Assembly: GCA_964356915.1 (NCBI GenBank)
Contig: CAYHJF010000001.1
Coordinates: 146,200 to 210,199 of the forward strand
Reading direction: 5' to 3'
DNA: 64,000 nucleotides
DNA from: an uncultured Candidatus Saccharibacteria bacterium
GTDB taxonomy: Bacteria > Patescibacteriota > Minisyncoccia > Ryanbacterales > GWA2-47-10b
Shown here: positions 1-64,000 of the stretch, in pieces
Layout of the letters: the number at the start of each line of letters is the position of its first letter
Numbering within the stretch: the first letter of the stretch is position 1
Position numbers and translations under genes: made by a program
The notes under the pieces: model-generated
Database searches by the model: none
What the model was told of the DNA's origin: nothing
What the model saw: only the letters and a program-made list of their open reading frames with translations

Positions 1-152
1 AAAATCGTGAACAAACCAAAAAGTAACACCACCGCAAGCAGAAGCATCGTCGCCACCATATTGGGCATCCAAATATCAAACGGATTTGCAAGTAGTATTA
101 ATAGAATGAGAAGTACGAAAGTTACGATAAATTCTGATAATGCATTATTCAT
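1..152 (-). CDS. small hydrophobic membrane protein, 5-prime part only (runs off window start)
   Basis: ATG at 150-152 (rc). Translation [38 protein letters not shown]... is strongly hydrophobic. Start overlaps the stop of the upstream XRE regulator gene by 8 nt (ATGAATAA), typical operon coupling. Confidence 0.3.
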
Positions 153-348
153 AAGTAAAAATATGTTCGATGGGTTTTTTAAATAATCGTGCGATTTTAA
201 ACGCAAGTAAAAGTGAGGGAACGTAGTTTCCTTTTTCAATTGCAATAATTGTCTGCCGTGTCACACCAACTTTATCAGCAAGTTCTTCTTGTGTGAGATT
301 AACGCGCGCACGTAATACCGATACGCTATTTAAGATCGACTCTTTCAT
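145..348 (-). CDS. XRE/Cro-C1 family helix-turn-helix transcriptional regulator (67 aa)
   Basis: [23 protein letters not shown] is a canonical XRE HTH motif. Size and pattern match short phage-like repressors. Confidence 0.75.
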
Positions 349-545
349 ACAATATGTTCATCGTAGCGCACGAACTATGTATGTCAAATATACTTTACAT
401 CCGCGCTCACGTCATAACACTAGGTGCACTTGACATGCCCTGCTTATCATTATAAAATCTTTTCAGTATTTTTCATTGTCCTCGAACCTCCCTCATATCA
501 ATAATTGAACGAAAAAACGTCCACAACCCAAGGGAGGGTCGAACA

Positions 546-791
546 ATGACAACCGTACACCTACAATATGAAGGCGAGCCGTGGTGCATCGCCCACTATC
601 AATTCCACCGCCAGCTCCGTCATGAACTAAGCTTGCTCGAGAGCCTAAGCACAAACGCATGTGCTTTCGAGCTACCACGTGACCAAATAGAGATTGTATC
701 TATCATAGAACTATTACGTGGCGTCGGTATCGACATCAAAATCGTTGCGGGCAAATGCCCCGCAAGCGAAGACGGTATCGAAACGTATTAA
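546..791 (+). CDS. hypothetical small protein (81 aa), divergent from the XRE regulator
   Basis: ORF with putative RBS (agggagggtcgaacaATG) followed directly by a strong hairpin terminator. No recognisable motif. Confidence 0.35.
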   Translation: MTTVHLQYEGEPWCIAHYQFHRQLRHELSLLESLSTNACAFELPRDQIEIVSIIELLRGVGIDIKIVAGKCPASEDGIETY

Positions 792-797
792 TCAAAC

Positions 798-828
798 AAA
801 AGCGCGACTGATAGTCGCGCTTTTTTAT
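798..828 (+). terminator. rho-independent terminator
   Basis: agcgcgact-gat-agtcgcgct perfect 9-bp stem followed by TTTTTT, immediately after the stop of ORF 546..791. Confidence 0.7.
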
Positions 829-1023
829 ATCAAAAAGTAATTCAAAAAATCTTATGCGGTCGCGAGTAAAATAAAAAAACAACTTTTACTAACCAATCAT
901 CGACAGCATTAAAATGCTACGAAGCGTACTCCAACGAGAACAAGGAGTACAACGATCATAACCATCGTGCGTTGATTCATGGTTTTAGTATATCAAATGA
1001 ATATGATAGAGTGAAAGCCACTA

Positions 1024-1094
1024 CGGGATGTAGTATACCGGCAGTACGCATGCATGGGGTGCATGTAGACCGGGTTCAATTCCCGGCATCCCGA
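1024..1094 (+). tRNA. tRNA-Pro (anticodon GGG), no encoded CCA
   Basis: Cloverleaf folded by hand. Acceptor cgggatg/catcccg 7 bp. D arm gta/tac. Anticodon stem catgc/gcatg with loop atGGGgt. T arm ccggg-ttcaatt-cccgg. Discriminator a. Confidence 0.65.
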
Positions 1095-1178
1095 TAAATA
1101 AGTACGAATTTTAATGACGGGTATTGAACGCGTGCTGGGGGCATGCGGGGCTTTGCACTAAGCGAAGCGCAGAAAAAG

Positions 1179-1195
1179 AATTCCCAGCATCCCGA
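1179..1195 (+). repeat. 17-bp direct repeat of the tRNA-Pro(GGG) 3-prime end (aattcccagcatcccga vs aattcccggcatcccga), att-like remnant
   Basis: 16/17 identity with positions 1078-1094, located 85 bp downstream of the tRNA. Confidence 0.5.
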
Positions 1196-1204
1196 CACTC
1201 AAAC

Positions 1205-1240
1205 AAAAACGCCCATAGTATGAGCGTTTTTGTTTACTTA
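1205..1240 (-). terminator. hairpin terminator downstream of rpmB (bidirectional-looking)
   Basis: aaaacgc-ccatagtatga-gcgtttt with flanking A/T runs, directly 3-prime of the rpmB stop on the minus strand. Confidence 0.45.
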
Positions 1241-1252
1241 TGAACAAAGTTC

Positions 1253-1444
1253 TTATTTTACAGGCTGTTTTTGTTTCTTGAGACAACTTGTGCACATTTT
1301 TACTCGAGGCCCATCTCCAATACGCCCCCACTGTAAATTTGGGTATTTCCGTTCCCACTTTGTCGGGTTATAATGAGCACGCAAAAGACGGCGCTTCCCG
1401 CCCATTCGTGAACCTTTACCACATATTGCGCAAACTTTTGACAT
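1253..1444 (-). CDS. rpmB: 50S ribosomal protein bL28 (Zn-ribbon form)
   Basis: MSKVCAICGK...HYNPTKWERKYPNLQWGRI...CTSC has the L28 signature (CxxCGK ... PNLQ ... RI) with a C4 zinc ribbon. Start taken at the internal Met (MSKV) rather than the ORF-track Met. Confidence 0.6.
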   Translation of the reverse strand: MSKVCAICGKGSRMGGKRRLLRAHYNPTKWERKYPNLQWGRIGDGPRVKMCTSCLKKQKQPVK

Positions 1445-1488
1445 AGTCTTCTTACAAATTTGTAACCTCATTGTTATAACACACGTAT

Positions 1489-2112
1489 ATGCCTGATGCA
1501 ATATCTCTCGTCTTTGGACTCGCCATTCTCGTCATGTCAGTCGTCATCCATGAGGTATCCCACGGAATCGCCGCCTACCTCCTCGGTGATAAAACTGCCT
1601 ACTATGAAGGCAGATTGACACTCAATCCAATCCCACACATCGATCCTTTTGGGTCAATTCTTTTACCGCTCCTCCTAAGCCTCACAGGAAGTCCTTTTTT
1701 AATCGGATGGGCAAAACCTGTACCATTTAACCCCTACAACCTCATAAAAGCACCGAAATGGGGGCCAGGTATCGTTGCTGCCGCAGGGCCTATCTCTAAC
1801 CTGGTAATCGCAACGTTCTTCGGAATTTTAATTCGTCTTGGGGGACACAACATCATTCCATTTCCTCAACAATTTCTTGAGATTTCAGCTCTCATCGCCC
1901 TCCTCAATATCGCACTTGCGGTTTTTAACCTCGTTCCTATCCCACCTCTCGATGGATCAAAAGTACTCATCGCTGCCTTACCGGATCGCCTGCACAACAT
2001 CGCGATCGCACTCGAAGCATGGGGCTTCGTGCTACTCATCGCCTTTATTCTATTATTCTCGCCGGTTGTTAGTGTTATTACCTCAATACTCTTTCGCATC
2101 ATCGTTGGATAA
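1489..2112 (+). CDS. site-2 protease family (peptidase M50) zinc metalloprotease
   Basis: Polytopic membrane protein with HEVSHG (HExxH) in the first TM region and LNLVPIPPLDGSK (the LDG motif of the M50/SpoIVFB family). Confidence 0.7.
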   Translation: MPDAISLVFGLAILVMSVVIHEVSHGIAAYLLGDKTAYYEGRLTLNPIPHIDPFGSILLPLLLSLTGSPFLIGWAKPVPFNPYNLIKAPKWGPGIVAAAGPISNLVIATFFGILIRLGGHNIIPFPQQFLEISALIALLNIALAVFNLVPIPPLDGSKVLIAALPDRLHNIAIALEAWGFVLLIAFILLFSPVVSVITSILFRIIVG

Positions 2113-2120
2113 TAAATTTT

Positions 2121-2654
2121 ATGATGCCATCAAAAATCGCATTTACCGACCTCGAGATGACGGGACTCAATCCGACAGAACACGAGATTATAGAAATTGG
2201 GCTCATTGTCGCAGATGCTACAACACTTCAAGAGCTCGATCGATTTGAAACGCGCGTACACCCACAACATTTAGAAACCGCGAACTACCAATCACTTCAG
2301 TTCACCGGATACAATGAACAAAACTGGGCAAATGCACTCTCGCTCAAGGATGCGCTAACAGAATATTCAAAGCGCGCTACTGGATCAGTGTTTGCTGCAT
2401 GGAACACTCCGTATGATTGGATGTTTTTAGTAGCTGCGTACCAAAAAGAAAGACTAGAGATACCCCTCGACTATCACACGCTCGACATCTTTTCTATTGC
2501 ATACGAAAAAATGCGTGACGATGAACACTTTAGTATCAAACTTACAAAACTCTGTACATCTCTTGGGATCCCGCGCGAACCAATGCCTCATCGCGCAATC
2601 AACGGCGCAGAACAAGCGTTTGAACTCTACAAAAAACTGCGAGAACAAATTTAG
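2121..2654 (+). CDS. DEDD-type 3-prime-5-prime exonuclease (DnaQ/oligoribonuclease-like)
   Basis: N-terminal Exo I motif AFTDLEMTGL ... EIIEIG. Conserved H near the C-terminus (MPHRAINGAEQ). Size 177 aa. Confidence 0.65.
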   Translation: MMPSKIAFTDLEMTGLNPTEHEIIEIGLIVADATTLQELDRFETRVHPQHLETANYQSLQFTGYNEQNWANALSLKDALTEYSKRATGSVFAAWNTPYDWMFLVAAYQKERLEIPLDYHTLDIFSIAYEKMRDDEHFSIKLTKLCTSLGIPREPMPHRAINGAEQAFELYKKLREQI

Positions 2655-2666
2655 AACTTATAATTT

Positions 2667-2741
2667 TGGTGCCCTCGGTAGGAATCGAACCTACATTAAC
2701 TCCTTAGAAGGGAGCCGTTCTATCCATTGAACTACGGGGGC
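2667..2741 (-). tRNA. tRNA-Arg (anticodon TCT) with encoded CCA
   Basis: rc = GCCCCCGTAGTTCAATGGATAGAACGGCTCCCTTCTAAGGAGTTAATGTAGGTTCGATTCCTACCGAGGGCACCA. D stem gttc/gaac. Anticodon stem gctcc/ggagt, loop cTTCTaa. T arm gtagg-ttcgatt-cctac. One C-A mismatch in the acceptor stem. Confidence 0.65.
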
Positions 2742-2768
2742 GCGCTACTATGTATAGTAGTAGATATC

Positions 2769-3101
2769 TTACTCGAATGGAGTTCTCGATGGAAGATCCG
2801 CTCCTGACCCTGCTAACACCTCTGCTCTATTCGCCAAAATCGCACGCACGTCATCAAGTAGCTTACGATTCAATCTCTTCACTCCCGGGTCAAGAGAAAG
2901 CTCGGTACCCGAAGGAAGAGGAGCCTCTGTGTGAAATAAAAACACGTATCCATCGTACGCCACAACGCCAACAAGCAATCCTCCAAGCACAATCAGAGAA
3001 AGGCGCCATAATAAGGAGCCGTGGACCAGAATATTTGTCTTTTGCGCGGAACTTTTCCGTCGCAACGAGAAATGCATTGAAATAGGAAGATTAAATTTCA
3101 T
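2769..3101 (-). CDS. hypothetical membrane protein, last gene of the pilus cluster (PilP-like by position only)
   Basis: Start overlaps the pilO-like stop by 4 nt. One TM helix (LSLIVLGGLLVGVVAY). No conserved motif recognised. Confidence 0.35.
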   Translation of the reverse strand: MKFNLPISMHFSLRRKSSAQKTNILVHGSLLWRLSLIVLGGLLVGVVAYDGYVFLFHTEAPLPSGTELSLDPGVKRLNRKLLDDVRAILANRAEVLAGSGADLPSRTPFE

Positions 3102-3607
3102 AGCGCTGCAATTGACATAGTAATCTGAGTTGAATTCGCAAGGATTGAAAGTTGGTTAATCGTTATAAAAAAGCGTTCATTTTCAAGCTCGCGGAGCATT
3201 CTAATAACATTTGTATAGGAACCATTAACTGTCAAACTTACGCCCACCTTCCCTGCCTCAAGTGCTCCTGGTGGAGTGATGGATACCTGCCCAAGATTGT
3301 TCCGCTTGATAATTTCATCGATAAATAAAACGAGCTCGAGTTCTTTTTTATCATCGTTCGCGATGAAAAATAAATTCTCAATCTTCGTAATATCTTTTTG
3401 CGCATCCTCATACTCTGGTAAAATTTGTCCGCGATATGCTCGTAACTCTTGTTCCGTTGTCCGAATCTCTTTTTCCATCTCAAAAAATTTATTTGATAAT
3501 GGAAAAATCTGGTAAAAAACAAGATACGCAAATACCGCACAAAGTGCCGCGTTTGCTAGCACGACACCCGCAGTCGTCAAAATAAATTTTTTCTGAATAG
3601 GCATCAT
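3098..3607 (-). CDS. pilO: type IV pilus assembly protein PilO-like
   Basis: N-terminal TM followed by coiled-coil (EKEIRTTEQELRAYRGQILP). Size and position after the pilN-like gene. 4-nt overlaps with neighbours. Confidence 0.5.
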   Translation of the reverse strand: MMPIQKKFILTTAGVVLANAALCAVFAYLVFYQIFPLSNKFFEMEKEIRTTEQELRAYRGQILPEYEDAQKDITKIENLFFIANDDKKELELVLFIDEIIKRNNLGQVSITPPGALEAGKVGVSLTVNGSYTNVIRMLRELENERFFITINQLSILANSTQITMSIAAL

Positions 3608-4152
3608 AACTGTATACGAAGCGTAAGATTAAAATCAGCGTTCTGCTCTTTTAAAATGTTTGTTACTGGGGAATCGTATGATTTTACCTTTGGATGAGCT
3701 TTGAGTGCATCAAAAAAGCTCAAAAAAGAGGAGCGCGTATTCGCAATGCCCGACAATTTGATTACACCTCCCGGCTTACCATCAACCTGCGCCCGATCAA
3801 GCTCAATACTCGTGAGATGAATATCGGAGCCAACTTTATTTATGATTTCTTCTAAAGATCTCATCACTGGTAACGTATCTTTCCCATACCCAGCAACATT
3901 TCGTAATAACGTATTTACTTTACCAAGTCGCTTTCCTGTCTCATCAAGCTCTTTAAATTCCTGACTTTTCTGAATCGATGAGAGGTAATCCTGTTTTGCG
4001 TCAAAACGAAATGTAAGGGCAAAAAATGAAGGTAACAAAAGTAAATCTCCCGCGAGTGCGACCACGCCAAAATAAAGTCCAAATGTAACAACATATCGCC
4101 GCCACGCCTCATACCGAAGTTCTTTTTTATATGAATCAGGAAGTAAGTTCAT
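3604..4152 (-). CDS. pilN: type IV pilus assembly protein PilN-like
   Basis: Short cytoplasmic N-terminus (MNLLPDSYKKELRYEAWRRY) then a TM then periplasmic domain, the classic PilN architecture. Immediately follows pilM. Confidence 0.55.
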   Translation of the reverse strand: MNLLPDSYKKELRYEAWRRYVVTFGLYFGVVALAGDLLLLPSFFALTFRFDAKQDYLSSIQKSQEFKELDETGKRLGKVNTLLRNVAGYGKDTLPVMRSLEEIINKVGSDIHLTSIELDRAQVDGKPGGVIKLSGIANTRSSFLSFFDALKAHPKVKSYDSPVTNILKEQNADFNLTLRIQL

Positions 4153-5219
4153 ACGATGTTGAGAGAAACAATATCACCGCCACGCAGTGCGAGACCAAAT
4201 GTAGTCGCATATCTCATAGTCTCGCGTGCCGTGATCGAAGGAATTTGTTTTTCAAGATTAAATATATTTTCCCAAATACGAGCTCGCTCAACTGGGATAC
4301 GAAGTTCTTGGGCGAGAAATTCTGGTAATCCATGCAGCAGGGCATCGCCTCCACATAAATACACGCGAGAAACCGGATCACGCTCCGGATATCGTCTCTC
4401 CCAAAAACCAATCTGGCGATCGGCCTCATCTTTCAGCGCAACGAGCGCGGGCGTCAGGCTCTTGATAATATCTTCGGACATTGCATCAAAACCTCTTCCA
4501 AACTTTACCTCTTTAGCCTGCTCGGGTGTTAGTTGAAGTGCGTTCATTAAAATCGCATCAATATCGCGCCCGCCAACTTTCACCGTAGAGGTAAAGTTCA
4601 CGGTACCCTCCGAGACAATAGAAAATGTCGTTCGCGTCTTACCAAGATCACCGACTAAAAAAACACCTTTGGTATTTCTTGGTACAACCGCGCGCGCGAT
4701 CGCCTGCGACTCAAGCTCGAAAACAAGCGGGAGAAAACCTGCTTTTTGGACTGCGTTCATATATGACTCGACTGTCGCTTTTGGATAGGCAGTGACAACA
4801 ACGTCCATTGTAGGACGACTACGCTCAGCGAGATCGAGGACTTGATAGTCAAAATACAAATCTGCTGGAGGGAATGGAATATGCTCTTCAAGCTGAAACT
4901 CAAGAGCTTGGCGTAACTCACCCAAAGGAATGCGCTGCGTGCGGATAAGTCGTAAAAATCCCTTTTCTTCAGGCAAAGATAAAATAAGATACGGGTCTCG
5001 AAGCTTTTTCTTTCCTCCAAAATTTTGAATGCGCTTTAATGCTTCACCAAGAGCAACTTCATCTTTGATCTCACCGGCATCAATAATACCTTTGGCGAGA
5101 GGTTCCTCTCCAAAAAATGTAACGTCTTGTTCATCCTTATGCTTATCAAGACGCAAATATTTAAATGATTCGTCAGAGATATCGAGGCCTATGACTGAAA
5201 ACAAAAACGGGTTTGCCAT
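4149..5219 (-). CDS. pilM: type IV pilus assembly protein PilM (actin-like ATPase fold)
   Basis: N-terminal IGLDISDESFKYLRL (actin/HSP70-like phosphate-1 motif as in PilM/FtsA), 356 aa, followed by pilN/pilO. Confidence 0.7.
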   Translation of the reverse strand: MANPFLFSVIGLDISDESFKYLRLDKHKDEQDVTFFGEEPLAKGIIDAGEIKDEVALGEALKRIQNFGGKKKLRDPYLILSLPEEKGFLRLIRTQRIPLGELRQALEFQLEEHIPFPPADLYFDYQVLDLAERSRPTMDVVVTAYPKATVESYMNAVQKAGFLPLVFELESQAIARAVVPRNTKGVFLVGDLGKTRTTFSIVSEGTVNFTSTVKVGGRDIDAILMNALQLTPEQAKEVKFGRGFDAMSEDIIKSLTPALVALKDEADRQIGFWERRYPERDPVSRVYLCGGDALLHGLPEFLAQELRIPVERARIWENIFNLEKQIPSITARETMRYATTFGLALRGGDIVSLNIV

Positions 5220-5240
5220 GCCCGTTTATTATATCGCACT

Positions 5241-7613
5241 TTATTCAATTTCGTGAAATTCTGTGATATCAAGATTTGCGGACGATGGAGTACAAGAAAG
5301 GCATGCCGCTCCCTTTCTGTACGTAAGAACACTCTTATCACGAATCTCAAGACCTGCCGCAACAACCTGACTCAAAAGAGGATTGTCATTAATTAGCAGC
5401 CTACCAAAGGGCACGAACACGGATCCTCGCAACTTCGCTATAGCTGGATTATCCATTGTAAAAACTTCATTTGAGCTCAATGTGTTGAATGAGTTCTGTA
5501 GAGAATATAGATATACATCGTCTTTATACGCCGGATTTCTTGTTAAGTAGGAATTTTTACATCCCGCGTATGAAGATGGATTACATCCGATAATTTCTGG
5601 GCCGGAGTTGGTGACACTTACCGTTCCATCAAAGAGAACTGCGGCAAAGACTGGATCTGGTGTCGTATTGCCAGGCTTATCGAGATAAATACCGCATTTC
5701 TGAGCCGACGTACAACTAATATTCGCCGCTCCAGTAAAGTAAAAGATGGGCTCCTGATTTGCTGGCACAGATAAGATTAGCTTGCCATTACCTGAGATGG
5801 TCAGGCTGCCATATTTGCCCGGCTGTATCGTAGTTGTCGCACTACCAGCAATACTAATATTTGTACCTTCGGCAACTGGCGTTGTTACATTGTAACCATC
5901 CGCTGTCGTCTTCCATGTCTTAATGAGTGTTTTTGGTGAATTACCATCTCCCTCAGGAGTAAATAACATTGGCAATATACCAGGACCTGACGCAAAAGGA
6001 CCTGTACCTGAAGCTGGCACCGTAGACGTCGCTGGCGCAGGATACGGAGAAGAGTTTACACACTCAGCAGCAACTGACATCGTATTGTCACAATATTTCT
6101 TACAATATGTAGTACTCGGAGATGGACCATCGGCACAATCCTGAGTTGCACCATAAGGCTGTGGAGGATAGCGCACATCGGTACGTGCATATCCATAGTG
6201 GAATGCTCCTGTTGTAGAGGCAAGCTGACCCGCATTACCTTCGACCTGCTGTGCCTTCAAAAGCCCGTCGGTTGCAGCAACACGTTGCGTATCCATCGAC
6301 ATAGAACGCGTGAGAAAGCGCGTATTACTTGCAGAATCTTTTGTCTCTTCTCCTTGAAAAATTTTAAACGCTATCGAGCGTGTTGATGTCAATGTATCCC
6401 AACCCGCAGCCTCTTGGCGTAGCTCGGCATCAACAGCAAATTTAAGTGCTGGCGCGTGCCATTCGGCAGTTCCATATGTTTGGTCAGGAGTTGAACCACA
6501 TGAATCTCCATAACATGCCGGATAATTAATATGATTCGGAATTGTAATTCCCTGCGGCACATACGAATTATTTTTTGACATAAATACCCAATGATTTGAA
6601 GCATCCCCGCCCGATCCTGTAAGCGAAAGAACTAACCAGTATTTTTCACCTTCAACCATTGGAAAGTCACTCGAATAATCAGTAAGAAAATCAAAACACT
6701 TCCACTCAAAATTAGTAGTCGCGTTGCTTGCATTCAGCGTCTTTAATTGATTTGTATGATATGAAGAATCATTCGCATCATATGGAGATCCTCCACGAGT
6801 AGCCGTACTCGATGCCACTGACGCCCCAACGGGATCATTGGGCTCAATTGTTAATTGTAACGCGGGAGGAGTTCCTACTTTTTTCAAATATACACACGCG
6901 CGCATCGCATATGCGGTAACAGCCGGAACAAAAGCCTGCGCCATATCTTTTTTACCTACAGTACCAAGCTTCACCGTAATAGAATCCCAGCTCGCCCAGT
7001 TATCCGATGGCTTATTTACACAGTTACCATTTTCTTTTGGATTGCATTGGGCCCACGTTGAGCTCGCGGCGATTGAATTCGCAACCATAATATCTCCGTA
7101 TACAACGGGAGCAGTGGCACCACTCGCATCAATCGTACTGTTTGAATAAAAAGTAGTAGACTCACCAATATTCACACTGCGAACAGTAGGGCTATCGTTT
7201 ACACGAACTGTCAAAAATCCTATTTGTGCGGCATTATTGAGATCGGGAAAACCGCCATCGAGAGATCCTCCATCAAAGACAATTCGCGCGCTTCGGTGAC
7301 GATTTGAAAGATTACTCCGTGATACAAGCGTGTATGGACCAGTTCCACTAATCGTCACGCTCGCCGTTGCGCTATTGAGCGTAACGCTCTCTGGAGTCGC
7401 ATATGTCTGCGTATTTTGAATACGAGATGCGACTTCTTCTATCCCAGACTCCGCAGTAATAAAACTCTTTTTTGCGTATGCAAGCTCACGAGCACGATTG
7501 AGCTCAGTCACCGCAATATATCCATATGCTCCAAGGATTAAAAGCGAGATAAAAAAGAAAAATAGCACTGCCATCAATGCTGCCTGTCCTTTGGTATATA
7601 AAATCTTATTCAT
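5241..7613 (-). CDS. large (790 aa) pilus-associated extracellular protein with N-terminal pilin-like TM anchor; candidate tip adhesin or GspK/PilX-like minor pilin
   Basis: N-terminus KGQAALMAVLFFFFISLLILGAY resembles a prepilin leader without Glu5 (as in GspK-type minor pilins). The rest is S/T/N/G-rich with many Cys pairs. Sits between pilin genes and pilM. Confidence 0.4.
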   Translation of the reverse strand: MNKILYTKGQAALMAVLFFFFISLLILGAYGYIAVTELNRARELAYAKKSFITAESGIEEVASRIQNTQTYATPESVTLNSATASVTISGTGPYTLVSRSNLSNRHRSARIVFDGGSLDGGFPDLNNAAQIGFLTVRVNDSPTVRSVNIGESTTFYSNSTIDASGATAPVVYGDIMVANSIAASSTWAQCNPKENGNCVNKPSDNWASWDSITVKLGTVGKKDMAQAFVPAVTAYAMRACVYLKKVGTPPALQLTIEPNDPVGASVASSTATRGGSPYDANDSSYHTNQLKTLNASNATTNFEWKCFDFLTDYSSDFPMVEGEKYWLVLSLTGSGGDASNHWVFMSKNNSYVPQGITIPNHINYPACYGDSCGSTPDQTYGTAEWHAPALKFAVDAELRQEAAGWDTLTSTRSIAFKIFQGEETKDSASNTRFLTRSMSMDTQRVAATDGLLKAQQVEGNAGQLASTTGAFHYGYARTDVRYPPQPYGATQDCADGPSPSTTYCKKYCDNTMSVAAECVNSSPYPAPATSTVPASGTGPFASGPGILPMLFTPEGDGNSPKTLIKTWKTTADGYNVTTPVAEGTNISIAGSATTTIQPGKYGSLTISGNGKLILSVPANQEPIFYFTGAANISCTSAQKCGIYLDKPGNTTPDPVFAAVLFDGTVSVTNSGPEIIGCNPSSYAGCKNSYLTRNPAYKDDVYLYSLQNSFNTLSSNEVFTMDNPAIAKLRGSVFVPFGRLLINDNPLLSQVVAAGLEIRDKSVLTYRKGAACLSCTPSSANLDITEFHEIE

Positions 7614-7619
7614 AGATAC

Positions 7620-8120
7620 TTAGTAACTCCCTCGTAGAATCGCAAGTGCAGAATACGATCGCGTTACGTAATATTTTCCACGACCAGACTCTACGGTCAT
7701 TGTAACTCGAATACCATTTGAAACCGTACCGCTCAACTGATCAAAATCAAACGCGGTAACTGTTACATCCGGAGCTGTTAGATCGGCACCTGCAATCGTT
7801 ATTTTATTTGAAGCGTATGCAATCGTACGCGACGTACCTCCAGGACATGCAGTTGCACTTGAAAAATCAGCGAACGTATCAAGCGTAATACTCGTTCCGC
7901 TAAACGTGGTGACACTACATGCGAGGCGCAACTCGCGCACAATCCGCTCAAGAGCAGTATCTGCAGCTTCCGCAACTCGTTGCTCGCTTCGTGCCTTACC
8001 ATATGTCTGTGAAAGCTGGACGATACTAAAGGCAACAAAAACAATAGTCATCGTTAGTATTGCGATGTAAACCACAAGCTCCATCAACGTTGTCCCTCGC
8101 TTCATCATATTAGTTGCCAA
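7620..8120 (-). CDS. type IV pilin-like protein (prepilin N-terminal motif)
   Basis: MKRG|TTLMELVVYIAIL: G-x-x-x-E5 class III signal followed by a hydrophobic helix. Confidence 0.6.
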   Translation of the reverse strand: MATNMMKRGTTLMELVVYIAILTMTIVFVAFSIVQLSQTYGKARSEQRVAEAADTALERIVRELRLACSVTTFSGTSITLDTFADFSSATACPGGTSRTIAYASNKITIAGADLTAPDVTVTAFDFDQLSGTVSNGIRVTMTVESGRGKYYVTRSYSALAILRGSY

Positions 8121-8616
8121 AAAGATCTGCGATATAAAAATCGACTGACTCCGTAAACTGATCCCACGAAGCCGTCACTGTGACACGTTTTGTATCCGAA
8201 TCGAGCGTACTCCCCGAGCAGACTCCCGTCGTAACGCCAACGATATCACCCGTAGAACTATTCCGACATACATCCTGTATATTCATCGCGACTTTAACAT
8301 TGGCGGTGATCGCCGTTGGGCACGGGGAAGTCGCGGTCAGCACATATGCCCCCGCGACATACGTAAGACAATAATTTGGTGTTGTAGAAAGCGTAAGAGC
8401 TGGCGATGCAATATTCGCCGTCCAACCCGAATCTCGCCTATATCGCATCGCCTCTACCGCCTCTTCCAAAATAAATAATGCCTGCGTGCGGCGTGCGGCA
8501 CGTGTTACTGATCGATCAGCAAGAATTACCGCTCCATAAATTGTTGAAAAAGATGCCGCCAATACTCCAAGAGCGACGATAAGTTCTACAATCGAAAATC
8601 CGCGACTTCGATGCAT
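8110..8616 (-). CDS. type IV pilin-like protein
   Basis: RG|FSIVELIVALGVL canonical prepilin cleavage/methylation motif. Confidence 0.65.
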   Translation of the reverse strand: MHRSRGFSIVELIVALGVLAASFSTIYGAVILADRSVTRAARRTQALFILEEAVEAMRYRRDSGWTANIASPALTLSTTPNYCLTYVAGAYVLTATSPCPTAITANVKVAMNIQDVCRNSSTGDIVGVTTGVCSGSTLDSDTKRVTVTASWDQFTESVDFYIADLFGN

Positions 8617-8625
8617 GATTCTATT

Positions 8626-9207
8626 TTACGGTAATGTAGCAATGACGCCAGTAGGACGCACTGTAATAATGCGTGTATCGTTGATGCGCTCAGCCGTAAA
8701 CTGCACGAGCACACCATTTGGAGAGGTCGGAGAACACGTAGCAACGGCAGCAACACTCTGAAGCGCGTTTCCCGCAGTCCTTCGCTCTGCCTCACCAGTT
8801 ATTCGTTTAAAATAAATCTCTGGACGGGGGTCTGGCTGTGTATTCCCCGATATACAAATAACACTCATTGTGACTTCGCCCGGTATCGTATATGTTTCCT
8901 CTACCGTTAATGTCTGCGGAGCGCCTGTAGAATATTGAAAAAGTCTAATCTCTTTTGTCGCTGAATCAAAATGAATTCCGTATTGTGTCCCTGTACTTGT
9001 GCTGTCCTGTGAGGCGAGCGTTCTACTGCGCGCCTTCCCAAGCATGGCATATGTAGTCTCCGCGGCAGCGTTAAGTCCTTGGCGAGCCACAAATCGAGAA
9101 TATACCCCAACGAGTAGAGAAGAAATGACGGCCATAACAACTACAACAATAACAAGCTCGAGCATCGCAATACCTCGCTTTTGATTAAATCGCGCTCGAT
9201 ATTCCAT
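8626..9207 (-). CDS. type IV pilin (candidate major pilin)
   Basis: KRG|IAMLELVIVVVVMAVI prepilin motif. First pilin gene after pilC. Confidence 0.65.
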   Translation of the reverse strand: MEYRARFNQKRGIAMLELVIVVVVMAVISSLLVGVYSRFVARQGLNAAAETTYAMLGKARSRTLASQDSTSTGTQYGIHFDSATKEIRLFQYSTGAPQTLTVEETYTIPGEVTMSVICISGNTQPDPRPEIYFKRITGEAERRTAGNALQSVAAVATCSPTSPNGVLVQFTAERINDTRIITVRPTGVIATLP

Positions 9208-10426
9208 ACATTGGCTGAATCATTGAAACCGCGAAGAATCCGACAAATCCTCCAATCACAACCATCAACAAAGGCTCAATAACCGTTGAAAGATTACTCG
9301 TTGCATCCGATACCTGCCCCTCGTAGAAAAGAGCGACCTCGTTAAGCATCTTTGAACTCTCACCTGTCTCTTCTCCGACTGCGAGCATCTCACCCATCAG
9401 TGATGGATAGAGATGTTCATATTTCAAAAAAACTTTCGATATTGTCTCTCCTTTCTGAATGGAACTTTTTGCTTCCTGTAAAATGCTTGAGTACAAATGA
9501 TTTTGTATGATACGCGAGGTAATATCGAGCGCCTCGAGTACCTGTACGCCCGATGAAATCAAAGACGCGAGCGTACGCGCAGTACGAGCTGCATTAAATT
9601 TTTTCGCGATAGGTCCTATGATCGGAGCACGCACCGTAAAATTATCTATCAGATTTTTTCCTTGTTTCGTATGTACACCATATCGCACAGCAAAGACAGT
9701 CCCCACAAACCCAACAAGAGCCAAAAATCCGTGATTCTGCAAAAACTTCGATGTATTAATAATGAGCTGGGTACTAAACGGTAAATCAATCTTTAAATCT
9801 TCAAACACTTGAGTGAGTGTTGGCACGACATAAATCATCATCAACACGCCAATCAAAATCATGGCGCAGATAACAATTAATGGATACATCATGGCGCCGC
9901 GTATTTTCCGACGCAAATCATAATCAGACTGCATTTGAGTCGCGAGCACAGTCAATGCCTCTCGGAGCTGCCCGGACTTTTCACCCGCCTCTACCATCGC
10001 TGTATATAATGGAGGAAATACATCCGCATGAGTCCCAAGTGATTCAGAAAACGTCTTACCCTTGCGTACCTGTTCAACTACATCAGCAACTACTTCTTTA
10101 TAATGTGGATTTTGAGATTCGCGGGAGAGCGCCTCTAGCGCGCGTGTAAGCGGCAACCCCGCACCAATCATAACCCCAAGATTTTTTGAAAAAAGAATCT
10201 TGTCGATTAATTTAATGCGATTAAATATATTGAGAACGCGCTTGGAAAGCTGTGCTTGAGCTTGGTTAACGGCACTCTTACTCGATCCATCGGACTCCGA
10301 AGCAGAGAGGAGCATAAAGCCCTCTTGGCGAAGAACGCGAGCAAGCTCAAATCGATCACTCGCATCACGAACTCCCATCACCTCCTGTCCTTCCCGATCT
10401 CGAGATTTGTAATTAAAACGTGCCAT
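9185..10426 (-). CDS. pilC: type IV pilus assembly platform protein PilC (GspF family)
   Basis: Two GspF-type repeats (KNLGVMIGAGLPLTRALEAL ... SLMGEMLAVGEETGES) and three TM segments. 413 aa. Confidence 0.8.
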   Translation of the reverse strand: MARFNYKSRDREGQEVMGVRDASDRFELARVLRQEGFMLLSASESDGSSKSAVNQAQAQLSKRVLNIFNRIKLIDKILFSKNLGVMIGAGLPLTRALEALSRESQNPHYKEVVADVVEQVRKGKTFSESLGTHADVFPPLYTAMVEAGEKSGQLREALTVLATQMQSDYDLRRKIRGAMMYPLIVICAMILIGVLMMIYVVPTLTQVFEDLKIDLPFSTQLIINTSKFLQNHGFLALVGFVGTVFAVRYGVHTKQGKNLIDNFTVRAPIIGPIAKKFNAARTARTLASLISSGVQVLEALDITSRIIQNHLYSSILQEAKSSIQKGETISKVFLKYEHLYPSLMGEMLAVGEETGESSKMLNEVALFYEGQVSDATSNLSTVIEPLLMVVIGGFVGFFAVSMIQPMYGISSAI

Positions 10427-10485
10427 GCAAAAAGTCGTATTACTTACTATAGTAACACGACTTTTTGTAGATACGATGAATATCT

Positions 10486-12243
10486 TTACTCTTGAGTAAC
10501 TCGGAGCACCTCTTCAATTGTAGTCCTTCCTTCGGCTGCCTTAAAAATACCATCTTCAAGCATCGTCATCATGCCAGTCTTACGCGCGAGCGTATCAATA
10601 TCAGCCGCTGATGCATTTTTAATAACCATTTCTTTAATCGCCGGCGTCACTTGCAACACCTCATGAATGCTAATACGCCCTTGATATCCATCTGGTACAT
10701 CGGGCGTTGGCTCAGGAACGTAAAATGTTATATCTTCGAGCTGATCTTTTGGCCCGATAATTTTCTCAGTTCGTAAAAATTTCAACATGCGCTCAACATC
10801 AATAATATGCTCGAGCTGCGTAATCTCATCTTTATTTAGTTTATGTGGTTTCTTTGATTTATACAGTGTGCGAACAAGACGCTGAGCAATAATCACATTG
10901 ACTGTAGATGAAATTAAAAATGGCTCAACACCAAGATCAATGAGACGAGGAAGGGCGCCTGCGGCAGAATTAGTATGCAGCGTTGAAACAACGAGGTGAC
11001 CGGTGAGGGCAGCGTTAATCGCAAGATTGGCAGTCTCAGTATCACGAATCTCACCAACCATGATGATATCGGGGTCTTGGCGCAGTAACGATCGAAGTCC
11101 GTTTGCAAACGTAAACCCAATATCGGGACGAATCTGCGATTGATTCACGCGTTGCATACGATACTCGATCGGATCCTCAACGGTAGAGATATTAACCTCT
11201 GCGGAATTTAGTAAATCAAGCACCGTATATAGTGTTGTCGTCTTACCAGATCCCGTAGGCCCCGTAGCAAGAATCATGCCAACTGTTCGTTGGATATTTC
11301 TATGCAATGCCTCGAGCCCCTCGCCATGAAACCCCAGCGATTCAAGTGTAAAGCCCTGTGAATTTTCAGGGAGCAAACGCATAACAATTTTTTCACCATC
11401 ATAGACGGGAAGAACGGAAACACGAAAAGAGATCTTATACTCTGCCGTGTCTATCTTAAAACGTCCGTCTTGCGGCAAACGCTTTTCATCAAGTTTAAGT
11501 CCTGCGAGCACTTTTACGCGCGCAACGATCGCGGGAGCAACTTTTTTTGGTAATACCATCGCATCACGCAAAATACCGTCAATACGATATCGTACGACGA
11601 GTTCATTTTCAAATGGCTCGATATGAATATCAGAAACTTTTTGTAAAATCGCGTGCCGCACAAGCGTATCCACGATTTTTACAATCGGGAGTTCTTCGGC
11701 AATTTTCTTAAGATCAATCTCTCCCGCTTCCGTAGCCTCATCCGTCTTTACTCCAGCCGCGGTCAATAACTCGCTGTCACCTTTGATAATCTCGCCAAAT
11801 TCTACCTCGAGACTTTTTTGGTAAAGCGACAACAAATACTTCATTGACGCATCACTTGTTAACCGCGGCTTGATATCGAGATCGGCCTTTTTGCGGATAA
11901 ATTCGATCGTCTCCAAATCCTCCGGATCAAGCATTGCGACTTCGAGACTTCTTCCTTCCTTCTTATACGCCACCACATTATGCGTACGAGCAATCGGCTC
12001 TGGGATGATCTGAAGAACGATTGGATCAACCTTCTCACCCTCAAGACTGACAAAAGGAATGCCTAAAATATAACTTTGAAGCCGCCCAAGATCTTTTGCC
12101 GAAAGCTTTCCTTCTGTAACAAGAACGTCACCTGCGCGCTTATGTTCTGTCTCCGCTTTTTTGAGTGCAGCATCAATATCAGGTTCTGAAACAAGACCTG
12201 TATCAAGCAGAAAGGATTTAAATTGCTTCGGATCTATCCTCAT
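10486..12243 (-). CDS. pilB: type IV pilus assembly ATPase PilB (GspE family)
   Basis: N-terminal GSPII_E_N-like region. Walker A GPTGSGKTTTLY. Asp box and His box (VGEIRDTETA ... LVVSTLHTNSAAG). 585 aa. Confidence 0.85.
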   Translation of the reverse strand: MRIDPKQFKSFLLDTGLVSEPDIDAALKKAETEHKRAGDVLVTEGKLSAKDLGRLQSYILGIPFVSLEGEKVDPIVLQIIPEPIARTHNVVAYKKEGRSLEVAMLDPEDLETIEFIRKKADLDIKPRLTSDASMKYLLSLYQKSLEVEFGEIIKGDSELLTAAGVKTDEATEAGEIDLKKIAEELPIVKIVDTLVRHAILQKVSDIHIEPFENELVVRYRIDGILRDAMVLPKKVAPAIVARVKVLAGLKLDEKRLPQDGRFKIDTAEYKISFRVSVLPVYDGEKIVMRLLPENSQGFTLESLGFHGEGLEALHRNIQRTVGMILATGPTGSGKTTTLYTVLDLLNSAEVNISTVEDPIEYRMQRVNQSQIRPDIGFTFANGLRSLLRQDPDIIMVGEIRDTETANLAINAALTGHLVVSTLHTNSAAGALPRLIDLGVEPFLISSTVNVIIAQRLVRTLYKSKKPHKLNKDEITQLEHIIDVERMLKFLRTEKIIGPKDQLEDITFYVPEPTPDVPDGYQGRISIHEVLQVTPAIKEMVIKNASAADIDTLARKTGMMTMLEDGIFKAAEGRTTIEEVLRVTQE

Positions 12244-12608
12244 TCGCCAAGGACCTCTTTGACCTTCGCGAGCACTTCTTTAAGCGCATAATTTGCCTTG
12301 ATAAGATACCCGCGTGCACCAAGTTCAATCGATTTCATTACATCCTCACTCTCTTCAAGATTAGTTAACACAAGTACCGGAATATGTTTTGTCGTATCAT
12401 TCGATTTCATCTCTTTCAAAACATCAAATCCGTGCTTCTTCGGCAAAATAAGATCAAGCAACACGAGATCTGGTTTTGTTTCCGTAAGCTTTGTAGCAGC
12501 CTCCTCTCCATCAAATGCCTGCATAATTGTATACCCCGCACCTTCAAATGACTGCTTTAACGCATCCTGCAATGCCACCTCATCTTCTACAACAAGAATA
12601 GTTTTCAT
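12240..12608 (-). CDS. single-domain response regulator (CheY-like receiver)
   Basis: MKTILVVEDE ... DLVLLDLILP...HGFDVL...K: receiver-domain D/D/K residues. Start placed at the internal Met with RBS (agagga). Directly follows the kinase stop. Confidence 0.7.
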   Translation of the reverse strand: MKTILVVEDEVALQDALKQSFEGAGYTIMQAFDGEEAATKLTETKPDLVLLDLILPKKHGFDVLKEMKSNDTTKHIPVLVLTNLEESEDVMKSIELGARGYLIKANYALKEVLAKVKEVLGE

Positions 12609-12610
12609 AA

Positions 12611-13642
12611 TTATTTTTTTTCCTCTTGCTCCGCGCTCTGCTGTGACGCGCCTTGAATTAATGGGAGCCCAAACCAAAATGTCGATCCTTTACCTTCAAG
12701 CGAAGCAAACCCAACTCGTCCGCTCATCGCCTCAACAAGTGACTTCACAAGATACAAACCAAGGCCTGTACCGTGCGTACGAAGTCGAATTGCATTTTCC
12801 GCTCGAAAAAATTTTGTAAAAATCTGCGCCTGCTCTTTGATTGGAATACCAACACCCGTATCACTCACCTCGATACGGCCTGTGGCGCCGTCCTTGATAA
12901 TACGGATGGTCACTTCCCCTTGCTTCAGAGTATAGCGTAACGCATTGTCAATCAAATTTTCTGTCACCCAACGTAACTTTGATTGGTCAGCGAAAACCCA
13001 CAAAGGTCGCGCCTCTATTTCACACTCAATGCGTACCTCTGCTTGGGCTGCGAGCGGTTCATACCCTTTGGCGATTTGTTCAACAAACGAGTCAAGAGAA
13101 ATCATGACTGGGCGAAGAATCAATCGATCGTCTTCAATACGATTCACCTCGAGCAAATCATTAACAAGTACGATCATCCGTTCATTTTGCTCACGAAGCC
13201 CTCCCATCGTTGTCTGAAACTCTTGGGGCAAATCTTTCATCTTCTCGAGCATAATCTCAAGCTGCCACTTGATCGCGGACAATGGGGAGCGTAGTTGGTG
13301 AGAAACGATATTAACAAATTCTGACTTCATGCGCGACGCCTCAGCCAGCTTTTGAAATGCCGCTACGAACGCGTGCCCAATAATAAAGAGGAAGCCCGCC
13401 ATAATAGAAACCGCCATTACGACAACTGCAGGGTCATCTGAATACGCTCGCGCGAGCACAGTTGTAATCAACATCGCGGCGATAATAATAATACCCATCA
13501 CAATAAATAAAAATTGCGGACAGGCAAAAATGGAGACTTTATAGTACCCGCATTGCTCCTTAATATTGAGGCCCCGAAAAAATCCTTGGAACATTACTTC
13601 TATTATATGCAAATGAGGACCTCTTGACACTGGGTATAACAA
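12611..13642 (-). CDS. sensor histidine kinase (2 TM, HisKA + HATPase_c)
   Basis: H-box SHQLRSPL. N, D and G boxes (NLIDNALRYT, DTGVGIP, GTGLGL). Two N-terminal TM helices. True start may be the internal Met at 13594. Confidence 0.75.
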   Translation of the reverse strand: MLYPVSRGPHLHIIEVMFQGFFRGLNIKEQCGYYKVSIFACPQFLFIVMGIIIIAAMLITTVLARAYSDDPAVVVMAVSIMAGFLFIIGHAFVAAFQKLAEASRMKSEFVNIVSHQLRSPLSAIKWQLEIMLEKMKDLPQEFQTTMGGLREQNERMIVLVNDLLEVNRIEDDRLILRPVMISLDSFVEQIAKGYEPLAAQAEVRIECEIEARPLWVFADQSKLRWVTENLIDNALRYTLKQGEVTIRIIKDGATGRIEVSDTGVGIPIKEQAQIFTKFFRAENAIRLRTHGTGLGLYLVKSLVEAMSGRVGFASLEGKGSTFWFGLPLIQGASQQSAEQEEKK

Positions 13643-13673
13643 TGCTACGCTGTAGGCATTCCTGATGTTCTTG

Positions 13674-13706
13674 AAAAGGTCCGCGCCGCGGGCCTTTTTT
13701 GTAAGA
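13674..13706. other. GC-rich hairpin flanked by A-run and T-run in the divergent kinase/nusA intergenic region
   Basis: aaaa-ggtccg-cgccg-cgggcc-tttttt. Confidence 0.3.
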
Positions 13707-13749
13707 TGGAATCCCTATTATTCGCCTACATACTTTTAGGAAACTGCTC

Positions 13750-14937
13750 ATGGATCTTAAAAACCTCAAAGCAGCTCTCGATGAGCTCGCTGAAGAAAAA
13801 GGAATCGCAAAAGAAAAGGTCATTGAAACAATTGAGATGGCTCTTGCTGCCGCCTATAAACGTGATTACGGAAAAAAGGCTCAAATCGTACGTGCAATAT
13901 TTGACCTCGATACCGGTGGCGCATCGTTCCGTCAAATAAAAATCGTTCTCGATGAATCAATGATCAAGCCTGAGGATGAAACGGGCGGAGAAGAATCTGA
14001 AACTCAAGAAGAGTCAGTGGATGGCATCAAGAAAGTCCGTTTTAATGAAGAGCGCCACATCATGATCGATGAAGCTCGTAAGCTCAAAAAAGATGTCACA
14101 CCTGGTGAGGAACTCGAGTTTCCTCTAGAAATGCATAAAGACTACGGAAGAATCGCCGCGCAAACCGCGAAACAAGTCATCATCCAACGCATTCGAGAGG
14201 CGGAACGAGAAGCAATCTTTGATGAATTCCGTGGAAAAGATGGCTCTGTCGTAAGTGGCATCGTGCAACGAGTTGAGGGACGCAACGTATTCCTTGATCT
14301 CGGCCGTACAACCGCACTCCTTCCTTATGAAGAACAAATTCCTCATGAACGCTATCGCATGGGCGAGCGCATTAAAGGCCTTTTGCTGTTTTCTGAAAAA
14401 GGCACTCGTATGCCAAGCCTCTTTATCTCGCGCTCTCATCCAAAGTTCGTACTTAAACTCTTTGAAATGGAAGTCCCCGAGATCGCTCAAGGTCTTGTCG
14501 AGGTAAAAAATATTGCCCGTGAAGCTGGCTCTCGATCAAAAATCGCTGTTTCCTCAAAAGAAGACGGCGTCGATCCGGTCGGATCGCTCGTTGGACAAAA
14601 GGGCGTTCGTGTTGATACGGTCATCGCAGAACTTGGTGGTGAAAAAATCGATATTATTGAATGGTCTGACAATGCCGAACGCTTTATTAAAAATTCTTTG
14701 TCCCCCGCAAAAGTTCTTAGTATCGAACTCGATGCAGGAATGGCTACGGCGACCGTAACCGTAGACGAAGGCCAACTTTCCCTCGCGATTGGACGCAATG
14801 GACAAAACGTTCGTCTTGCCGCGAAACTGACTGGGTGGAAGATCGATATTGTAGGGCCAAACGCATCCCCTACTACAGATGAACCATCTGAAGAAAATGT
14901 CGAGACAAAAGAAAACAACGAATCATTAGAAGAATAA
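13750..14937 (+). CDS. nusA: transcription termination/antitermination factor NusA
   Basis: N-terminal NusA domain ([14 protein letters not shown]), S1 and two KH domains (GxxG motifs such as [11 protein letters not shown]), acidic tail. Confidence 0.85.
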
Positions 14938-14947
14938 CCTATTATAT

Positions 14948-16990
14948 ATGGAAGCAGCACTTTCATTCGTACAAAAATTTAGTGAGATTATTGTATTTGG
15001 ATCGTCGGTCATTGCCATCATTACCGCACTCTTACTCCGTCGCTCGATCGCCAAGCTGCCAGAAGGCACAGAAAAAATGCAAGAAATTGCAGAAGCAATT
15101 CGCGAAGGATCGTTTGCGTTTCTCAAGCGTCAATATACTACAATAGCAATCGTTGCTGTCATACTATTTGTTGCGCTGTTCTTTACCTTTAACCACGAGA
15201 CTGCTTTCGGTTTTGCAGTTGGCGCAGTTACCTCCGCGCTTGCAGGATATATTGGTATGCAAACTGCAGTTATGGCAAATGTTCGCACGACTGAAGCAGC
15301 TCGCCATAGCATCAAGTCAGCATTTAACGTCGCCTACCGTGGCGGCGCAGTAACAGGATTTCTTGTTGCAGGATTGGCACTTCTTGCCGTATCACTCTCA
15401 TATGCCATGTCGATCATCCAAAACCCTCAAACCGATCTCAGCGGCCTCATTGGTCTTGGCTTCGGTGCATCCCTAATCTCTGTCTTTGCTCGCTTAGGTG
15501 GAGGAATCTTTACCAAAGGCGCTGACGTTGGAGCAGATTTAGTCGGGAAAGTAGAAGCTGGAATCCCAGAAGATGATCCTCGAAACCCTGCGGTTATTGC
15601 AGATAACGTTGGTGATAACGTTGGAGACGACGCTGGTATGGCCGCTGATCTTTTTGAAACTTATGCGGTCACACTTGTTGCCGTATTATTACTTTCAGGA
15701 TATCTCGATGATCGATTTGCAATTTACCCCCTTCTTTTAGGAGCAGTTGCACTCATCGCATCAATTATAGGATTCTTCTTCGCAAAAGTTGAGAACGAGC
15801 ACACAATTATGCGCGGTCTCTACCGCTCACTTCTTGCAACATGTATTTTTTCAGCCGGAGGATTTTTACTCGTTTCTCGTTCACTCTTCCCAACACTTTG
15901 GCAACCACTCTTTTACTCCAGCCTCGTTGGTCTCGGAGTAACTGCGGGTATGGTCTTGGTCACAGAATACTACACATCAAAAAGCTATCGCCCCGTAAAA
16001 GGAATCGCGGAAGCATCTGAATCAGGACATGGTACCAACGTAATTATGGGGCTCGCTTACGGCATGGAAGCAACATTTGCGCCGATCATTATCATCACCG
16101 CAGGCATGCTCATTTCATTTGCGTTCGCTGGACTGTATGGCGTCGCGATTGCCGCATTCAGCATGGTTTCACTCTCTGGCATTATCGTCTCCATCGATGC
16201 GTTTGGTCCAATTACTGACAACGCAGGAGGTATTGCGGAGATGGCAGGACTTCCTGCCGACGTTCGCAAAAATACCGATCCACTTGACGCAGTCGGAAAC
16301 ACAACGAAAGCGGTTACCAAAGGATATGCTATCGCATCGGCAGGACTCGCGGCTATCGTTCTCTTTTCAGTTTATGTAAATGAAGTGCATCGATTACTTC
16401 GCGGAGCGGCAGACTTTGCAGGAGGAGATGTCTCATTCGATATCTCAAACCCCCTCGTTCTTGCGGGACTCTTCATTGGAGGCTCTCTTCCATATCTCTT
16501 TGGCTCAATGGCGATGCGTGCCGTCGGAAAAGCTGCGGGCTCAATCGTCACCGAAGTACGCCGACAATTTCGTGAGATCCCCGGTATTATGGAAGGAACA
16601 GGAAAACCTGACTATGCTCGCGCCGTTGATATCGTTACTCGCGCAGCACTTCGTGAGATGGTTCTCCCTGCAATCGTGCCTATCGCGGTCACGCTCGGGG
16701 TCGGATTTATCCTCGGCCCTATCGCACTCGGCGGACTTCTCATTGGCGTTATCGTTACCGGACTCTTCGTTGGACTCTCTATGACATCAGGAGGAGCTGC
16801 GTGGGACAACGCAAAGAAATATATTGAAGACGGACATCATGGTGGCAAGAAATCTCCCGCTCACCAAGCAGCAGTTACCGGAGACACGGTCGGCGATCCC
16901 TACAAAGACACTGCGGGTCCTGCGATCAACCCAATGATCAAAGTAGTGAATATCGTTGCACTTCTCATTGTCGGCCTCTTAATTGGTTAA
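14948..16990 (+). CDS. hppA: membrane-bound proton/sodium-translocating pyrophosphatase
   Basis: About 15 TM helices. Signature [19 protein letters not shown] and DNVGDNVGD of V-type H+-PPases. 680 aa. Confidence 0.85.
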
Positions 16991-16996
16991 TACTCT

Positions 16997-18010
16997 ATGA
17001 ATTCAACCGTAACAAACCTCCCGAAATCACGGATCGAGGTTAAAGGAACTCTACCCGCATCAACGTTTGATGAATGGGTCAAAAAAGCAACTGCAGTATT
17101 TGTTGAGAACACTGAGATCCAAGGGTTTCGAAAAGGAAAAGCGCCAGAAAAAATGGTTGTCGAATCAGTGGGAGACGGACGTATCCTCGAAGCAGCCGCG
17201 GAAAAAGCATTGCAAGCCGAATGGCCAACTATTCTTGCGGAGCACAAAATCGAAGCAATTGGCCCCGCAGAATTTCACATCCTCAAACTTGCGCGTGGGA
17301 ATGATCTTGAATGGAAGGCAGAAGTCACCATACTTCCCGTAATCACACTCCCTGACTACAAAACGATCGCAAAAGAAGCAAACACAAAAAAAGAAAAAAT
17401 TGATCCGGAGCCAACTGAAAAAGAAATTGAAGAAACACTTCAATACATCGCGCGTTCACGTACCGAGGAAGGAAAAGAACCTCCAACGATCGACGACGAC
17501 TACGCTCGGGTAATTGGGAACTTTTCGGACTTGGCTGCGTTAAAGAAGAGTATCGAAGATGGTATTCGTCTTGAAAAAGACCAAAAAAATCGCGAGGCTC
17601 ATCGGATGGCAATTATTACTACAATCGCAGAGATCATTATGATGGATATCCCAGATCTCCTCATTACCATGGAAAAAGAAAAAATGCTCCATGAACTTCA
17701 AAGCAGTATCGCTGAGATGGGACTTGAATGGAATAAGTATCTCGAACACCTCAAAAAAACAGAAGAGAGTCTTAAACAAGAATGGGATAAGGACGCTGAA
17801 AAACGCGTACGCGTTGCATTCTCACTTCGTGAAATCGCACGCACAGAATCCATCGAACCAAGCCCCGAAGAAATAAAAGAAAAAGTCGACTACTACCTTG
17901 CACCGTATTCTGAAGAAGAACAAGCAAATCTTGACCATCACCGCATCGAAGAATACGCTAGAGGTACTATTAGAAATGAAAAAGTATTTCAACTTCTCGA
18001 AACATGTTAA
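16997..18010 (+). CDS. tig: trigger factor (short form)
   Basis: N-terminal ribosome-binding signature GFRKGKAP. Located immediately upstream of clpP (conserved tig-clpP synteny). 337 aa, apparently lacking a full PPIase domain. Confidence 0.65.
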
Positions 18011-18594
18011 TCCCAACAGTCATTGAAAAATCAACGTATGGCGAACGTGCCTACGACATATACTCGCGACTCTTAAAAGACCGCATCGTATTTTTAGGCA
18101 CCGGTATTAATGATCAAGTTGCAAACGCGATCATCGCCCAATTTTTGTTTCTTGAACTTCAAGATCCAAAAGAAGACATCCACTTTTACATCAACTCTCC
18201 TGGTGGATCGGTTTCGGCAACACTTGCAATCTACGACACCATGCAACATGTCAAACCAAATATTGCGACAATCTGCATAGGACTTGCCGCATCTGGTGGA
18301 GCAATTTTGCTCGCCGGAGGACAGAAGGGTAAACGTTATGCGCTTCCAAACTCTGAAGTCATGATTCATCAAGTACTTGGTGCGGCCGAGGGACAAGCAA
18401 CTGAAATCGAAATTTCAGCCCGACACATCCTTAAGATTAAAGATCGGCTCAATAAAATTCTCTCAAAACACTCCGGCCAATCATACGACAAAATTGAAAA
18501 AGATACCGACCGCGACTTCTTTATGGACGCCGATGAAGCAAAAAAATATGGCCTCATCGATGAGGTCATCAAGCCAAAAGGTGGCGGAAAATAG
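18004..18594 (+). CDS. clpP: ATP-dependent Clp protease proteolytic subunit
   Basis: [15 protein letters not shown] (Ser nucleophile), MIHQ (His), and the rest of the ClpP family pattern. 196 aa. Confidence 0.9.
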
Positions 18595-18600
18595 AAGAAT

Positions 18601-18631
18601 ATAAAATGCCCTCAACGGGGCATTTTGTTTT
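18601..18631 (+). terminator. rho-independent terminator after clpP
   Basis: aaaatgccc-tcaacg-gggcatttt followed by T-run. Confidence 0.7.
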
Positions 18632-18642
18632 AAAAAGATATC

Positions 18643-19245
18643 TCATGTCGGAAGTTTTGTTATTGCAACAAGAAGTTTACGTACACAATCAATCTGCATG
18701 ATCGCTGCTGTGCGCCACGCCCCAACAGACCGATATCCACCAATATTCCCGAGAATATGAAAGAACTCACGAGCATGTTTGTCGAGCATTTCGGTTGTAA
18801 CCTCTTTCACGGCCAGCGGCTTTCCTCTCTGATCCAACCGTACAAGCTCAGAATTGATTAAACCGCTCGGAGTGACGACATTGCGATACCCAAAATAGAT
18901 ACGCTCTGCAAGTGTATTGGTAGGTAGAGCTATCGTAGATGCAAGACGCGGAACCCATTGCCCGCTTTCTCTCAATCCAGAAACTGTACATACCACACAC
19001 TGTGGTCCCTTTCGTCCCGAAATGAATTTTGGGACAACCTGTATCTCTTGATGAGCGAAATACGTATCCCTCTCCTCGGGGAAAGAAAGGCCTTGAGGAT
19101 AAAAATCCACCTCCTCCCACACGTCTCGCTCATATCCATATTCCCGTAACACAATATCTTCTGTCATCCTTAACGCCAAAAGAGTTGGTACAAAAAGCTT
19201 TTGAGGCGAAAAATTATGGTGACCGCTAAAGCGCCAGCTGTTCAT
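18643..19245 (-). CDS. hypothetical protein (200 aa)
   Basis: Long ORF with good spacing to neighbours. No motif recognised by eye. Confidence 0.4.
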   Translation of the reverse strand: MNSWRFSGHHNFSPQKLFVPTLLALRMTEDIVLREYGYERDVWEEVDFYPQGLSFPEERDTYFAHQEIQVVPKFISGRKGPQCVVCTVSGLRESGQWVPRLASTIALPTNTLAERIYFGYRNVVTPSGLINSELVRLDQRGKPLAVKEVTTEMLDKHAREFFHILGNIGGYRSVGAWRTAAIMQIDCVRKLLVAITKLPT

Positions 19246-19315
19246 AGCACATAACCTCTAAGAACAGATTTACATAAAAATCATATTTTGTCAATATGCG
19301 TGTACCACCAACTTC

Positions 19316-20893
19316 CTACACGAGCAGTCTCGGCAACAGATCAATGCCTGTCATCTCAGCTGGGACTTCAAGCTGCATAAGGTTAAGCATCGTAGGCCCT
19401 ATATCGGAAAGCACTCCCTCAACACTTGCGAGCGCTGCCTTTACCTCCTGCTCGGAACGCGGAGTTTTACGCTTAAACTGTTTTCCAAAAAGGTAAAATG
19501 GTACGGGATTCGATGAATGTTTTGTCCGAGGTTCGCCGGTAATACGATAACGCTTCTCTTCTGCGTTGCCATGATCAGCCGTCAGGATCATCACGCCTCC
19601 TACTTCAAGTATTTTTTCTTTAATACGTCCGAGACATTCATCAAGTATCTCGATTGACTTTGTTGTTGCGTCAAAATCACCCGTATGCCCAACCATATCT
19701 GCATTGGCAAAATTTACTAAAATAAAATCGTAGTTCCCAATCTCCGCGAGCAATGCATCGGTAATCTCGCGAGCCGACATCTCAGGCTTTTGATTAAACG
19801 GTACGCGAGCGGAAGGAATCAATTTTCGATCTTCCCCCGGAAACGGCTGTTCTTTTCCTCCATTAAAAAAGTACGTTACATGAGCATACTTTTCTGTCTC
19901 GGCGACATGTAACTGCTTAAGGTTTGCGTATGAAATAACGCGAGCAAGTGGCCATTCAATATCAAGCGGAGGAAATGCTACATGCGCATTGAGGCCCTTT
20001 TCGTACTCCGTCATTGTTACCGTAAATACATCGGTTAATGCTGTACGTGGAAAACGAACAAAGTCGTGATCCAAAAATGAATGTGTAATCTGACGGATAC
20101 TATCTTCCCGAAAATTAAATATTACTACCGCATCACCATTTTGGATTCTCCCCTTAGGCTTCCCTTCAGCATCAATACGCCACGCCGGCGTAAAGAACTC
20201 ATCGGTAATGCCTGCCTGATATTGCTCATCGATAAATTTTCCCGGACGATCAAACGTCGCCCCCTTTACCCCTACAAGACAATCATACGCCTGTTGAGTC
20301 AGCTCCCAACGCTCCTCTCGATCCATTGAAAAATGCCTCCCCATAATAGAAGCGATGTACGCCTTGGGGAACTGTCCTTCGATACGCTCCTCAAGTTGCG
20401 GTAAAAATGTCTTCATTTCACGTACTGGAGCATCACGGCCATCCCCAAAAAGGTGGAGTGCGATCTTTTCAAGCCCCTGCTCATGGGCAAATTTCATGAG
20501 CGCATAAAGATGATCGACATAAGCATGCACGGATCCACTCGAAAAAAGCCCCACAACATGAAACGTACTATTATTCGTCTTTACATGCTGGGCGGCATTT
20601 ATAAATGCTTGGTTTTCAAAAAATGTTCCGTCCTGGATTGAGACGATAATGCGTGGAAGATGATGGTAAAGCACCCGACCCGATCCCATTGTGAGGTGAC
20701 CGACCTCCGAGTTGCCCTCCTCTCCCCATGGTAACCCGACCGCGAGGCCAGAAGCCTGCAATGTCGTCATGAGATACCACTGATTCAGATCATCAAGTTG
20801 AGGATGTTTAGCCATCTGTAGCGGTGATTCTCCAGGGAGCGTATTAACTCCAAAGCCATCAAAGATCGCTAATACAAGCGGGCGAAAATTCAT
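19316..20893 (-). CDS. gpmI: 2,3-bisphosphoglycerate-independent phosphoglycerate mutase
   Basis: N-terminal LAIFDGFG (iPGM LxILDGWG motif), metal-binding residues of the alkaline-phosphatase-like core (TADHGN). 525 aa. Confidence 0.85.
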   Translation of the reverse strand: MNFRPLVLAIFDGFGVNTLPGESPLQMAKHPQLDDLNQWYLMTTLQASGLAVGLPWGEEGNSEVGHLTMGSGRVLYHHLPRIIVSIQDGTFFENQAFINAAQHVKTNNSTFHVVGLFSSGSVHAYVDHLYALMKFAHEQGLEKIALHLFGDGRDAPVREMKTFLPQLEERIEGQFPKAYIASIMGRHFSMDREERWELTQQAYDCLVGVKGATFDRPGKFIDEQYQAGITDEFFTPAWRIDAEGKPKGRIQNGDAVVIFNFREDSIRQITHSFLDHDFVRFPRTALTDVFTVTMTEYEKGLNAHVAFPPLDIEWPLARVISYANLKQLHVAETEKYAHVTYFFNGGKEQPFPGEDRKLIPSARVPFNQKPEMSAREITDALLAEIGNYDFILVNFANADMVGHTGDFDATTKSIEILDECLGRIKEKILEVGGVMILTADHGNAEEKRYRITGEPRTKHSSNPVPFYLFGKQFKRKTPRSEQEVKAALASVEGVLSDIGPTMLNLMQLEVPAEMTGIDLLPRLLV

Positions 20894-21020
20894 ATATTTT
20901 AGTATAGCACAGAGGCGTATCTCGCCCGAATTTTGCGGGGTTGACTTTGCCTATAATCAAAATAGTATTAAAGATACTACATTTATTTGAACGTTATGAG
21001 TCTAGGATCACTTACATTTT

Positions 21021-22550
21021 ATGGAACCCCTCACACAACTATTGGTTGTGGCGGCGGTTTTTCTCGTGGGATCGGGAATCGGATACTTCACGCGAAAAAT
21101 TGTTGCTCAACAACAGAAAAATTCGATCGAGCTATCGATCAAAAAGGCGACCCTCGAAGCTGAGAACGAAGCTCAGCGAATTGTCTTAGAAGCAAAAGAA
21201 AAAGCGACAAAGATCCTCGATGAGATAAAAGACGAGGAAAAAATTCGCGAAGCAGAGTACCACAAACGCGAAGAGCGCTTTGCAAAAAAAGAAGAGCAGT
21301 TTGAAGATAAAGCTCAAGACTTAGAAAAAGAAAAGAAAGATCTCCGAGAAAAAGTAGAGCGTGTTCGTGGCGCACAAGAAGCGCTCAAGCTCAAAGAAGA
21401 AGAGAAGCGTCTTGAACTCGAGCGTGTCGCGGGACTTTCTCGCGAAGAAGCCAAAGATACGCTGTATGCTGCAGTTGAAAAAGATTATGAAGGAGACCTT
21501 CTCGAACGCCTCCATAAACTCGAAATGACTGGTGAAGAGCGCCTGCAACGAAAAGCGCGCGACATTCTGGCATCTCTCATTCAACGCATTGCCACCTCAA
21601 CGGCATCCGAAGTTACAACAACAAGCATTACAATTCCGTCAGAAGATCTCAAAGGGAAAATCATTGGACGTGAAGGACGAAACATTCGTTCACTTGAGCG
21701 TGCCGCGGGTGTAGAGATTATTGTTGATGACACGCCCGGAGCAATCATTATTTCTGGATTTGATCCTGTCCGCCGTCACATTGCAAAAATGGCGCTTGAA
21801 GATTTGATTACCGATGGTCGCATCCAACCAGCAAAGATTGAGGAAGCGGTTGAAAAAGCAAAATCGCAAATTGAAAAAATAATGAAAGAAGCTGCGGAAG
21901 CTGCAGCATACGAAGTCGGAGTCTTTGACCTCGATCCTCGGCTCATGCAACTTTTAGGTAGACTTCGCTTTCGCACAAGCTATGGTCAAAATGTCCTCCA
22001 GCACTCAATCGAAATGTCTCACCTCTCTGGAATGCTCGCGAGCGAACTTGGCGCCGATGTTGGCGTCGCAAAAAAAGGAGCGCTCTTGCATGACATCGGA
22101 AAGGCAGTTGATCATGAAGTACAAGGAACTCACGTTGAAATCGGTCGACGTATTCTTCAAAAATTTGGCGTTGAATTGCCCGTTATTCAGGCGATGCAAT
22201 CACACCATGAAGAATATCCATACGAAACACTTGAATCAATCATCGTCCAAACCGCTGATGCAATCTCCGCTTCCCGCCCTGGTGCGCGCCGCGACTCTGT
22301 AGAAAATTATCTCAAGCGACTCGAAGATCTTGAATCAATCGCAACTTCTTTTGACGGAGTTGAAAAATCATATGCAATTCAAGCAGGTCGCGAAATCCGA
22401 GTGTTCGTAACGCCAGATAAAATAAATGATCTTGAAGCTCGCGCGATCGCTCGACAAATCGCAGACCGCGTAGAACAAGAACTCAAGTATCCGGGTGAAA
22501 TCAAAGTTGTCGTCATTCGTGAAAATCGCGTCATCGAATACGCTCGCTAA
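21021..22550 (+). CDS. rny: ribonuclease Y
   Basis: N-terminal TM, long K/E-rich coiled coil, KH domain (IIGREGRNIRSLE), HD domain (LLHDIGKAVDHE). 509 aa. Confidence 0.85.
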   Translation: MEPLTQLLVVAAVFLVGSGIGYFTRKIVAQQQKNSIELSIKKATLEAENEAQRIVLEAKEKATKILDEIKDEEKIREAEYHKREERFAKKEEQFEDKAQDLEKEKKDLREKVERVRGAQEALKLKEEEKRLELERVAGLSREEAKDTLYAAVEKDYEGDLLERLHKLEMTGEERLQRKARDILASLIQRIATSTASEVTTTSITIPSEDLKGKIIGREGRNIRSLERAAGVEIIVDDTPGAIIISGFDPVRRHIAKMALEDLITDGRIQPAKIEEAVEKAKSQIEKIMKEAAEAAAYEVGVFDLDPRLMQLLGRLRFRTSYGQNVLQHSIEMSHLSGMLASELGADVGVAKKGALLHDIGKAVDHEVQGTHVEIGRRILQKFGVELPVIQAMQSHHEEYPYETLESIIVQTADAISASRPGARRDSVENYLKRLEDLESIATSFDGVEKSYAIQAGREIRVFVTPDKINDLEARAIARQIADRVEQELKYPGEIKVVVIRENRVIEYAR

Positions 22551-22565
22551 AAAATATCGAACACT

Positions 22566-22598
22566 AAAACAACCGCCACGTAAGGCGGTTGTTTTTAT
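22566..22598 (+). terminator. rho-independent terminator after rny
   Basis: aaaacaaccgcc-acgtaa-ggcggttgtttt then T-run. Confidence 0.75.
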
Positions 22599-22617
22599 AT
22601 AAAATTCAAAATAAAAA

Positions 22618-22835
22618 AAAGTCCGGTGCGGCTGCTCGCTTGTAGCGAGACAGCCGCCCGGGGTTCAGATCTTGTCGTCCTGGCTAGACGACGTTCTTCT
22701 CGGCGAGCCAGCCGGACTTGGTGGTCAGGGTGGCGGCCGGTTCACGGGCTCGGGCCATGGAGACCTCCTCGTGAAGAGCGCTCGAGAGCGCCAGTTCGGG
22801 GAACAGGTACGTTTGTAATCTTACGACATCTTAAA
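22618..22835 (+). ncRNA. candidate structured ncRNA (GC-rich non-coding island, identity unknown)
   Basis: About 215 nt at roughly 65% GC in a roughly 45% GC genome. No credible ORF on either strand (translations are Arg/Trp-rich nonsense). Multiple perfect nested stems: gcggctg-ctcgct-tgt-agcgag-a-cagccgc, gtcgtc-ctggcta-gacgac, gcgctc/gagcgc. Confidence 0.35.
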
Positions 22836-22875
22836 ATACCGCGCAAGCCCCTTTTAACCATCTCCACAGAAAAGT

Positions 22876-22904
22876 GTTGCAAATCAAAGCGACATTGGTA
22901 CTAT
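22876..22904 (+). promoter_or_regulatory. candidate sigma-70 promoter for hupA
   Basis: TTGCAA, 16-17 nt spacer, TACTAT, about 65 nt upstream of the hupA start. Pattern match only. Confidence 0.25.
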
Positions 22905-22970
22905 GAACCTACAAGAAAGTAACCTACGGAAAGGTCGAGTTAGATATCATTTTCGTAACACTAGTTCACC

Positions 22971-23243
22971 ATGAATAAAGGCGATCTCGTCGAATCAGTA
23001 TTCAACAAAATTGGAGGCACAAAGAAAGGAGCCGAAGAAGCAGTTGAAACAGTTTTCGACACAATCACAAAAGCACTTTCAAAAGGTGACGAGGTAGCAG
23101 TATCAGGCTTCGGTACGTTTCTTGTAAAGAAACGCCAAGCTCGCACTGCTCGCAACCCTCGCACCGGAGCAACGGTTCATGTACCTGCAACACAGGTTCC
23201 AAAGTTCCGTCCAGGCAAAGGCCTCAAAGAAGCAGTTAAGTAA
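22971..23243 (+). CDS. hupA: DNA-binding protein HU
   Basis: MNKGDLVESV...VSGFGTFLVKKRQARTARNPRTGATVHVPA: full HU/IHF family signature including the Arg-rich beta-arm. 90 aa. Confidence 0.85.
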   Translation: MNKGDLVESVFNKIGGTKKGAEEAVETVFDTITKALSKGDEVAVSGFGTFLVKKRQARTARNPRTGATVHVPATQVPKFRPGKGLKEAVK

Positions 23244-23261
23244 TAAAATTCTTCGTATGAC

Positions 23262-23292
23262 AAAAAATTCCTTTAACGAGGAATTTTTTGTT
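23262..23292 (+). terminator. rho-independent terminator after hupA
   Basis: aattcct-ttaacg-aggaatt followed by TTTTT. Confidence 0.6.
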
Positions 23293-23550
23293 TCTTCTCA
23301 CTAAACGTCAATCCAATGAAATCTATGAAAGCTTCTACTTTTGATCTCATGGGTAGCGCCTTGGCAAAAAAAAAATACAAAAACTTCGCCATGAAAGAGC
23401 ACCATTTAAGCATGCGCGCTTTTTATGTATCTATCTCAAAACTGAATTCAAAGACGATGTCTCGCACATTCAACGTAGTGTGAAACGGCCTATATACGCA
23501 GCTCGGAAATTAAATCCTTTTCAATTTCATAGTCTTTCTGTAGAATATCT

Positions 23551-23593
23551 GTGCCGCCGTAAACCCTTCTTTCGAAGGGGATGAAGGCGGCAC
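23551..23593 (+). other. 43-nt nested perfect hairpin abutting the 5-prime end of tRNA-Gly
   Basis: gtgccgcc-gtaaa-cccttc-ttt-c-gaaggg-gatgaa-ggcggcac. An 8-bp outer stem plus a 6-bp inner stem, ending 2 nt before the tRNA. Confidence 0.4.
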
Positions 23594-23595
23594 GA

Positions 23596-23667
23596 GCGGT
23601 CGTCGTATAACGGCTATTATGGCTGCCTTCCAAGCAGCAGACGCGGGTTCGACTCCCGCCGACCGCA
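23596..23667 (+). tRNA. tRNA-Gly (anticodon TCC), no encoded CCA
   Basis: Acceptor gcggtcg/cgaccgc perfect. Anticodon stem gctgc/gcagc, loop ctTCCaa at positions 32-38. T arm gcggg-ttcgact-cccgc. Discriminator a. Confidence 0.7.
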
Positions 23668-23688
23668 CACACCAAAAAGACTCAAACT

Positions 23689-23720
23689 AAAAACCGTCTT
23701 ATAACAAAGACGGTTTTTAG
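23689..23720. terminator. bidirectional terminator (tRNA-Gly on plus, repeat-protein gene on minus)
   Basis: aaaaaccgtctt-tataaca-aagacggttttt, with A-run and T-run on both sides. Confidence 0.7.
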
Positions 23721-23733
23721 TTTATCTAATCTC

Positions 23734-26025
23734 TTACGGGTATGTTTCCCAGTAGTCGTTTTCGGATTCGGTCATGTGTGGCGGAAAAACTTTTGGAGAT
23801 TCTGCCGAGTCAAAGACTGGCAAATTTTCCGGAGCATGAGGCTCTGATCGAGGAGGCACTGGAGTTGGAGAAATATTTTTTATTCCGCCATCCGATGCAC
23901 CCGACGAAGGAGACTCATTTTCTTTTTTATCAGCATGATCGCGCATGAGATGCGCGATAAACAATGCCAACGTAATCAACCACAATAACCATCCGATACT
24001 GCACCACTCTTCGAGCCAATTGAGAAAATTGAACAACCCCGCGGTAAGGAATGCCCCAAACGGACGACGCTCGCTAGCAGGCTCAATCGTCGGTTGTTCG
24101 GGTGTTGGAATTGAAACTTCTGGAAACGTAGGGACGGACGGTGTAATCGGTAAAACTGTAGATCCGGAATTCTGTACAGGAATAAATTGTGAAGGTGCTG
24201 GTTGTGTTGCGGGAACACTGACTGTCACTATTGGCGTAAGAACGACTTGTGTACTTGGTGTGCCTGGAGGTTGAAGTGGAACGATGGGGCCATTGCCTCC
24301 TCCGCCACCTCCTCCACCCCCACCACCTCCGCCTCCGGAGCCAGTGTTGGTAGTACCTCCATTATTATTTCCATTATTATTTTTTGGACGAACCTCTATC
24401 ACGACATCTCGTGTTGTAGTTGCTCGTCCATCTGATGCGAAGAATTTTGCGGTCGATGTACCAATTTGCGACTCGCTCGGAGTCCAAACAAATTGATTTG
24501 TACTCGTCGAGTACGTAGCACCATTTGGTAATTCGAATGTGATCGTAACAAGATCACCATCAGGATCATTTACACTTTCGAAAAATGAAACTGACTCTCC
24601 AACAATCGCGGTCGCGGATGTCGGACCGAAAAATACTGGAGCGTGATTTCCTTCAAAAACAAAAATGATTACTTCTCGCGTCGTGGTCGCGATTCCATCT
24701 GAAGCGAAAAATCTCACCGTCGATGTACCACTCTGCATTTCTGTTGGCGTCCAGACAAACTCTCCTGCCGCGCTGTACGTGGCACCACTTGGAAGTTCGC
24801 TGGTAACTTCAACGAGATCTCCATCGGGGTCGTTTACTGTTTCAAAAAATGAAACGGGACTACCTACGATAGTGATTGCTGATGTTGGACCGAAAAATAC
24901 TGGAGCGTGATTATTACTTTCAAGAACGTAAACGATAACCTCTTGTGTTGTCGTTCCCGTTCCATCAAACGCGTAGAATGTTGTAGTCGCAGTACCTGCA
25001 ACTACGGGAGTCCACTCAAAAAGTCCTGTGCTTGTGGCATACGATGCGCCGTCTGGCAAAATCGCCGAGACTACCACCAAATCACCATCAAGATCATTAG
25101 CCGTCTTTGAGAAACTCACGGAAGCGCCAACCGTTGTCGTCGCTGATGTTGGGCCAAAAAACGTAGGAAGATGATTACTATCTGAATCATCCAAAGGAGA
25201 AACTACAATAATAACTTCCCGTGTTGTTGTGCCAACTCCGTCAAACCCACGAAATAATACCGTCGATGTACCACTCTGCATTTCTGTTGGCGTCCAGACA
25301 AACTCTCCTGCCGCGCTGTACGTGGCACCACTTGGAAGTTCGCTGGTAACTTCAACGAGATCTCCATCGGGGTCGTTTACTGTTTCAAAAAATGAAACGG
25401 GACTACCTACGATAGTGATTGCTGATGTTGGACCAACCCAACTTGGAAGCTGATTTACTAATGGATCTTTGAGAACAGTAACGAGAACATTATATGTCGA
25501 CGTTCCTGTACCATCAAAACCAAAGAAATGGATAGGATATGAACCCTGCGCAGTCGGTGTCCATGTGAACTTCCCTATTATGCCGTCATACGATGCTCCA
25601 CTTGGAAGATCGCTGGTAACCTCTACCAAATCTCCATCAGGATCATTGACCGTGATAAAAAATGATACGGGATTACCCGTAACCGCAAACGCAGTTACCG
25701 GACCTGCAAAAACAGGGAGTTGATTTGTAACAAGAGAAGAAAACGCAGTCATCATAACTGCCGAGTTTTCAGATGCGTCATCTCCAGCATCAGGAAGCGT
25801 ATACGAATTCTTAGATTCCCCCCGATAATCTGATTCCGATGACTCACTTTCTACAACTTCTTCTACAACTACAGAAGACTCTGATTCTTCGGAGACTGAA
25901 CCTTCAGTTCCCGTGGAAATGATAGTCGCATCAGACGACCCTAAATCAGAAATCTTCTCACCAAGTGCATACAATGGGGAAACAACCAATGTAAGAGAAA
26001 AGAATATTGCAAATATTCTTTTCAT
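23734..26025 (-). CDS. cell-surface protein with six tandem roughly 95-aa Ig/cadherin-like repeats (DPDGD motif), Gly/Asn linker, Pro-rich stalk and C-terminal TM anchor
   Basis: Signal peptide MKRIFAIFFSLTLVVSPLYALG. Repeats of the form FFGPTSA..VG.PVSFF.TVNDPDGDLVEVTS.LP.GA.Y......F.WTPT. G15 run and NNNGNNNGG. PxxP-rich segment. Hydrophobic helix near the C-terminus. Confidence 0.6.
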   Translation of the reverse strand: MKRIFAIFFSLTLVVSPLYALGEKISDLGSSDATIISTGTEGSVSEESESSVVVEEVVESESSESDYRGESKNSYTLPDAGDDASENSAVMMTAFSSLVTNQLPVFAGPVTAFAVTGNPVSFFITVNDPDGDLVEVTSDLPSGASYDGIIGKFTWTPTAQGSYPIHFFGFDGTGTSTYNVLVTVLKDPLVNQLPSWVGPTSAITIVGSPVSFFETVNDPDGDLVEVTSELPSGATYSAAGEFVWTPTEMQSGTSTVLFRGFDGVGTTTREVIIVVSPLDDSDSNHLPTFFGPTSATTTVGASVSFSKTANDLDGDLVVVSAILPDGASYATSTGLFEWTPVVAGTATTTFYAFDGTGTTTQEVIVYVLESNNHAPVFFGPTSAITIVGSPVSFFETVNDPDGDLVEVTSELPSGATYSAAGEFVWTPTEMQSGTSTVRFFASDGIATTTREVIIFVFEGNHAPVFFGPTSATAIVGESVSFFESVNDPDGDLVTITFELPNGATYSTSTNQFVWTPSESQIGTSTAKFFASDGRATTTRDVVIEVRPKNNNGNNNGGTTNTGSGGGGGGGGGGGGGGNGPIVPLQPPGTPSTQVVLTPIVTVSVPATQPAPSQFIPVQNSGSTVLPITPSVPTFPEVSIPTPEQPTIEPASERRPFGAFLTAGLFNFLNWLEEWCSIGWLLWLITLALFIAHLMRDHADKKENESPSSGASDGGIKNISPTPVPPRSEPHAPENLPVFDSAESPKVFPPHMTESENDYWETYP

Positions 26026-26180
26026 AATGATTGTTTATTATGCGCACGAAAGCCAATAAAAATTGCTAGTATGCACTCACTTCAATTCCAACTATTCGAT
26101 TGTAAAAGAGCATATTGAATGGCAAAACTTTACCACATTTAAAAGATTTTTGCAAGCATTCCAACATTTTTTTAAATATA

Positions 26181-26216
26181 AAAATGCCCCGAAATATTCG
26201 GGGCACGCTGTTTTAT
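26181..26216 (-). terminator. rho-independent terminator after the S/T-rich protein gene
   Basis: tgccccgaa-atat-ttcggggca, with T-run on the minus strand. Confidence 0.6.
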
Positions 26217-26217
26217 T

Positions 26218-27894
26218 CTAGTTGCAACCAAGTCCTTCATCGGTTGCACCATCACAATCATTGTCGAGGTGATCGCAACCAAACAAAGATTCGGGCTGAG
26301 ACGCAATGTCTGGGTTACAGAACAAGTAATGAGTAGGATTTGATGTAACACACACCGCATGTCCAACCGCACACTGACCAAGTTGGCCAGTATTGCAGGT
26401 CTGTCCACCTTGAGGATTCCCCTCGTCGACGGAGCCGTCACAATCATTGTCGATATTGTCACAAAGTTCGCTCGCTGCTTGCGCGGGGATGCACGCACCC
26501 CATGCGTTATTCGAGCACGTCTGTGTGCCGTTACGACATGCGCCAACAGCGCCGGAAGCGGTACACGCCCGTTGCTGACCGTTGCTACATACGAGCAACG
26601 TAGTCGACGTTGTCGTACTCGTCGAAGTCGTAGTCGATGACGTGCTCGAAGTTGTTGAAGTCGAGGTAGTCGTCGATGACGATGTCGTTGAGGTTGACGT
26701 AGTTGAAGTGGTTGTACTAGTCGAGGTCGACGTTGTCGTAGGCCTTGATGTACTCGTCGTGGTCGATGTAGACGTTGTAGACGTGGATGTAGTCGTCGTA
26801 CTTGTGGTGGTAGTTGTTGAAGTCGTACTCACCCTAGTAGTTGACGTTGTCGTACTCGTCGAAGTCGTAGTCGATGACGTGCTCGAAGTTGTTGAAGTCG
26901 AGGTAGTCGTCGATGACGATGTCGTTGAGGTTGACGTAGCGATAACTCCACGACACACATTCGGATACGACTTAAACTGCGGTACCGCAAGGATATCCGT
27001 GCAGTCAATCTTGAAATCAGCAACGCACTGAACGCACGTTGCCATATCGAGCATCCCGCCAATAGAGCGGGCGCAAATCTGACCATTTGGTCGTACTACA
27101 TCGGTACAAGTTGAAATGAATCCAACTTGTACGGGCGTAAAGTCGGTCGGATCTTCAGGAAATCCGCAGCGACGATCAGCGCCGCCACACGCCTGACAAA
27201 TCTTCTCGAGCATACGCTCTCGTTGAACTGCAACTAAACGGTCGGCTGCTCCATCGCCAGGCAAATGACAGTCAGTACTATGTGTACCGGCAATACGATT
27301 TGTCCAGCATGTTGAGAGCACTTTCGCCTTCTTACGTTGAAAGGCAACGGCATACTTGAGATTCGCACGCTGACACTTGAGTACTGCGGCCGTAGGATTT
27401 GGCTGCAATGCGTCAGCATAAAGATCGACTGACTGATCAACTGCGATCTTCCCAATACAGGAAAGGCAGTGGTATACGTCATCAAAATTGTTAATGGAGT
27501 TATCACAGCCCCTGTTTTCGAAATCAGGACACTGACTCCCCCACCCAATATCACTAGGCGCGACATCATTAACCCCATCACAATCGCCATCGCAGCACTG
27601 CGATCGAATATTGCGATGAAGACGAATATCACGCCTTGCGAGCCGACGCGATTGAGCCGGATCTGTCACACAGTCGATTCCCCAAGGCAGATAACCCCTG
27701 AGCCTCTTATCCTCGCATGACAGCTGATCGCGAAGACGACCATCTACATATGCGGCAAAACCCTTACTAAGGGTAGTTTGACACGTATTCATATTGGAAG
27801 CGGATACTGGCGCAGCAAATATCGACGCCGAGAGAAAAACAAACAATGCGATTGCTCGCATGAGACTCCTTCCATTTCTTGCCCTAAATTTCAA
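26218..27894 (-). CDS. secreted Cys-rich protein with a roughly 150-aa mucin-like Ser/Thr low-complexity region
   Basis: Signal peptide (MRAIALFVFLSASIFAAPVSA). Cys-rich N- and C-terminal domains (CxxxxC, DNDCDG repeats). Central TSTSTTSSSTTT... tract encoded by tandemly repeated DNA. Confidence 0.55.
   Translation of the reverse strand: MKFRARNGRSLMRAIALFVFLSASIFAAPVSASNMNTCQTTLSKGFAAYVDGRLRDQLSCEDKRLRGYLPWGIDCVTDPAQSRRLARRDIRLHRNIRSQCCDGDCDGVNDVAPSDIGWGSQCPDFENRGCDNSINNFDDVYHCLSCIGKIAVDQSVDLYADALQPNPTAAVLKCQRANLKYAVAFQRKKAKVLSTCWTNRIAGTHSTDCHLPGDGAADRLVAVQRERMLEKICQACGGADRRCGFPEDPTDFTPVQVGFISTCTDVVRPNGQICARSIGGMLDMATCVQCVADFKIDCTDILAVPQFKSYPNVCRGVIATSTSTTSSSTTTSTSTTSSTSSTTTSTSTTTSTTRVSTTSTTTTTSTTTTSTSTTSTSTTTSTSRPTTTSTSTSTTTSTTSTSTTSSSTTTSTSTTSSTSSTTTSTSTTTSTTLLVCSNGQQRACTASGAVGACRNGTQTCSNNAWGACIPAQAASELCDNIDNDCDGSVDEGNPQGGQTCNTGQLGQCAVGHAVCVTSNPTHYLFCNPDIASQPESLFGCDHLDNDCDGATDEGLGCN
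26596..26940. repeat. tandem DNA repeat (unit about 242 bp, two copies with roughly 100-bp exact identity) inside the S/T-rich coding region
   Basis: gtcgtactcgtcgaagtcgtagtcgatgacgtgctcgaagttgttgaagtcgaggtagtcgtcgatgacgatgtcgttgaggttgacgtag occurs at 26609-26700 and again at 26849-26940. Confidence 0.7.
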
Positions 27895-28135
27895 GGGGCG
27901 CTAGAGCTGAAACTACAATAAAATTAGAAAAAAATCAAGTATCACAAACAAAAAAAATACCCGCGGCTACGGCAAAAAAATCTTAGAACAAGATCTAAAA
28001 CAAAAGATTAAGTAGTTTTTTCGAAAAAACCTGAGAATCTTAGACCAAAAACATCCACCCCTAATACTCGATACTCTGCGCAGAGTATCAATAAACTCTC
28101 ACAAAGCACTAAATCAATTGCACGCCACGTTTTTG

Positions 28136-28206
28136 TCGGAGAGCCGGGAATCGAACCCGGTCTACCTGCTCCCAAAGCAGGTGTACTGCCGGTATACTAC
28201 TCTCCG
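28136..28206 (-). tRNA. tRNA-Pro (anticodon TGG), no encoded CCA
   Basis: rc = CGGAGAGTAGTATACCGGCAGTACACCTGCTTTGGGAGCAGGTAGACCGGGTTCGATTCCCGGCTCTCCGA. Anticodon stem cctgc/gcagg, loop ttTGGga. D arm nearly identical to tRNA-Pro(GGG) at 1024. Confidence 0.7.
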
Positions 28207-28216
28207 TTTTGAAAAC

Positions 28217-28937
28217 AATTTCACGTGAAATTGTTTTCACGTGAAATCATGCATCAAGCATAACATTTTCAATATGCTTGATTATAGCGGTATTTCTTAA
28301 AAAATCTAATAAAACACTGAAAACATCTACCTGCCAATCATTTTCTATATTTTTCTCTATTAAATAAGCTTCTATTACTCGCAAAAGATTTCTCTGCTTG
28401 TGAAAATGAACGTTGTCTTCCGGTCTATAATCATCATAATTGCTGTTTTCACGTGAAATTTCAATTTTTAACTTTTTATTTGTGAAACTATATCGTGAAA
28501 ATATACGTGAAACAATGTTTTGGTCTTTTTTATCTATTTCACGTGAAATAGTTCTTGATTTAACCTCTATAAAATGAATTATTCCGTCTTTTTGAGCGAC
28601 TATATCAATCTCGCCAATCTTTCTTAGATAATTTCGATCAAGGACGGTAAAGCCAGACCTCTCAATATAGCGAACCACTGTATCTTCCGCGATATTACCA
28701 ATTCGTCTATTTTTACTGTATTTCTCTTTATCAGACATTTATAAAAGACATTTATACACAGAAACAGGCCTTTATACATGGGTTATTAACAGATATAGCT
28801 GAAATGTTATTAAACAGACATTGCTTATAAAAGACACTATATAAGACAATTGCACTTGTGGGGTAGAAAAGTAATTCTATGACTTTTCCCTGTTCTCTCT
28901 TTCACGTGAAATTGAAACGCTAGACTTTCACGTGAAA
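28217..28937. repeat. seven copies of the 12-bp perfect palindrome TTTCACGTGAAA (one split into half-sites) over about 720 bp
   Basis: Copies at about 28218, 28234, 28448, 28491/28503 (half-sites), 28537, 28899 and 28925. Two lie just 3-prime of the nuclease gene stop, three lie inside its coding sequence (encoding ISRE twice), and two lie upstream. Confidence 0.75.
28247..28738 (-). CDS. YraN/UPF0102-family endonuclease-like protein (163 aa; longer than the usual roughly 120 aa)
   Basis: RRIGNIAEDTVVRYIERSGFTVLDRNYLRKIGEIDIVAQKDGIIHFIEVKSR matches the YraN pattern (GxxGE..A...L...G..IL.RN.R...GEIDIIA...L.FVEVK.R). The C-terminal half carries insertions encoded by the palindrome copies. Confidence 0.55.
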   Translation of the reverse strand: MSDKEKYSKNRRIGNIAEDTVVRYIERSGFTVLDRNYLRKIGEIDIVAQKDGIIHFIEVKSRTISREIDKKDQNIVSRIFSRYSFTNKKLKIEISRENSNYDDYRPEDNVHFHKQRNLLRVIEAYLIEKNIENDWQVDVFSVLLDFLRNTAIIKHIENVMLDA

Positions 28938-29048
28938 CCGCCTATCGGATAAATCTTATCAATCCTGATGAGATCTACTGCTTTATCGACATGTACTGCA
29001 TTTATAAAATGCTTGTAACGCTCTAAAGCTTCGAATACTTATTTGTTG

Positions 29049-29119
29049 TGGACCTAGGGAGAATCGAACTCCCGTCCCGGCAATGCGAATGCCGTGTACT
29101 ACCACTATACGATAGGCCC
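29049..29119 (-). tRNA. tRNA-Ala (anticodon CGC), no encoded CCA
   Basis: rc = GGGCCTATCGTATAGTGGTAGTACACGGCATTCGCATTGCCGGGACGGGAGTTCGATTCTCCCTAGGTCCA. G3:U70 Ala identity pair present. Anticodon stem cggca/tgccg, loop ttCGCat. Confidence 0.7.
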
Positions 29120-29263
29120 AAGACTTTTGTAGTGTAAACAACTATCTTTCTCTTTTCAAACTAAAAAATTTAGCTTGAAAAGAGATTCCTATACTTAATA
29201 TATTGCTCTTTATTAATATAACTTTTCTTCGAAAAATCCTTTCGGCGGTCATAAGATTGAAAC

Positions 29264-31525
29264 TTGATCAGCCAAATTATTTATAACAATCCCGCGCGTA
29301 ATATGTTTGAAGAACTAGAGAAAGGAACTGTCTCGCCTAGTAAGCCAACGATATCGCCCCATATTCTATTGGGAGTGATTGGCATTATATTCATCTTCGC
29401 AGTTGGAATTTTTACAACGTGGATTAGCAGGGCATCAGTAGAACTAAATATGACTGAAGCGGCTCCAAGATCAAAACTCTCAAGAGCCACAACCATTGCC
29501 GTAAAGGCATTTCCTACAGCGGAAGGATATGGGGCCGACACCATTGGAGGACGCGGAGGAAAGATAATTCAAGTTACTAATCTTAACGACTCAGGTCCTG
29601 GTAGTTTTCGTGAAGCGGTCATGACTTCAGGACCACGTATTATTGTTTTCCGTGTAGGAGGAGTCATTAAATTAGAAAGTAATATCGTTATCTCGGAACC
29701 ATTCCTTACTATCGCGGGTCAAACCGCTCCAGGTGATGGTATTGTGATCCGTAACTATACCGTGGAGATTACGGCCTCGGATGTCATCGTGCGCAACATG
29801 CGCTTCCGCGTAGCCGACGCTGAAGATGGTGGCGATCCCTGTTGTCGTCGCGCGCTATCTATTGGAGCCGGCGCAAATGGAGCATCTCGCGTTATTCTTG
29901 ATCATGTATCTGCAAGCTGGGGAGTTGATCAAACTATCGACGTTCATCGCTCTTCTGATGTCACCATCCAATGGAGCCTAATCAGCGAATCGCTTAATAA
30001 AAGTCTTCACGTAGAAGATACTCGCCAACAACACGCGTTTGCTTCTTTGAATTACTCTGGCAGCCGTGTTACGTATCATCATAATCTTTACGCTGAACAT
30101 CGTGGTCGCGTTCCCCGATTTGATGCCCAGAAACAGGCTGACTTTGTAAACAATGTTATCTATGATTGGCATGCGAATGATATTGATGGTCTTGGAGGCG
30201 CTACTACGGTCAATGTAGTAAAAAATTACTTCAAAATGCGACCCGGTACTGTTGCCGCGCGCCCCATAACTCTTCGCGATAATGCGAAAGTATATTTGGA
30301 AGGTAATATCGGTCCCTCAACCACAGAAACAAGCGACCAGTGGCAAATGACCCAAGGATCGCCCGGCACTGGGATTGTACCGCTCGCGGCCACCAGCTTC
30401 CGTTCACTCACGCGATTTGTGAACAAACCGATCGCCGAAGACCCAGCCGCGGTTGCATTCTCTCGTGTTACAAGCGGGGATAGCGTTGGAGCGACCCGCG
30501 GTACCAATGCTGACGGTTCACCAAAAAACACGCGAGACACTACTGACGCACGCGTTATAAATGCAGTCGTCACAGATACTGGAAAAATTATTGATAAAGT
30601 TTTTCCTGCGAGTACAAATCATCCCTGGTATGGAACGGTCTGTTATCCGACAAGTACTCAAGCCGCGTGCCAAGCTTCCGATCTTCCAGAGGGAACATTC
30701 CCAACTTACCAAAGCGGCCCTCCTTACCCGGATACTGATTCGGATGGAATTGCTGATAGCTGGGAATTTTTCCACGGCCTTAAACATAATGATGCGACCG
30801 ACGGCAACCAATATGCATCAAATGGTTATACAAATATTGAAAATTATATAAACGAGCTCGCAGGAGATACTACAGCGCTTCCGCCGCCGCCCATGCCCCC
30901 AACTGACAACAGTGCTCCTTCAATTTCTCTCCAACAACCAGCAACCACCGCAAGCGTGTACCTCACAAACGCGACAACAATCACTACGGCCGTTACGGCA
31001 TCGGATACAAATGGCATCGGCTCAATCGCATGGAAAAATACTTCTGGAAATACGAGCGGGGGTACCATTCAAAAAACCTCTACTACTTATGAAGCAGCGA
31101 TTCCACTTGTGAAGGGAAAGAATAAAATTACATTTACAGCAAAAGATCCGTCAGGGAATGCGAGCTACGCCTCCATATCAATCTACTATCTCGATCCCTC
31201 TGACTCTCTCGACTACTCCATAAGCGGCACACATCAAATTGGGATAAGACGAACTCAAACAGCAAAAACTGATTTTAGTGCAATAATGGCATCGGGCAAA
31301 ATTCCACCATCATTTTCGTGGTCAGTGTCAGGACTCCCCAATACCGTAACTGCCGCATTTACTTCTCCGAACACACCCTTACCGACTGGGGCTATCGGTA
31401 CTTCAAACACGCTCTCGATAACTCCGAGCTCCCAAGCTCCGTTGGGAAACATACCGATAACAATATCCGTAACCTCAGGAAGTGTAGTGAAAACATTTAT
31501 ATTGAATGCAAATCTCGCATTGTAA
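29264..31525 (+). CDS. membrane-anchored right-handed beta-helix protein, pectate-lyase-like, with C-terminal Ig-like region
   Basis: N-terminal TM (ILLGVIGIIFIFAVGIF). AEGYGADTIGGRGGKIIQVTNLNDSGPGSFREAV..GPRIIVFRVGGVIKL...ISEPFLTIAGQTAPG resembles pectate lyase / beta-helix lyase N-terminal signatures. S/T-rich C-terminal domains. Confidence 0.45.
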   Translation: MISQIIYNNPARNMFEELEKGTVSPSKPTISPHILLGVIGIIFIFAVGIFTTWISRASVELNMTEAAPRSKLSRATTIAVKAFPTAEGYGADTIGGRGGKIIQVTNLNDSGPGSFREAVMTSGPRIIVFRVGGVIKLESNIVISEPFLTIAGQTAPGDGIVIRNYTVEITASDVIVRNMRFRVADAEDGGDPCCRRALSIGAGANGASRVILDHVSASWGVDQTIDVHRSSDVTIQWSLISESLNKSLHVEDTRQQHAFASLNYSGSRVTYHHNLYAEHRGRVPRFDAQKQADFVNNVIYDWHANDIDGLGGATTVNVVKNYFKMRPGTVAARPITLRDNAKVYLEGNIGPSTTETSDQWQMTQGSPGTGIVPLAATSFRSLTRFVNKPIAEDPAAVAFSRVTSGDSVGATRGTNADGSPKNTRDTTDARVINAVVTDTGKIIDKVFPASTNHPWYGTVCYPTSTQAACQASDLPEGTFPTYQSGPPYPDTDSDGIADSWEFFHGLKHNDATDGNQYASNGYTNIENYINELAGDTTALPPPPMPPTDNSAPSISLQQPATTASVYLTNATTITTAVTASDTNGIGSIAWKNTSGNTSGGTIQKTSTTYEAAIPLVKGKNKITFTAKDPSGNASYASISIYYLDPSDSLDYSISGTHQIGIRRTQTAKTDFSAIMASGKIPPSFSWSVSGLPNTVTAAFTSPNTPLPTGAIGTSNTLSITPSSQAPLGNIPITISVTSGSVVKTFILNANLAL

Positions 31526-31585
31526 TAATTGAAACGCCGTAAGTAAAAGTTTGAAATTCATTAATTCATCGAGCGCCAAGGATGG

Positions 31586-32374
31586 CTATGAAACATAAAA
31601 AACGTGTTCTTCCTGACTAGCAGCATGCGATTCTTTTTCTCGTGCGACAGCTCCGTATGCAATCAAAAATGCGACTAGATACACGAGCCTCAGCGCGATC
31701 AAATTCCAACCAACTACAAATCCTATTTGATCGATAACACCTACTGATACATACATCACAATAGATAACACGGAGAGCACTTCGTGCCCGGCTCCATTCC
31801 CATGCATATATCGTATTGCCTCATATACTGTCTCGAGAATACTAACAATAATCATGGGGGCCATGGCGATGATTGCAAATAAAGAAGCGGGGAAGAGAAC
31901 AAAATATTTTGTACTAAAAAAATCTGGAGGCAACGCTTCGATGCCATATATAAGTGTTGCTATAAAACCAAAAAAGCCAAGTAAGATATAGCATCCCTGA
32001 ACAATATATCCCGTCCGTCCACCTGAAACTATCTTGTTGATTAGATACGGAGCGAGAAAAACACCCGATACATAAAGAAAGAGCTGTGAACCGTAGAAAA
32101 ATAATTTATCTATACTAAAAATCTCATACGCTGAAAAAACATTCCGAATCGTACTTGAAATCCACAAAAAACCTGTCGCGATCCAAAAATAAGCAAAGAG
32201 TTTTTGCTGACGAGAAAGAAATCCTGACTTTAAAATACTCCACCCAAGAGAGAACGACGAAAGGGCAATAATAAGCACTACCACCGCATTGAGTAAACGC
32301 CCTGTAAGTGGTAGGGCATGTTCAAGAGCTACCATTTTTTTATTATACCAGACCGAACCTCCATAAGCGGACAT
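31586..32374 (-). CDS. polytopic membrane protein, hypothetical (about 7 TM)
   Basis: Hydrophobicity pattern only. Confidence 0.4.
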   Translation of the reverse strand: MSAYGGSVWYNKKMVALEHALPLTGRLLNAVVVLIIALSSFSLGWSILKSGFLSRQQKLFAYFWIATGFLWISSTIRNVFSAYEIFSIDKLFFYGSQLFLYVSGVFLAPYLINKIVSGGRTGYIVQGCYILLGFFGFIATLIYGIEALPPDFFSTKYFVLFPASLFAIIAMAPMIIVSILETVYEAIRYMHGNGAGHEVLSVLSIVMYVSVGVIDQIGFVVGWNLIALRLVYLVAFLIAYGAVAREKESHAASQEEHVFYVS

Positions 32375-32435
32375 ATTGATATATGTCTATGTATATGATA
32401 AGGTGGCAATTCACTTTCTTTGACAAAGGACTCGA

Positions 32436-33254
32436 ATGAAGCGCGCGACTGAAGCAGAAATCTTTCAGGCATACACAAAACGCGTCCGAATACTGACTCC
32501 CGAATATACCGAGGATCTAATCCCATGGCATCTCGATGGTAATGCATCGCCCGACCCGGATCTTTTCCGTTATATACAACATATCGAAGCGCTTACAGCA
32601 GTAGTCTACGGACCCTATCTTGAACTGACTCCGTCTGGACGCCATCCCGTTATCTCAGTATTCTTAAAACGCTGGGTAACGGAAGAAACAACTCACGGAG
32701 AACTCTTTGCGAGATATCTTCAACTGCGCGGTATCGAAATTCATCCGCTCCCACAGCATACTGGGCTCGATAGATTTTTCGAAGTTATTCGAACGCTACC
32801 GGAAAATCTTGCCGGTAGCGCATTCATCACACTTCACATGGTATGGGGTGCAGCAAATGAATTTACGACGCTCGCGCTCTACCAACGTATACGAAAACTT
32901 TCCCGCGACCCTGTTTTGAGCGCGATACTCGATGGAGTCATAATCGAAGAGGGGAGACATGCTATGTTTTATAACGACATAGCACGACTACGTCTCGGAA
33001 AATCGCGCTTTGAGCAAATCTTTGTGCGTACCGTGATGAAACTCCTCTGGCAACCTGTTGGATCGGGCGACCTCGATCCTACCCCCGCGCTACAAATATT
33101 TGCCGGCGATGGAATCCACATATTTTGCGACAAGGTCACCGCACGAATTAATCGCTTACCAGGCCTTGCCGATCTCTGTCTCACTCTTGCGGTTCAGTCC
33201 GCAATGCAAAAACGTAATATTCCTTTTCTTCCAGAGAAAAGACCGACCACCTGA
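32436..33254 (+). CDS. ferritin-like di-iron carboxylate protein (acyl-ACP-desaturase-like EExxH x2)
   Basis: Two EExxH motifs about 90 aa apart (EETTHGE, EEGRHAM), as in the di-iron desaturase/ferritin-like superfamily. Confidence 0.4.
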   Translation: MKRATEAEIFQAYTKRVRILTPEYTEDLIPWHLDGNASPDPDLFRYIQHIEALTAVVYGPYLELTPSGRHPVISVFLKRWVTEETTHGELFARYLQLRGIEIHPLPQHTGLDRFFEVIRTLPENLAGSAFITLHMVWGAANEFTTLALYQRIRKLSRDPVLSAILDGVIIEEGRHAMFYNDIARLRLGKSRFEQIFVRTVMKLLWQPVGSGDLDPTPALQIFAGDGIHIFCDKVTARINRLPGLADLCLTLAVQSAMQKRNIPFLPEKRPTT

Positions 33255-33320
33255 TTGGTGGTTTTTTTATTTTTATCTCTACCAAATGAAAGACTAACCG
33301 CAACGGTTAGTCTTTCATTT
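33248..33320 (+). terminator. two tandem hairpin terminators after the di-iron protein gene
   Basis: accacc-tgatt-ggtggt + T8, then atgaaagactaaccg-caa-cggttagtctttcat + T6. Confidence 0.65.
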
Positions 33321-33323
33321 TTT

Positions 33324-33355
33324 GTCGGAATGCCGAGAATCGAACTCGGCCTTCA
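33324..33355 (-). pseudogene. tRNA 3-prime-half fragment (T arm plus acceptor), a near-duplicate of the tRNA-Pro(CGG) 3-prime end
   Basis: gaaggccgagttcgattctcggcattccgac vs gaaggccgagttcgattctcggcaccccgac of the intact tRNA. No matching 5-prime half. Preceded by a 9-bp hairpin gagaatgcc-ggg-ggcattctc. Confidence 0.5.
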
Positions 33356-33412
33356 CAATTTTCTTTTCGAAAATTCTAGAGAATGCCCCCGGCATTCTCG
33401 TTGAACACTTAG

Positions 33413-33483
33413 TCGGGGTGCCGAGAATCGAACTCGGCCTTCGCGCACCCGAAGCGCGCGTACTGCCGATATACTACACCCCG
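33413..33483 (-). tRNA. tRNA-Pro (anticodon CGG), no encoded CCA
   Basis: rc = CGGGGTGTAGTATATCGGCAGTACGCGCGCTTCGGGTGCGCGAAGGCCGAGTTCGATTCTCGGCACCCCGA. Anticodon stem cgcgc/gcgcg, loop ttCGGgt. An alternative register would give TCG (Arg), but the D arm and acceptor match the other two Pro tRNAs. Confidence 0.6.
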
Positions 33484-33489
33484 ACCAAG

Positions 33490-33533
33490 TACTCAACCCC
33501 AAATCGTGCGTACTGCCGGCATACTACATCCCG
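33490..33533 (-). pseudogene. tRNA-Pro 5-prime-half fragment (acceptor plus D arm identical to tRNA-Pro(GGG) 5-prime half), truncated
   Basis: rc = CGGGATGTAGTATGCCGGCAGTACGCACGATTTGGGG..., with no T arm or 3-prime acceptor following. Confidence 0.5.
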
Positions 33534-33578
33534 ATAGTATTCATGCGATACCAATACGCACTATCGATATACACAATA

Positions 33579-35045
33579 TTATTTCACCCAATGTTTTTTC
33601 TTGATCTCTCCTACCTTTTCTTCTTCGAGAGCCGATGACTTATTCTTTGCTTCTTTTGCTAAATTTGCAAGTTCTGAATCAGAGAGAGAAACGAGCTCAT
33701 TGAGACGTTCTGTAAGATATTTTTTTGTATTACGCTTTGGATCATCAAGCACTTCTTCGAGGAGCGCGTTGAGAAGCATTCCTATGCGCGGCCCTGGATC
33801 AAGCTTTCCAATCTTCATAACCGCATCTCCATTAATTTTTAGCATCTTCACTGAGATGGGATCGCGTGAAAGTTTTTCGATAAGAAAACGAAAGTGACGC
33901 AACTTATAAGGCTCTGCCTTAGGTACGCCTGATCCGATCCGATCGCACACACGAACCTTGATCAAGTCTTCCATATTTTCTGGACCAACTTTTCTAATAA
34001 GACGCCTCACCGATCCTTCGCCAACCTCATCCACGTTGTAGTAAAAAAGATGAAACCGAACAAGAGTCGTTACCTTTGCGACTAATTCACTCGGATACTT
34101 CAAACGCTTGAGGATTTCTTCTGTCATTGTCCCACCGACAATTTCATGCCCATAAAACGTAGAGTCTGGACCGTCTCCACGCTTTGCCCGCGGTTTACCA
34201 ACGTCATGTAACAAAGCGGCGAGCCGTACATCGAGCGCCCAATGCTTTGACGCCGCATGACGCAACGCGTATAGATTGTGCTCCCATACAGAAAAAATAT
34301 GATGCTTGTTTTGCCCCACAGCAAACCCCTCTTCGAGTTCTGGCATTACATATTTTAAAACACCGAGTTCACGCATCCGATCTAAAACCACATGCGGCTC
34401 CGGAGACATAATAATTTTTGAAAATTCATCTCGAATACGTTCCTGAGAAATAAATCTCAAAAGCTTTGCTTCTTTTTTTATCGCGGCCTCTGTCTCTGGC
34501 TCAAGTGAAAATCCGAGCTCAGCGACCAAACGAAGTGCTCGCATAATACGTAGCGCGTCTTCTTTAAATCGCTCGACTGGTTTTCCAACCGCACGTAAGA
34601 TACCTTCTTTAAAATCTTTTTTTCCGTTAAATAAATCTATCACTTCATCCGTTCGTACATTGAGCGCCACGGCATTGATAGTAAAATCGCGACGAGCAAG
34701 ATCATCCTTGAGAGATTTCCCAAATTCAACTTTATCCGGATGACGCTTATCAGAGTACTTTGATTCTGTGCGATAAGGTGTTACCTCAACCATCTTCAGT
34801 GATTCGTCAGAGACATTTTTAGGAAATATGGCAACGGTGCCAAAATCATTTTCATAAACACTGTCAGGAAATATTTTTTGAATTTCTGACGGTGTCGCGC
34901 TCGTCGTAATATCCCAATCCTTTGGTTTGCGCCCTATTAAAAGATCTCTCACGCATCCGCCAACGATATACGCTTCAAAATGAGCGGCTTCAAGTGCTTC
35001 TATAACAGCGACTATTTCTTTAGGAATCGGAGCTTGTTTAGACAT
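33579..35045 (-). CDS. cca: CCA-adding tRNA nucleotidyltransferase with C-terminal HD domain
   Basis: Pol-beta-like head (FEAYIVGGCVRDLLIGRKPKDWDITT), RRDFTINA, HD motif (LAALLHDVGKP). 488 aa. Consistent with tRNAs lacking an encoded CCA. Confidence 0.8.
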   Translation of the reverse strand: MSKQAPIPKEIVAVIEALEAAHFEAYIVGGCVRDLLIGRKPKDWDITTSATPSEIQKIFPDSVYENDFGTVAIFPKNVSDESLKMVEVTPYRTESKYSDKRHPDKVEFGKSLKDDLARRDFTINAVALNVRTDEVIDLFNGKKDFKEGILRAVGKPVERFKEDALRIMRALRLVAELGFSLEPETEAAIKKEAKLLRFISQERIRDEFSKIIMSPEPHVVLDRMRELGVLKYVMPELEEGFAVGQNKHHIFSVWEHNLYALRHAASKHWALDVRLAALLHDVGKPRAKRGDGPDSTFYGHEIVGGTMTEEILKRLKYPSELVAKVTTLVRFHLFYYNVDEVGEGSVRRLIRKVGPENMEDLIKVRVCDRIGSGVPKAEPYKLRHFRFLIEKLSRDPISVKMLKINGDAVMKIGKLDPGPRIGMLLNALLEEVLDDPKRNTKKYLTERLNELVSLSDSELANLAKEAKNKSSALEEEKVGEIKKKHWVK

Positions 35046-35153
35046 GGTATATCTGACTTTAGAGAAATAAATGAGGGTATCTATGACGTCGATCTCTAGA
35101 CTATAGTCTCGCTAACACCTAGACAGTGATCGTGGATAATACTCTCAACATTG

Positions 35154-35226
35154 TCCGCCCGGTAGGATTCGAACCTACGACCATCTCCTTAAGAGGGAGT
35201 TGCTCTACCAACTGAGCTACGGGCGG
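35154..35226 (-). tRNA. tRNA-Lys (anticodon CTT), no encoded CCA
   Basis: rc = CCGCCCGTAGCTCAGTTGGTAGAGCAACTCCCTCTTAAGGAGATGGTCGTAGGTTCGAATCCTACCGGGCGGA. Anticodon loop ctCTTaa. Confidence 0.7.
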
Positions 35227-35295
35227 ATTGTTCCTACATTATATAGAAAATAAGGTGAGTTTCAATCATTCGATTCAATAACGTAACTAGACACT

Positions 35296-36489
35296 CTAAT
35301 TAACCCTTTCTCCCTTTTGAAATCGCTGGTCAATTGCAATGCCATGATTTGCAAGATCCATCATCGCTACCTTCCTTACATGACTATCAAGGGCCTCGGG
35401 AGGAAACACGCCTCGCTTTTTAATATTTGGAATCAACGCAGAAAATACATACGCCGCGGTCCCTGTTGGGTAAGAAATGTACGTACCGCCAGGGAAAATC
35501 TTATTGATAGCTTTCAAGTCTGGAAAAATGGCGCTCATTTTAATTCTTAAATTTTTATTGTGTTTTTTTCCAACTACTTCAACAGTCAAAGCAAAAATCG
35601 CATTTTCAATAATCCCATTACGGATCATGGTGCGCATCATATCAGGAGGGGGAACGGCTGGAGCAAGCTTCTTGAAAAGCTCGAGCGGCGCAAACTTTAC
35701 ACCACCGATAGCAACGGGCTTTTTACTAAACAAACCGAGGCTTGAAAGTGCCTTTGAAAATTCAATATCGGCTCCTGCTGATTTAAAATCAACATTTTTC
35801 GTTTTAATAAAATAGGGGATTGTCGCCACTTCATCACCATAAATACTAAACGCTCGTTTCGTTCCTAACTGACCAGGAAATTCATAATCTTCCGGATCAT
35901 GGAACGGTTTCGTTGTTTTAAATTTTCCGTTCTTATAGACGAGCGGAGGCGCGGTTAGATCATCAAATGTCGTTTCTGCAGACCATGAAAATACGAACTC
36001 GCTCGCTTTTTGTTCCTCAACACATCGAATATGGATTGAATCGACGACATCAAACATATCTGCAGCTTCCCGCGCAAGAAGATTTGTAACACCCGGCGCA
36101 ACACCAGTATTGATTAAACCCGTAAGGCCTGCTCGTTCGAATCTCTTATTAAATTTAAATTGTTCAACTGTCTTAAGATCCTTAAGCTCTGAAGCAAGGT
36201 CCTGATAGTGAGCACCCACCTTCAGAGCTGCCTCCATAATATTCACATTAAAACGTGGGAGACTTGCATTAATAATCAGATCGACTCCTACTGCTCTTCT
36301 TACAATGTCATTTATATTCGCTGCATCGAGAGAAATGAGTTTTATTTTTTTATTATGTACTTTAATAAAACTGCGAGCACGCTTCAAATCATTTGAACCA
36401 CATAAAACCTCTGAAACCCTCTTATCAGTACTCAAATGGTGAGTAATCACGGAACTAACTGCGCCAGCTCCCACGATCAATATCTTCAT
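35296..36489 (-). CDS. saccharopine-dehydrogenase-family NAD(P)-binding oxidoreductase
   Basis: N-terminal Rossmann motif MKILIVGAGAVSS. About 400 aa with the C-terminal fold typical of saccharopine/carboxynorspermidine dehydrogenases (family level only). Confidence 0.45.
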   Translation of the reverse strand: MKILIVGAGAVSSVITHHLSTDKRVSEVLCGSNDLKRARSFIKVHNKKIKLISLDAANINDIVRRAVGVDLIINASLPRFNVNIMEAALKVGAHYQDLASELKDLKTVEQFKFNKRFERAGLTGLINTGVAPGVTNLLAREAADMFDVVDSIHIRCVEEQKASEFVFSWSAETTFDDLTAPPLVYKNGKFKTTKPFHDPEDYEFPGQLGTKRAFSIYGDEVATIPYFIKTKNVDFKSAGADIEFSKALSSLGLFSKKPVAIGGVKFAPLELFKKLAPAVPPPDMMRTMIRNGIIENAIFALTVEVVGKKHNKNLRIKMSAIFPDLKAINKIFPGGTYISYPTGTAAYVFSALIPNIKKRGVFPPEALDSHVRKVAMMDLANHGIAIDQRFQKGERVN

Positions 36490-36559
36490 AAGTTTATTAT
36501 ATAGAAGTTCTCTTTAGAGTAACAAGGATTTTAATCGGCTAATACAATTTCTTTTAACA

Positions 36560-36598
36560 AAACAAAACGCCGAGCATAAAGCTCGGCGTTTTGTTTTG
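36560..36598. terminator. bidirectional terminator
   Basis: aacgccgagc-ataaa-gctcggcgtt flanked by A-run and T-run. Confidence 0.65.
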
Positions 36599-36600
36599 TG

Positions 36601-36672
36601 TGCTCCCGGAGGGATTCGAACCCCCAATACTAGTTCCGAAGACTAGTGTGATATCCATTTCACCACAGGAGC
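36601..36672 (-). tRNA. tRNA-Arg (anticodon TCG), no encoded CCA
   Basis: rc = GCTCCTGTGGTGAAATGGATATCACACTAGTCTTCGGAACTAGTATTGGGGGTTCGAATCCCTCCGGGAGCA. Anticodon stem ctagt/actag, loop ctTCGga. Amino-acid identity from the anticodon only. Confidence 0.55.
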
Positions 36673-36754
36673 ATGCTTCTATATTATGTAGCATACAAAG
36701 TTACAAGAGAAAAATAAAACGCTCTCCGTATTTTGGAGAGCGTTGATTCAACAT

Positions 36755-38164
36755 TCATCGAGGTAACCCTCGACTCACGTCTTTTTTGATAAAGAGCACG
36801 TAACCATCCGAGGCAACGCCCACGACCGAAAGATCGATTTTGGCGCCACGCTCCATCCATTCGTCCTCGAGCGGGTAATGGTAAAACCCTGAGTAGATGG
36901 TTCGTCCATCGACATCCCAGACCGTGAGGTGTAAAGATGTCGGTTCACGACCATCAAGGGTTATGATTTTCCACTGAGTCCGCGTAAATGAAACGTCGAG
37001 CTCGCGCAACGGCTCCTCGAGACGAAATACGTACCGCACGATGGAGCCAACTTCCGCCACATCGACAGCTTGATGATACACATCAAGGCTTGCGAGTGAC
37101 ACAGATGCTGGAGCTCGATATGGAACATCCGGCTTCCAAAGAGGATCTTTCATCATGATGACGTATAGAACGGCAATCACCATGAGTGCTCCGACGACGA
37201 ATCGACGAAATCCTGAAGATCTTACGAGAGCCGTCATGATAATGACGACGATGAGTACCGTGAATACAATTATATATGGCACATCACCGACCTCACTAAG
37301 GCGCTGCCTCATTCTTTCAATGAACGGACGTGGATCGCCGAGATCTAAGTCCGGCATCGTTGGGAATGAAATGTGAGGCATTGCTGGCAACGAAACACTT
37401 GGAAGAGAAATATGAGGAAGCTCTGTAGGAAGATAGCTCGTCGGGTCCTTATACCCGTATTTCGCGCGAATATCTCGCTCCATTTGTGGAAGCTTCTCGA
37501 GAATCTGTATTTGCTCTGGCGAGAGCGACTTTATCTTTGCCGTCTCACGCAATGCCTTACCAATCGCTCGGAGAGGATCAAGCTCGCGCTCCATTTGAGC
37601 ATGCTTAACCTCAAGAACAACATCATCGGTAAACATTCCACCGAAAAGCCCGCATGACTTTACGATGAAGAGCATCCCAATGATTACGGAAAGTGCGATC
37701 ATCCAGCGTCGCGCGGGATGCGTTTCCCACTCACGCGGAAGACTGAGCCCCCACGCAACAAGAAACATCAAAACCGCAAGCACAAGCCAGAGTGGGCTGT
37801 AGTTATGCCACGCCCACGGCAACAATTGCCATGCGCCAACAGTCACAAGAATAATCGCGCCCGCAAGAATAATTCCGTTTCTGCGAGGAGCAATTGTCGC
37901 CCATGCAGCCCCGAACGCTCCTCCAATACGCGACCGTATTGATACACGCGGAGTTGAAACAATAACCGGAGCTGGCACTGGCATTACTGCCGGCGTAGAC
38001 GCAATACTAGATGCTCGTGAAGACGGCTGCTGACCACGATTTGATACCGTGAGATCCCATAGCCGCACAACAATCGCACCACCAACAACAAGTACAGCAA
38101 TTACTGTAAAGAAAATCTCCATTACGGAGTCCCTCCACTCGTAGGCGTCCCGCCACTCTTCCAA
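36755..38164 (-). CDS. polytopic membrane protein, hypothetical (469 aa)
   Basis: Multiple TM helices, Pro-rich linker, C-terminal soluble domain. No motif recognised. Confidence 0.4.
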   Translation of the reverse strand: MEEWRDAYEWRDSVMEIFFTVIAVLVVGGAIVVRLWDLTVSNRGQQPSSRASSIASTPAVMPVPAPVIVSTPRVSIRSRIGGAFGAAWATIAPRRNGIILAGAIILVTVGAWQLLPWAWHNYSPLWLVLAVLMFLVAWGLSLPREWETHPARRWMIALSVIIGMLFIVKSCGLFGGMFTDDVVLEVKHAQMERELDPLRAIGKALRETAKIKSLSPEQIQILEKLPQMERDIRAKYGYKDPTSYLPTELPHISLPSVSLPAMPHISFPTMPDLDLGDPRPFIERMRQRLSEVGDVPYIIVFTVLIVVIIMTALVRSSGFRRFVVGALMVIAVLYVIMMKDPLWKPDVPYRAPASVSLASLDVYHQAVDVAEVGSIVRYVFRLEEPLRELDVSFTRTQWKIITLDGREPTSLHLTVWDVDGRTIYSGFYHYPLEDEWMERGAKIDLSVVGVASDGYVLFIKKDVSRGLPR

Positions 38165-39624
38165 CGCTTCATCATACCTCCGATAAGACTGGTAACCCGC
38201 CCAATTGCGGCCGACACTTTCGATTTCTTGGGATCCTTCTTCTTAACCGTCTCGAACACTTTCGTCGCTTGAGCGGTAAGAGCGCCGATACTAAGAGGTC
38301 CGCCACCATCTCCCGAGTTAATGACGACAGCAACATTACCTTCCTTGATCGCGTCCATTTGACGCTCGAGGAGGCCCAGCGTTGCAGCCTGCTCAGGAGA
38401 AAGACCAGCACCATCTCGAATCTTGGTAATCCGAGCGGCTTCACCTTCGCCCTCAAGTTCGCGGCGTACTTTTTCGGCAGCACCGAGTCGTTCGATACCA
38501 CGTCCTTCGCCGTCAGCCTCGAGGAAACGAGCGTCGCCCGTTGCCCGCCCTTGGATGCGCTTGCGTCGCGCTTCTTCGGTTGCCTTACTAAGCACAACGT
38601 CAACGATCATGAAGCGCTTCAGTTTGATACCCCACTCATTGAGTTGAGCCTCTACTGAAGCGCAGATCTGCGAGTTAAGTGAACTTTCTTTTTCTTTCTT
38701 ACCATCGTCCTTGTTATCAATAATTTTCGCCACCTTCTCAGCAAGCACATCATCAACGTTCATGCCACCGAGCATTGTACGAATACGATCCTCGATCATT
38801 GAGAGAACGGCATGGATATAATCATCGACAAGATATGTAGCCTCAAAAGCTGATTTCTGATCGCGACGGTACTCGACCTCAATGATCAATTCACACTTGA
38901 GACCAACCGTATCATCAGCGACATCAACCTGACTCCGGAACTCAACTTTCGAATCCTTTCCGTCACGCCTGAGCTCTCTTTGAAGTGCGATCTCTTCTTC
39001 TGTTGTCCCTTCGGGGAAACCAAGAAGCCACAATGTCAATTTGCGATCTCCGATATAGAGCCGCTTCTTTACGTAGAAGATTCCAGGGATAATGAGATAG
39101 AATCCCTGTGGAAGAGTCTTGCAATAGATACCAAAGAGCTCAACCACATCAACGTATTGTTGAGGAATGATACGTGCACATCCATAGAAAAAAACAGCGA
39201 AAACGATAGCAGGCCATACTTTTGCCGCGCCCGAGAGAAAAAATACTCCCGCGATCGCAAACAAAAATAAAATACCCACTATGGTAAATGAAAAACGCAT
39301 CCAAATCTTCGGCAGAAAACCAAAACCCTGATCCTCTGTATCCAGAAGAGTGGGATTTTTTTTGTGACGATGCCACATGTAGAACCCGCCAAAAGCAAAT
39401 ACCAATGCTGTCACTTCGAACAAGAAGAATGGTGAATATGAATCTTTCACCCACCATGCAAGAAATACAGCTATACCCATAAGAAGACCATCGATAATAA
39501 TCTGCCAACGTTTCATAGATGCCTTTGCACCCACAAGAAGACCATCGACAATCATATGCCAACGTTTCATAGATGCCTTTGCACCCACAAGAAGACCATC
39601 GACAATCATATGCCAACGTTTCAT
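38122..39624 (-). CDS. SPFH/band-7 (flotillin-like) membrane protein with tandemly repeated N-terminus
   Basis: Two TM helices. SPFH core (YVDVVELFGIYCKTLPQGFYLIIPG...). C-terminal coiled-coil E/A/R-rich flotillin-like tail. Three in-frame MKRW(H/Q)(M/I)I(V/I)DGLL starts; the likely true start is the third (about 39516). Confidence 0.55.
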   Translation of the reverse strand: MKRWHMIVDGLLVGAKASMKRWHMIVDGLLVGAKASMKRWQIIIDGLLMGIAVFLAWWVKDSYSPFFLFEVTALVFAFGGFYMWHRHKKNPTLLDTEDQGFGFLPKIWMRFSFTIVGILFLFAIAGVFFLSGAAKVWPAIVFAVFFYGCARIIPQQYVDVVELFGIYCKTLPQGFYLIIPGIFYVKKRLYIGDRKLTLWLLGFPEGTTEEEIALQRELRRDGKDSKVEFRSQVDVADDTVGLKCELIIEVEYRRDQKSAFEATYLVDDYIHAVLSMIEDRIRTMLGGMNVDDVLAEKVAKIIDNKDDGKKEKESSLNSQICASVEAQLNEWGIKLKRFMIVDVVLSKATEEARRKRIQGRATGDARFLEADGEGRGIERLGAAEKVRRELEGEGEAARITKIRDGAGLSPEQAATLGLLERQMDAIKEGNVAVVINSGDGGGPLSIGALTAQATKVFETVKKKDPKKSKVSAAIGRVTSLIGGMMKRWKSGGTPTSGGTP

Positions 39625-39650
39625 AGACGCCTTTCTTGCCCTTTATCACG
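39490..39650. repeat. three tandem copies of a 54-bp repeat covering the SPFH gene start and RBS region
   Basis: ccaacgtttcatagatgcctttgcacccacaagaagaccatcgacaatcatatg unit. Period exactly 54 (copies anchored at 39505, 39559, 39613). The third copy is diverged (gacgcctttcttgccc). Confidence 0.7.
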
Positions 39651-39727
39651 TCAAAGAGCTTTGCACTACTATATAAGGCTTTTTCTTATTTGTCAAGGTC
39701 TTTTCTGGCGCCTTCACGAAGAAAGGA

Positions 39728-39756
39728 TTGACAAATAGGATAAATAATGCTAATAT
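39728..39756 (+). promoter_or_regulatory. near-consensus sigma-70 promoter (TTGACA - 17 nt - TAATAT) driving the GC-rich non-coding region
   Basis: TTGACA at 39728-39733, 17-nt spacer, TAATAT at 39751-39756. Confidence 0.55.
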
Positions 39757-39764
39757 ATTTATCG

Positions 39765-40306
39765 AGAGCAAGGACTGCCCAAATTCTTATATAAATTAAA
39801 TAATCTTGGGCTCTTTCCTTGCTCCATCATGAAACCTAATAAACACAGAAATTGGGTTGCGCGATGGAGCTGGGGGAATATACTAGCTCTAGACTTGGTG
39901 AGGGGACTCGAGCCTCTCCCAAGGTGGGGGTCTACTATGGTCAGCGAGTGGTCTCGTCGAGCAGCGCGAGGACATGCGCGCTTCGACTCAGCGATCGTCC
40001 AGAAGCGCGAACGCGTCACTGAACGAATCGCACCCACAACCAGCGGACAGCTCGCTGGAGCGCACCCGGGGCAGACTGCCAAAACGGCTGCCACCACCAC
40101 ACACAAGCGTCCTCCTCAGTAGGACGCCCCTCCACGCCCGGCCTTCAGGGGGCCGAATCATCAGTCGGAGAAACCCGACCGAATAGAGGCGCTCACCCGG
40201 CGCCCAAAAGCAGATCGATACACTGTACAAAGTATCGGCGGAAGAGTGCCCCGCCAAGGCATTCAAAAAAAAGGGGGACCTGCGCAAGCGGGCCCCCATT
40301 TTTCTT
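39765..40306 (+). ncRNA. candidate large structured ncRNA (about 520 nt, GC-rich, unidentified) with its own promoter and terminator
   Basis: No protein-like ORF on either strand. Sharp GC rise. At least 8 perfect local hairpins (gctccatc/gatggagc, gcgtcct-cctcagt-aggacgc, ggcgc-tcacccg-gcgcc, cgatac-actgtacaaa-gtatcg and others). Upstream consensus promoter, terminal terminator. Confidence 0.4.
40272..40306. terminator. bidirectional GC-clamp terminator (ends the ncRNA candidate on plus and xer on minus)
   Basis: aaaaaaaa-ggggg-acctgcgcaagcgggc-ccccc-attttt. Confidence 0.6.
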
Positions 40307-40326
40307 TGTAAAAAATTTTTGAAAAA

Positions 40327-41202
40327 CTACTTTCTTCTACGTCCGTGAAATGCCTTGTGCACATCTCGTAACTGCCGATCGGTTACGTGCGTATAAATTT
40401 GTGTCGTCGTAATCGATGAGTGCCCCAACAGTGCCTGTACCGATCGAAGATCCGCGCCATTGATAAGTAAGTCAGTCGCAAACATATGACGCAGCGTATG
40501 AGGTGTTACCTTTGACCCAATACCAGCAGCAATCGCATATCTATGTACAAGACGCTCAATTTGCCGAACTGTAAGGCGAGTTGGTTTTTTTCCTGTAGCA
40601 ACAAATAATGCCTCTAAAATATCTTCTCGGCGAGCAAAATAATCTTTCAAAATCTGCTTTGCTTCAGAAGAAAGAAAAACAAGGCGCACCTTTCCACCTT
40701 TCCCGCGAACAGAAAATTCATCTCGTTTGAGATCGATGGAATCTTGATTAAGGGCAACGAGTTCAGAGATTCGAAGACCCGTAGAAAACAAAAGCTCTAA
40801 AATCGCACGGTCTCGCAACCCCTGCAACGTCGATGTTTTTGGCGTAGCAAGTAATCGTTCAAGATCTTCAATGCGCGGGATATCAATGTCTCGATCCTGA
40901 AGTTTTGCAAGTTCTATTCGATCGGGTGCAAGTGATACTATCTCTCGGCGTACAAGATATTTTAGAAATTGCCTCAACGCGATGAGATGATAATTACGCG
41001 TACGAACAGAAAGATGCTCTCGATTGAGCCACAATCGAAAAGCGCGTATATGATCATCATTAATATCGGCAGGGGATTCTATCTGCTCCCGCAAAAAAAA
41101 TCGTTCGAGGTAATGACGATAATTTTCAATCGTTTTTTGAGACCTTCCGCGCCCAAGCTCGAGGTCTTCAAGAAACTCTCGGAGAGCAATCTTAATATTC
41201 AT
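40327..41202 (-). CDS. xerC: tyrosine site-specific recombinase, XerC/XerD family
   Basis: N-terminal SAM-like core-binding domain. Catalytic R...HxxR...Y (GLRISEL, HTLRHMFAT, LGHSSITTTQIYTHV). 291 aa. Confidence 0.8.
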   Translation of the reverse strand: MNIKIALREFLEDLELGRGRSQKTIENYRHYLERFFLREQIESPADINDDHIRAFRLWLNREHLSVRTRNYHLIALRQFLKYLVRREIVSLAPDRIELAKLQDRDIDIPRIEDLERLLATPKTSTLQGLRDRAILELLFSTGLRISELVALNQDSIDLKRDEFSVRGKGGKVRLVFLSSEAKQILKDYFARREDILEALFVATGKKPTRLTVRQIERLVHRYAIAAGIGSKVTPHTLRHMFATDLLINGADLRSVQALLGHSSITTTQIYTHVTDRQLRDVHKAFHGRRRK

Positions 41203-41292
41203 AGATATTTATAGGCAATGTCGCACAATATTAGTGTACCTGAGCGGGGGCTTGATTTAAATAGAAAAGTCGTATATAATGGCGTTCATATT

Positions 41293-41559
41293 ATGTTGTC
41301 GACAAAAACTAAAACAAAGGTGATCGGAAAACACCAGATCCATGAAAAAGACACGGGTTCTTCAGCCGTGCAAATCGCCCTGCTTTCAGAGCGTATTGAT
41401 TCGCTCGCAGAGCATCTCAAAAAGTATAAAAAAGACAACCACTCTCGTCGTGGTCTCTTGAAGATGGTTGCAAAACGTAAATCTCTTCTCGAATACTTAG
41501 CGTCAGGTGACCAAAAAGTATTGTTGGATCTTCGGAAGAAATTCGGTCTCAAAAAATAA
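41293..41559 (+). CDS. rpsO: 30S ribosomal protein uS15
   Basis: DTGSSAVQIALLSERIDSLAEHLKKYKKDNHSRRGLLKMVAKRKSLLEYL is the full S15 signature. Start set at the internal Met (MLSTKTK...) to give the usual 88 aa. Confidence 0.85.
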   Translation: MLSTKTKTKVIGKHQIHEKDTGSSAVQIALLSERIDSLAEHLKKYKKDNHSRRGLLKMVAKRKSLLEYLASGDQKVLLDLRKKFGLKK

Positions 41560-42096
41560 ATGAGCGATCTTAAACACAAAGACCAGCGCGTCGCTGTATT
41601 CATCGATGCGCAGAATCTTTATCATTCAGCACGTAGTCTGTTTGGCGCCCGAGTCAATTTTAAAGAAGTTCTCAAGATAGCGGTCAGCGGGCGCAAACTC
41701 ATTCGAGCATTTGGATACGTGATTAGTACAAAAACGGGAGAGGAGCAACCATTTTTTGAATCTCTCACGAGCCTCGGCATCGAAACACGAGCAAAAGAAC
41801 TCCAAGAATTTTTCGGTGGCGCAAAAAAAGCCGACTGGGATGTTGGTCTTGCTATCGACGCGGTTCGTACCGCGGAGATTGTCGATACCGTCATCATCTG
41901 TTCCGGAGATGGGGACTTTGTACCACTCGTTGAGTATTTAAAAAATAATGGAAGACGGGTAGAAGTCATCGCATTTGGCCGCAGCTCATCACTCAAACTT
42001 AAAGAAGCGGCTGATGACTTTACCGATCTTGGTGCATCACAGAAATTTTTGATGCGCATTCACCGCAATACTAGGAAGACTGAAAACGATGCTTGA
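41560..42096 (+). CDS. NYN-domain (LabA/DUF88-like PIN-fold) putative ribonuclease
   Basis: VAVFIDAQNLY ... DVGLAIDAV ... VIICSGDGDFVPLVEYLKNNGRRVEVIAF, the acidic-residue pattern of NYN domains. Inserted between rpsO and pnp. Confidence 0.6.
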   Translation: MSDLKHKDQRVAVFIDAQNLYHSARSLFGARVNFKEVLKIAVSGRKLIRAFGYVISTKTGEEQPFFESLTSLGIETRAKELQEFFGGAKKADWDVGLAIDAVRTAEIVDTVIICSGDGDFVPLVEYLKNNGRRVEVIAFGRSSSLKLKEAADDFTDLGASQKFLMRIHRNTRKTENDA

Positions 42097-44236
42097 ACGC
42101 ACAAAATTTGAAACTACTGTCGCTGGTAAAAAAATAATTGTTGAATTTAATCCGATCGCCTCGCAGGCAAACGGTTCTGTTATGGTTCGTATGGGGGATA
42201 CCATCATTTTAGGCACGGCCGTCATGTCAAAAAATGCCCGCGAATCAATTGATTTTTTCCCACTCGTCGTTGATTACGAGGAAAAATATTACGCGGCCGG
42301 ACGAATCTTGGGATCTCGCTTCGTACGTAGAGAGGGACGCCCTTCTGAAGAAGCCGTTCTTATCTCGCGTCTCATTGACCGTACGATCCGTCCTCTTTTC
42401 GATCATCGTATTCGTAACGATGTACAGGTTGTTCTCATGGCACTTTCAGTTGACGAAGAAAACAGTCCTGATATCCCCGCAATTATGGCGGCATCACTCG
42501 CACTCGGTACATCAAATATTCCATGGGATGGGCCGGTAGCAGGAGCGCGCATTGCTCATATCGATGGAAATTTTGTCGTAAACCCAACTGATACAGAACG
42601 AGCGCTCTCAGAGATGGACCTTATCATCGCGGGAGGACATGGTCACATCAACATGATCGAAGGCAAAGCAAAAGAAATTCCTGAAGAACGCATACTTCAA
42701 GCTTTCGAAACCGCACTCAAAGAAATCGACCAACTCTCAAAGTTTCAAGAAGAGATTATTTCAAAAATCGGAAAAGAAAAATCTATACCAAAAATTGAAG
42801 AAGTTCCAGCAGAAGCTCACGACTCTCTTCAAAAACATTTTCGTACACGAATTGGCGATGCAATGTATACGCTTGGCAAAAAAGAACGCGAGCATGCGCT
42901 CTCAGATCTAAAATTTGAGTGGATGGAATCAATAAAAGAACGTTGCCCTGAACTCTCAAAGGGTATGGCGTCTTTACTCTTTGAAGAGACAATTGATGAA
43001 ACTGTTCATGAAAGAATATTAACAAAAGGAGAGCGCCCCGATGGACGCCACGTAAAAGAAGTTCGCCCACTACTTGCAGAAACAAGTCTTCTCCCGCGCG
43101 CACATGGATCCGGACTTTTTTTTCGCGGAGATACTCATATTCTATCGACCGTAACACTTGGAGCGCCGGGGGATGAGTTGCTGATCGAAGGCATGGATGT
43201 ACGAACAAAGAAACATTTCATTCATCACTATAACTTTCCTCCATTTTCAGTAGGAGAAACTGGACGCATGGGGTCTCCTGGACGGCGCGAGATCGGTCAC
43301 GGAGCTCTTGCAGAAAAAGCTCTTGAAGCAATTATTCCTCCAAAAGAAGTGTTCCCTTATACAATTCGTATCGTCTCCGAAACACTCTCATCAAATGGAT
43401 CGTCTTCGATGGGATCAGTTTGCGCATCTCTTTTAGCACTTATGGATGCAGGTGTACCGATTAAAAAACCGGTCGCGGGAATCGCGATGGGTCTCATGAT
43501 GGAAAGTGACACAAACTATAAAGTGCTTACTGACCTCCAAGGACCTGAGGATCATCATGGCGACATGGATTTTAAGGCCGCTGGAACAAAAGATGGTCTT
43601 ACTGCGATTCAAATGGATGTAAAGGTAAAAGGCGTAACGTTGGGGATTCTCAAAGATGCACTCGCAGATGCAAAAGATGCTCGCATGAAAATCATGAGCG
43701 TACTCTTAGAATGTATTGGTGAATCACGCAAAACACTCTCTCCCTATGCGCCTCGTATCATTCAAATGCAAATCCCAATTGATAAAATTCGCGACGTCAT
43801 TGGCCCAGGCGGTAAAACAATCAACGAGATTATTGCCGAAACTGGAGCTCAAATCGATATCGAACAAACCGGCGATATCTATATTACCGGTATGACTCAA
43901 GAAGCAGCCGAAAAGGCACAAGAACGAATCGCCCTCATTACAAAAGAAATTGAAGTTGGAACTATTTATAAGGGCAAGGTAACGCGCATCTTTGAATTTG
44001 GCGCGATGGTTGAAGTCGCTCCAAAACAAGAAGGTCTTGTTCATATCTCTGAACTTGCTCATCAGCGAGTTAACAAGGTTAGCGATGTCGTACAAGTCGG
44101 CGATGAAGTAACCGTACAAGTTACGCAAATTGATAGTCTTGGACGCATCAATCTCTCTATCAAAGCACTCACGGAAAAACCCGATGGTATGCCTGATGAG
44201 GAAAATCACAAACCTCGTCCGCAACACCGACGCTAA
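42089..44236 (+). CDS. pnp: polyribonucleotide nucleotidyltransferase (PNPase)
   Basis: Two RNase PH domains, KH (IGPGGKTINEII) and S1 (GTIYKGKVTRIFEFGAMVEV) domains. 715 aa. Confidence 0.9.
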   Translation: MLERTKFETTVAGKKIIVEFNPIASQANGSVMVRMGDTIILGTAVMSKNARESIDFFPLVVDYEEKYYAAGRILGSRFVRREGRPSEEAVLISRLIDRTIRPLFDHRIRNDVQVVLMALSVDEENSPDIPAIMAASLALGTSNIPWDGPVAGARIAHIDGNFVVNPTDTERALSEMDLIIAGGHGHINMIEGKAKEIPEERILQAFETALKEIDQLSKFQEEIISKIGKEKSIPKIEEVPAEAHDSLQKHFRTRIGDAMYTLGKKEREHALSDLKFEWMESIKERCPELSKGMASLLFEETIDETVHERILTKGERPDGRHVKEVRPLLAETSLLPRAHGSGLFFRGDTHILSTVTLGAPGDELLIEGMDVRTKKHFIHHYNFPPFSVGETGRMGSPGRREIGHGALAEKALEAIIPPKEVFPYTIRIVSETLSSNGSSSMGSVCASLLALMDAGVPIKKPVAGIAMGLMMESDTNYKVLTDLQGPEDHHGDMDFKAAGTKDGLTAIQMDVKVKGVTLGILKDALADAKDARMKIMSVLLECIGESRKTLSPYAPRIIQMQIPIDKIRDVIGPGGKTINEIIAETGAQIDIEQTGDIYITGMTQEAAEKAQERIALITKEIEVGTIYKGKVTRIFEFGAMVEVAPKQEGLVHISELAHQRVNKVSDVVQVGDEVTVQVTQIDSLGRINLSIKALTEKPDGMPDEENHKPRPQHRR

Positions 44237-44255
44237 TTTCCTGTACAATAGAACG

Positions 44256-45083
44256 ATGACAGATGATGGGCGTCCGACTATTCGGACGATGAAAACAGAC
44301 GTTGACGAACTCCTCACAAAAGAACCGGAGTCAATTTTGAAATCCATCACTGACGGTCCGCGTGAACGCTACGAACGTGGCTACGCTCCACCTCACGGTC
44401 AAAAAAATTATCTCCGTATTATACTTGGCATACTCTTGATGTTTGGTATTACAGGAGCAGGAATTGGCATCTACTCTCTTTTTGCCCCAAAACCAATTCC
44501 TCCCAAATTGCCCCTCGCGATCCCGCGCTCATTCATACCAACCGACTCAACTCACGAGCTTAAGATTACAGCGGGGGATAGAACTGGACTTATTGGCGCA
44601 CTTCAAGATTTAAGAACATCACCAAACAAATCATTCGCCCACATACCTTTTATTGTGGCAGAATTTACAAAAGATCCTCATGTAGGCACAATCCAAGAAT
44701 TTTTTGGAACACTGCGCATCACACTTCATCCTGATGTTGAAAAAAGTCTCACGGGAAAATGGAATATCCTATCCTCCAAAGGTGGAATCATTTTGGTTTT
44801 TGAAATCAAAGATGAGCAAAAGGCTCTGGGGGGCATGTTACGGTGGGAAGAAAAATTCGTACAAGACCTAACACCCGTTACGGGCGTTGCTCCCGAAGGT
44901 ACAATTGAATTTCACGATATTGTAATAAAAAACAACATCGCTCGCGTCGTTACACTCTCAGAAACAGAGGACCGATCAATCGGATACGCCATACTCCCAC
45001 AGGGGTTTCTTTTAATCACGACCTCGGAGGCGTCTCTTCGCGAATCAATCGACCGATTTATTGCCGGGCCCATTACAAACTGA
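44256..45083 (+). CDS. hypothetical membrane-anchored protein
   Basis: Single TM (ILGILLMFGITGAGIGIYSLF). Start chosen downstream of the pnp stop. No motif recognised. Confidence 0.35.
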   Translation: MTDDGRPTIRTMKTDVDELLTKEPESILKSITDGPRERYERGYAPPHGQKNYLRIILGILLMFGITGAGIGIYSLFAPKPIPPKLPLAIPRSFIPTDSTHELKITAGDRTGLIGALQDLRTSPNKSFAHIPFIVAEFTKDPHVGTIQEFFGTLRITLHPDVEKSLTGKWNILSSKGGIILVFEIKDEQKALGGMLRWEEKFVQDLTPVTGVAPEGTIEFHDIVIKNNIARVVTLSETEDRSIGYAILPQGFLLITTSEASLRESIDRFIAGPITN

Positions 45084-45095
45084 TACGATACTCTT

Positions 45096-45449
45096 ATGAA
45101 CATGAAAGAATTTGAATCATTACTCCTCGCTGAAAAAACAGAACTCGAACGGTCACTTAAAGCAACAGGAATGTCGGATCCTGCGCATCAAGAAGAAACT
45201 GATACGGTTCGTCCTAACATGAATCTTGATCCTGCCGATAAAATGGATGTTGCTGATGAACTCGAAGAGTACGAGACCGATGTTACAATCAACGCGACAC
45301 TAGATAGTCAATATGAAAATGTGCTCGCGGCACTCGAACGAATTAAAGAAGGGACGTATGGAACTTGCGAAGTTGGAGGCGAGATGATGAACGAAGAACG
45401 ATTACGGGCAAACCCCGCAGCCCGCACCTGCGTTGAACATTCTCAGTAA
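45096..45449 (+). CDS. DksA/TraR-family-like protein (2-Cys variant of the C4 finger)
   Basis: Coiled-coil N-terminus. C-terminal GTCEVGGEMMNEERLRANPAARTCVEH resembles the DksA/TraR zinc-finger region (CxxC...RL.A.P.A..C..C) but has only two Cys. Confidence 0.4.
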   Translation: MNMKEFESLLLAEKTELERSLKATGMSDPAHQEETDTVRPNMNLDPADKMDVADELEEYETDVTINATLDSQYENVLAALERIKEGTYGTCEVGGEMMNEERLRANPAARTCVEHSQ

Positions 45450-45450
45450 T

Positions 45451-45478
45451 AAAAAATGCCCTGGTGGGCATTTTTTAT
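45451..45478 (+). terminator. rho-independent terminator
   Basis: aaaaaatgccc-tggt-gggcatttttt. Confidence 0.7.
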
Positions 45479-45643
45479 TTTATAGAAGTCCAAACTCGCC
45501 AACTGGGGAAATGTACCGTAAGTACAATAAAAATACTATAAACAATAAAACTACGATACCGAGCGCAAATGGCACTGTACGATTCATGTATCTATAATAC
45601 GCAACTTATTGCGAAAAAACGAGCAGGCTGTTAAAACAAACAT

Positions 45644-47164
45644 ATGTCGAGCACTCTTGTATCCGGACAGGTCGTAGGTCTGAAAGGCGTTCGCATTGAT
45701 GTTGAGATCGATCTTTTACCCGGACTTCATCGTTTTACAATCGTTGGACTTCCTGACAAAGCAACTGAAGAAGCGCGTGAACGAGTATCCGCAGCGATTA
45801 AAAACTCTAACTTTCGTCCTCCCCAAAAGAAAAATCACCGTATCACCGTAAATCTCGCGCCGGCAGATCTCCCCAAAGAAGGCGCCTTATTTGATATACC
45901 GATCGCGCTCGGATATCTACGTGAATCTGAACAGTTAAAATTTGACCCGCAAGGAAAATTTTTCGTAGGAGAGCTCGCACTCGATGGTACCGTACGACCT
46001 GTGCGTGGCATACTACCTCTCGCTATCGCGGCTCGTGATTTTGGATGCACGGAGCTTTTTATCCCAAAAGAAAACGTACCTGAAGCATCTTTGATTGATG
46101 GGATTTCTATCTTTGAAGTCTCGACGTTGCGCGCGCTTACTGATCACCTCACAGGAACAGCACCCATCACACCAACAGCTCATAGAAAATTTGTACCAAC
46201 TCCTCATGAAACACGACATGATTTTCATGACATTAAAGGGCAAGAATTCGCGAAGCGAGGATTAGAAATCGCGGCAGCGGGAAATCATCATGTCGCATTT
46301 ATTGGACCCCCAGGAACAGGTAAGACACTCCTCGCGCGAGCGCTAGCCTCTGTTTTGCCACCGCTTTCTTTTAAGGAAGCTCTTGAAATCACATCAATCC
46401 ATAGTATTGCAGGCTCACTCGGACAAGGAGTCATGAGTACTCGTCCTTATCGTAGCCCACACCATACAACATCCTACGTCGCCCTCATTGGAGGTGGAAC
46501 AATTCCAAAGCCAGGAGAGATCACTCTCGCCCATAAAGGAGTACTATTCCTTGATGAATTTCCTGAATTTGAGCGACGTGTCATTGAAACGCTTCGCGAA
46601 CCACTCGAGGAGCGCTCGGTCACCGTCTCACGCGCCAAAGGTTCAATGAATTTCCCTGCTGACATCATGCTTGTTGCAGCAATGAATCCGTGTCCGTGCG
46701 GGAATCGCGGGTCTCAAAAAGAATGCGTCTGCGCGCCTCGAGATCTTCTGCGCTATTCAAGAAAAATATCTGGCCCAATCATTGATCGTATTGATATTTG
46801 GCTCACAATGTCTCCCGTAGACTATAAAAAATTGGAAGAAAAATCTTCCGGAGAATCTTCCACCCTCATACGAAAACGTGTTGAGAAAGCACGTTTACTC
46901 CAACAAAAACGTTTTTCAAAAACTACAATCTCCACAAACAGTCAGATGGGCATTAAAGAACTTAAAACATTCGCCTCTCTCGGCGAAGATGAGCAACAAT
47001 TACTCGAAGTTGCGGCAAAAAAACTCGACCTCTCCGCACGAGCATACCATCGAGTTATTAAGGTTGCGCGCACAATCGCAGATCTTGAAAACTCAAAGAC
47101 GATTAAAAAGGAACACCTTTTGGAAGCTCTTCGCTATAGACCACACCTTGAGACCCTTGAGTAA
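45644..47164 (+). CDS. comM: YifB/ComM-family Mg-chelatase-like AAA+ ATPase
   Basis: N-terminal Lon-protease-like domain. Walker A GPPGTGKT, Walker B LFLDEF. C-terminal Mg-chelatase ChlI domain and Cys cluster (CPCGNRGSQKECVC). 506 aa. Confidence 0.8.
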   Translation: MSSTLVSGQVVGLKGVRIDVEIDLLPGLHRFTIVGLPDKATEEARERVSAAIKNSNFRPPQKKNHRITVNLAPADLPKEGALFDIPIALGYLRESEQLKFDPQGKFFVGELALDGTVRPVRGILPLAIAARDFGCTELFIPKENVPEASLIDGISIFEVSTLRALTDHLTGTAPITPTAHRKFVPTPHETRHDFHDIKGQEFAKRGLEIAAAGNHHVAFIGPPGTGKTLLARALASVLPPLSFKEALEITSIHSIAGSLGQGVMSTRPYRSPHHTTSYVALIGGGTIPKPGEITLAHKGVLFLDEFPEFERRVIETLREPLEERSVTVSRAKGSMNFPADIMLVAAMNPCPCGNRGSQKECVCAPRDLLRYSRKISGPIIDRIDIWLTMSPVDYKKLEEKSSGESSTLIRKRVEKARLLQQKRFSKTTISTNSQMGIKELKTFASLGEDEQQLLEVAAKKLDLSARAYHRVIKVARTIADLENSKTIKKEHLLEALRYRPHLETLE

Positions 47165-47181
47165 CTGAGTACAATAGAATA

Positions 47182-47841
47182 ATGCGCATCTCTGAACTTA
47201 TGACGAAGGAAGTACTTTCCGTTCTTCCCTCAACTCCATTTATTCAGGCGGCTGCACTGTTAGTAAAAAATAATTACTCTGGGCTTCCTGTAGTGGACGA
47301 AGAAAATAACATCGTCGGAGTTTTGACCGAATATGACATGATCATCAGAGGGTCGCAACTCCACATGCCCACATTTATATCATTACTTGAACAATTGCCC
47401 GTTCACTCACGAGACAAATCGCCCTTTAACGCGAATCTTCAAAAAATCATAGACCTGAAAGTAGCAGATGTCATGAATCCAGACCCACTTACCACTGAAG
47501 AAAACAGCTCTATCGATGATGTTGTTCGAATATTCGCCGAGCATCACCGAGTCAATCCAATCCCCGTCATTTCACATGATAAAAAACTCGTTGGCATCAT
47601 AAGCAGATTTGATATTATTAAATTTTTTGCTCCTGCAGACGTCTTAGAAGCTCAGGAAATAGCAAATAAACGAAATCTGGATACGAGTATTAGCCTATTC
47701 ATTCGATCGTTCCGGCGACGCTTCGTGCTTGTTTCGCGCTACCGCACAGCATACTGGCTTCTCATCAGCTTCTCCTTCATGCTCATCGGGTTCATTATCG
47801 CCATGGCCTTGATGCTAAGAATCGTCATCAACGGCTATTAG
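47182..47841 (+). CDS. CBS-pair domain protein with C-terminal TM anchor
   Basis: Two CBS motifs (GLPVVDEENNIVGVLTEYDMI; PIPVISHDKKLVGIISRFDIIKF) and a terminal hydrophobic helix. Confidence 0.6.
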   Translation: MRISELMTKEVLSVLPSTPFIQAAALLVKNNYSGLPVVDEENNIVGVLTEYDMIIRGSQLHMPTFISLLEQLPVHSRDKSPFNANLQKIIDLKVADVMNPDPLTTEENSSIDDVVRIFAEHHRVNPIPVISHDKKLVGIISRFDIIKFFAPADVLEAQEIANKRNLDTSISLFIRSFRRRFVLVSRYRTAYWLLISFSFMLIGFIIAMALMLRIVINGY

Positions 47842-47870
47842 TAACACGGACTTAAAAAGCCTTCTTACTA

Positions 47871-47900
47871 TAAAACGCCCCTTGGGGGGCGTTTTATTTT
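47871..47900. terminator. bidirectional terminator between the CBS gene and the M23 peptidase gene
   Basis: aaaacgcccc-ttgg-ggggcgtttt. Confidence 0.7.
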
Positions 47901-47924
47901 ATCTACTATTTTTATTTTTGAAAA

Positions 47925-48971
47925 CTAAAAAGGATTTTTTGCTCCACGAATCTCAAAGTGAAGATGACAACCAGTTGACTTACCTGTCGTACCAACAAGA
48001 CCAATGAGCTGGCCTTGCGTAACGCCCGCAGCAACTGATACGTCAACGGAACTTAAGTGCGCATACAATGTCTGCGTACCATTTGGATGCGCGATCGCGA
48101 CATACTTTCCATATCCTCCATTCCATCCGGACGAACGAGCGATCGCGACAGTACCACCAGCAGAAGCATACACGGGAGTCCCACATGAGTTAGCAAGATC
48201 AACGCCATTATATCCATGCACTCCACGAGATCGACGTCCTCCTGAAACTGGACGAATATAATACCCCGCAATTTCTGGACCTCCTGCACGCACATAAGTA
48301 GGAGTGCTACCACTCGGTCGCGTATCGACAGGTGGAGCCGTGAGCTCACCATCGGGCACAAGAACTACTGACCCCGCAGCAAGCGCCTCTCCAACCGTCA
48401 GGCCGTTGAAATCATAAATATCATCGGGATCACCACCATATTTTTTTGCGATCGATGCAACCGTATCGCCCCTTGCAACAGTATGCTTCACACCAGAGAC
48501 CGGAAGAATAACGAGTACTTGCCCAGGTTTAATTGACCCTGTACGCGAGATATCATTTGCCCAGCGAATCGTTGCTGGAGTAATATCAAATGTTTCTGCA
48601 ATAAGTGAAATTGTGTCACCCTCCCGTACTGTGTATGTCGTAATACGATATGACTGACTGAGTTCGGCTACATCTGCAATACTACCCATCGGCCCCACAA
48701 CGGGGACAAGCGCCGCATCATCAACGATCTCAAGACCGCCACCCCCAACTGCAATTTTTGGATCCGAGTTCTGAACTGCAGACAAAAAAGGGAATGGCTT
48801 TGCGGTCGCCTCCGTTGTCTCGGCTGCCGCATCAATTGACCATCCAAAGAAGCTTTTTATAAATCCCGTGAAACTAAAAGCGCTCGCCTGAAGAGGGAGC
48901 GCGAAAAGCAGTGACGCAATAAAAATAGCGCCTAACGTACCCCTTGAAACATGATTTTTTTGTCTTAACAC
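47925..48971 (-). CDS. LysM-domain M23 family metallopeptidase (peptidoglycan hydrolase)
   Basis: Signal/TM. Two LysM motifs (YTVREGDTISLIAETFDI; HTVARGDTVASIAKKYGG). M23 HxxxD and HLHFE active-site motifs (GVDLAN..GTPVYA...HLHFEIR). Confidence 0.75.
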   Translation of the reverse strand: MLRQKNHVSRGTLGAIFIASLLFALPLQASAFSFTGFIKSFFGWSIDAAAETTEATAKPFPFLSAVQNSDPKIAVGGGGLEIVDDAALVPVVGPMGSIADVAELSQSYRITTYTVREGDTISLIAETFDITPATIRWANDISRTGSIKPGQVLVILPVSGVKHTVARGDTVASIAKKYGGDPDDIYDFNGLTVGEALAAGSVVLVPDGELTAPPVDTRPSGSTPTYVRAGGPEIAGYYIRPVSGGRRSRGVHGYNGVDLANSCGTPVYASAGGTVAIARSSGWNGGYGKYVAIAHPNGTQTLYAHLSSVDVSVAAGVTQGQLIGLVGTTGKSTGCHLHFEIRGAKNPF

Positions 48972-49136
48972 GCGTATTCAATAGATGAAGGAAGTTTGAT
49001 AAGGCGTCTACAGCCCTCTCATACCCCTCTGTAACCGTCCACATATCATAGCTTTTTTAAGGTCATTTTTCAATGATTCTGTGGACGTAAAAAGTGGCTT
49101 GAAATAAGGACTTTTTACCCTTACAGTGAGATAATC

Positions 49137-51065
49137 GTGGCAATTCTCGACGGGCTCAATGATCGACAAAAAGAGGCAGTTTTGACTCAAAACGGGCCTT
49201 TATTAGTTATTGCCGGCGCAGGATCAGGAAAAACAAAAACTATCACTCACCGAATCGCCCATTTAATCGCAAACGGCGTAGAACCCAGTAAAATCCTTGC
49301 GGTTACATTCACCAATAAAGCCGCCGAAGAAATGAAAGAGCGGGTCTTCGCGCTCCTTCAAAAAGAAGGGCTGCATTCCTCAGAATGGAACCGTCCTTTT
49401 ATTGGAACCTTTCATGCGCTCGGTGTATCCATACTTCGCAGTCATGGATCTGCGATTGGCATCCCAAAAAACTTCAACATTCTCGACGAAGAAGACACTC
49501 GTCAAGTTTTTAAAAATCTCGTAAAAGAGTACGAACTTGATCCTGATGTATACGCACCCCAGCGCATACGATCGATCATCTCGAAATTAAAGCAGGACCT
49601 AACAGACCCCGCGCTCTATGCGGAACGTGTTGGCGCAAGTCCCTTTGAGCGCGCGGTCCTCATGATATACGGAGCGTATGAAGCAAATCTTTTCAAAACT
49701 CACGCCCTCGACTTTGACGATCTTTTAATGAAAACAATTATCTTATTTGAAAAATCAGAAACTGCGCGAGCATACTACGAACAACGCTGGGATTACATCC
49801 ATATCGACGAGTACCAAGACACAAATCAAGCGCAATATCTTCTCTCGCGTATTCTCGCGAGACGCACGAGCAACATCACAGTCGTTGGAGACGTTGATCA
49901 GGCGATTTATTCTTGGCGAGGGGCTGATTGGAGAAATATCTTACAATTTGAAGAAGATTGGCAAAATACAAAAACTATTCTTCTTGAAGAAAACTATCGC
50001 TCAACAGAAGTTATTCTTGAGGCTGCCAATGCGCTCATAGAGCACAATACGGAACGAAAAGAAAAAATTCTCTGGACTCAACGTAAAGGTGGGGAAAAAA
50101 TTGGACTCATCATTCTTGAAGATGAAAAGATGGAAGCACTCTTCATCGCTACCTACATACAACTTCTTGAAAAAAATGGCGCGCGTCTCGACGAGATAGC
50201 AGTACTTTTTCGTACCAATGCGCAATCGCGCGCAATCGAAGAAATGTTTTTAAAAAGAAAAATTCCTTACCGTCTTGTTTCTGGAGTTCGCTTTTATGAA
50301 CGAAAAGAAATTAAAGATGTTCTTGCGTATCTCAAATTCGCCTCAAACCCGTCTGATACGCTTTCTCAAAAAAGAATCTTGAATACACCTCCACGCGGTA
50401 TCGGCAAAGTTACCATGCTTAAATATCTAGGCGGAATGGCACTCGGGCGCCCTGAACAAGAGAAAATAGCCCGATTCCAAGACGTTATGGCTCGCATACA
50501 AAATGATATTACTTCTCTCCCAACATCCACAGCATTAAAAAATCTCCTCAATCATGCCGGCTTTGCATTCCACTATAAGGGGAACAAACTCGAGGAAGAC
50601 CGCTGGCAAAACATTCAAGAACTTCTTTCAGTTGCTCAAAAATTTGATAGCGTCAGTCCTCCCGAGGGGATTGAACGATTACTAACTGAAGCAGCACTGA
50701 TGAGCGAAACTGAAGAAACGGAAATACCGGAACATCAAGTCACACTCCTTACCGCACACTCAGCAAAGGGTCTTGAGTATCGCCATGTTATCATTGCCGG
50801 CATGGAAGAAGGATTATTTCCTCACAGTCTTTCCGAAACAAATTCGGACGTGGAAGAAGAGCGGCGACTTTTTTATGTTGCTCTCACACGAGCAAAAGAG
50901 AAACTTATTATCACACTCTCTCATAAACGGATGATTTTTGGAGAAACGTCTTACAATGATCCGTCTCGATTCTTAGGAGAAATCCCTGATCACCTTATCG
51001 AACATGCCTCTCTTGATCCACGCCACGACTCATCATATGAAGAAGAAACCATCTCGTTTGACTAA
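49137..51065 (+). CDS. pcrA: UvrD/PcrA-type ATP-dependent DNA helicase
   Basis: Motif I AGAGSGKTKTITHR, motif II DEYQDTN, and the rest of the SF1 helicase motifs through VALTRAKE. 642 aa. Confidence 0.85.
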   Translation: MAILDGLNDRQKEAVLTQNGPLLVIAGAGSGKTKTITHRIAHLIANGVEPSKILAVTFTNKAAEEMKERVFALLQKEGLHSSEWNRPFIGTFHALGVSILRSHGSAIGIPKNFNILDEEDTRQVFKNLVKEYELDPDVYAPQRIRSIISKLKQDLTDPALYAERVGASPFERAVLMIYGAYEANLFKTHALDFDDLLMKTIILFEKSETARAYYEQRWDYIHIDEYQDTNQAQYLLSRILARRTSNITVVGDVDQAIYSWRGADWRNILQFEEDWQNTKTILLEENYRSTEVILEAANALIEHNTERKEKILWTQRKGGEKIGLIILEDEKMEALFIATYIQLLEKNGARLDEIAVLFRTNAQSRAIEEMFLKRKIPYRLVSGVRFYERKEIKDVLAYLKFASNPSDTLSQKRILNTPPRGIGKVTMLKYLGGMALGRPEQEKIARFQDVMARIQNDITSLPTSTALKNLLNHAGFAFHYKGNKLEEDRWQNIQELLSVAQKFDSVSPPEGIERLLTEAALMSETEETEIPEHQVTLLTAHSAKGLEYRHVIIAGMEEGLFPHSLSETNSDVEEERRLFYVALTRAKEKLIITLSHKRMIFGETSYNDPSRFLGEIPDHLIEHASLDPRHDSSYEEETISFD

Positions 51066-51801
51066 TACCGTGCCGACCAGACCAAATAAACTACTTGGCC
51101 AAAATTTTTTGCGCTCAGAAAAAATTGTACTTAAAATCATCGATACGGCAAAACTTTCTTCGAGTGACACTGTGCTTGAAGTGGGACCGGGGAAAGGCAT
51201 ACTCACAAAAGAACTCGTCTCTCGAGCAGGTCATGTTATCGCAATCGAAAAAGATGCGCGATTCGCTGAACATATTAAACAAGAATTCGCTCGCGAAAAA
51301 AACTTAGAAATACTCTGTAACGACATCCTTCGTATCGACCGTGAGCTCATCGGCCTTCGAGAAGGAGACTACACTATCGTCGCAAATCTTCCTTACTATC
51401 TTACGTCTCATTTTCTTAGACTTTTTTTAGAAAAATCGCCACGACCAAAAACAATGGTCCTTATGGTACAAAAAGAAGTTGCGCTTCGCATCATTGCTTC
51501 ACCTCCTAATATGAATTTACTTGCGCTGTCCGTCCAAGCATTCGGAAGACCACGTATCGTTGTACGCGTGCCCAAAGAGCTTTTCAGTCCAAAACCAAAA
51601 GTTGACTCCGCTGTTATTGAAATATCTCAAATAAGCGAAAAGTTCTTTACAGACAACCACATTACGCCATCTCAATTCTTTCAACTTACTAAAAAAGCAT
51701 TTGCACAAAAGCGCAAAATGCTTAGAAACTCACTTGGCATCAACTCTGAAAAGCGCCCTCAAGAACTTTCGCTTGAAGATTGGTTAGTTCATCTGCGTTG
51801 A
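51037..51801 (+). CDS. rsmA: 16S rRNA (adenine1518/1519-N6)-dimethyltransferase RsmA/KsgA
   Basis: LGQNFL, VLEVGPGKGILT (SAM motif I), NLPY motif. Start at the internal Met overlapping the helicase end. Confidence 0.8.
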   Translation: MKKKPSRLTNTVPTRPNKLLGQNFLRSEKIVLKIIDTAKLSSSDTVLEVGPGKGILTKELVSRAGHVIAIEKDARFAEHIKQEFAREKNLEILCNDILRIDRELIGLREGDYTIVANLPYYLTSHFLRLFLEKSPRPKTMVLMVQKEVALRIIASPPNMNLLALSVQAFGRPRIVVRVPKELFSPKPKVDSAVIEISQISEKFFTDNHITPSQFFQLTKKAFAQKRKMLRNSLGINSEKRPQELSLEDWLVHLR

Positions 51802-52956
51802 ACCATTTTCGCCCGTAGACCCACCACTTCCCTCTGAACTATTTGAATTACCGGAATCATCAGTACCTTGATTTTCGTTTGTTTTCTGTGGGTCATCGCA
51901 AGCGCATTTATTTGTATATTCGGAGACATTACCAATGGTTGGTGGAAAGATTCCATCCCAAATTGCATTATTCCATCCCTCGCACGTCTTATTGAGACAC
52001 CCTAGATGAATGTCACAAAGCTCTGACTGTGCATCTTTACCTGCAAATGGCCCACAATCGGTCATGAAAACAGGGATATATCCGTAAAACTTAATCCCGC
52101 AATTACAACAAAAAGAGTAAAAATCCTTTCCTACGTTGCCTTGTGCAGGATTGATACCCTTGAAACACGTATCAAAGGTCTCCCAAATCCCAGGAACATT
52201 AATTTGGGCGTGAGCCTCTGGCACCGCAGTAAATACAAGAGAAATAACACGTCCTAACTGCTCTTCATAATCAGCGATAACGGGGTGAGACAAGTCAAAA
52301 ACATCAAAAATCGATGCCTGAGGTCTACGTAAAAGAGCTTTTCTTTGCTCAAGCAGTCTCGGATATCCCTTTGTAACTGCATACCGCGCCGCCGCTCGAG
52401 CCTTTTCGTCAGGATATGCTCCGTGATCAATAAGAATCTCTTGTGTCGCACCTAAAAACTCCAAGACCCGAGGCTCTGTATCAAGTGCCTTGCGTTTCTG
52501 CGAGTCAATCCATCCAATTTCAATGAGCTGACCTTGAATATGGTTAAGGCTTGCAAGATAAAAACTTGGGAACAAGTCATCAAAAATCTCCCGTTCGCTC
52601 AATACTTTCTGTGCGGGAAGATTCTGAGGGTTTTTTATAGGATTAACGATCGGCTTTGTGATAGAGCTGAAAGGATCCACAATATTCTCAAATGGAACGG
52701 GGACAATGGTCTGACCCCCAAAACCACCTCCACTCTCTCCAAATGCGTTCAATATCTGCTGATTTTTTGGCTTATTTGTGTCTTGAGGTCTCGTAAGAGA
52801 TACATTTGGCGTTTCCACTCCAACCTGATGAACATTTCCAGTAAAAAAACCACCGAGCACTCCGAGTGCAATAATAAAAACCCCCACAATGCCAACAAGT
52901 TGCAAACGACCAATTTCCATCAACGCCAGTATACACCCGAAAAATTCTTTATCCAC
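51784..52956 (-). CDS. hypothetical N-terminally anchored extracytoplasmic protein with Cys-rich C-terminal region
   Basis: TM helix near the N-terminus. Cys cluster (CFKG..CCNCG..C..CD..C..C..C.C). S/G-rich tail. Divergent from the secretion operon. Confidence 0.35.
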   Translation of the reverse strand: MDKEFFGCILALMEIGRLQLVGIVGVFIIALGVLGGFFTGNVHQVGVETPNVSLTRPQDTNKPKNQQILNAFGESGGGFGGQTIVPVPFENIVDPFSSITKPIVNPIKNPQNLPAQKVLSEREIFDDLFPSFYLASLNHIQGQLIEIGWIDSQKRKALDTEPRVLEFLGATQEILIDHGAYPDEKARAAARYAVTKGYPRLLEQRKALLRRPQASIFDVFDLSHPVIADYEEQLGRVISLVFTAVPEAHAQINVPGIWETFDTCFKGINPAQGNVGKDFYSFCCNCGIKFYGYIPVFMTDCGPFAGKDAQSELCDIHLGCLNKTCEGWNNAIWDGIFPPTIGNVSEYTNKCACDDPQKTNENQGTDDSGNSNSSEGSGGSTGENGSTQMN

Positions 52957-52972
52957 AAATAATTAAGGACTT

Positions 52973-53878
52973 TTGCACAGGATTGAGTGGTATAATAATA
53001 GCGGTGAAAAATATTCACCAACCACTTTGAGTTACATGCCTTCGAAAAAAATTCTTTTTGCCATCACCCTTGCTCTCACCATTATCGGTGGTACTGTTTT
53101 TGTCTCTAATCACAACGAAAGTCAAAAGAATATCATCCCAAAGCATGAGGCGGCGCTAAAAGCAGAGGTTATTCGTTCAGGAAAAGATTGGCAAAACACA
53201 CTTTCCGATAATCAATCCTTAAGCGGAAAGCAATTTACAACAAACCCCGAACAGAATCTCTTTGAAAACCTGGTACGCGGATATGGAGAAACGGTTATTT
53301 CAAACCAAACAACCAACCTCTCACAAGAATCGCTCCAAAATATTGCGGACGCCGTTGCGGCTGATGCTGACCTATCGGTAAAGGCAAATAAAAACCCTTA
53401 CTCCGCGACCGACGTAATGGTAGATCAGAAAGAAACGGTGAAAGAATACTTTAATAATGTTGCTCGCATAAGTAAGAAGTATTTTCCCGACAACTCAAAC
53501 AATGAAATTCTCGTAATAGGCAAAGCAGCCGCGACCAAACAAGTACAGACATTAGCAGAAGAGTTACAGTCTCATCATTATAGTTATAGCCAAGTAGCAA
53601 AAGAACTTGCTCGCGTTCATGTTCCACCGGAAGCGGTTGAAGTACATGTGGCATTTCTCAACTCATTTGCAAATGTTGCGCTCGCGATAGATGAAATTAG
53701 CGCGTTTAGCAGGAAAGACCCCCTCACTGGAGTACTTGGAATGGAAAACTACAAACTTGAACTTATTGAAGTCCCAAAAATATTTGCAAAAGCAAAGGCA
53801 CTAGCTCAAGCAAATCACATCGTATTTGCATCCGATGAGCCTGGGTACGAACTTCAAAAATATTTTGACAAAATATGA
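52973..53878 (+). CDS. hypothetical membrane-anchored protein (first gene of the secretion-system operon)
   Basis: TM (ILFAITLALTIIGGTVFV). True start possibly the internal Met at 53036. 4-nt overlap with the next gene. Confidence 0.35.
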   Translation: MHRIEWYNNSGEKYSPTTLSYMPSKKILFAITLALTIIGGTVFVSNHNESQKNIIPKHEAALKAEVIRSGKDWQNTLSDNQSLSGKQFTTNPEQNLFENLVRGYGETVISNQTTNLSQESLQNIADAVAADADLSVKANKNPYSATDVMVDQKETVKEYFNNVARISKKYFPDNSNNEILVIGKAAATKQVQTLAEELQSHHYSYSQVAKELARVHVPPEAVEVHVAFLNSFANVALAIDEISAFSRKDPLTGVLGMENYKLELIEVPKIFAKAKALAQANHIVFASDEPGYELQKYFDKI

Positions 53879-54867
53879 TCTCTAAACGCTACCAAAAAAT
53901 TATTGCGACATCTCTCCTTTTACTTTTGGTACACGCGGAGATTGCGCTCGCTGTCGTACCAACATGGGATGTAGGATTGAACGGACCTCCTCCAACTTTA
54001 AGTTTGGGTAACTACGGGATTCTCACTGCTCAAAGCGGTTGGGATGTAAGTAAAGAAAAGCAAATTGTTCTTCCGAGCCTTGATCTTTCCTCTATTGGAA
54101 GTTTTGCCTCAAGTGTTGCTGACGCGGCAGCATCTGCGGCATCAAACCTTATTCCTTCATGGGATAATATTATGTGGTATTTAACCCGCCTGATTGTGCA
54201 AGAATTGAAAAAAGAAGTCATTAGCTGGGCACAAGGAGGATTTCAAGGCGGGCCATCATTTATTGAGAACCCTGAACGATTTTTCACGAATGTGGGAGAC
54301 CAAGCATCTGCAATATTTATGGAAGAATTGGGCACTCGACTGACGGGAAATCCAAATTTTCTCTGTGAAGATTTCTCGTTCCAAATTCAACTCGCACTCC
54401 CCGGATATGGTAAATATGAAACACGCGCGGGATGTACAATCAACAAAGCAACCGAAAACTTTAAAAACATGTCGCAACACTTTGATAACTTTGAGAAAGG
54501 CGGATGGAAATCATTCGTTAATATCTCTCAAGAACAAAATAATTTTGGTGGGGCATACATGATGACATTTGATGCACGAAACGCTGCGATCAACCAGGCG
54601 ATTGGGAATCGCGCAGCAGCAGCTGGGTGGTCACAAGGATATCTTGGATCAGAAAATTGCCCTCCTGGCGCGCGAACACAATATGGGTGTCGAGGCTTTA
54701 AAGTCCAAACCCCTGGGAAACTTATCGGTGACCGTGTCGCACAAGCAGTGGGTACCGACTTTGAATCAGTTATCACCGCCGATGAGGTGGGGGAGGTGAT
54801 ACAAGTTCTTATCGATATGGCGATACAAAAGGTTGTTACCGATCTCGCGAATGGAGATAACGAATAA
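53875..54867 (+). CDS. hypothetical secreted protein (signal peptide)
   Basis: MISKRYQKIIATSLLLLLVHAEIALA signal peptide. Translationally coupled on both sides. Confidence 0.35.
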   Translation: MISKRYQKIIATSLLLLLVHAEIALAVVPTWDVGLNGPPPTLSLGNYGILTAQSGWDVSKEKQIVLPSLDLSSIGSFASSVADAAASAASNLIPSWDNIMWYLTRLIVQELKKEVISWAQGGFQGGPSFIENPERFFTNVGDQASAIFMEELGTRLTGNPNFLCEDFSFQIQLALPGYGKYETRAGCTINKATENFKNMSQHFDNFEKGGWKSFVNISQEQNNFGGAYMMTFDARNAAINQAIGNRAAAAGWSQGYLGSENCPPGARTQYGCRGFKVQTPGKLIGDRVAQAVGTDFESVITADEVGEVIQVLIDMAIQKVVTDLANGDNE

Positions 54868-54869
54868 TT

Positions 54870-57401
54870 ATGAAATTCTTTTCAAAATTTATCATCGTAG
54901 CTATCGTTCTCTCTATACTTTTCGCACCCGTGCAACCAGCACTTGCAAGTCACGATGGAACATCTCACGAAGAACCAAATTACACGCCCGCCCAAGACCC
55001 TAACAGTGAAAAGGTTATAAGAGACTCTGGAGTTCAAAATCGTCCGGGGGCAACACAGCGCGGAGGGATCCCCGATCCAGCGCACGGGATGGTTACTCCT
55101 GCGGGAGGGACTCCACCGACGGAGGCAGCCGCTGACACTGGCTGCATTAAAACAGGACCTCTTGGCGTTCCGTACCCTGGTGACTTAAAGATGTGTGTCG
55201 TAGAAATTTTTGCTCACATAGCAAACTGGGTAATGTGGGGCATGTCATGGTTTGTCTGGATGTCAGCAAAGTTTCTTAACATGGCTCTTGCCATTCAAAA
55301 CGAAGCGTTTATCGATCCTGTTCTTGTAAATGTCGGGTGGCAGATTGCGCGTGACACCGTAAACATGTTCTTTATTCTGGTTATACTCGTTATTGCGATT
55401 TCAATGATCCTTGGCCTCGGACAATATGGAACTAGTCAGACGCTCGTATCTCTCCTCATATCTGCCGTGCTCATTAACTTTAGCCTCCCGCTCACGGGTA
55501 TTGTTATTGATTTTTCAAATACACTTGGTAATACCTTCTACGACAAAATGGGAAGCGAGCAGGATAACGACATCGCTGGCATGGAAGGCATACGAAAACG
55601 CGATATCTCTGTCGTGTTAGTCAGTGGATTTGCCGTTCAAAAAACATTTCAAACAACGGGAACCGCTACTTTTGGGTCATCATTCAATACAATATCGAAC
55701 ATCATTCTCAATGGACTCATGGGATCTATTCTCATGGCCATTATGTCATTCACACTCCTTGCGGCTACGGCACTCTTGATTATGCGAATTATCGTGCTCT
55801 GGATACTAATGATCCTCTCGCCACTCGCTTTCTTCGCAAATGGAGTCCCAAGCTTAAAAGGATACTTTGGCACCTGGGCAAGTAAGCTTATGCGACAAGC
55901 ATTTTTCTATCCCGCCTATATGTTTATGCTCTATCTCGTCGTATCGGCAATCGACGGGGGAGTTATTGAGCATCTCTTTAAAAGCCAACACGCGCTGAGT
56001 ACCGCAAGCATGTTTCAATCAGCCGAAGCACAAGCATTTACGGGAGCGATCACATCAAAGGTAAATATCATCCTTGGATTCGTCTTTTTGGGAGCTCTAA
56101 ATATCGCTGCTCTCACCGTGGCAACAAGCATGGGTGCCTATGGAGCGGGCGCTGTCATGAAGCAATGGGGGAGCGTCTCTGGTCAAGCACGATCTCTCGG
56201 AAGACGAATCGCCACCTCTCCACTACGCTCACGCGCAGCAGGAGCGGTCGCATCTGGAGTTGCCACGACCACTGGGTCTGCCGCTGGCCTTGCCGGTCGT
56301 ATACCTCTTATCGGCAACGCAACAGCTCGTGGGCTTGCTCGTGCTGGCAGTGCCCCTCAACGAGCCTATACCAAAGCGGCCGAAGAGCGCGCCACTCAAC
56401 GAACTGACTACATGAAGACGCTCTCTCCGCGAGACTTTACCGCAAGCATGCACACAATAACGCAACCTCAAGATCAGGCACGTGCCTGGAAAAATGCCAA
56501 CGATTCACAGCGCGCTTCATATATGCAAAGTCTTGATCCTCAAGCACAAGTACAGTTCATCAACTCAGTCCATGGACACGTCGCCCAGCAACAAGGAACT
56601 CGTGAAGCTGACGCATTTAGGAAACAGGCAGCCTTGTCTGGAGGTGGGGTCGGAACCGCACTCACGGCACTCTACGGTCAGCAAAGCCCCATACTACAAA
56701 GATTTAATGGGAGAGCTGCTACCGATATTACAGACGCGGAGTTTGCTGCAGCGGGCACAACGCGCTCACAATACACAACAGAACGTCAATCTCGCATGGG
56801 TAACTTGGTACGCAATATGAGTGAAGGTGATCTTGGAAAAGTTGCCGCCGCATCAGTCGCAGGGGACACTGATTTCCGTCGTGCACTCCTCGAACAAGGA
56901 AAAGATGTAAACAAGCTTACTGAGATCAAAGAAGGTGTGAGCGAAGATACACGACGAGCATATGAAGAGTTCTCAGCTCTTACAAAGAACCCCTCGCGTG
57001 CAGTAGAGCTACGCTATGGTATGCCCGAACCTCAAGCAGGTGCCTCTCAACAAGAGATCGATGCGTTCCAAGGGAATATGAATGAATGGGTTGGGAATAT
57101 GGATGACAAGACGGTCAGTAAGCTCGATGCAAACGCGATTAGAAATAATCACTACTTGCAAAACGCCATGGCACAGATGTTTAGCCCTCAAGACATTAAG
57201 CGTGTTGCAAGTAACACTGAACGGGCGCAGGCTTTGCACGATCTCTTTTATCGAGATCAGGGCGTTAATCGCTCACCAGAATTTAATCAATTTGTACAAG
57301 ATAATCAGAGACTTTCAAAAGGAATTAAAGGAAACGCTGGAGTCCGATCAGTCATATTCGGCGGTCGCGTAGCAACAAAGCGTGATGTCGATACTCCATA
57401 A
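54870..57401 (+). CDS. VirB6/TrbL-like polytopic membrane protein with long hydrophilic C-terminal tail
   Basis: Signal peptide, at least 6 TM helices in the central 350 aa, then a roughly 400-aa A/G/R/Q-rich soluble tail. This architecture and its position upstream of VirB3/VirB4-like genes fit T4SS VirB6 homologues. Confidence 0.45.
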   Translation: MKFFSKFIIVAIVLSILFAPVQPALASHDGTSHEEPNYTPAQDPNSEKVIRDSGVQNRPGATQRGGIPDPAHGMVTPAGGTPPTEAAADTGCIKTGPLGVPYPGDLKMCVVEIFAHIANWVMWGMSWFVWMSAKFLNMALAIQNEAFIDPVLVNVGWQIARDTVNMFFILVILVIAISMILGLGQYGTSQTLVSLLISAVLINFSLPLTGIVIDFSNTLGNTFYDKMGSEQDNDIAGMEGIRKRDISVVLVSGFAVQKTFQTTGTATFGSSFNTISNIILNGLMGSILMAIMSFTLLAATALLIMRIIVLWILMILSPLAFFANGVPSLKGYFGTWASKLMRQAFFYPAYMFMLYLVVSAIDGGVIEHLFKSQHALSTASMFQSAEAQAFTGAITSKVNIILGFVFLGALNIAALTVATSMGAYGAGAVMKQWGSVSGQARSLGRRIATSPLRSRAAGAVASGVATTTGSAAGLAGRIPLIGNATARGLARAGSAPQRAYTKAAEERATQRTDYMKTLSPRDFTASMHTITQPQDQARAWKNANDSQRASYMQSLDPQAQVQFINSVHGHVAQQQGTREADAFRKQAALSGGGVGTALTALYGQQSPILQRFNGRAATDITDAEFAAAGTTRSQYTTERQSRMGNLVRNMSEGDLGKVAAASVAGDTDFRRALLEQGKDVNKLTEIKEGVSEDTRRAYEEFSALTKNPSRAVELRYGMPEPQAGASQQEIDAFQGNMNEWVGNMDDKTVSKLDANAIRNNHYLQNAMAQMFSPQDIKRVASNTERAQALHDLFYRDQGVNRSPEFNQFVQDNQRLSKGIKGNAGVRSVIFGGRVATKRDVDTP

Positions 57402-57406
57402 ATATT

Positions 57407-57994
57407 ATGTCTTACCCAAGAACTGAAATAGAAAAACGATACGAAAACCTTCCTGAATCACTCAAGGAGCTTTTGTTTGCGGACGAAACAACCGAACACA
57501 TTGAAGCGCTCGGACAAAAGTATAATTTACTTCTCGATAAAACTGGCGCCCTTTCCGAAGAGGTGGGATACTTTGTTCTTGGTCTCACTCATCCAAAAAA
57601 TTTCCGCGGGCGGATCATTAGCGCGACAGGTGTATCTGATATTCAAGCAAACGAAATTATCGAAGACCTCAACAACTCCCTTTTCCGACCGCTCCGTAAC
57701 GAACTCATGGCGCTTCACGGGGAAGGGGACGCAGCGTTTATAACAACAGTCACTCCGAAACCGGAGAGCGCATTCTCATACCAAAGCATTAAACCGAAAC
57801 CGATTCCTTCGGCGCCAGTTTTCAGCTCAACTACATCTCCCGCCCAATCTCAACAAACAACAACGCCATCTCAATCCGTACAATCACCTCAAGTAACTGA
57901 GACTCGACCGAGCGCAACTGAAAAACTCGTACCTTCATCTCCTCAGACCCAAAGCACGATTATCAATGATCCGTACCGTGAGATACCTACATAA
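57407..57994 (+). CDS. hypothetical protein with S/T/P/Q-rich C-terminus
   Basis: ORF with RBS spacing. Low-complexity tail (SAPVFSSTTSPAQSQQTTTPSQSVQSPQ). Confidence 0.3.
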   Translation: MSYPRTEIEKRYENLPESLKELLFADETTEHIEALGQKYNLLLDKTGALSEEVGYFVLGLTHPKNFRGRIISATGVSDIQANEIIEDLNNSLFRPLRNELMALHGEGDAAFITTVTPKPESAFSYQSIKPKPIPSAPVFSSTTSPAQSQQTTTPSQSVQSPQVTETRPSATEKLVPSSPQTQSTIINDPYREIPT

Positions 57995-58002
57995 TATTTC
58001 CC

Positions 58003-58413
58003 ATGCAACAGTTTCAAGTTCCACAATTCATTGATGTCGAAGATAAAATCTTCGGACAGCTTACCGCAAAGCAATTTCTTTACCTCTTAGGAGGTGGAGC
58101 GTTTATGCTCGTCTTTTGGCTCATGCGCCTACCTACGATCATACTTTTTTTTCTTATGGCTCTATTTGGTGGATTCTTTGGAGCGCTCGCATTCGCAAAA
58201 GTTAACGGCCAACCATTTGTCGTATTTCTCAATAATGCCGCAAACCACTACATACACCAGCGCATCTACATATGGAAGCGCCGAGAAAAAAAAGCCGAGG
58301 CAGCCGCAGAAATAGCCGCCGCCACAACTCCATATACGCCCAAACTTACAAAAAATGCTCTCAAAGAACTATCCTGGTCGCTTGATATTAAGAACGTTGA
58401 ACATAGACGATAA
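58003..58413 (+). CDS. VirB3-like small two-TM protein
   Basis: 136 aa with two adjacent TM helices (FLYLLGGGAFMLVFWLM; IILFFLMALFGGFFGALAF), immediately upstream of the VirB4 genes with a 1-nt overlap. This is the conserved VirB3-VirB4 arrangement. Confidence 0.4.
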   Translation: MQQFQVPQFIDVEDKIFGQLTAKQFLYLLGGGAFMLVFWLMRLPTIILFFLMALFGGFFGALAFAKVNGQPFVVFLNNAANHYIHQRIYIWKRREKKAEAAAEIAAATTPYTPKLTKNALKELSWSLDIKNVEHRR

Positions 58414-59087
58414 TGGCATTTGTTGAATCAAAACTCGCCGCAAAAGCAGCCGCATCCCAAGAGCTCGTCCCTATTCGAGAAGTTCGTAATGGCGTCGTTA
58501 TTTTAAAGGATGGCTCTCTTCGTGTTGTATTGATGGCCTCGAGTCTCAATTTTGCTCTCAAATCAGCCGTGGAGCAGGATGCTATCATTCTTCAGTACCA
58601 AAATTTTCTTAATTCTCTCGATTTCTCAATCGAGTTTTTCATTCAATCCCGCAAACTCAATATCGAGCCTTACCTTGAAACACTACGCGCACGACTCAAA
58701 GTAGAAACAAGCGAGCTTTTGAAAATTCAGATCTCTGAATATATTACATTTGTAAAAGATTTTGTAACAACAGCAAATATTGTTTCGAAAACATTCTATG
58801 TTGTTATTACATACGTTCCATCTTCAATTACCGTGAACTCAGCGACTGGTGGTTTTTTTGGAAAAAAGAACTCTGGGAAGGCCTTCGATGAATCAAAATT
58901 TCAAGAATATCAAGTGCAACTCTCTCAACGCTCAAGCGTAGTTATCGACGGACTCGCACGATGCGGCGTGCGCGCAGTACCACTCAACACAGAAGAACTC
59001 ATTGAACTTTATTATGGTCTTTACAACCCAGGTGAAGCGGAAAAGGGGGGCGCACCCGAACTTCTCAGTCAGGAGCAACAAGGATAA
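58413..59087 (+). CDS. VirB4/TrbE N-terminal domain encoded as a separate ORF
   Basis: LVPIREVRNGVVILKDGSLRVVLMASSLNFALKSAVEQDAIIL resembles the N-terminus of Gram-positive-type VirB4 ATPases (ip..i.dGiivtkDg.y..il.v.piNf.l.s..Eq). Ends 4 nt before the VirB4 core ORF in a different frame. Confidence 0.5.
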   Translation: MAFVESKLAAKAAASQELVPIREVRNGVVILKDGSLRVVLMASSLNFALKSAVEQDAIILQYQNFLNSLDFSIEFFIQSRKLNIEPYLETLRARLKVETSELLKIQISEYITFVKDFVTTANIVSKTFYVVITYVPSSITVNSATGGFFGKKNSGKAFDESKFQEYQVQLSQRSSVVIDGLARCGVRAVPLNTEELIELYYGLYNPGEAEKGGAPELLSQEQQG

Positions 59088-59091
59088 TTAT

Positions 59092-60909
59092 ATGGGAATT
59101 TTTGACTTTCTATCAAAAAAAGAACCGAGCAGCGAAGCTCTGCCCGTTCTTCCGCAAGAAATTTATACTTCCGGACTTTTAGAGCTACAAGACGTTATCG
59201 CACCGTCTGCACTTGAGGTCAATTCAAACTACATCCGACTCGGAGAAAAGCTCGCGCGTACTATTTTCGTATTCGCGTACCCACGGTTTCTTGCAACAGG
59301 GTGGTTTTCGACAACGATAAACCTCGATAAAATTTTTGATGTCGCGATTTACATTCACCCCGTCGACACAAGTATTGTTATGCGACAACTTCGAAAAAAG
59401 GTTGCGCAGGTACAGTCACAGATCTCTACACGAGAAGAAAAGGGGCTCGTCCGTGATCCAATGCTCGATACTGCACACCAAGATCTCGAAAGTCTTCGCG
59501 ATAAACTTACTCAGGCACAAGAAAAGCTCTTTCAGTTTGGAATCTATCTCACGATCTACGCGAACACCATAGAAGAACTCAATCAAAATGAGACTGAAAT
59601 TAAATCGCTTTTAGAGGCTCGCCTCGTCTATTCAAAACCCGCACTCTTTCAACAGAAAGAGGGTCTCAATACCGTATTTCCATTTGGGAAAGATGAAATC
59701 GGCGTATACAGCTTCTTTAACTCATCCCCCGCCTCATCTGTCTTTCCATTTGTCTCCTTTGATCTCACCTCAAACAAAGGGATCTTGTTTGGCATCAACC
59801 GCCACAACAACTCCCTCATTCTCTTCGATCGCTTTGGAATGGAAAATTATAACTCAGTTATGTTCGCAAAGTCTGGATCTGGAAAATCATATACTACCAA
59901 ACTTGAGATTCTTCGCTCTCTTATGTTTGATACTGACGTAATCGTCATCGACCCAGAACGCGAATATGAGTACCTTGCCGAGTCCGTAGGGGGGCGCTAT
60001 TTTAATATCTCTCTTACCTCAAAGCACCACATCAATCCATTTGATTTACCCGTGCCTCGCGAAGATGAATCGCCTGCAGATGTCCTACGCTCGCACATCA
60101 TTGGACTCGTCGGGCTATTCCGACTCATGCTTGGCGGTCTCACACCTGAAGAGGATGCAATTATCGACCGCGCGATCACAGAAACATATGCCGCGCGAGA
60201 CATTACACCTAATGCTGATTTTTCTCAAACAGCCCCTCCAACTCTATCAGATCTCCAGCTCGTACTTGCAAACATGCAGGGCGGGGAAAATCTTGGAATA
60301 CGTCTTAAAAAATATACGGAAGGTACTTGGGCTGGGTTTATTAACCAACCCTCAAACGTTAACATCAATCAACGGCTAATCGTCTTTTCAATCCGTGACA
60401 TGGAAGAAGAGCTTCGCCCAATCGCAATGTATCTTATCGTTAACTATATCTGGAGCGCAGTACGTCGAAGTCTCAAAAAACGCCTACTCGTCATCGATGA
60501 GGCGTGGATCATGATGAAATCTCAAGACAGCGCATCTTTTCTTTACGGCCTTGTAAAGCGGGCTCGCAAATATTATCTTGGCGTCGCTACTATTACGCAA
60601 GATGTCGCTGATTTTATGCAATCACCGTATGGCAAGCCAATTGTCACTAACTCATCGATTCAACTTCTTCTTAAGCAATCTCCTGCCTCCATTAACGCAG
60701 TCCAAGATATTTTTAATCTTACTGAAGAGGAAAAGTTTCTTCTTCTGGAATCTGACGTTGGGGAGGGGATCTTCTTTGCAGGCCTTAAACACGTAGCGAT
60801 TAAAGTACAGGCATCCTATACCGAGCATCAAATCATCACTTCTGATCCAAAAGAACTTCTTGCCATTAAACAAGCAAAAGATTCAATACAAACAGGGGGC
60901 ACCTTTTAG
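59092..60909 (+). CDS. VirB4/TrbE/CagE-family type IV secretion ATPase (core and C-terminal ATPase domains)
   Basis: YPRFLATGWFSTTINLD (VirB4 middle-domain pattern), Walker A MFAKSGSGKS, Walker B LLVIDEAW, ITQDVADF. Start at MGIFDF with RBS aggat. Confidence 0.7.
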   Translation: MGIFDFLSKKEPSSEALPVLPQEIYTSGLLELQDVIAPSALEVNSNYIRLGEKLARTIFVFAYPRFLATGWFSTTINLDKIFDVAIYIHPVDTSIVMRQLRKKVAQVQSQISTREEKGLVRDPMLDTAHQDLESLRDKLTQAQEKLFQFGIYLTIYANTIEELNQNETEIKSLLEARLVYSKPALFQQKEGLNTVFPFGKDEIGVYSFFNSSPASSVFPFVSFDLTSNKGILFGINRHNNSLILFDRFGMENYNSVMFAKSGSGKSYTTKLEILRSLMFDTDVIVIDPEREYEYLAESVGGRYFNISLTSKHHINPFDLPVPREDESPADVLRSHIIGLVGLFRLMLGGLTPEEDAIIDRAITETYAARDITPNADFSQTAPPTLSDLQLVLANMQGGENLGIRLKKYTEGTWAGFINQPSNVNINQRLIVFSIRDMEEELRPIAMYLIVNYIWSAVRRSLKKRLLVIDEAWIMMKSQDSASFLYGLVKRARKYYLGVATITQDVADFMQSPYGKPIVTNSSIQLLLKQSPASINAVQDIFNLTEEEKFLLLESDVGEGIFFAGLKHVAIKVQASYTEHQIITSDPKELLAIKQAKDSIQTGGTF

Positions 60910-60912
60910 TGT

Positions 60913-61431
60913 ATGGACGAAGAATACGAATTTGCAGCAGACCTACATAGCTCTCGATTATTAGATGCTGAGAGATTAAAACATCTCGTAGTCGATGCTG
61001 CGGAACGAGTCGCTCGAAAACTCAACGAGCTTATTGCTCAAGGACATGACACTACAGCGTTTTCAATTGCCTTATTTCTTGCCCTACTCAAAGATGTCGT
61101 ACTAGATTTTCTCCTTGATTTTACCGGTATCGGACTTATTCCTGTTCTTGGCCAATTACCTGGACTCTTTGTAAGTGCCGCTCTCATGTACTTTTTATGG
61201 GGGAAAGGATGGTTTTTGGCGCCTCGAGTACGAATTATCTGGTGGATCTTTGGATTTTTCTTTGATAACCTACCTCTTTTTGAAGAATTGCCCATCACAA
61301 TCATTGTAGTTCTTTACGCATGGCACATTGTTCGTAAACGAGCGGAGAAAGCCCAAGCTCAACTTGAGAATCTCAACTCCCTAACTGAAAGAGAACTGGA
61401 AGAGATTGAGGATGAGTTAGTTATAGCCTAA
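60913..61431 (+). CDS. small polytopic membrane protein (candidate pilin/VirB2-like or accessory subunit)
   Basis: 3-4 hydrophobic helices in 172 aa. Tightly linked to VirB4. Confidence 0.3.
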   Translation: MDEEYEFAADLHSSRLLDAERLKHLVVDAAERVARKLNELIAQGHDTTAFSIALFLALLKDVVLDFLLDFTGIGLIPVLGQLPGLFVSAALMYFLWGKGWFLAPRVRIIWWIFGFFFDNLPLFEELPITIIVVLYAWHIVRKRAEKAQAQLENLNSLTERELEEIEDELVIA

Positions 61432-61459
61432 CGATGCCAGGAACGTTATAATAAAAGAA

Positions 61460-62638
61460 GTGATGCATACGCTCAGAAAAAAAATATCAGCAACATTGCC
61501 TATCTTGATTATAATCTCGTGCTTCTTCGCGTCTTCTGTATCAGCCCAAGAAATCGCATCCACAACACCTCAAGTTTTTACCCCACAAGACCTTACCGTT
61601 GAGCAACAACTCATCATACGAAAACAAATCCTTGATCTATTTGGCATCCCTACCGACGCTCAAATTAGTCTTTTTGATACGATAAAGGGAAATCCATTTG
61701 GAAATAGCCTACCAGGAAAACTTGACCCTCTTCGTGATGTGGAGATTGTTGTTGGAGACGAAGCACTACAACCAGGAACACGCGGATCTTTATATGTAGT
61801 CGCGGCAAACACAAACCTACGCCAATCAACAATCACGTGGTCACGAAACAACAAGATAGAAGCCTCAGGGAAAGGAGCAACTGTTTTTTCCTTTCCTGTA
61901 GGAGCGATCGGATCGCGTGATATTATAAAAGTGACTATACGAACGCCTGAAGGTAGCGTGAAGCAGCTAACCAAAACCATTAACCCCGCGCGCATTCACT
62001 TTGCCTGGTCAACAGACTCCTACACCCCGACATGGTATCGAGGAAAAGCTCTTCCAGTCCCTGGTTCAGGCATTAGTGTAACCGCCTTTCCTGAAGTCCG
62101 AGTAAATAATATTCCTGTCCCTCAGGCAAACCTTGATTACGAATGGTCTGTAAATGATGAGGTGCGCCTACGAGAACAACGGGGGGCATCAACGTTTTCT
62201 TTTTTGACATCGGAGTTCCAGCGTACACCCTATCAAATTAGCGTGCGGGTACGTGACTCTCAGCGTAATGTTGTCCACCGAGAAACAATATTAATAAAAA
62301 CTGTAAGTCCATTTATCAGATTTTATCGAGAGGACGCGCTTTATGGACTCATGACAAATGCTTCCATCCAAAATCTTGTACTAAAACCAGGTGATGATTC
62401 TTTAATTGATTTTGAGCCTTACCACATGCCCTACGGCGCACTTGATAATATGGCTTTCCGGTGGGATTTTGGATCCAATCAAGGACAGCAAACAGGGATT
62501 AATGACCGCAAGCTACGCATCACCACTCCATCAGACGGACTCTCCAGTTGGTCTCTCTCAATATCATACTCAACTCCCTCACATGTGCTCTTGCGTGGAA
62601 AATCTGACCTCTTAACTATCAGTAATCAATCTCTCTAA
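61460..62638 (+). CDS. hypothetical secreted protein (signal peptide)
   Basis: MMHTLRKKISATLPILIIISCFFASSVSA signal. Beta-rich composition. Confidence 0.35.
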   Translation: MMHTLRKKISATLPILIIISCFFASSVSAQEIASTTPQVFTPQDLTVEQQLIIRKQILDLFGIPTDAQISLFDTIKGNPFGNSLPGKLDPLRDVEIVVGDEALQPGTRGSLYVVAANTNLRQSTITWSRNNKIEASGKGATVFSFPVGAIGSRDIIKVTIRTPEGSVKQLTKTINPARIHFAWSTDSYTPTWYRGKALPVPGSGISVTAFPEVRVNNIPVPQANLDYEWSVNDEVRLREQRGASTFSFLTSEFQRTPYQISVRVRDSQRNVVHRETILIKTVSPFIRFYREDALYGLMTNASIQNLVLKPGDDSLIDFEPYHMPYGALDNMAFRWDFGSNQGQQTGINDRKLRITTPSDGLSSWSLSISYSTPSHVLLRGKSDLLTISNQSL

Positions 62639-62641
62639 ATT

Positions 62642-63856
62642 ATGTCTCGCAGAACTCAAATAATTCTCGGCATCATCGCCATCATACTCATTATCGCCCT
62701 TGGCGTGTGGCTCTTTTTACGGAACCGAACTGGGTCCACAGCAGGAGGAGGGCTACCATTTTTTGGAGGAGGGAATCTACCTTCAACAGGAGGGAATGGG
62801 GGATCTTTGGGCGGAGGATCGACTCCTGGAGGAGAGCTGGAGAATATTCCTACGGGCGGTACTGTACCCGTAACTGAAGAAGAGAAAAAGCGTCTCGTCC
62901 AGCTCACCCATGAACCAACAATTGGAGCTACTGTAAGTCCAGCTGAAAATCGAGTTATGTACTTCAAACTTGGTCTCGGACATCTTTTTGACACCGCATT
63001 TGACGGAGAAGGTGGGGAAGTGAACCTCTCCACAATCACAACAAAAAATATCATTGACGTGGACTGGTCAACAAAAAAAACGTATGCCTTTGTCACTGGG
63101 CTTATTAACGACTCTGTTGAAAATCACTGGTTTCACATAACAAGCACTTCTACAGTAGAACACGGCACGTTTCGTGAACCGATCGTAAGTGCGGATTTTT
63201 CTCCATCAGCAGAAAAGCTCGTTACCATAGTAAGAGCCGGGAAAACATCGACCGTACGTACCTCGAACCCCGATGGATCAAATATGAAACAACTTATCGC
63301 ACAACAAATCCCCGATCTAGATGTCGAGTGGATTAGGCAAGATCTCGTATTTCTTAAAACGAAAACTTCTGCGTTCGCAGAAACTCTCCTTGAGACTGTT
63401 TCTATTCCTTCCGGAATATCAACGTTCGTACCATTCAACCAAAAAGGAGTTGATGTTTTATGGCACCCCGATGGTGACCAATATCTCGCATCTGTAAGCG
63501 ATGATAATGGGGCCTTTAGTAGCATCACACTTCGATCGCGCACATCTCCAAATTACAAACCATTTCTCTATCGCACCGTACCCGAAAAATGTTACTTCTC
63601 TAAAAAAGATTCGAAAGTTCTCTATTGTGCAATTCCGAAAAATTTTACCGTTGACTCTATGCCTGACATTTGGTGGCAAGGAAGTATACAGTTCTCTGAT
63701 GAGCTCTGGAAAATCAATATCGAAAGTGGCGAAACAACAATTCTTCTTGATGGTGGTGGCTTCGACATAACAAACCTGTTTACATCTCCAAATGAAAATT
63801 TCATTTTCTTTATTAATAAAAATGACCTAACTCTTTGGAGCTATAGACTTTTATAA
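62642..63856 (+). CDS. membrane-anchored Gly-rich, beta-propeller-like (PD40/TolB-like repeats) protein
   Basis: N-terminal TM (IILGIIAIILIIALGVWLF), G-rich linker, recurring xPDGxx motifs (SNPDGSNM; WHPDGDQYLA; SPNENFIFF) as in TolB/DPP-IV-type propellers. Confidence 0.35.
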   Translation: MSRRTQIILGIIAIILIIALGVWLFLRNRTGSTAGGGLPFFGGGNLPSTGGNGGSLGGGSTPGGELENIPTGGTVPVTEEEKKRLVQLTHEPTIGATVSPAENRVMYFKLGLGHLFDTAFDGEGGEVNLSTITTKNIIDVDWSTKKTYAFVTGLINDSVENHWFHITSTSTVEHGTFREPIVSADFSPSAEKLVTIVRAGKTSTVRTSNPDGSNMKQLIAQQIPDLDVEWIRQDLVFLKTKTSAFAETLLETVSIPSGISTFVPFNQKGVDVLWHPDGDQYLASVSDDNGAFSSITLRSRTSPNYKPFLYRTVPEKCYFSKKDSKVLYCAIPKNFTVDSMPDIWWQGSIQFSDELWKINIESGETTILLDGGGFDITNLFTSPNENFIFFINKNDLTLWSYRLL

Positions 63857-63858
63857 GT

Positions 63859-64000
63859 ATGAAAAAAAATACCGCGCGTATACTAACCCTTACTCTTATA
63901 GCGATCGCTCTTCCGCTCTTCGTTTCCGCAGAAATTCAATATGGCCTATCAGCTCCTCTACCAGGAGGATCCTTGGCCACAAAGACAAGCCCTCAGATCG
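63859..64000 (+). CDS. signal-peptide protein, 5-prime part only (runs off window end)
   Basis: ATG at 63859. MKKNTARILTLTLIAIALPLFVSAEIQYG... is a typical Sec signal. Continues past the window. Confidence 0.3.
   Translation, partial: MKKNTARILTLTLIAIALPLFVSAEIQYGLSAPLPGGSLATKTSPQI

Follow-up and report, generated by a model that had tools for sequence, protein, structure and literature searches.

Small, basic and arginine-rich bacterial proteins from stand-alone small ORFs are known in the form of the DUF1127 proteins such as YjiS, as described in two reports (PMC11707872, PMC12501420). The unit analysed here lies beside a xer gene in a 64-kb stretch of patescibacterial DNA, hereafter called the window. 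Its predicted product resembles YjiS-like proteins in having fewer than 70 residues, in being strongly basic and arginine-rich, in deriving from a small transcription unit of its own and in being easily overlooked or wrongly called in annotation. However, the family found in the window has no Pfam or NCBIfam match, occurs in one clade of Patescibacteria and evolves so rapidly that its subgroups cannot be aligned with each other.

On the RNA side, SgrS/SgrT, RNAIII/hld and SR1/SR1P are dual-function RNAs that contain a small ORF. The unit is similar to them: its structured transcript is several hundred nucleotides long, is bounded by a promoter and a terminator of its own and includes a short, here predicted, reading frame, and in both cases conservation is stronger in the RNA elements than in the peptide. 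Yet the unit has no homology to these RNAs, and neither a base-pairing target nor a seed or chaperone can be named for it. Stem-loops at the 5′ terminus, as in ompA, stabilise mRNAs, while ROSE and fourU are leaders that sequester the Shine-Dalgarno (SD) sequence and act as RNA thermometers. Likewise, the unit has a stem-loop a few nucleotides from its inferred 5′ end, a UCCUUGC stretch complementary to the purine-rich SD region and a hairpin that abuts the SD. Its leader, however, matches no Rfam family and with about 175 nt is much longer than typical thermometers; the likeness is one at sequence level only. With OLE, ROOL, GOLLD, HEARO and raiA the unit shares a length of 400–550 nt, relative GC richness, many helices and its own promoter and terminator, but it differs from them by mostly local hairpins in its GC-rich body instead of a compact multi-junction fold, by a conserved SD-preceded ORF and by a very narrow distribution. 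Finally, IMEX elements use Xer recombinases to insert themselves at dif sites, and both they and integron cassettes resemble the unit as variable short DNA beside a tyrosine recombinase gene. The unit, however, lies downstream of xer and convergent to it, possesses its own promoter, lacks attC- or dif-like border repeats and appears to be vertically inherited and fixed in one syntenic slot.

From its anatomy, the architecture throughout the clade, the covariation in the leader and the similarity of the ORF product to that of one relative (locus L168), we conclude with moderate confidence that the region 39728–40308 gives rise to an mRNA of about 545 nt that is monocistronic, transcribed independently and unusually rich in structure, and that codes for an orphan, fast-evolving small basic protein. 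A large new non-coding RNA is an unlikely identity for this GC-rich unit beside xer; an mRNA for a mini-protein with a conserved folded leader is the most likely one.

Layout of the unit

Promoter, leader, SD, arginine-rich ORF, 3′ hairpins and terminator follow each other in this order (Table 1). The position of the promoter places the start of transcription near 39762–39764, and we infer that the unit is transcribed from there. TTGACA/TATAAT boxes are found at the equivalent place 5′ of the homologous leaders of L165, L166 and L168, and equivalents of the terminator in the same three loci and in L171. A simple terminator scan gave no call at this position because of the bulged A, and weak Rfam matches around it were of the terminator type only. 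An A-run on its 5′ side and a T-run behind it make the terminator bidirectional, so that it can also serve the convergent xer, whose stop codon is 20–30 nt away.

Measured in 200-nt windows, the GC content reaches 0.61–0.65 between 39900 and 40300, compared to a mean of 0.448 (sd 0.055) over the 64 kb, and no other GC-rich run in the window is as long or as high as the resulting GC island. This excess can be attributed to arginine, alanine, glycine, proline and threonine codons in the ORF together with GC stems in the UTRs. Between 39860 and 40270 we counted seven perfect Watson-Crick hairpins (stem of at least 5, loop of 3–10), whereas dinucleotide shuffles contain 2.5 ± 1.3 and 1 of 300 shuffles reaches seven; P3, which includes a G-U pair, and the terminator come in addition. 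The GC-rich part has a folding z-score of -3.85 on the forward strand and of -0.06 on the reverse strand. The value of -6.6 for the whole 551 nt is inflated, since shuffling mixes AT-rich with GC-rich parts. A previous reading of the same DNA from its letters alone (the sequence-only reading) had described a consensus promoter, a jump in GC content, numerous perfect local hairpins and a GC-clamped terminator common to the unit and xer, all of which our analysis bears out.

Table 1. Positions of the features of the unit and of the adjacent xer gene in the window
Feature	Position	Strand	Description and basis
Sigma-70-type promoter	39728–39756	+	TTGACA-17-TAATAT, 10 of 12 matches, TG extension before the -10 box
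Structured 5′ leader	39761–39873	+	nhmmer, alignment A5, pair counts, model R1
P1 hairpin	39766–39782 pairing with 39806–39824	+	AU-rich loop; part of the leader
P2 hairpin	39821–39828 and 39833–39840 pairing with 39851–39858 and 39863–39870	+	Part of the leader
GC island	39851–40276		GC content
P3 hairpin	39894–39923	+	CUUGG-U-GAGGGG-ACUCGAG-CCUCUC-CCAAG; contains G-U; directly 5′ of the ribosome-binding site; MFE folds
Shine-Dalgarno-like sequence	39923–39930	+	GGUGGGGG, 6 nt 5′ of the ATG; direct reading
Small ORF	39937–40122	+	61 codons and TAG; ATG at 39937, TAG at 40120–40122; product MVSEWSRRAARGHARFDSAIVQKRERVTERIAPTTSGQLAGAHPGQTAKTAATTTHKRPPQ
Hairpin around the ORF stop codon	40107–40127	+	Folds, hairpin count
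3′ UTR	40123–40270	+	Row of short GC hairpins; folds, hairpin count
3′ UTR hairpins	40139–40155, 40164–40179, 40188–40204, 40216–40237, about 40241–40265	+	Folds, hairpin count
Intrinsic terminator	40273–40308	+	GGGGGACCUGCGCAAGCGGGCCCCC and U-run; 10-bp GC stem, GCAA loop, one bulged A; direct reading and folds
xer	40327–41202	-	Convergent to the unit; stop codon 40327–40329

Relatives and distribution

The Xer-type protein encoded beside the unit comprises 291 residues, and its rpsO-pnp neighbourhood is conserved. Relatives with a xer at least 68% identical to that of the window are Patescibacteria contigs that carry the unit in the same layout and in the same slot; the order pnp-NYN-rpsO-xer-[unit]-Band_7 is kept in L163–L175. 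In 16 of 17 loci with such a xer, a gap of 350–920 nt holds a convergent, SD-preceded ORF of 60–82 codons, and in the 17th, L171 (its contig sequence is the same as in L172–L174), direct reading revealed an ORF of 65 codons. Where xer is less than 63% identical, the gap measures only 3–60 nt in most loci. Judged from these loci, the unit is confined to a narrow clade.

We searched with the unit (nhmmer, blastn and tblastx) in 160 loci anchored on xer, which came from GTDB genomes and JGI metagenomes, and obtained no homologue. Homologues were obtained only from the closest xer relatives, which are 72–76% identical and were taken from assemblies in Logan and ENA. What the slot contains varies strongly from relative to relative. 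Since every clade member examined has its slot occupied, vertical inheritance fits the data.

The small open reading frame

According to the sequence-only reading, the region is non-coding and its six frames translate into nonsense. The second point is not borne out, and the first is unlikely. One frame starts behind an SD and runs for 61 codons, relatives share its position and in part its sequence, and an SD-preceded ORF of 60–82 codons is present at this place in every relative that has the unit. The relatives' SD sequences (AAGAAGGGGGAG, GGGAGG or GGAGGG) keep the same distance to the start codon. The predicted product, which includes MVSEWSRRAARGHARFDSAIVQK, is rich in arginine, alanine and threonine, hydrophilic and has a net charge of +7. 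AlphaFold2, run on the single sequence, predicts a helix for residues 4–31 with a pLDDT of about 90, whereas the tail is disordered.

At the protein level, the window ORF is significantly similar to the ORF of L168. The two ORFs reach a local BLOSUM62 score of 68, compared to 27 ± 5 for shuffled sequences, of which 0 of 2000 attain this value. The ORF/ORF combination is the best of the 9 frame pairs, while the nucleotide alignment spans only 20 nt. The alignment covers nearly the full length of the window ORF and pairs it with an intact ORF of 64 codons; of the 57 codons that align, 8 are the same and 11 differ synonymously, at a nucleotide identity of 44%. Since the likeness to L168 is higher for amino acids than for nucleotides, and since frame, start and stop are kept in relatives, the ORF behaves in these respects like a coding sequence. 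Nevertheless, its GC content by codon position (0.66/0.63/0.61) is without periodicity, whereas four neighbours (xer, pnp, Band_7 and a 469-aa ORF) show about 0.59/0.38/0.35–0.49. As T is scarce on the forward strand, an unselected frame of 61 codons would stay open in about 1 of 4 cases, as estimated from base composition.

A second protein type, hereafter CC/RRRR, is encoded in L165, L166 and L171. These ORFs share MAKR...CC.TR.RRRAM...LRRRRLP.G.VE.TRL.PAFAG, keep start and stop and differ by in-frame indels. The RRRR run is encoded interchangeably by CGC, CGT, AGG, CGG and CGA in L165, L166, L169, L170 and L171 (direct reading), and L083 and L084 show many synonymous changes within a common C-terminal motif. 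Between L166 and L171, 10 codon changes are synonymous and 23 non-synonymous, with 19/13/18 differences at the three codon positions. Because these changes are mostly non-synonymous and evenly spread over the positions, much of the ORF seems to be under weak or no purifying selection. A homology between the peptides of the window/L168 type and those of the CC/RRRR type was considered and dropped, since hhalign gave a probability of 0.1; pairwise comparisons yielded p = 0.27–0.56, with the exception of the window versus L166 (nominal p = 0.0035).

Database searches gave no hint of a known family. The 97-residue called ORF matched only itself among 5.8 billion clustered proteins, and a phmmer search with the 61-residue ORF, run on 1.84 billion representatives, retrieved the ORF itself and one low-complexity match, but no homologue. 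Neither Pfam (five window frames) nor NCBIfam (61-residue ORF) delivered a match, which includes DUF1127, the ribosomal proteins L34, L36 and S21 and excisionases. The same holds true for up to ten slot ORFs of relatives, where the best hit, Protamine_P2 in L169, stayed below the cut-off (E = 0.029). A type I toxin-antitoxin system is at odds with the hydrophilic product, as such toxins are hydrophobic, and a promoter-like site for an antitoxin RNA was not found on the reverse strand inside 39800–40300. The case shows that a hairpin-rich GC island with seemingly nonsensical arginine-rich frames can be a small-protein gene, and relatives about 70–76% identical in the flanking gene were required to see this.

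The conserved leader

The 112-nt leader has five distinct homologues and is located between promoter and SD in all five; nhmmer relates the leader of L166 to that of the window with E = 1.9e-5. In alignment A5, 92% of the leader cells are paired, compared to 37–55% in slid controls, and nine pairs are changed on both sides, compared to 0–3 in these controls; 0 of 500 shuffles match this. The covariance model R1 scores 95 bits on the window leader, and a repeat search independently detected the inverted repeat I1 within it. Searching all 175 loci with R1 gave no member beyond the five distinct sequences from which it was built. The comparison supports a conserved RNA structure with two covarying helices. 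In structure, covariation and location the leader corresponds to a conserved cis-acting structured 5′ UTR element.

P1 and P2 overlap by 4 nt. The 3′ strand of P1 reads CUCCUUGCUCCA in four relatives and UUCCUUGCUCCA in the window, with UCCUUGCUCCA being invariant; the invariant stretch is an 11-mer, which extends to a 12-mer in the four relatives. This strand resembles an anti-Shine-Dalgarno sequence, and its UCCUUGC is complementary, at the level of sequence, to the stretch of purines around the SD in every homologue. In place of P3, direct reading revealed hairpins of other sequence in L166, L171, L165, L164 and L083. Since the same leader precedes proteins of the window/L168 and CC/RRRR types, between which no relationship was detected, the RNA leader is far better conserved than the protein product.

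Alternative explanations

The sequence-only reading had offered a divergent housekeeping RNA of the lineage (tmRNA, RNase P RNA, SRP RNA or 6S RNA), a large RNA of the OLE/ROOL/GOLLD kind or foreign DNA captured beside the recombinase. For the housekeeping RNA, only size, GC content and the own promoter and terminator speak, and we regard it as extremely improbable. At gathering threshold, Rfam detected only tRNAs and terminator-like noise in the whole 64-kb window and 16 related loci; with E up to 10, no tmRNA, RNase P, SRP, 6S, ROOL, GOLLD, OLE, HEARO or raiA was found in 39600–40400. The unit of L166 gave terminator-like or chance matches far below gathering scores, and ARAGORN listed 8 tRNAs and zero tmRNA over the window, in line with the failure of the sequence-only reading to recognise tmRNA, RNase P or SRP by eye. 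Furthermore, the unit is limited to a narrow clade, over 150 related loci lack it in the slot and give no hit with nhmmer or R1, and its syntenic counterparts in relatives clearly code for protein. Absent family matches and narrow distribution effectively refute the housekeeping RNA, and the known large classes (OLE, ROOL, GOLLD, HEARO, raiA) are unsupported as well, as no covariance model matched even at E = 10. What stands of the original proposal is an independent structured unit without a known RNA family. Foreign or mobile DNA, be it an IMEX-like dif insertion, an integron-type cassette or a GC-rich gene fragment, would fit a GC content about 0.18 above local background, the strongly different slot contents and the label 'site-specific tyrosine recombinase/integron integrase' that NCBI gives to the neighbour. 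It is nevertheless very unlikely. A search with all six frames concatenated found no homologous protein, phages and plasmids yielded no blastn match, direct repeats and dif- or att-like borders are absent from 39640–40420, and the unit has a promoter and terminator of its own. All clade members carry this architecture, with a partly homologous leader, 3′ UTR and ORF, at an identical location, in agreement with vertical descent and fast divergence. Of 73 viral contigs with the leader core pattern, none has a leader according to R1.

Two further explanations concern the relation between RNA and ORF. The window copy could be a decaying remnant, i.e. a pseudogenised small-protein gene with only promoter, leader and terminator intact. 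This would agree with the flat codon-position GC, with the lack of any likeness to the CC/RRRR proteins that follow this leader elsewhere and with a +1-frame stop at 40184–40186, just before AGAGGCGCUCA, where the ORF of L166 stops (direct reading). By eye, the +1 frame even resembles RRRRLP...TRLTPAFAG; however, its resemblance to the CC/RRRR family falls short of significance (p = 0.15–0.88) and an HMM search was negative too, so that a frameshift was discarded. As the frame behind SD and ATG is open for all its 61 codons and aligns with L168 nearly from end to end, we consider decay improbable. More weight has to be given to a function centred on the RNA, i.e. a new cis-regulatory leader, a trans-acting or protein-binding RNA or a dual-function RNA, with an ORF that is secondary or, in the window copy, incidental. 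The invariant 11-mer and the covarying helices are kept where a relationship between the ORF products can no longer be recognised, and the 3′ UTR hairpins of L166 survive in L171 through a compensatory change and the swap of one stable tetraloop for another (UUCG to GAAA; direct reading). The strand-specific folding, the surplus of perfect hairpins, the missing codon periodicity of the window ORF and the near-neutral substitutions between L166 and L171 point in the same direction. On the other hand, every clade member retains the SD, the start, the ORF length and the place of the stop, amino-acid motifs are conserved with varied codons, the indels among L165, L166 and L171 are in frame, the small ORF is the sole downstream gene for a cis-regulator, and no target or partner can be named. 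Altogether, a dual or RNA-centred function of this xer-adjacent unit is possible, yet we do not expect it. Similarly tentative is the idea that the 112-nt leader founds a new, Patescibacteria-clade-specific class of cis-regulatory or dual-function RNA, in which the RNA itself is under selection and gates, or acts with, a hypervariable arginine-rich mini-ORF. The leader consists of P1, P2, the invariant anti-SD-like UCCUUGCUCCA strand and the AU-rich loop, and in this view the sequence of the mini-ORF would be able to change freely. In addition, the 3′ UTR and the body of GC hairpins might serve as an RNA scaffold or sponge. A protein sponge with a repeated loop motif such as CAG was dropped, since the count equals the expectation from composition (own calculation).

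These results remove a false lead, namely a missing housekeeping RNA or a new giant OLE/ROOL-type RNA of the Candidate Phyla Radiation. Instead they reveal a unit with a small ORF, located between xer and the Band_7 operon and restricted to one clade, that has not been described before. Patescibacteria have hardly been explored for small proteins and regulatory RNAs, and the unit provides a concrete and testable example, albeit of narrow reach. The alignment and model R1 can be used to gather more members.

Possible mode of action and the 3′ UTR

If the unit is an mRNA for a small basic protein, as we favour, its transcript would extend from the promoter to the terminator common with xer. About 110 nt at its 5′ end would fold into the conserved hairpins P1 and P2, followed by P3 directly 5′ of the SD and, behind the ORF, by the row of small GC hairpins in the 150-nt 3′ UTR. 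The 5′-terminal stem-loop may protect the transcript from 5′-end-dependent decay, and the 3′ hairpins may do so against 3′-5′ exonucleolytic decay. One might speculate that the 3′ strand of P1 is either kept in P1 or masks the SD, which would allow translational control. The 61-residue product, being basic, is likely to bind to nucleic acid or to some other anionic molecule.

In MFE folds, the helices of the GC-rich body are mostly local and form hairpins like beads on a string. Within the 3′ UTR of the window, AGAGGCGCUCA...GGCGCC resembles the segment that follows the stop codon in L166 and L165.

Locus and transcription signals

The xer protein of the window is matched exactly on ENA contigs Hain_H41 (related loci L001 and L002) and in an NCBI MAG, and the source is a Patescibacteria (Candidate Phyla Radiation) population of the Hainich groundwater. 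Beside xer lies a GC-rich transcription unit, the small-ORF unit, for which a sequence-only reading had proposed a non-coding transcript of about 520 nt. Much of that description was recovered. The promoter was found again by a scan, and GC content (200-nt windows) reaches 0.61–0.65 at 39900–40300 against a window mean of 0.448 (sd 0.055), with 39851–40276 forming the longest and highest GC run within 64 kb. The GC-clamped terminator is, judged by the A-run on its other side, predicted to serve the convergent xer too. The reported excess of hairpins was likewise borne out: 39860–40270 holds 7 perfect Watson-Crick hairpins with a stem of at least 5, compared to 2.5 ± 1.3 in dinucleotide shuffles, of which 1 in 300 matched this number. 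Folding of the GC-rich part exceeds chance on the + strand only (z-score -3.85 versus -0.06 on the - strand), while the value for the whole 551 nt (z = -6.6) is inflated because the composition is mixed. Neither Rfam (whole window at gathering threshold; 39600–40400 at E up to 10) nor ARAGORN gave a known RNA at the unit, in agreement with the sequence-only reading.

Coordinates of features in the window
Feature	Position	Strand	Remarks
54-nt tandem repeat	39475-39634		5' end of Band_7 gene
Band_7 operon	38122-39624	-	flanks small-ORF unit
17-nt inverted repeat	39680-39696 / 39728-39744		88% complementary, 31 nt apart
Promoter TTGACA-17-TAATAT	39728-39756	+	10/12 matches, TG extension
P1	39766-39782 with 39806-39824	+	leader hairpin, A5 alignment
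P2	39821-39828, 39833-39840 with 39851-39858, 39863-39870	+	leader hairpin, A5 alignment
Annotated ORF AAB372_01810	39829-40122	+	97 residues
Pre-SD hairpin	39894-39923	+	adjoins SD
Shine-Dalgarno (SD)-like GGUGGGGG	39923-39930	+	6 nt 5' of ATG 39937
61-codon ORF	ATG 39937, TAG 40120-40122	+	product MVSEWSRRAARGHARFDSAIVQKRERVTERIAPTTSGQLAGAHPGQTAKTAATTTHKRPPQ, net charge +7
Alternative +1 frame	39974-40186	+	stop 40184-40186
Terminator	40273-40308	+	10-bp GC stem, GCAA loop, bulged A, then U-run
xer	40327-41202	-	other flank of unit; beyond it rpsO, NYN-domain gene, pnp
rny-like gene	21021-22550	+	flanks GC-rich island
GC-rich island	22610-22830	-	GC ~0.58, intergenic
HU-like gene	22971-23243	+	flanks GC-rich island

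The 17-nt inverted repeat spans the -35 boxes of the divergent promoters of the Band_7 operon and the small-ORF unit and could be an operator shared by both. The tandem repeat in the Band_7 gene (95% identity, repeated peptide MKRWHMIVDGLLVGAKAS) has three copies in the window and two in L001, another assembly from the same population, so its copy number is polymorphic.

A conserved leader RNA

A leader beginning a few nt past the -10 box is common to the window and the related loci L165, L166, L168, and L171; L166, which is nearly identical to L175, matches the window with an nhmmer E = 1.9e-5. In the alignment of these five sequences (A5), UCCUUGCUCCA is invariant, and the four relatives read CUCCUUGCUCCA while the window reads UUCCUUGCUCCA. 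The A5 structure has 92% of its cells paired, against 37–55% when the 3' partners are slid. Nine pairs are altered on both sides, where sliding gives 0–3, and 500 column shuffles never attained the observed values. Within P2, pairing is 94–100% and six pairs covary. A stretch of 4 nt (GCUC) is common to P1 and P2, and the two versions obtain similar scores. Under the covariance model of the leader (R1) the window scores 95 bits, while neither a search of 175 loci nor one of 73 viral contigs carrying the core pattern by chance added a leader member. We take the family to be real but narrow, with only five distinct sequences behind it.

On direct reading, the SD region of every homologue finds its complement in the invariant leader strand (CCUUG/CAAGG in the window, UCUCCUU/GGGGAGA in L166 and L171), a match whose role we can only infer. 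A hairpin of differing sequence directly 5' of the SD is also found in L166, L171, L165, L164, and L083. In the window, the 3' UTR of 150 nt carries five short GC hairpins in a string. The corresponding hairpins of L166 and L171 survive a compensatory change (GCAGC/GCUGC to GUAGC/GCUAC) and a UUCG versus GAAA loop swap, both read directly, which suggests that stable hairpins are selected for in their own right.

In L171 (~3400–3925, - strand), other sequence has taken the place of the region upstream of the leader: TTGACA/TATAAT is missing, and the outermost 3 bp of P1 no longer pair. The slot beside xer measures ~1 kb. Leader, ORF and 3' UTR are otherwise intact. L172–L174 represent the same contig sequence, L172 and L173 being identical in this region and L174 one base off.

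Small open reading frames

The sequence-only reading called all six frames nonsense and overlooked the SD, ATG 39937 and a 61-codon frame with an alignable counterpart. Alone, these signals are weak coding evidence: because the strand is so T-poor, such a frame would stay open without selection with an estimated chance of about 1 in 4. The product aligns with that of a 64-codon ORF in L168 (WS.RAAR...R[FY]...P.TS...H.G.T.K) at a local score of 68, compared to 27 ± 5 in shuffles and reached by none of 2000. This frame pair is the best among nine, while the nucleotide alignment spans only 20 nt; the 57 codons of the alignment include 8 identical ones and 11 synonymous replacements, with a nucleotide identity of 44%. 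A single-sequence AlphaFold2 model (one helix, residues 4–31, pLDDT ~90; disordered tail) would fit a small basic helical peptide, yet does not count as evidence for one.

Following the shared leader, L165, L166, and L171 encode another peptide type, CC/RRRR (MAKR...CC.TR.RRRAM...LRRRRLP.G.VE.TRL.PAFAG), keeping start and stop with indels in frame. The motif VV[LY]RRRR..DG is common to L169 and L170. The Arg run is spelled differently between genomes (CGC, CGT, AGG, CGG, CGA on direct reading), an argument that the protein is under selection. Constraint as a whole is nevertheless weak: between L166 and L171, 10 codon changes are synonymous and 23 non-synonymous, spread evenly across codon positions. 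No relationship between the two peptide types was detectable, and neither matched protein families or database sequences.

Public annotation (NCBI AAB372_01810, hypothetical protein) starts the window's frame at an ATG inside the leader without ribosome-binding site; comparison with relatives indicates ATG 39937 as its probable true start. L168 (3500–3760, - strand) has two overlapping open frames of 82 and 64 codons; gene callers picked the former, while only the latter resembles the window ORF. The +1 frame of the window stops directly 5' of AGAGGCGCUCA, the same place as the L166 and L171 ORFs (UGA-GAGCGCUCA). The similarity of this +1 frame to the CC/RRRR peptides is not significant, and the shared stop could have arisen by chance or be left over from an older frame.

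Distribution of the unit

No sequence homologue of the unit was found among 160 loci around relatives of xer (GTDB genomes, JGI metagenomes) or in phage and plasmid collections, and no protein-level homologue in any frame. The nearest loci (L003, L004, L005, L083, L084) carry a similar unit in the same slot, with promoter, 300–450 GC-enriched nt and terminator, whose sequence is unrelated to the window's. In L083, L084, and L004 it plainly encodes a protein of 60–68 residues, with a strong SD, a conserved C-terminal motif and many synonymous changes (L083 versus L084). This protein (- strand; L004 2330–2690, L083 3890–4240, L084 2370–2730) differs from the window's and has the C-terminal motif G[AG]M[GR]VT[KR]VV[NH]P.TRV.V.V.QGK. 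L004 and L083 have near-identical promoter, leader and terminator and an 87% identical upstream flank, but no alignment is possible over the ORF's N-terminal half, a local hypervariability.

When xer homologues were listed from a 5.8-billion-protein collection, no identities fell between 100% and 76%; on all contigs fetched for the closest ones, the order pnp-NYN-rpsO-xer-[slot]-next operon is kept. A systematic scan found, in 16 of the 17 loci whose xer reaches 68% identity or more, a 350–920-nt gap containing a convergent, SD-preceded ORF of 60–82 codons with 13–24% Arg plus Lys; the 17th, L171, was misread by the scan and has a 65-codon ORF on direct reading. Below 63% identity the gap is mostly only 3–60 nt. 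From this pattern, the unit is specific to the clade and appears to be vertically inherited.

Interpretation

On balance we lean slightly toward the small-ORF unit being a monocistronic and highly structured mRNA whose product is a small basic orphan protein that diverges rapidly. The 5'-terminal stem-loops and the 3' hairpin string would stabilise this mRNA, and the anti-SD-like P1 strand possibly gates its translation. The main rival, that the RNA itself is under selection as a new cis-regulatory leader or dual-function RNA, is less likely; in its favour, conservation of the leader far exceeds that of the peptide, and the composition of the window ORF is not of the coding type, its GC by codon position being flat (0.66/0.63/0.61 versus ~0.59/0.38/0.35–0.49 in four neighbouring genes measured). 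Neither the peptide families nor the leader motif had been described in the libraries searched. Stand-alone small ORFs and structured 5' UTRs are, as kinds, familiar.

That the window copy is a decaying remnant seems improbable. Capture of foreign DNA, suggested by the sequence-only reading, is very improbable, since homology, repeats and mobile context are lacking and every examined member of the clade carries the unit in this slot. Its other suggestion, a divergent housekeeping RNA, we find scarcely credible given the narrow distribution and the covariance-model searches without a match.

Elsewhere in the window, the GC-rich island between the rny-like and HU-like genes, without a match in Rfam, carries on its - strand GAGGAGG, an ATG, a 24-codon ORF (MARAREPAATLTTKSGWLAEKNVV) and a GC hairpin with a T-run, in this order, and resembles a mini transcription unit in the same style as the small-ORF unit.

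Follow-up and report, generated by a model that had tools for sequence, protein, structure and literature searches.

A LabA-like NYN-domain gene between rpsO and pnp is a conserved part of the S15-PNPase gene array in Parcubacteria-type CPR bacteria

Analysis of a 64,000-nucleotide stretch of contig CAYHJF010000001.1 (hereafter the window) revealed a 178-aa NYN-domain gene lying directly between rpsO and pnp. Many members of the Parcubacteria branch of CPR share this arrangement, which recurs far beyond chance, and the NYN protein is under unusually strong purifying selection. The reading that we favor, with moderate confidence, is that the protein is a housekeeping metal-dependent single-stranded RNA (ssRNA) endonuclease, co-expressed with ribosomal protein S15 and polynucleotide phosphorylase (PNPase), that takes part in ribosome-linked RNA processing or decay. 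The genes and signals of the locus are as follows.

41252..41280, + strand: candidate promoter-like site TTGATT-17 nt-TATAAT from a consensus scan, with the -10 hexamer ending 12 nt before the rpsO ATG
41293..41559, + strand: rpsO, ribosomal protein S15, 88 aa (PF00312, E = 1.2e-26; TIGR00952 equivalog, 101.8 bits against a cut-off of 63.65)
41557..41562, + strand: rpsO/NYN junction, in which TAA (41557-41559) is followed by the NYN ATG with a 0-nt gap and in the same reading frame
41560..42096, + strand: NYN gene, 178 aa, ATG start; stand-alone LabA-like protein of COG1432 type, predicted to be a metal-dependent ssRNA endoribonuclease
42073..42078, + strand: AGGAAG, putative Shine-Dalgarno-like element for pnp, within the 3' end of the NYN gene and 10 nt ahead of the pnp ATG
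42089..42096, + strand: NYN/pnp junction ATGCTTGA, an 8-nt overlap from the pnp ATG at 42089 to the end of the NYN TGA at 42096
42089..44236, + strand: pnp, polynucleotide phosphorylase, 715 aa, with two RNase PH domains, a KH domain and an S1 domain (Pfam)

Both junctions were read directly from the sequence, and the coordinates, the 0-nt gap and the 8-nt overlap given for the 178-aa gene in an earlier note on this DNA are exact. The S15 start was placed by homology at the ATG at 41293, from which orthologues align from residue 1, rather than at the mechanical ORF start at 41218. PNPase was assigned at equivalog level as well (NF008805, 913 bits, cut-off 471; TIGR03591, 902 bits, above cut-off), so the locus, with equivalog-level S15 and PNPase genes in one orientation and S15 first, qualifies as an rpsO-pnp operon. 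As in the classical E. coli-type operon, the PNPase gene comes after the S15 gene in the same direction; unlike that operon, the locus has a third gene between them, has lost the spacer and the leader, and has all three open reading frames abutting or overlapping. Neither junction of NYN leaves any intergenic space that could hold an E. coli-type regulatory spacer. Direct reading of the sequence upstream of the NYN ATG found no Shine-Dalgarno-like purine run, which, together with the rpsO stop abutting that ATG, suggests termination-reinitiation coupling, and no terminator-like site was found on the + strand from 41293 to 44236. Given the abutting and overlapping genes, the lack of an internal terminator-like site, the AGGAAG element before pnp and the missing ribosome-binding site of NYN, the three genes look like one translationally coupled unit in the window genome. 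The promoter-like site, if used, would give a very short rpsO leader; promoter-like sites in the region were no more numerous than in shuffled sequences, so it is a candidate and not evidence. Shuffled versions of the rpsO 5' region (41203-41300) folded as well as the region itself (z +0.6). Rfam searches of the window at the gathering threshold, and of the locus at E ≤ 1 and E ≤ 10, returned only tRNAs and chance-level matches, with no known cis-regulatory RNA in or beside the operon. The composition of the NYN gene (GC 0.46, GC3 0.42) matches that of its neighbors, indicating that it is not a recent insertion, and the window holds no NYN paralogue elsewhere.

The protein clearly belongs to the LabA-like NYN family, as the earlier note had proposed. 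It matched the PF01936 (NYN) profile over positions 1-144 of 145 (E = 1.4e-35; 123.3 bits against a cut-off of 24.2), and its predicted model is a compact 178-aa domain with a PIN-like alpha/beta/alpha sandwich whose beta-sheet is parallel. Strand 2 is not followed by a helical insert, and the model can be superposed on the structure of Vibrio parahaemolyticus VPA0982 (PDB 2QIP). A profile search of the PDB with the family alignment found nothing beyond 2QIP. The active-site residues D16, N19, D94, S115 and D117 are all present, in three segments.

41605..41616, + strand: D16-A-Q-N19 at the end of strand beta1, with the first catalytic Asp and the conserved Asn; D16 and N19 are invariant in 80/80 orthologues
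41824..41859, + strand: K89-K-A-D92-W-D94-V-G-L-A-I-D100, a basic/acidic loop and the N-terminus of helix 3, with the second catalytic Asp
41902..41916, + strand: S115-G-D117-G-D119 (SGDGD motif) at the end of strand beta4, with the third catalytic Asp

Among the 80 orthologues compared (the best 80 of at least 554 loci), K89, K90, D92, W93, D94, V95, G96 and D100 of the second segment and G116, D117, G118 and D119 of the third are invariant, position 115 being S or T. The invariance in all of these 80 of D16, N19, D92, D94, D100, D117 and D119 indicates that the active site is intact and under selection. By alignment and published assignments (PMC11346440, PMC6217404), D16 corresponds to D14 of VPA0982, D13 of the Bacteroides fragilis CRISPR-associated NYN protein and D358/D178 of MARF1; D94 corresponds to VPA0982 D92 and MARF1 D426/D246, and D117 to VPA0982 D115 and MARF1 D452/D272, where the VPA0982 matches assume a 3-residue numbering offset of the 2QIP chain. 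N19 and S115 are the counterparts of the conserved Asn and Ser of MARF1, S115 aligning with S270. The aspartates matching D16, D94 and D117 are essential by mutagenesis in both MARF1 and the B. fragilis protein (PMC6217404, PMC11346440). The window protein is mildly basic (pI 8.6), with the invariant K89/K90 beside the catalytic loop, and has no extra RNA-binding domain; many of its orthologues carry long, lysine-rich, low-complexity C-terminal tails. Residues R45, Y53, E62, E75, Q82, K89/K90 and E135 belong to a surface whose invariance is specific to the clade. Assignment to neighboring families failed on several counts. The archaeal-type hypothetical equivalog TIGR00288 gave 24.7 bits over residues 89-158 only, against a cut-off of 178.45; NYN_YacP/Rae1 (PF05991) gave no match at E ≤ 0.01, the first Asp being followed by the D-A-Q-N rather than the G-Y-N pattern; the PRORP and Zc3h12a types (PF16953, PF11977) gave no Pfam matches and were not among the top structural matches of this single 178-aa domain; and the CRISPR/defense NYN profile (PADLOC PDLC01154) was matched at 52.6 bits over positions 149-300 of 310 only.

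To place the locus among its relatives, one genome per GTDB species was scanned, yielding at least 554 loci with a NYN relative, and the best 80, spanning Ryan-, Sungi-, Nealson-, Azam-, Staskawicz-, Yonath-, Taga-, Nomura- and Campbellbacteria and Paceibacterota, were analyzed. Within these best 80, rpsO lies directly upstream of NYN in 76/80 species (median gap 65 nt) and pnp lies downstream within 4 kb in 68/80 (median gap 122 nt). The NYN-pnp distance is ≤300 nt in 51 of them and an overlap or ≤13 nt in 17, and in about a third pnp is off the array or more than 300 nt away. A second sample comprised 62 metagenome loci, each with at least 1.5 kb upstream of pnp, which were retrieved through PNPase and not through NYN, and therefore avoid circularity. 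Upstream of pnp, 55/62 of these loci have both S15 and NYN, none has S15 without NYN, and 7 have neither. The order is thus not unique to this genome, nor is the NYN active site degenerate, the outcome that, along with a failure in NYN/PIN profile searches, would have spoken against the earlier note. Separately, one short contig has S15 three bases before pnp, with NYN absent.

Synteny extends to more distant members of the group. Four distant cluster representatives with 55-62% identity also follow rpsO; the next gene is pnp in two of them and an uncharacterized gene in the other two, after which comes rpsF-ssb-rpsR or comM. Homologues with ≤54% identity, including one from Falkowbacteria and one of 413 aa from a Nanoarchaeota MAG, have unrelated neighbors; the contig gene lists of P0141 and P0160 contain neither rpsO nor pnp, and the context of P0121 is limited to a contig of 924 nt. 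The rpsO-NYN pair is kept where pnp has left the array (L029, L041, L061, L064-L066, P0122 and P0129), and loci of the Yonathbacteria type lack pnp but keep the rest of the array, with rpsO-NYN followed by a membrane protein gene, a dksA-like gene and comM. Altogether, syntenic inheritance of NYN was seen across more than 130 sampled loci at 60-85% identity. The conserved core across relatives is rpsO-NYN, which is tighter than NYN-pnp, and the ancestral order is xerC (divergent)/rpsO-NYN-[leader]-pnp-membrane protein-dksA-like-comM, with rpsO-NYN as the most stable pair and with all spacers lost in the window lineage. The main refinement of the earlier picture is that the conserved partner of NYN is S15 at least as much as PNPase.

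The strength of conservation was assessed from identities to the window proteins. In the NYN-retrieved set, mean identity was 66% for NYN, 57% for S15 and 52% for PNPase, and NYN was the more conserved protein in 67/67 paired comparisons with PNPase and 60/67 with S15. A parallel pattern was obtained in the PNPase-retrieved set (NYN 66.0%, S15 59.5%, PNPase 55.3%), with NYN exceeding PNPase in 61/62 and S15 in 54/62 pairs (Wilcoxon P < 1e-8 for both). A small nuclease evolving more slowly than a ribosomal protein is unusual, which argues for an essential role with many constrained contacts.

The spacing of the three genes forms a spectrum of which the window, with spacers and leader gone and the hairpin motif of its relatives' pnp leader absent, is one extreme. 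In most lineages a long hairpin leader of pnp's own sits between NYN and pnp, and NYN-pnp spacers of 90-200 nt almost always carry a long stable hairpin immediately before pnp. Common to a subset of these hairpins are an outer stem of CAGAU/AUCUG, an asymmetric internal loop rich in A and an inner stem of UAG/CUA; compensatory changes occur in 11/16 predicted pairs, and no Rfam family matched. In E. coli, a terminator-like hairpin follows rpsO and a long, autoregulatory hairpin leader precedes pnp; the leader hairpin of the relatives resembles the latter, and where their rpsO-NYN spacers are long a terminator-like hairpin often follows rpsO. Larger NYN-pnp gaps carry cargo that by eye is toxin-antitoxin-like (nucleotidyltransferase/HEPN-like and RelE/ParE-like), while no such genes were seen in the long rpsO-NYN spacers examined. 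A second, divergent NYN paralogue was noticed in one NYN-pnp gap. Because pnp is absent or distant in about a third of species and has a leader of its own in most lineages, and because many lineages carry a terminator-like hairpin directly after rpsO, tight NYN-PNPase coupling is lineage-specific. Co-expression with PNPase, as suggested earlier, is supported for the window genome by its sequence (no gap, no terminator-like site, AGGAAG before pnp); across relatives, pnp is sometimes displaced or absent.

The operon is embedded in a larger conserved neighborhood, and a further ribonuclease gene lies elsewhere in the window.

21021..22550, + strand: RNase Y (PF12072 RNase_Y_N, E = 9.3e-25, plus KH and HD domains)
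40327..41202, - strand: XerC/D-type tyrosine recombinase (PF00589, E = 2.3e-42), divergent from rpsO and in the same place in 36/80 related loci (best 80 of at least 554)
44256..47164, + strand: downstream syntenic block (Pfam, and tblastn in related loci), given as context only and comprising the next three genes
about 44256-45083, + strand: membrane-type protein of unknown function, its start at 44256 being inferred from the onset of conservation
45096-45449, + strand: DksA/TraR zinc-finger protein (Pfam)
45644-47164, + strand: ComM/Mg-chelatase-like ATPase (Pfam)

The xerC gene belongs to this conserved neighborhood and not to the function proposed for NYN. Since the syntenic block includes functionally unrelated genes, conserved order alone is weak evidence for a shared function, and the equally conserved positions of xerC and comM show that gene order in the clade is partly inertia. 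RNase Y is a canonical decay-initiating endonuclease, and its presence speaks against NYN being no more than a substitute decay initiator; the simple story in which NYN stands in for a missing enzyme of this kind was therefore rejected. Taken together with the tighter link to rpsO, RNase Y shifts weight toward a ribosome-related role for NYN.

Stand-alone LabA-type NYN proteins are abundant in bacteria, and to our knowledge none has a defined housekeeping function. The rpsO-linked group is the clearest genomic hint so far to such a function, a hint that rests on its fixed place between S15 and PNPase in a large uncultivated radiation and on a constraint stronger than that on both neighbors. 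The structural prototype of LabA-like NYN/COG1432 proteins, and the nearest structure to the window protein, is VPA0982, a structural-genomics protein without an assigned function or a reported rpsO/pnp context; the rpsO-linked CPR proteins form a separate orthologous group that is far more tightly conserved. Closest in proposed behavior is the B. fragilis CRISPR-associated NYN protein described by Chi & White (2024), a Mn2+-dependent, sequence-nonspecific ssRNA endonuclease that can cut both within an RNA and close to its ends, but not where the RNA is covered by a ribonucleoprotein (PMC11346440). Like the window protein it is of PF01936 type, has 2QIP and MARF1 as its nearest structures and carries three catalytic Asp residues, and its trimming of RNA left exposed by a bound protein complex is the behavior we propose here. 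In contrast, its gene adjoins cas6 in a type III-B CRISPR locus, with crRNA as the presumed substrate of its trimming, whereas there are no CRISPR genes at the window NYN, and the two proteins are connected by a weak, domain-level match only, through PADLOC. The NYN domain of mouse and human MARF1 (PDB 5YAA, 6FDL) cleaves ssRNA with Mg2+/Mn2+ (PMC6217404); it is eukaryotic, 13-18% identical, and needs fused LOTUS/RRM domains for substrate binding, which the window protein lacks. LabA and LalA of Synechococcus elongatus share the Pfam family and COG of the window protein (PMC5499597), LabA being known genetically as a circadian output regulator (PMC5499597), and two LabA/NYN proteins of Synechocystis were found to co-purify with ribosomes and Rbp3 (PMC12232666). 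These ribosome-associated cyanobacterial proteins are larger, Slr1870 at least carrying an OST-HTH domain, and none is linked to rpsO-pnp. A functional analogy is offered by Rae1/YacP (PF05991) of Bacillus subtilis, a small NYN-type nuclease that makes ribosome-dependent mRNA cuts and is encoded among translation and RNA-processing genes, although its Pfam family is a different one, marked by a GYN motif and a pair of basic helices at the C-terminus.

The fullest survey of PIN-like nucleases lists the LabA-like NYN group as "function unknown", with SpoU, RNase T and Udg4, and not rpsO or pnp, among the neighbors that it names, and reports that other NYN subfamilies adjoin tRNA or rRNA methyltransferases or RNase T (PMC5499597). 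Full-text searches found no literature joining NYN with Patescibacteria, CPR or Parcubacteria, and none joining CPR with PNPase and ribonuclease; among papers on COG1432, PF01936 or DUF88, the PIN-superfamily classification and an OST-HTH paper alone were relevant. We could not find a published description of the rpsO-NYN-pnp context, and the family itself is already known, so that this is not a new kind of system.

By analogy with the family members studied biochemically, the most likely activity of the window protein is Mg2+/Mn2+-dependent ssRNA cleavage with little sequence specificity, and from the same biochemistry we infer a role in RNA processing or decay. NYN is a fixed third gene of the ancient rpsO-pnp unit in the Parcubacteria (Paceibacteria) branch of CPR, and in the window genome it would be expressed from one transcript with S15 and PNPase, with translational coupling at both junctions. 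The enzyme may make internal cuts in single-stranded regions left uncovered in RNA undergoing assembly or translation on the small ribosomal subunit, its putative ribosome-proximal targets being rRNA precursors and/or mRNAs, and the 3' ends so made would be entry sites for the 3'-5' phosphorolytic PNPase, which would trim or degrade the products. Catalysis, the RNA substrate and cooperation with PNPase or the ribosome are thus the predicted elements of this model. The rpsO-linked NYN appears to be a good candidate for a core CPR RNase, and in some lineages it is translationally fused into the S15/PNPase expression unit. If it is indeed an endonuclease linked to the ribosome or to PNPase, the RNA-processing repertoire of these reduced-genome bacteria would gain a core enzyme, and the protein would provide a testable entry into the maturation of unusual rRNAs and the turnover of RNA in CPR. 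A bolder form of the proposal, which we advance only tentatively, is that it is a core nuclease of ribosome biogenesis or RNA processing, not recognized before, that is specific to CPR of the Parcubacteria type, has close relatives among DPANN archaea and acts on the S15-bound pre-30S particle with PNPase, for example in 16S rRNA 3' end maturation or the excision of the rRNA insertions characteristic of CPR; if this were true, it would represent a new class of housekeeping RNase for bacteria.

The alternative that survives best, which we consider possible but hold with low confidence, dispenses with PNPase. NYN would be a dedicated 30S/16S rRNA maturation nuclease tied to S15, similar in role to the PIN-domain nuclease Nob1 or to YbeY, or removing the rRNA insertions frequent in CPR, and its adjacency to pnp would be inherited backbone. 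The tighter association of rpsO-NYN (76/80, median 65 nt) than of NYN-pnp (68/80, 122 nt) among the best 80 of at least 554 loci is consistent with this, as are the persistence of the pair where pnp has left the array, the rpsF-ssb-rpsR genes that come downstream of the pair in one relative, the conservation of NYN above that of a ribosomal protein, the co-purification of cyanobacterial LabA/NYN proteins with ribosomes (PMC12232666) and the coverage of decay initiation by RNase Y. However, relatives with long spacers often have a terminator-like hairpin between rpsO and NYN, and the best structural matches include neither Nob1 nor any other canonical PIN domain.

Somewhat less probable is that NYN has simply been carried along, having entered the rpsO-pnp spacer once in the ancestor of Parcubacteria and having been kept there by rare rearrangement while serving an unrelated function such as tRNA processing or LabA-like regulation. 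The equal synteny of the unrelated xerC, comM and dksA-like genes fits such a history, and so do the variable transcriptional architecture, with hairpins after rpsO and separate leaders before pnp, the unrelated neighbors of more distant homologues, and the location of other NYN subfamilies beside tRNA/rRNA methyltransferases or RNase T (PMC5499597). If the position were inherited synteny alone, the gene would be one more conserved unknown. Mere inheritance would be hard put to account for overlaps or gaps of ≤13 nt on both sides that recur in several sub-lineages, for toxin-antitoxin-like genes that entered NYN-pnp gaps and none of the long rpsO-NYN spacers examined, or for the PNPase-retrieved set, in which S15 occurs upstream without NYN in 0/55 loci.

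A role in cis, in which NYN would act on the rpsO-NYN-pnp mRNA, its cuts setting the S15:PNPase ratio or contributing to PNPase autoregulation, is improbable. In E. coli, the rpsO-pnp transcript is processed in its intergenic spacer by RNase III/RNase E cuts, which NYN would replace; the gene does occupy that very spacer, and many relatives keep the covarying long hairpin with its A-rich internal loop before pnp (11/16 pairs compensatory). Yet NYN is still fully conserved in the window genome and in about 17/68 relatives without spacer or hairpin, it is kept in relatives without an adjacent pnp, and a single cis target would hardly account for conservation above that of S15. Since no spacer or leader is left to process in the window lineage, processing of the rpsO-pnp transcript itself, which the earlier note had entertained, cannot be the main role of NYN here.

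Still more doubtful is the notion that NYN is not an RNase at all, and instead either binds RNA without catalysis or is a DNA nuclease of the FEN-like kind. Room for it is left by the LabA protein of cyanobacteria, which is known from genetics only (PMC5499597), but the catalytic acidic residues are all invariant, the compact 178-aa model has no FEN helical arch, NYN domains being described without one (PMC5499597), and every biochemically tested PF01936-type NYN protein (MARF1, B. fragilis) cuts ssRNA. Finally, a mobile toxin or defense nuclease landed by chance in the operon is strongly disfavored and was rejected, for the weak PADLOC NYN match (52.6 bits) is at domain level only and the toxin-antitoxin-like cassettes inserted next to NYN in relatives are outweighed by vertical inheritance with synteny (more than 130 sampled loci, 60-85% identity), native composition, the lack of a partner gene and of a paralogue in the window, neighbors that are rpsO, pnp and xerC rather than cas or defense genes, and the absence of NYN homologues from 50,697 phage records. 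An identical protein is recorded from a "Patescibacteria group bacterium", which bears out the assignment of the genome to CPR. In public records the NYN protein is named "NYN domain-containing protein" or "LabA/DUF88 family protein", and its closest named relatives come from Ryanbacteria and Giovannonibacteria.

Immediately ahead of rpsO, the ribosomal protein S15 gene, a candidate promoter-like -10 hexamer (within window region 41252-41295) ends only 12 nt before the ATG, which implies that the rpsO mRNA would be near-leaderless and would lack an autoregulatory 5' structure of the kind known from the E. coli rpsO mRNA. At its other end, rpsO is divided from the gene for the putative NYN endoribonuclease by a single TAA, with both genes in the same reading frame (window 41557-41562). 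Among the sampled contigs, S15 and pnp, the PNPase gene, were found without an intervening NYN gene only in the metagenome contig L175 (BBPG01000296.1), whose PNPase is 51% identical to that of the window, as follows:

L175 1-273, S15 gene, ending 3 nt before pnp, with NYN absent between them

L175 shows that, towards the margin of the clade sampled, S15 and pnp do occur in the classical two-gene arrangement.

In the related loci (one genome per GTDB species, the 80 best of at least 554), the spacer between NYN and pnp is an insertion hot-spot, with insertions at the following positions:

L019 4500-5155
L059 4544-5987
L055 2624-3120
L058 4696-5213
L070 5444-5716
L050 4587-5162

By eye, the cargo comprises candidate nucleotidyltransferase/HEPN and RelE/ParE-type toxin-antitoxin pairs, and in L050 a second, divergent NYN paralogue. 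The NYN-pnp spacers of relatives, including L004, L005, L035, L042, L045, L051, L052, L056, L062, L074 and others, also carry a long conserved hairpin directly 5' of pnp, with an outer stem CAGAU/AUCUG, an A-rich internal loop and an inner stem UAG/CUA. Compensatory changes were observed at 11 of its 16 predicted pairs, and no Rfam family matched it. The hairpin, which the window lacks, is probably an autoregulatory leader of pnp in Parcubacteria.

Many NYN orthologues extend into a low-complexity, lysine/serine/threonine-rich C-terminal tail of 30-250 residues in which no Pfam domain was found (examples being proteins P0122, P0127, P0137, P0165, P0168 and others, and those of loci L029, L036, L037, L041 and L061), and across the 80 loci longer tails tend to accompany a pnp that is not tightly adjacent. 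In the window protein, such residues number only about 20. One long-tailed homologue comes from a MAG annotated as Nanoarchaeota (DPANN), GCA_018815145.1:

L081 4001-5242, 413-aa NYN homologue P0165

P0165 is 53% identical over the NYN domain, its tail is likewise low-complexity, and its gene adjoins a family-B DNA polymerase gene; this suggests either that CPR bacteria and DPANN archaea have this NYN group in common or that the contig was mis-binned.

Between the SPFH/Band7 gene and the divergent recombinase gene xerC, the window contains an ORF-poor stretch of 64-65% GC, compared with 45% for the window:

38122-39624, - strand, SPFH/Band7 gene
39840-40305, + strand, ORF-poor GC-rich stretch, ~460 nt
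40327-41202, - strand, xerC

The stretch is preceded by TTGACA-17-TAATAT at ~39729-39758 and its 3' end is a GC hairpin with a T-run (~40268-40305). Its + strand folds far more stably than shuffles (z -6.0, 0/100), and folding of the - strand is not beyond shuffles (z -1.3). It matched no Rfam family, gave no tmRNA prediction and had no nucleotide similarity across the 80 related loci. Since the equivalent position in close relatives holds unrelated small GC-rich ORFs, the stretch may represent either a structured RNA specific to this lineage or a small gene that was acquired. The neighbouring SPFH/Band7 gene has at its 5' end a 54-nt unit in 3.0 copies with 95% matches (window 39475-39634), encoding an 18-aa segment three times over at the protein's N-terminus (MKRWHMIVDGLLVGAKAS...).

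Further RNA-related genes of the window are:

21021-22550, + strand, RNase Y (RNase_Y_N + KH + HD)
33579-35045, - strand, HD-domain enzyme of the CCA-adding/poly(A) polymerase family
51004-51801, + strand, KsgA/RsmA, the 16S rRNA dimethylase

The window yielded no tmRNA; in one relative, a tmRNA gene lies ~2 kb upstream of rpsO:

L056 1325-1727, + strand, tmRNA gene (Rfam RF00023, 135 bits)

What the first reader, a model, noticed from the sequence alone, without database searches (positions are those of the whole stretch)
52973..64000. Operon of at least 11 genes encoding a VirB4-centred type IV secretion-like machine
All genes are co-oriented with 0-30 nt spacing or 4-nt overlaps. They are: two N-terminally anchored or secreted proteins, a VirB6-like polytopic protein with a 400-aa tail, a low-complexity protein, a VirB3-like 2-TM protein, VirB4 (split; see next finding), a small polytopic protein, two secreted proteins and a TM-anchored propeller-like protein. 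The operon continues off the window end. No VirD4 or relaxase lies within the window, so it may be a non-conjugative T4SS, as proposed for episymbiotic CPR bacteria (established for some Saccharibacteria). Most components have no recognisable homology and could be novel subunits.
Basis: partly seen in the sequence, partly recalled or inferred. Interest (0 to 1): 0.7.

Follow-up and report, generated by a model that had tools for sequence, protein, structure and literature searches.

The report
Patescibacteria chromosomal type IV secretion operon
This is the chromosomal, origin-proximal type IV secretion operon typical of ultrasmall Patescibacteria (CPR) bacteria; it has no nearby conjugation genes and was described in the literature in 2023-2025, so it is a real and biologically important machine but not a new kind.

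Summary
Eleven co-oriented ORFs (53036 to about 64671) sit 28 nt apart or closer. The operon ends one gene past the window, against convergent jag-yidC-rnpA and then dnaA-dnaN.

Five components can be assigned:
- VirB4 ATPase, monoderm CD1110/MPF-FATA type.
- A separate TrsD-like VirB4 N-terminal gene.
- PrgI/VirB3.
- A TrbL/VirB6-like polytopic protein.
- A VirB2-like pilin (PF18895).

No VirD4 coupling protein or relaxase was found in the window or in the 10 kb downstream. None was found among the large unassigned ORFs around virB4 in 80 related genomes.

The whole operon and its neighbours (uvrD-ksgA ... yidC-dnaA) keep the same order across Paceibacteria. VirB4 is more conserved there than DnaA (70% versus 48% median identity). 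The VirB4 "split" is the ancestral two-gene state, as in pSK41 TrsD/TrsE, and not a frameshift.

This matches the Patescibacteria-clade T4SS of Quiñonero-Coronel et al. 2025 and Wang et al. 2023, where it is essential for epibiotic growth.

Added here:
- g10 is a TolB-like beta-propeller.
- g9 carries PKD/Ig-like repeats.
- Pilin relatives carry fused peptidoglycan hydrolase domains.
- g2 is a very large helical family with no solved fold match.

Verdict: new member of a known kind. The substrate remains unknown.

The parts
53036..53878 (+). g1: 280-aa protein with an N-terminal TM anchor and an all-helical ectodomain; lineage-specific accessory subunit
   Evidence: One TM segment at residues 6-24. 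Family present in 47/48 related loci with enough upstream flank. 23/49 relatives carry bacterial TSP3 Ca-binding repeats, which points to an extracytoplasmic location. No match to Prg/Trs proteins. The single-sequence AF2 model is unusable, pLDDT 35.
53875..54867 (+). g2: 330-aa secreted protein with a conserved, roughly 230-aa Cys-containing helical core; unknown fold
54870..57401 (+). g3: 843-aa VirB6/TrbL-like polytopic membrane protein with a roughly 420-aa hydrophilic C-terminal tail
   Evidence: About 6 TM segments in residues 1-420. Precomputed Pfam hit PF19590 TrbL_3. 9/42 family members hit PF04610 TrbL/VirB6, best 8.6e-8. The window protein itself gave no hit in my own hmmscan runs. 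Present in 48/48 loci.
57407..57994 (+). g4: 195-aa soluble protein with a conserved roughly 100-aa N-domain, a P/S/T/Q-rich linker and a conserved C-terminal DPYRE motif (D and Y invariant, P and E in at least 90% of sequences)
   Evidence: No TM segment. 60-sequence alignment: D188 and Y190 invariant, P189 and E192 present in at least 90%. No Pfam or Prg/Trs match. Present in 48/48 loci.
58003..58413 (+). g5: VirB3-like PrgI-family 2-TM protein
   Evidence: PF12666 PrgI, 1.4e-9, 38.7 bits against a gathering score of 27. 2 TM segments. Family HMM hits pSK41 TrsC and pCF10 PrgI weakly. Present in 46/48 loci.
58413..59087 (+). g6: TrsD-like protein, the N-terminal domain of VirB4 encoded as a separate gene
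   Evidence: NCBIfam hits: VirB4_plasma 3.7e-8, TrsD/TraD 6.9e-5, CD1110 residues 2-122 at 8.5e-5. Precomputed PF26593 TraC-like. Separate from g7 in 74/74 loci with a median gap of 7 nt and all three relative frames; one relative has 4.9 kb inserted between them. pSK41 has the same TrsD (227 aa) plus TrsE (672 aa) layout.
59092..60909 (+). g7: VirB4 ATPase (C-terminal part, 605 aa), monoderm CD1110/MPF-FATA type
   Evidence: NCBIfam conju_CD1110, 1.7e-107, 360.6 bits against a cutoff of 325, covering profile positions 177-734. PDB 4AG5 VirB4 C-terminal domain, 4.4e-45; Walker A GSGKS and Walker B VIDEAW are visible in that alignment. Family HMM hits PrgJ at 2.8e-58 and TrsE at 9.3e-50. More than 8000 homologue clusters; the top 120 are all 586-643 aa.
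60913..61431 (+). g8: 172-aa small 3-TM membrane protein; variable or optional accessory subunit
   Evidence: 3 TM segments. 34-sequence family; P127 is invariant and G80 near-invariant, lying in the loosely conserved IP..G and E.IP....LP consensus stretches. Recognised in 17/52 loci. Many other loci have an unassigned small ORF in that slot, and about 13 have no room for one.
61460..62638 (+). g9: 392-aa secreted protein with three PKD/Ig-like beta-sandwich repeats
   Evidence: N-terminal hydrophobic segment read as a signal peptide. A threefold W...NG...G.G.K repeat pattern with invariant W127, W229 and W335. Weak Ig-fold hits in PDB, Hoc at 0.005. Several members hit PKD, PKD_3 and BiPBP_C. 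Present in 51/52 loci.
62642..63856 (+). g10: 404-aa protein with an N-terminal TM anchor, a Gly-rich linker and a TolB-like beta-propeller
   Evidence: TM segment at residues 7-25. The family profile hits TolB structures at E 1e-9 to 6e-9 and designed 'Cake' propellers at 1e-12. Present in 52/52 loci.
63859..64000 (+). g11 (runs about 671 nt past the window; 270 aa on the source contig, L001:11218-12030): VirB2-like T4SS pilin with a C-terminal 12-Cys domain; last gene of the operon
   Evidence: PF18895 T4SS_pilin, 2.1e-7, 31.3 bits against a gathering score of 26.6. N-terminal hydrophobic segment plus a 2-TM hairpin, and 12 Cys. 49/61 family members hit T4SS_pilin and 4 hit TrbC/VirB2; C-terminal extensions in relatives are CHAP, Peptidase_M15_4, SLT, NlpC/P60, VanY or Amidase_5. 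Followed by convergent jag.

Best explanation
[quoted passage not shown] It derives from the monoderm (MPF-FATA) conjugation machinery but is no longer linked to conjugation genes.

Shown here:
- A two-piece VirB4 ATPase (g6 TrsD-like N-domain plus g7 ATPase), a VirB3/PrgI-like protein (g5), a VirB6/TrbL-like polytopic protein (g3) and a VirB2-like pilin (g11).
- These are co-transcribed with six conserved lineage-specific proteins, four of them extracytoplasmic: g1 helical, g2 helical with conserved Cys, g9 PKD/Ig repeats, g10 TolB-like propeller.
- The operon lies beside the dnaA-dnaN origin-type gene cluster.

Inferred mechanism:
- VirB4 hexamers dock on the VirB3/VirB6 membrane platform. 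They use ATP to extract pilin from the membrane and build a pilus or tube.
- g9, g10, g1 and g2 form the wall-spanning and host-contact part. This takes the place of the VirB7-10 core of diderms and the VirB8-like scaffolds of Firmicutes.
- The machine mediates contact-dependent exchange with the host cell on which the bacterium lives: export of proteins or hydrolases, and/or acquisition of host macromolecules. It does not carry out relaxase-driven DNA conjugation.
- The substrate and its direction are not established.
For: - Component assignments: VirB4 CD1110 family at 1.7e-107, above the curated cutoff; 4AG5 at 4.4e-45 with intact Walker motifs; PrgI above gathering; TrsD-like N-domain; TrbL/VirB6 at family level; T4SS_pilin above gathering; TolB-like propeller; PKD/Ig repeats.
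- Operon structure: gaps of -4 to 28 nt; ends at convergent jag-yidC-rnpA, then dnaA-dnaN.
- No T4CP or relaxase in the window or in the 10 kb downstream. None among the 25 strongest Pfam families matched by the 32 representatives of unassigned ORFs of at least 280 aa in 80 related loci.
- Vertical inheritance: the order uvrD-ksgA-g1..g7-(g8)-g9-pilin-g10-jag-yidC-rnpA-dnaA-dnaN recurs across Ryan-, Giovannoni-, Nomura-, Vogel-, Taylor-, Campbell-bacteria and others. Core genes are present in 44-52 of 48-52 loci that have enough flank.
- Constraint: median identity to the window is 70% for VirB4 and 52% for TrsD-like, against 48% for DnaA, 45% for UvrD and 36% for YidC in the same genomes.
- Composition: no GC anomaly over the operon.
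- Literature: a Patescibacteria VirB4 clade nested in MPF-FATA, with TrsD, PrgI, VirB6 and PF18895 pilins near virB4, relaxases nearly absent, and proximity to dnaA/dnaN/rnpA/rpmH/ksgA in Paceibacteria (PMC12102498). T4SS genes and pilins are essential for epibiotic growth of Southlakia epibionticum (PMC10633639; PMC12857230). Tubular structures, possibly T4SS pili, were seen at the host interface of a cultivated member that takes up host RNA (bioRxiv 10.64898/2026.06.21.733656).
Against: - No experiment bears on this genome or on any Paceibacteria T4SS.
- The rest of the genome could not be searched, so a distal VirD4 (common in Patescibacteria according to PMC12102498) or an unrecognised relaxase may exist.
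- No VirB8-like or VirB1-like subunit was recognised in the operon.
- The window's own g3 does not reach significance against TrbL models in my scans.
- Roles of g1, g2, g4 and g8-g10 are inferred only from topology, fold class and co-conservation. The g2 model is of moderate confidence (pLDDT 68.8).
- A 150-aa C-terminal domain on the pilin is atypical for a polymerising VirB2.
Confidence: 0.82

Rival explanations
1. It is a functional conjugation (DNA export) system. Its coupling protein and relaxase are encoded elsewhere in the genome or are too divergent to recognise.
For: The machinery derives from monoderm conjugation systems: CD1110/PrgJ/TrsE-type VirB4, PrgI and TrsD. VirD4 homologues occur far from virB4 in most Patescibacteria genomes (PMC12102498). 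Only 64 kb plus 10 kb of this genome could be inspected.
Against: No relaxase or T4CP in the window, downstream, or among the large unassigned ORFs around virB4 in 80 relatives. Relaxases were found in only 103 of 3035 Patescibacteria genomes. The operon sits in a fixed position amid housekeeping genes with no integrase or att-like boundaries and normal GC. VirB4 is more conserved than DnaA, which is unlike mobile-element genes. The distal t4cp was not essential in S. epibionticum whereas the T4SS genes were.
Confidence: 0.07
2. It is an uptake machine: a T4SS run 'in reverse', like ComB of Helicobacter or the archaeal Ced system. It imports host DNA, RNA or nucleotides for a bacterium that cannot make them.
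For: Patescibacteria lack nucleotide synthesis. A cultivated member takes up host RNA and shows tubular structures at the interface that may be T4SS pili. In class ABY1 the T4SS loci sit beside comF, recG and radA. g7 has a weak CedB hit at 1.9e-10. A ComM-like gene lies 6 kb upstream.
Against: The CedB and CedD scores (40 and 21 bits) are far below their cutoffs of 700 and 600. A comEC deletion abolished competence in S. epibionticum but not viability, so essentiality of the T4SS is not through transformation. No nucleic-acid-binding component was recognised in the operon. The 2026 preprint itself calls the mechanism unresolved. This rival overlaps with the 'acquisition' branch of the best explanation.
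Confidence: 0.2
3. It is only an adhesion organelle: a VirB4-assembled pilus used for host attachment, with no substrate translocation.
For: A VirB2-like pilin is present and conserved. g2 relatives carry Ig-like and carbohydrate-binding domains typical of adhesins. There is no coupling protein for substrate recruitment.
Against: The same window already encodes a full type IV pilus system, which is the attachment organelle in Saccharibacteria. A VirB6-like channel protein with a large tail and the conserved cytoplasmic protein g4 would be hard to explain. Pilin relatives carry peptidoglycan hydrolase domains, which suggests wall penetration rather than simple adhesion.
Confidence: 0.1
4. It is a decaying remnant of an integrated conjugative element. 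The VirB4 gene is broken by a frameshift and the system is non-functional.
For: VirB4 is in two ORFs in different frames, 4 nt apart. Relaxase and T4CP are missing.
Against: The two-ORF state is found in 74/74 relatives in all three relative frames, with one relative carrying 4.9 kb between the two genes. The top 120 homologues are all 586-643 aa. pSK41, a working conjugative plasmid, has the same TrsD/TrsE split. Walker motifs are intact. VirB4 identity (70%) exceeds that of DnaA. All eleven ORFs are intact.
Confidence: 0.01

Closest known systems
Patescibacteria-clade T4SS, Paceibacteria arrangement (Quiñonero-Coronel et al. 2025, Microb Genom, PMC12102498)
   Same: VirB4 with an adjacent TrsD homologue, PrgI/VirB3, VirB6 and a PF18895 VirB2-like pilin. 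No relaxase or T4CP nearby. Chromosomal location next to dnaA, dnaN, rnpA, rpmH and ksgA.
   Different: Nothing essential. That paper leaves the other neighbours unassigned. Added here: g10 as a TolB-like propeller, g9 as PKD/Ig repeats, g2 as a very large helical family, g4 with a DPYRE tail, and pilin-hydrolase fusions in relatives. This genome has the rare gene order g9-g10-pilin, found in 1 of 46 relatives.
Southlakia epibionticum ML1 T4SS, SEML1_0006-0019 (Wang et al. 2023, Cell, PMC10633639)
   Same: A Gram-positive-type T4SS with predicted pilins. No recognisable coupling protein or relaxase in the cluster. The same phylum.
   Different: It belongs to a different class (Saccharimonadia). 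It has an array of 6 divergent pilins and separate peptidase and lysozyme genes downstream of virB4. Here there is one pilin with a Cys-rich tail and no hydrolase gene in the operon. Essentiality was shown there and is not tested for Paceibacteria.
Staphylococcus pSK41/pGO1 Trs conjugation system (MPF-FATA subclass)
   Same: The same local module: a small VirB2/CagC-like protein, TrsC (VirB3-like), TrsD (227 aa, VirB4 N-domain) and TrsE (672 aa, VirB4 ATPase) as separate genes. g7 hits TrsE at 9.3e-50 and g6 hits TrsD at 1.2e-4.
   Different: pSK41 is a plasmid with a VirD4-like TrsK, a relaxase, a CHAP hydrolase TrsG and a topoisomerase. None of these is in this operon. g1, g2, g4 and g8-g10 have no Trs counterpart.
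Enterococcus pCF10 Prg/Pcf T4SS
   Same: PrgI and PrgJ (VirB4, CD1110 family) homologues.
   Different: pCF10 has a single-gene VirB4, VirB8-like PrgL and PrgD, the PrgK hydrolase, the PcfC coupling protein, a relaxase and LPXTG adhesins, and no pilin. None of those was detected here.

Membership tests
Type IV secretion system (VirB4-defined superfamily) | VirB4-family ATPase with intact Walker A and B motifs, not FtsK or HerA | tested here: met
   conju_CD1110 at 1.7e-107 (360.6 bits, cutoff 325). TraC, VirB4_CagE and TrbE models all hit; no FtsK model is listed. 4AG5 at 4.4e-45, with GSGKS and VIDEAW visible in the alignment.
Type IV secretion system (VirB4-defined superfamily) | VirB3-like small membrane partner encoded beside VirB4 | tested here: met
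   PF12666 PrgI, 38.7 bits against a gathering score of 27. 2 TM segments. Lies immediately upstream of g6 and g7.
Type IV secretion system (VirB4-defined superfamily) | VirB6/TrbL-like polytopic channel protein | tested here: inconclusive
   Precomputed PF19590 TrbL_3 on this exact protein. 9/42 orthologues hit PF04610 at up to 8.6e-8. My own hmmscan of the window protein found nothing.
Patescibacteria-clade T4SS (MPF-FATA-derived) | VirB4 falls in the Patescibacteria clade nested in MPF-FATA | tested here: inconclusive
   Proxy evidence only. The best curated model is the monoderm CD1110 family. All named hits among the top 120 homologues are Patescibacteria, at 71-100% identity. No phylogeny was built.
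Patescibacteria-clade T4SS (MPF-FATA-derived) | Separate TrsD-like gene next to virB4 | tested here: met
   g6 hits TrsD/TraD at 6.9e-5 and the VirB4 N-terminal regions of two full-length models. PF26593 precomputed. Separate gene in 74/74 relatives.
Patescibacteria-clade T4SS (MPF-FATA-derived) | VirB2-like pilin (PF18895/PF04956) near virB4 | tested here: met
   g11 hits PF18895 at 31.3 bits against a gathering score of 26.6. 49/61 orthologues hit it as well.
Patescibacteria-clade T4SS (MPF-FATA-derived) | Chromosomal, near dnaA/dnaN/rnpA/ksgA, without an adjacent relaxase | tested here: met
   ksgA lies 1.2 kb upstream and dnaA about 1.8 kb downstream of the last gene.
Conjugative T4SS (plasmid or ICE) | Relaxase (any MOB class) linked to the T4SS | tested here: not met
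   None in the window, in the 10 kb downstream, or among the 25 strongest families matched by large unassigned ORFs in 80 related loci. The rest of the genome was not searchable.
Conjugative T4SS (plasmid or ICE) | VirD4/TcpA-type coupling protein | tested here: not met
   Same searches as for the relaxase. A distal copy cannot be excluded.
Conjugative T4SS (plasmid or ICE) | Mobile-element context: integrase or att boundaries, atypical composition, variable insertion site | tested here: not met
   Fixed synteny with uvrD-ksgA and jag-yidC-rnpA-dnaA across relatives. GC is 0.42-0.49, like the rest of the window. The only integrase-family gene (40327-41202) is 12 kb away among housekeeping genes.
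Firmicutes-type monoderm T4SS (Prg/Tra/Trs) | VirB8-like (NTF2-fold) scaffold such as PrgL or TraM | tested here: not met
   No operon family matches PrgL, PrgD or TrsH by HMM or hhalign or VirB8 structures by profile search. These tests have low sensitivity. The only candidate by size and topology, g1, is predicted all-helical.
Firmicutes-type monoderm T4SS (Prg/Tra/Trs) | VirB1-like peptidoglycan hydrolase in the cluster | tested here: inconclusive
   No hydrolase domain in the eleven window proteins. Pilin orthologues in relatives carry CHAP, SLT, M15 or NlpC/P60 domains. A LysM-M23 peptidase lies 4 kb upstream.
Archaeal Ced / DNA-import systems | CedB or CedD ATPase equivalog | tested here: not met
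   CedB at 40 bits against a cutoff of 700; CedD at 20.9 against 600.

The most novel reading that the evidence does not exclude
The six conserved Paceibacteria-specific proteins would form a previously undescribed wall-spanning and host-contact module bolted onto a minimal VirB3/4/6 motor. These are the g10 TolB-like propeller, the g9 PKD-repeat protein, the helical g1 and g2, the cytoplasmic g4 with its DPYRE tail, and g8. The VirB2-like pilin would display exchangeable C-terminal 'warheads': peptidoglycan hydrolases in many relatives and a 12-Cys domain here. These would breach the host envelope. The system would then work as a feeding tube that acquires host macromolecules (for example RNA), rather than as an exporter.
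Probability: 0.15. Interest if true: 0.8.

Novelty: new member of a known kind. Interest (0 to 1): 0.35.

Why it matters
The T4SS of Patescibacteria is one of the few machines shown to be essential for the epibiotic lifestyle of this very large, mostly uncultivated group. Its substrate is an open question. This locus adds no new principle. It is, however, a clean and complete Paceibacteria example: 11 genes, with boundaries defined on both sides. The comparative data gathered here could guide structural or genetic work once Paceibacteria become tractable:
- VirB4 is more conserved than DnaA.
- A near-universal set of accessory proteins accompanies it, including a TolB-like propeller and a PKD-repeat protein.
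- The pilins carry swappable hydrolase or Cys-rich C-terminal domains.

Tried and rejected
- Single-sequence searches of g2 and g1 in the word-indexed protein database found almost nothing: 2 hits and 1 hit. An alignment query would have been the right choice.
g2 was rescued through the exhaustive representative search.
- The g1 single-sequence AF2 model was useless, pLDDT 35.
- The idea that g2 is VirB5-like, or that g1 is VirB8-like, has no support.
- Promoter and terminator scans were no better than shuffled sequence.
- hhalign between operon families showed no internal paralogy. This includes the two Cys-rich proteins, g11 and the divergent 390-aa gene.
- Family HMMs and hhalign against pCF10 and pSK41 proteins recognised only VirB4 strongly, and TrsD, TrsC and PrgI weakly.
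- My hmmscan runs of g3 (whole, N-part and tail) found no TrbL model, although a precomputed hit exists.
- Rejected: FtsK/HerA translocase, frameshifted pseudogene and ICE remnant.
- Synteny of the upstream LysM-M23 gene with the operon could not be assessed, because most 10-kb flanks end before it.

Full report
**Observation.** The + strand between 52973 and the window end carries eleven ORFs in a row. With the start codons used by gene callers on the source contig, they are:

| Gene | Coordinates | Length |
|---|---|---|
| g1 | 53036-53878 | 280 aa |
| g2 | 53875-54867 | 330 aa |
| g3 | 54870-57401 | 843 aa |
| g4 | 57407-57994 | 195 aa |
| g5 | 58003-58413 | 136 aa |
| g6 | 58413-59087 | 224 aa |
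| g7 | 59092-60909 | 605 aa |
| g8 | 60913-61431 | 172 aa |
| g9 | 61460-62638 | 392 aa |
| g10 | 62642-63856 | 404 aa |
| g11 | from 63859 | 270 aa on the source contig |

Gaps between successive genes are -4, 2, 5, 8, -1, 4, 3, 28, 3 and 2 nt. The 79-nt spacer to the divergent upstream gene contains a TGgTATAAT-like element at about 52988-52999, and the ATG at 53036 is the called start. Generic promoter and terminator scans were uninformative.

**Where it comes from and where it ends.** An exact-sequence look-up of g10 found the locus on contigs from Hainich groundwater well H41, 0.1-µm fraction, and on a 284,758-bp NCBI MAG contig labelled Patescibacteria group bacterium. Beyond the window there is one more operon gene, g11 (270 aa). 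Sixteen nucleotides after it come convergent jag (R3H), yidC and rnpA, and then dnaA and dnaN. The operon is therefore exactly eleven ORFs and sits beside the dnaA-dnaN origin-type gene cluster. Upstream lie uvrD/pcrA, ksgA and a divergent 390-aa Cys-rich membrane protein.

The rest of the window is ordinary chromosome. It holds a type IV pilus cluster, nusA, an H+-pyrophosphatase, trigger factor, RNase Y, PNPase, S15, the CCA-adding enzyme and eight tRNAs. GC content over the operon (0.42-0.49) is like the rest of the window.

**What the genes are.**
- **g7** is a VirB4 ATPase. NCBIfam conju_CD1110 scores 1.7e-107 (360.6 bits, above the curated cutoff of 325) and covers profile positions 177-734. 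TraC, VirB4_CagE, TrbE and the mycoplasma ICE VirB4 model also hit. It aligns to the solved VirB4 C-terminal domain 4AG5 at 4.4e-45, with Walker A (GSGKS) and Walker B (VIDEAW) present. No FtsK model appears. CedB and CedD scores are far below their cutoffs.
- **g6** matches the N-terminal 120-140 residues of full-length VirB4 models and the TrsD/TraD family (PF26593).
- **g5** is a PrgI/VirB3-family protein, above the gathering score.
- **g3** carries a precomputed TrbL_3 hit, and 9 of 42 orthologues hit PF04610 TrbL/VirB6. My own scans of the window protein were negative, so I rate this assignment as good but not airtight.
- **g11** is a VirB2-like pilin, PF18895 at 31.3 bits against a gathering score of 26.6. 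It has an N-terminal hydrophobic segment read as a signal peptide, a two-helix hairpin and an unusual 150-aa C-terminal domain with 12 cysteines.

**The 'split' VirB4.** The top 120 of more than 8000 g7 homologues are all 586-643 aa. In 74 of 74 related loci where both parts were found, g6 and g7 are separate ORFs. The median gap is 7 nt and all three relative reading frames occur. In one relative (L032) 4.9 kb of other genes lies between them. The working staphylococcal plasmid pSK41 has the same TrsC-TrsD (227 aa)-TrsE (672 aa) layout. The split is therefore an old, functional two-gene arrangement, not a frameshift.

**Conservation and context in relatives.** A scan of one genome per species returned 80 loci from Paceibacteria lineages (Ryan-, Giovannoni-, Taga-, Nomura-, Campbell-, Vogel-, Taylor-, Sung-bacteria and others), with VirB4 at 67-85% identity. 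tblastn and iterated HMMs on my own ORF calls show the same order almost everywhere: uvrD-ksgA-g1-g2-g3-g4-g5-g6-g7-(g8)-g9-pilin-g10-jag-yidC-rnpA-dnaA-dnaN.

Presence among loci with enough flank:

| Gene | Loci with the gene |
|---|---|
| g1 | 47/48 |
| g2 | 44/48 |
| g3 | 48/48 |
| g4 | 48/48 |
| g5 | 46/48 |
| g6 | 47/48 |
| g8 | 17/52 |
| g9 | 51/52 |
| g10 | 52/52 |
| pilin (g11) | 47/52 |

g8 is variable.

Median identity to the window proteins in the same genomes:

| Protein | Median identity |
|---|---|
| VirB4 (g7) | 70% |
| TrsD-like (g6) | 52% |
| DnaA | 48% |
| UvrD | 45% |
| KsgA | 40% |
| YidC | 36% |
| DnaN | 32% |
| Accessory proteins (g1, g2, g3, g4, g9, g10) | 26-32% |

This is the signature of a vertically inherited core function, not of a mobile element.

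**Absence of conjugation genes.** No T4CP or relaxase is encoded in the window or in the 10 kb downstream. I clustered all ORFs of at least 280 aa in the 80 related loci that were neither assigned to an operon family nor matched to the flanking housekeeping genes, which gave 32 representatives. Their strongest Pfam matches are PBP1, PilB, PilC, H+-PPase, NusA, release factor and the like. No T4CP or relaxase family appears among the 25 strongest families. I could not search the rest of this genome.

**The uncharacterised subunits.**
- **g10.** The family profile hits TolB beta-propellers at E about 1e-9 and designed propellers at 1e-12. g10 is therefore a membrane-anchored TolB-like propeller.
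- **g9.** It has a threefold repeat with invariant tryptophans, weak Ig-fold hits, and PKD or BiPBP_C hits in several members. I read it as three PKD/Ig-like domains.
- **g1.** It is TM-anchored and predicted all-helical. 23 of 49 relatives insert bacterial TSP3 calcium-binding repeats, which places the protein outside the cell. The single-sequence model was unusable.
- **g4.** It is cytoplasmic, with a conserved N-domain, a low-complexity linker and a conserved C-terminal DPYRE motif; D188 and Y190 are invariant, and P189 and E192 are present in at least 90% of sequences.
- **g8.** It is a small 3-TM protein with one invariant proline.
- None of these families is related to another operon family or to any pCF10 Prg/Pcf or pSK41 Trs protein in the tests I could run. 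No VirB8-like or VirB1-like protein was recognised in the operon.
- **Pilin orthologues in relatives** range from 102 to more than 600 aa. Their C-terminal extensions include CHAP (5), Peptidase_M15_4 (3), SLT (2), NlpC/P60 (2), VanY and Amidase_5 domains. In part of the lineage the VirB1-type hydrolase function is thus fused to the pilin-like membrane hairpin.

**Comparison with the literature.** Quiñonero-Coronel et al. 2025 (PMC12102498) surveyed 3035 Patescibacteria genomes. They describe this system:
- A monophyletic Patescibacteria VirB4 clade nested in MPF-FATA.
- TrsD as the commonest neighbour of virB4, together with PrgI/VirB3, VirB6 and PF18895/PF04956 pilins.
- VirB8 and VirB1 mostly undetected.
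- Relaxases in only 103 genomes, and T4CP homologues mostly far from virB4.
- In Paceibacteria, proximity to dnaA, dnaN, rnpA, rpmH and ksgA.

Wang et al. 2023 (PMC10633639) showed by Tn-seq that the T4SS genes and pilins are essential for epibiotic growth of Southlakia epibionticum. They noted the lack of coupling protein and relaxase. A 2025 review (PMC12857230) summarises these points and adds that a comEC deletion abolishes competence but not viability. A 2026 preprint reports host RNA uptake and tubular structures, possibly T4SS pili, in a cultivated member, and calls the mechanism unresolved. That paper text does not mention TolB-like propellers or CHAP domains.

**Mechanism.**
- Shown: the parts list, the operon structure, the conservation and the lack of linked conjugation genes.
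- Inferred from established T4SS biology: VirB4 hexamers on a VirB3/VirB6 platform power pilin extraction and assembly of a pilus or tube.
- Inferred from topology and co-conservation: g9, g10, g1 and g2 build the wall-spanning and host-contact part, and g4 acts on the cytoplasmic side.
- Function: most likely contact-dependent exchange with the host cell. Direction and cargo are unknown.
- Rivals and their probabilities: conjugation with distal genes (about 0.07), an uptake machine (about 0.2, overlapping with the main model), adhesion only (about 0.1), and a decayed remnant (about 0.01).

**Verdict.** The system is a typical member of an already published kind, so novelty is 'new member of a known kind' and interest is moderate to low (0.35). 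The residual novelty lies in the lineage-specific accessory proteins and the polymorphic pilin tails.

Noticed in passing
window 62642-64000 and L001:10001-12030; relatives L007-L086: The window has the gene order g9-g10-pilin. 45 of 46 relatives with all three genes have g9-pilin-g10, and only L065 shares the window's order. This is a local swap of the last two genes.
   Followed up: partly
L001:11218-12030 (starts at window 63859): The VirB2-like pilin has a 150-aa C-terminal domain with 12 cysteines and a weak knottin-like hit (Huwentoxin-II, 0.007). In relatives the equivalent extension is absent or is a peptidoglycan hydrolase domain (CHAP, M15, SLT, NlpC/P60, VanY, Amidase_5). Seven relatives have two tandem pilin genes.
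   Followed up: partly
window 57407-57994: g4 ends in a conserved DPYRE motif after a low-complexity P/S/T/Q linker (D and Y invariant, P and E in at least 90% of 60 sequences). It looks like a short docking motif, but no partner is known.
   Followed up: no
window 59092-60909 compared with L001:13842-15206: VirB4 is more conserved among Paceibacteria than DnaA, UvrD, KsgA, YidC or DnaN from the same genomes: 70% median identity against 48, 45, 40, 36 and 32%.
   Followed up: yes
L032:~4000-10000: In one relative about 4.9 kb with five ORFs lies between the TrsD-like gene and virB4. The two halves of VirB4 can therefore be unlinked.
   Followed up: no
L040:12410-17304: There is a tandem duplication of the pilin-g10 module, with a g9 fragment between the copies.
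   Followed up: no
window 51784-52956 (-): A divergent 390-aa protein has an N-terminal TM segment and 11 cysteines. It shares the 79-nt promoter region with the operon. It is recognisable in only 6 relatives and is unrelated to the Cys-rich pilin tail by hhalign.
   Followed up: partly
window 3098-12243 (-): A complete type IV pilus cluster is present: PilB 10486-12243, PilC 9185-10426, PilM 4149-5219, a T2SSM_b-like protein and several unassigned proteins. A histidine kinase lies at 12611-13642. T4P and T4SS are both essential in Saccharibacteria.
   Followed up: partly
window 47925-48971 (-): A LysM + Peptidase_M23 protein lies 4 kb upstream of the operon. The 2025 survey notes such domains on VirB1-like proteins, so it may supply the missing wall hydrolase. 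Synteny could not be assessed because most flanks end before it.
   Followed up: partly
window 45644-47164: A ComM/Mg-chelatase-family AAA+ protein (competence-associated helicase family) lies 6 kb upstream.
   Followed up: no
window 23734-31525: A cluster of large surface-type proteins is present: 763 aa with He_PIG/Big_9 Ig domains (23734-26025, -), 558 aa with MopE-like metal-binding motifs (26218-27894, -) and a 753-aa pectate-lyase-like protein (29264-31525, +). They are possible host-adhesion factors. GC dips to 0.39 at 28-30 kb.
   Followed up: no
window 54870-57401: Tool discrepancy: the precomputed Pfam table lists PF19590 TrbL_3 for g3 without a 'weak' mark, but local hmmscan of the whole protein or of its N-terminal 477 aa returns nothing at E<=1.
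   Followed up: partly
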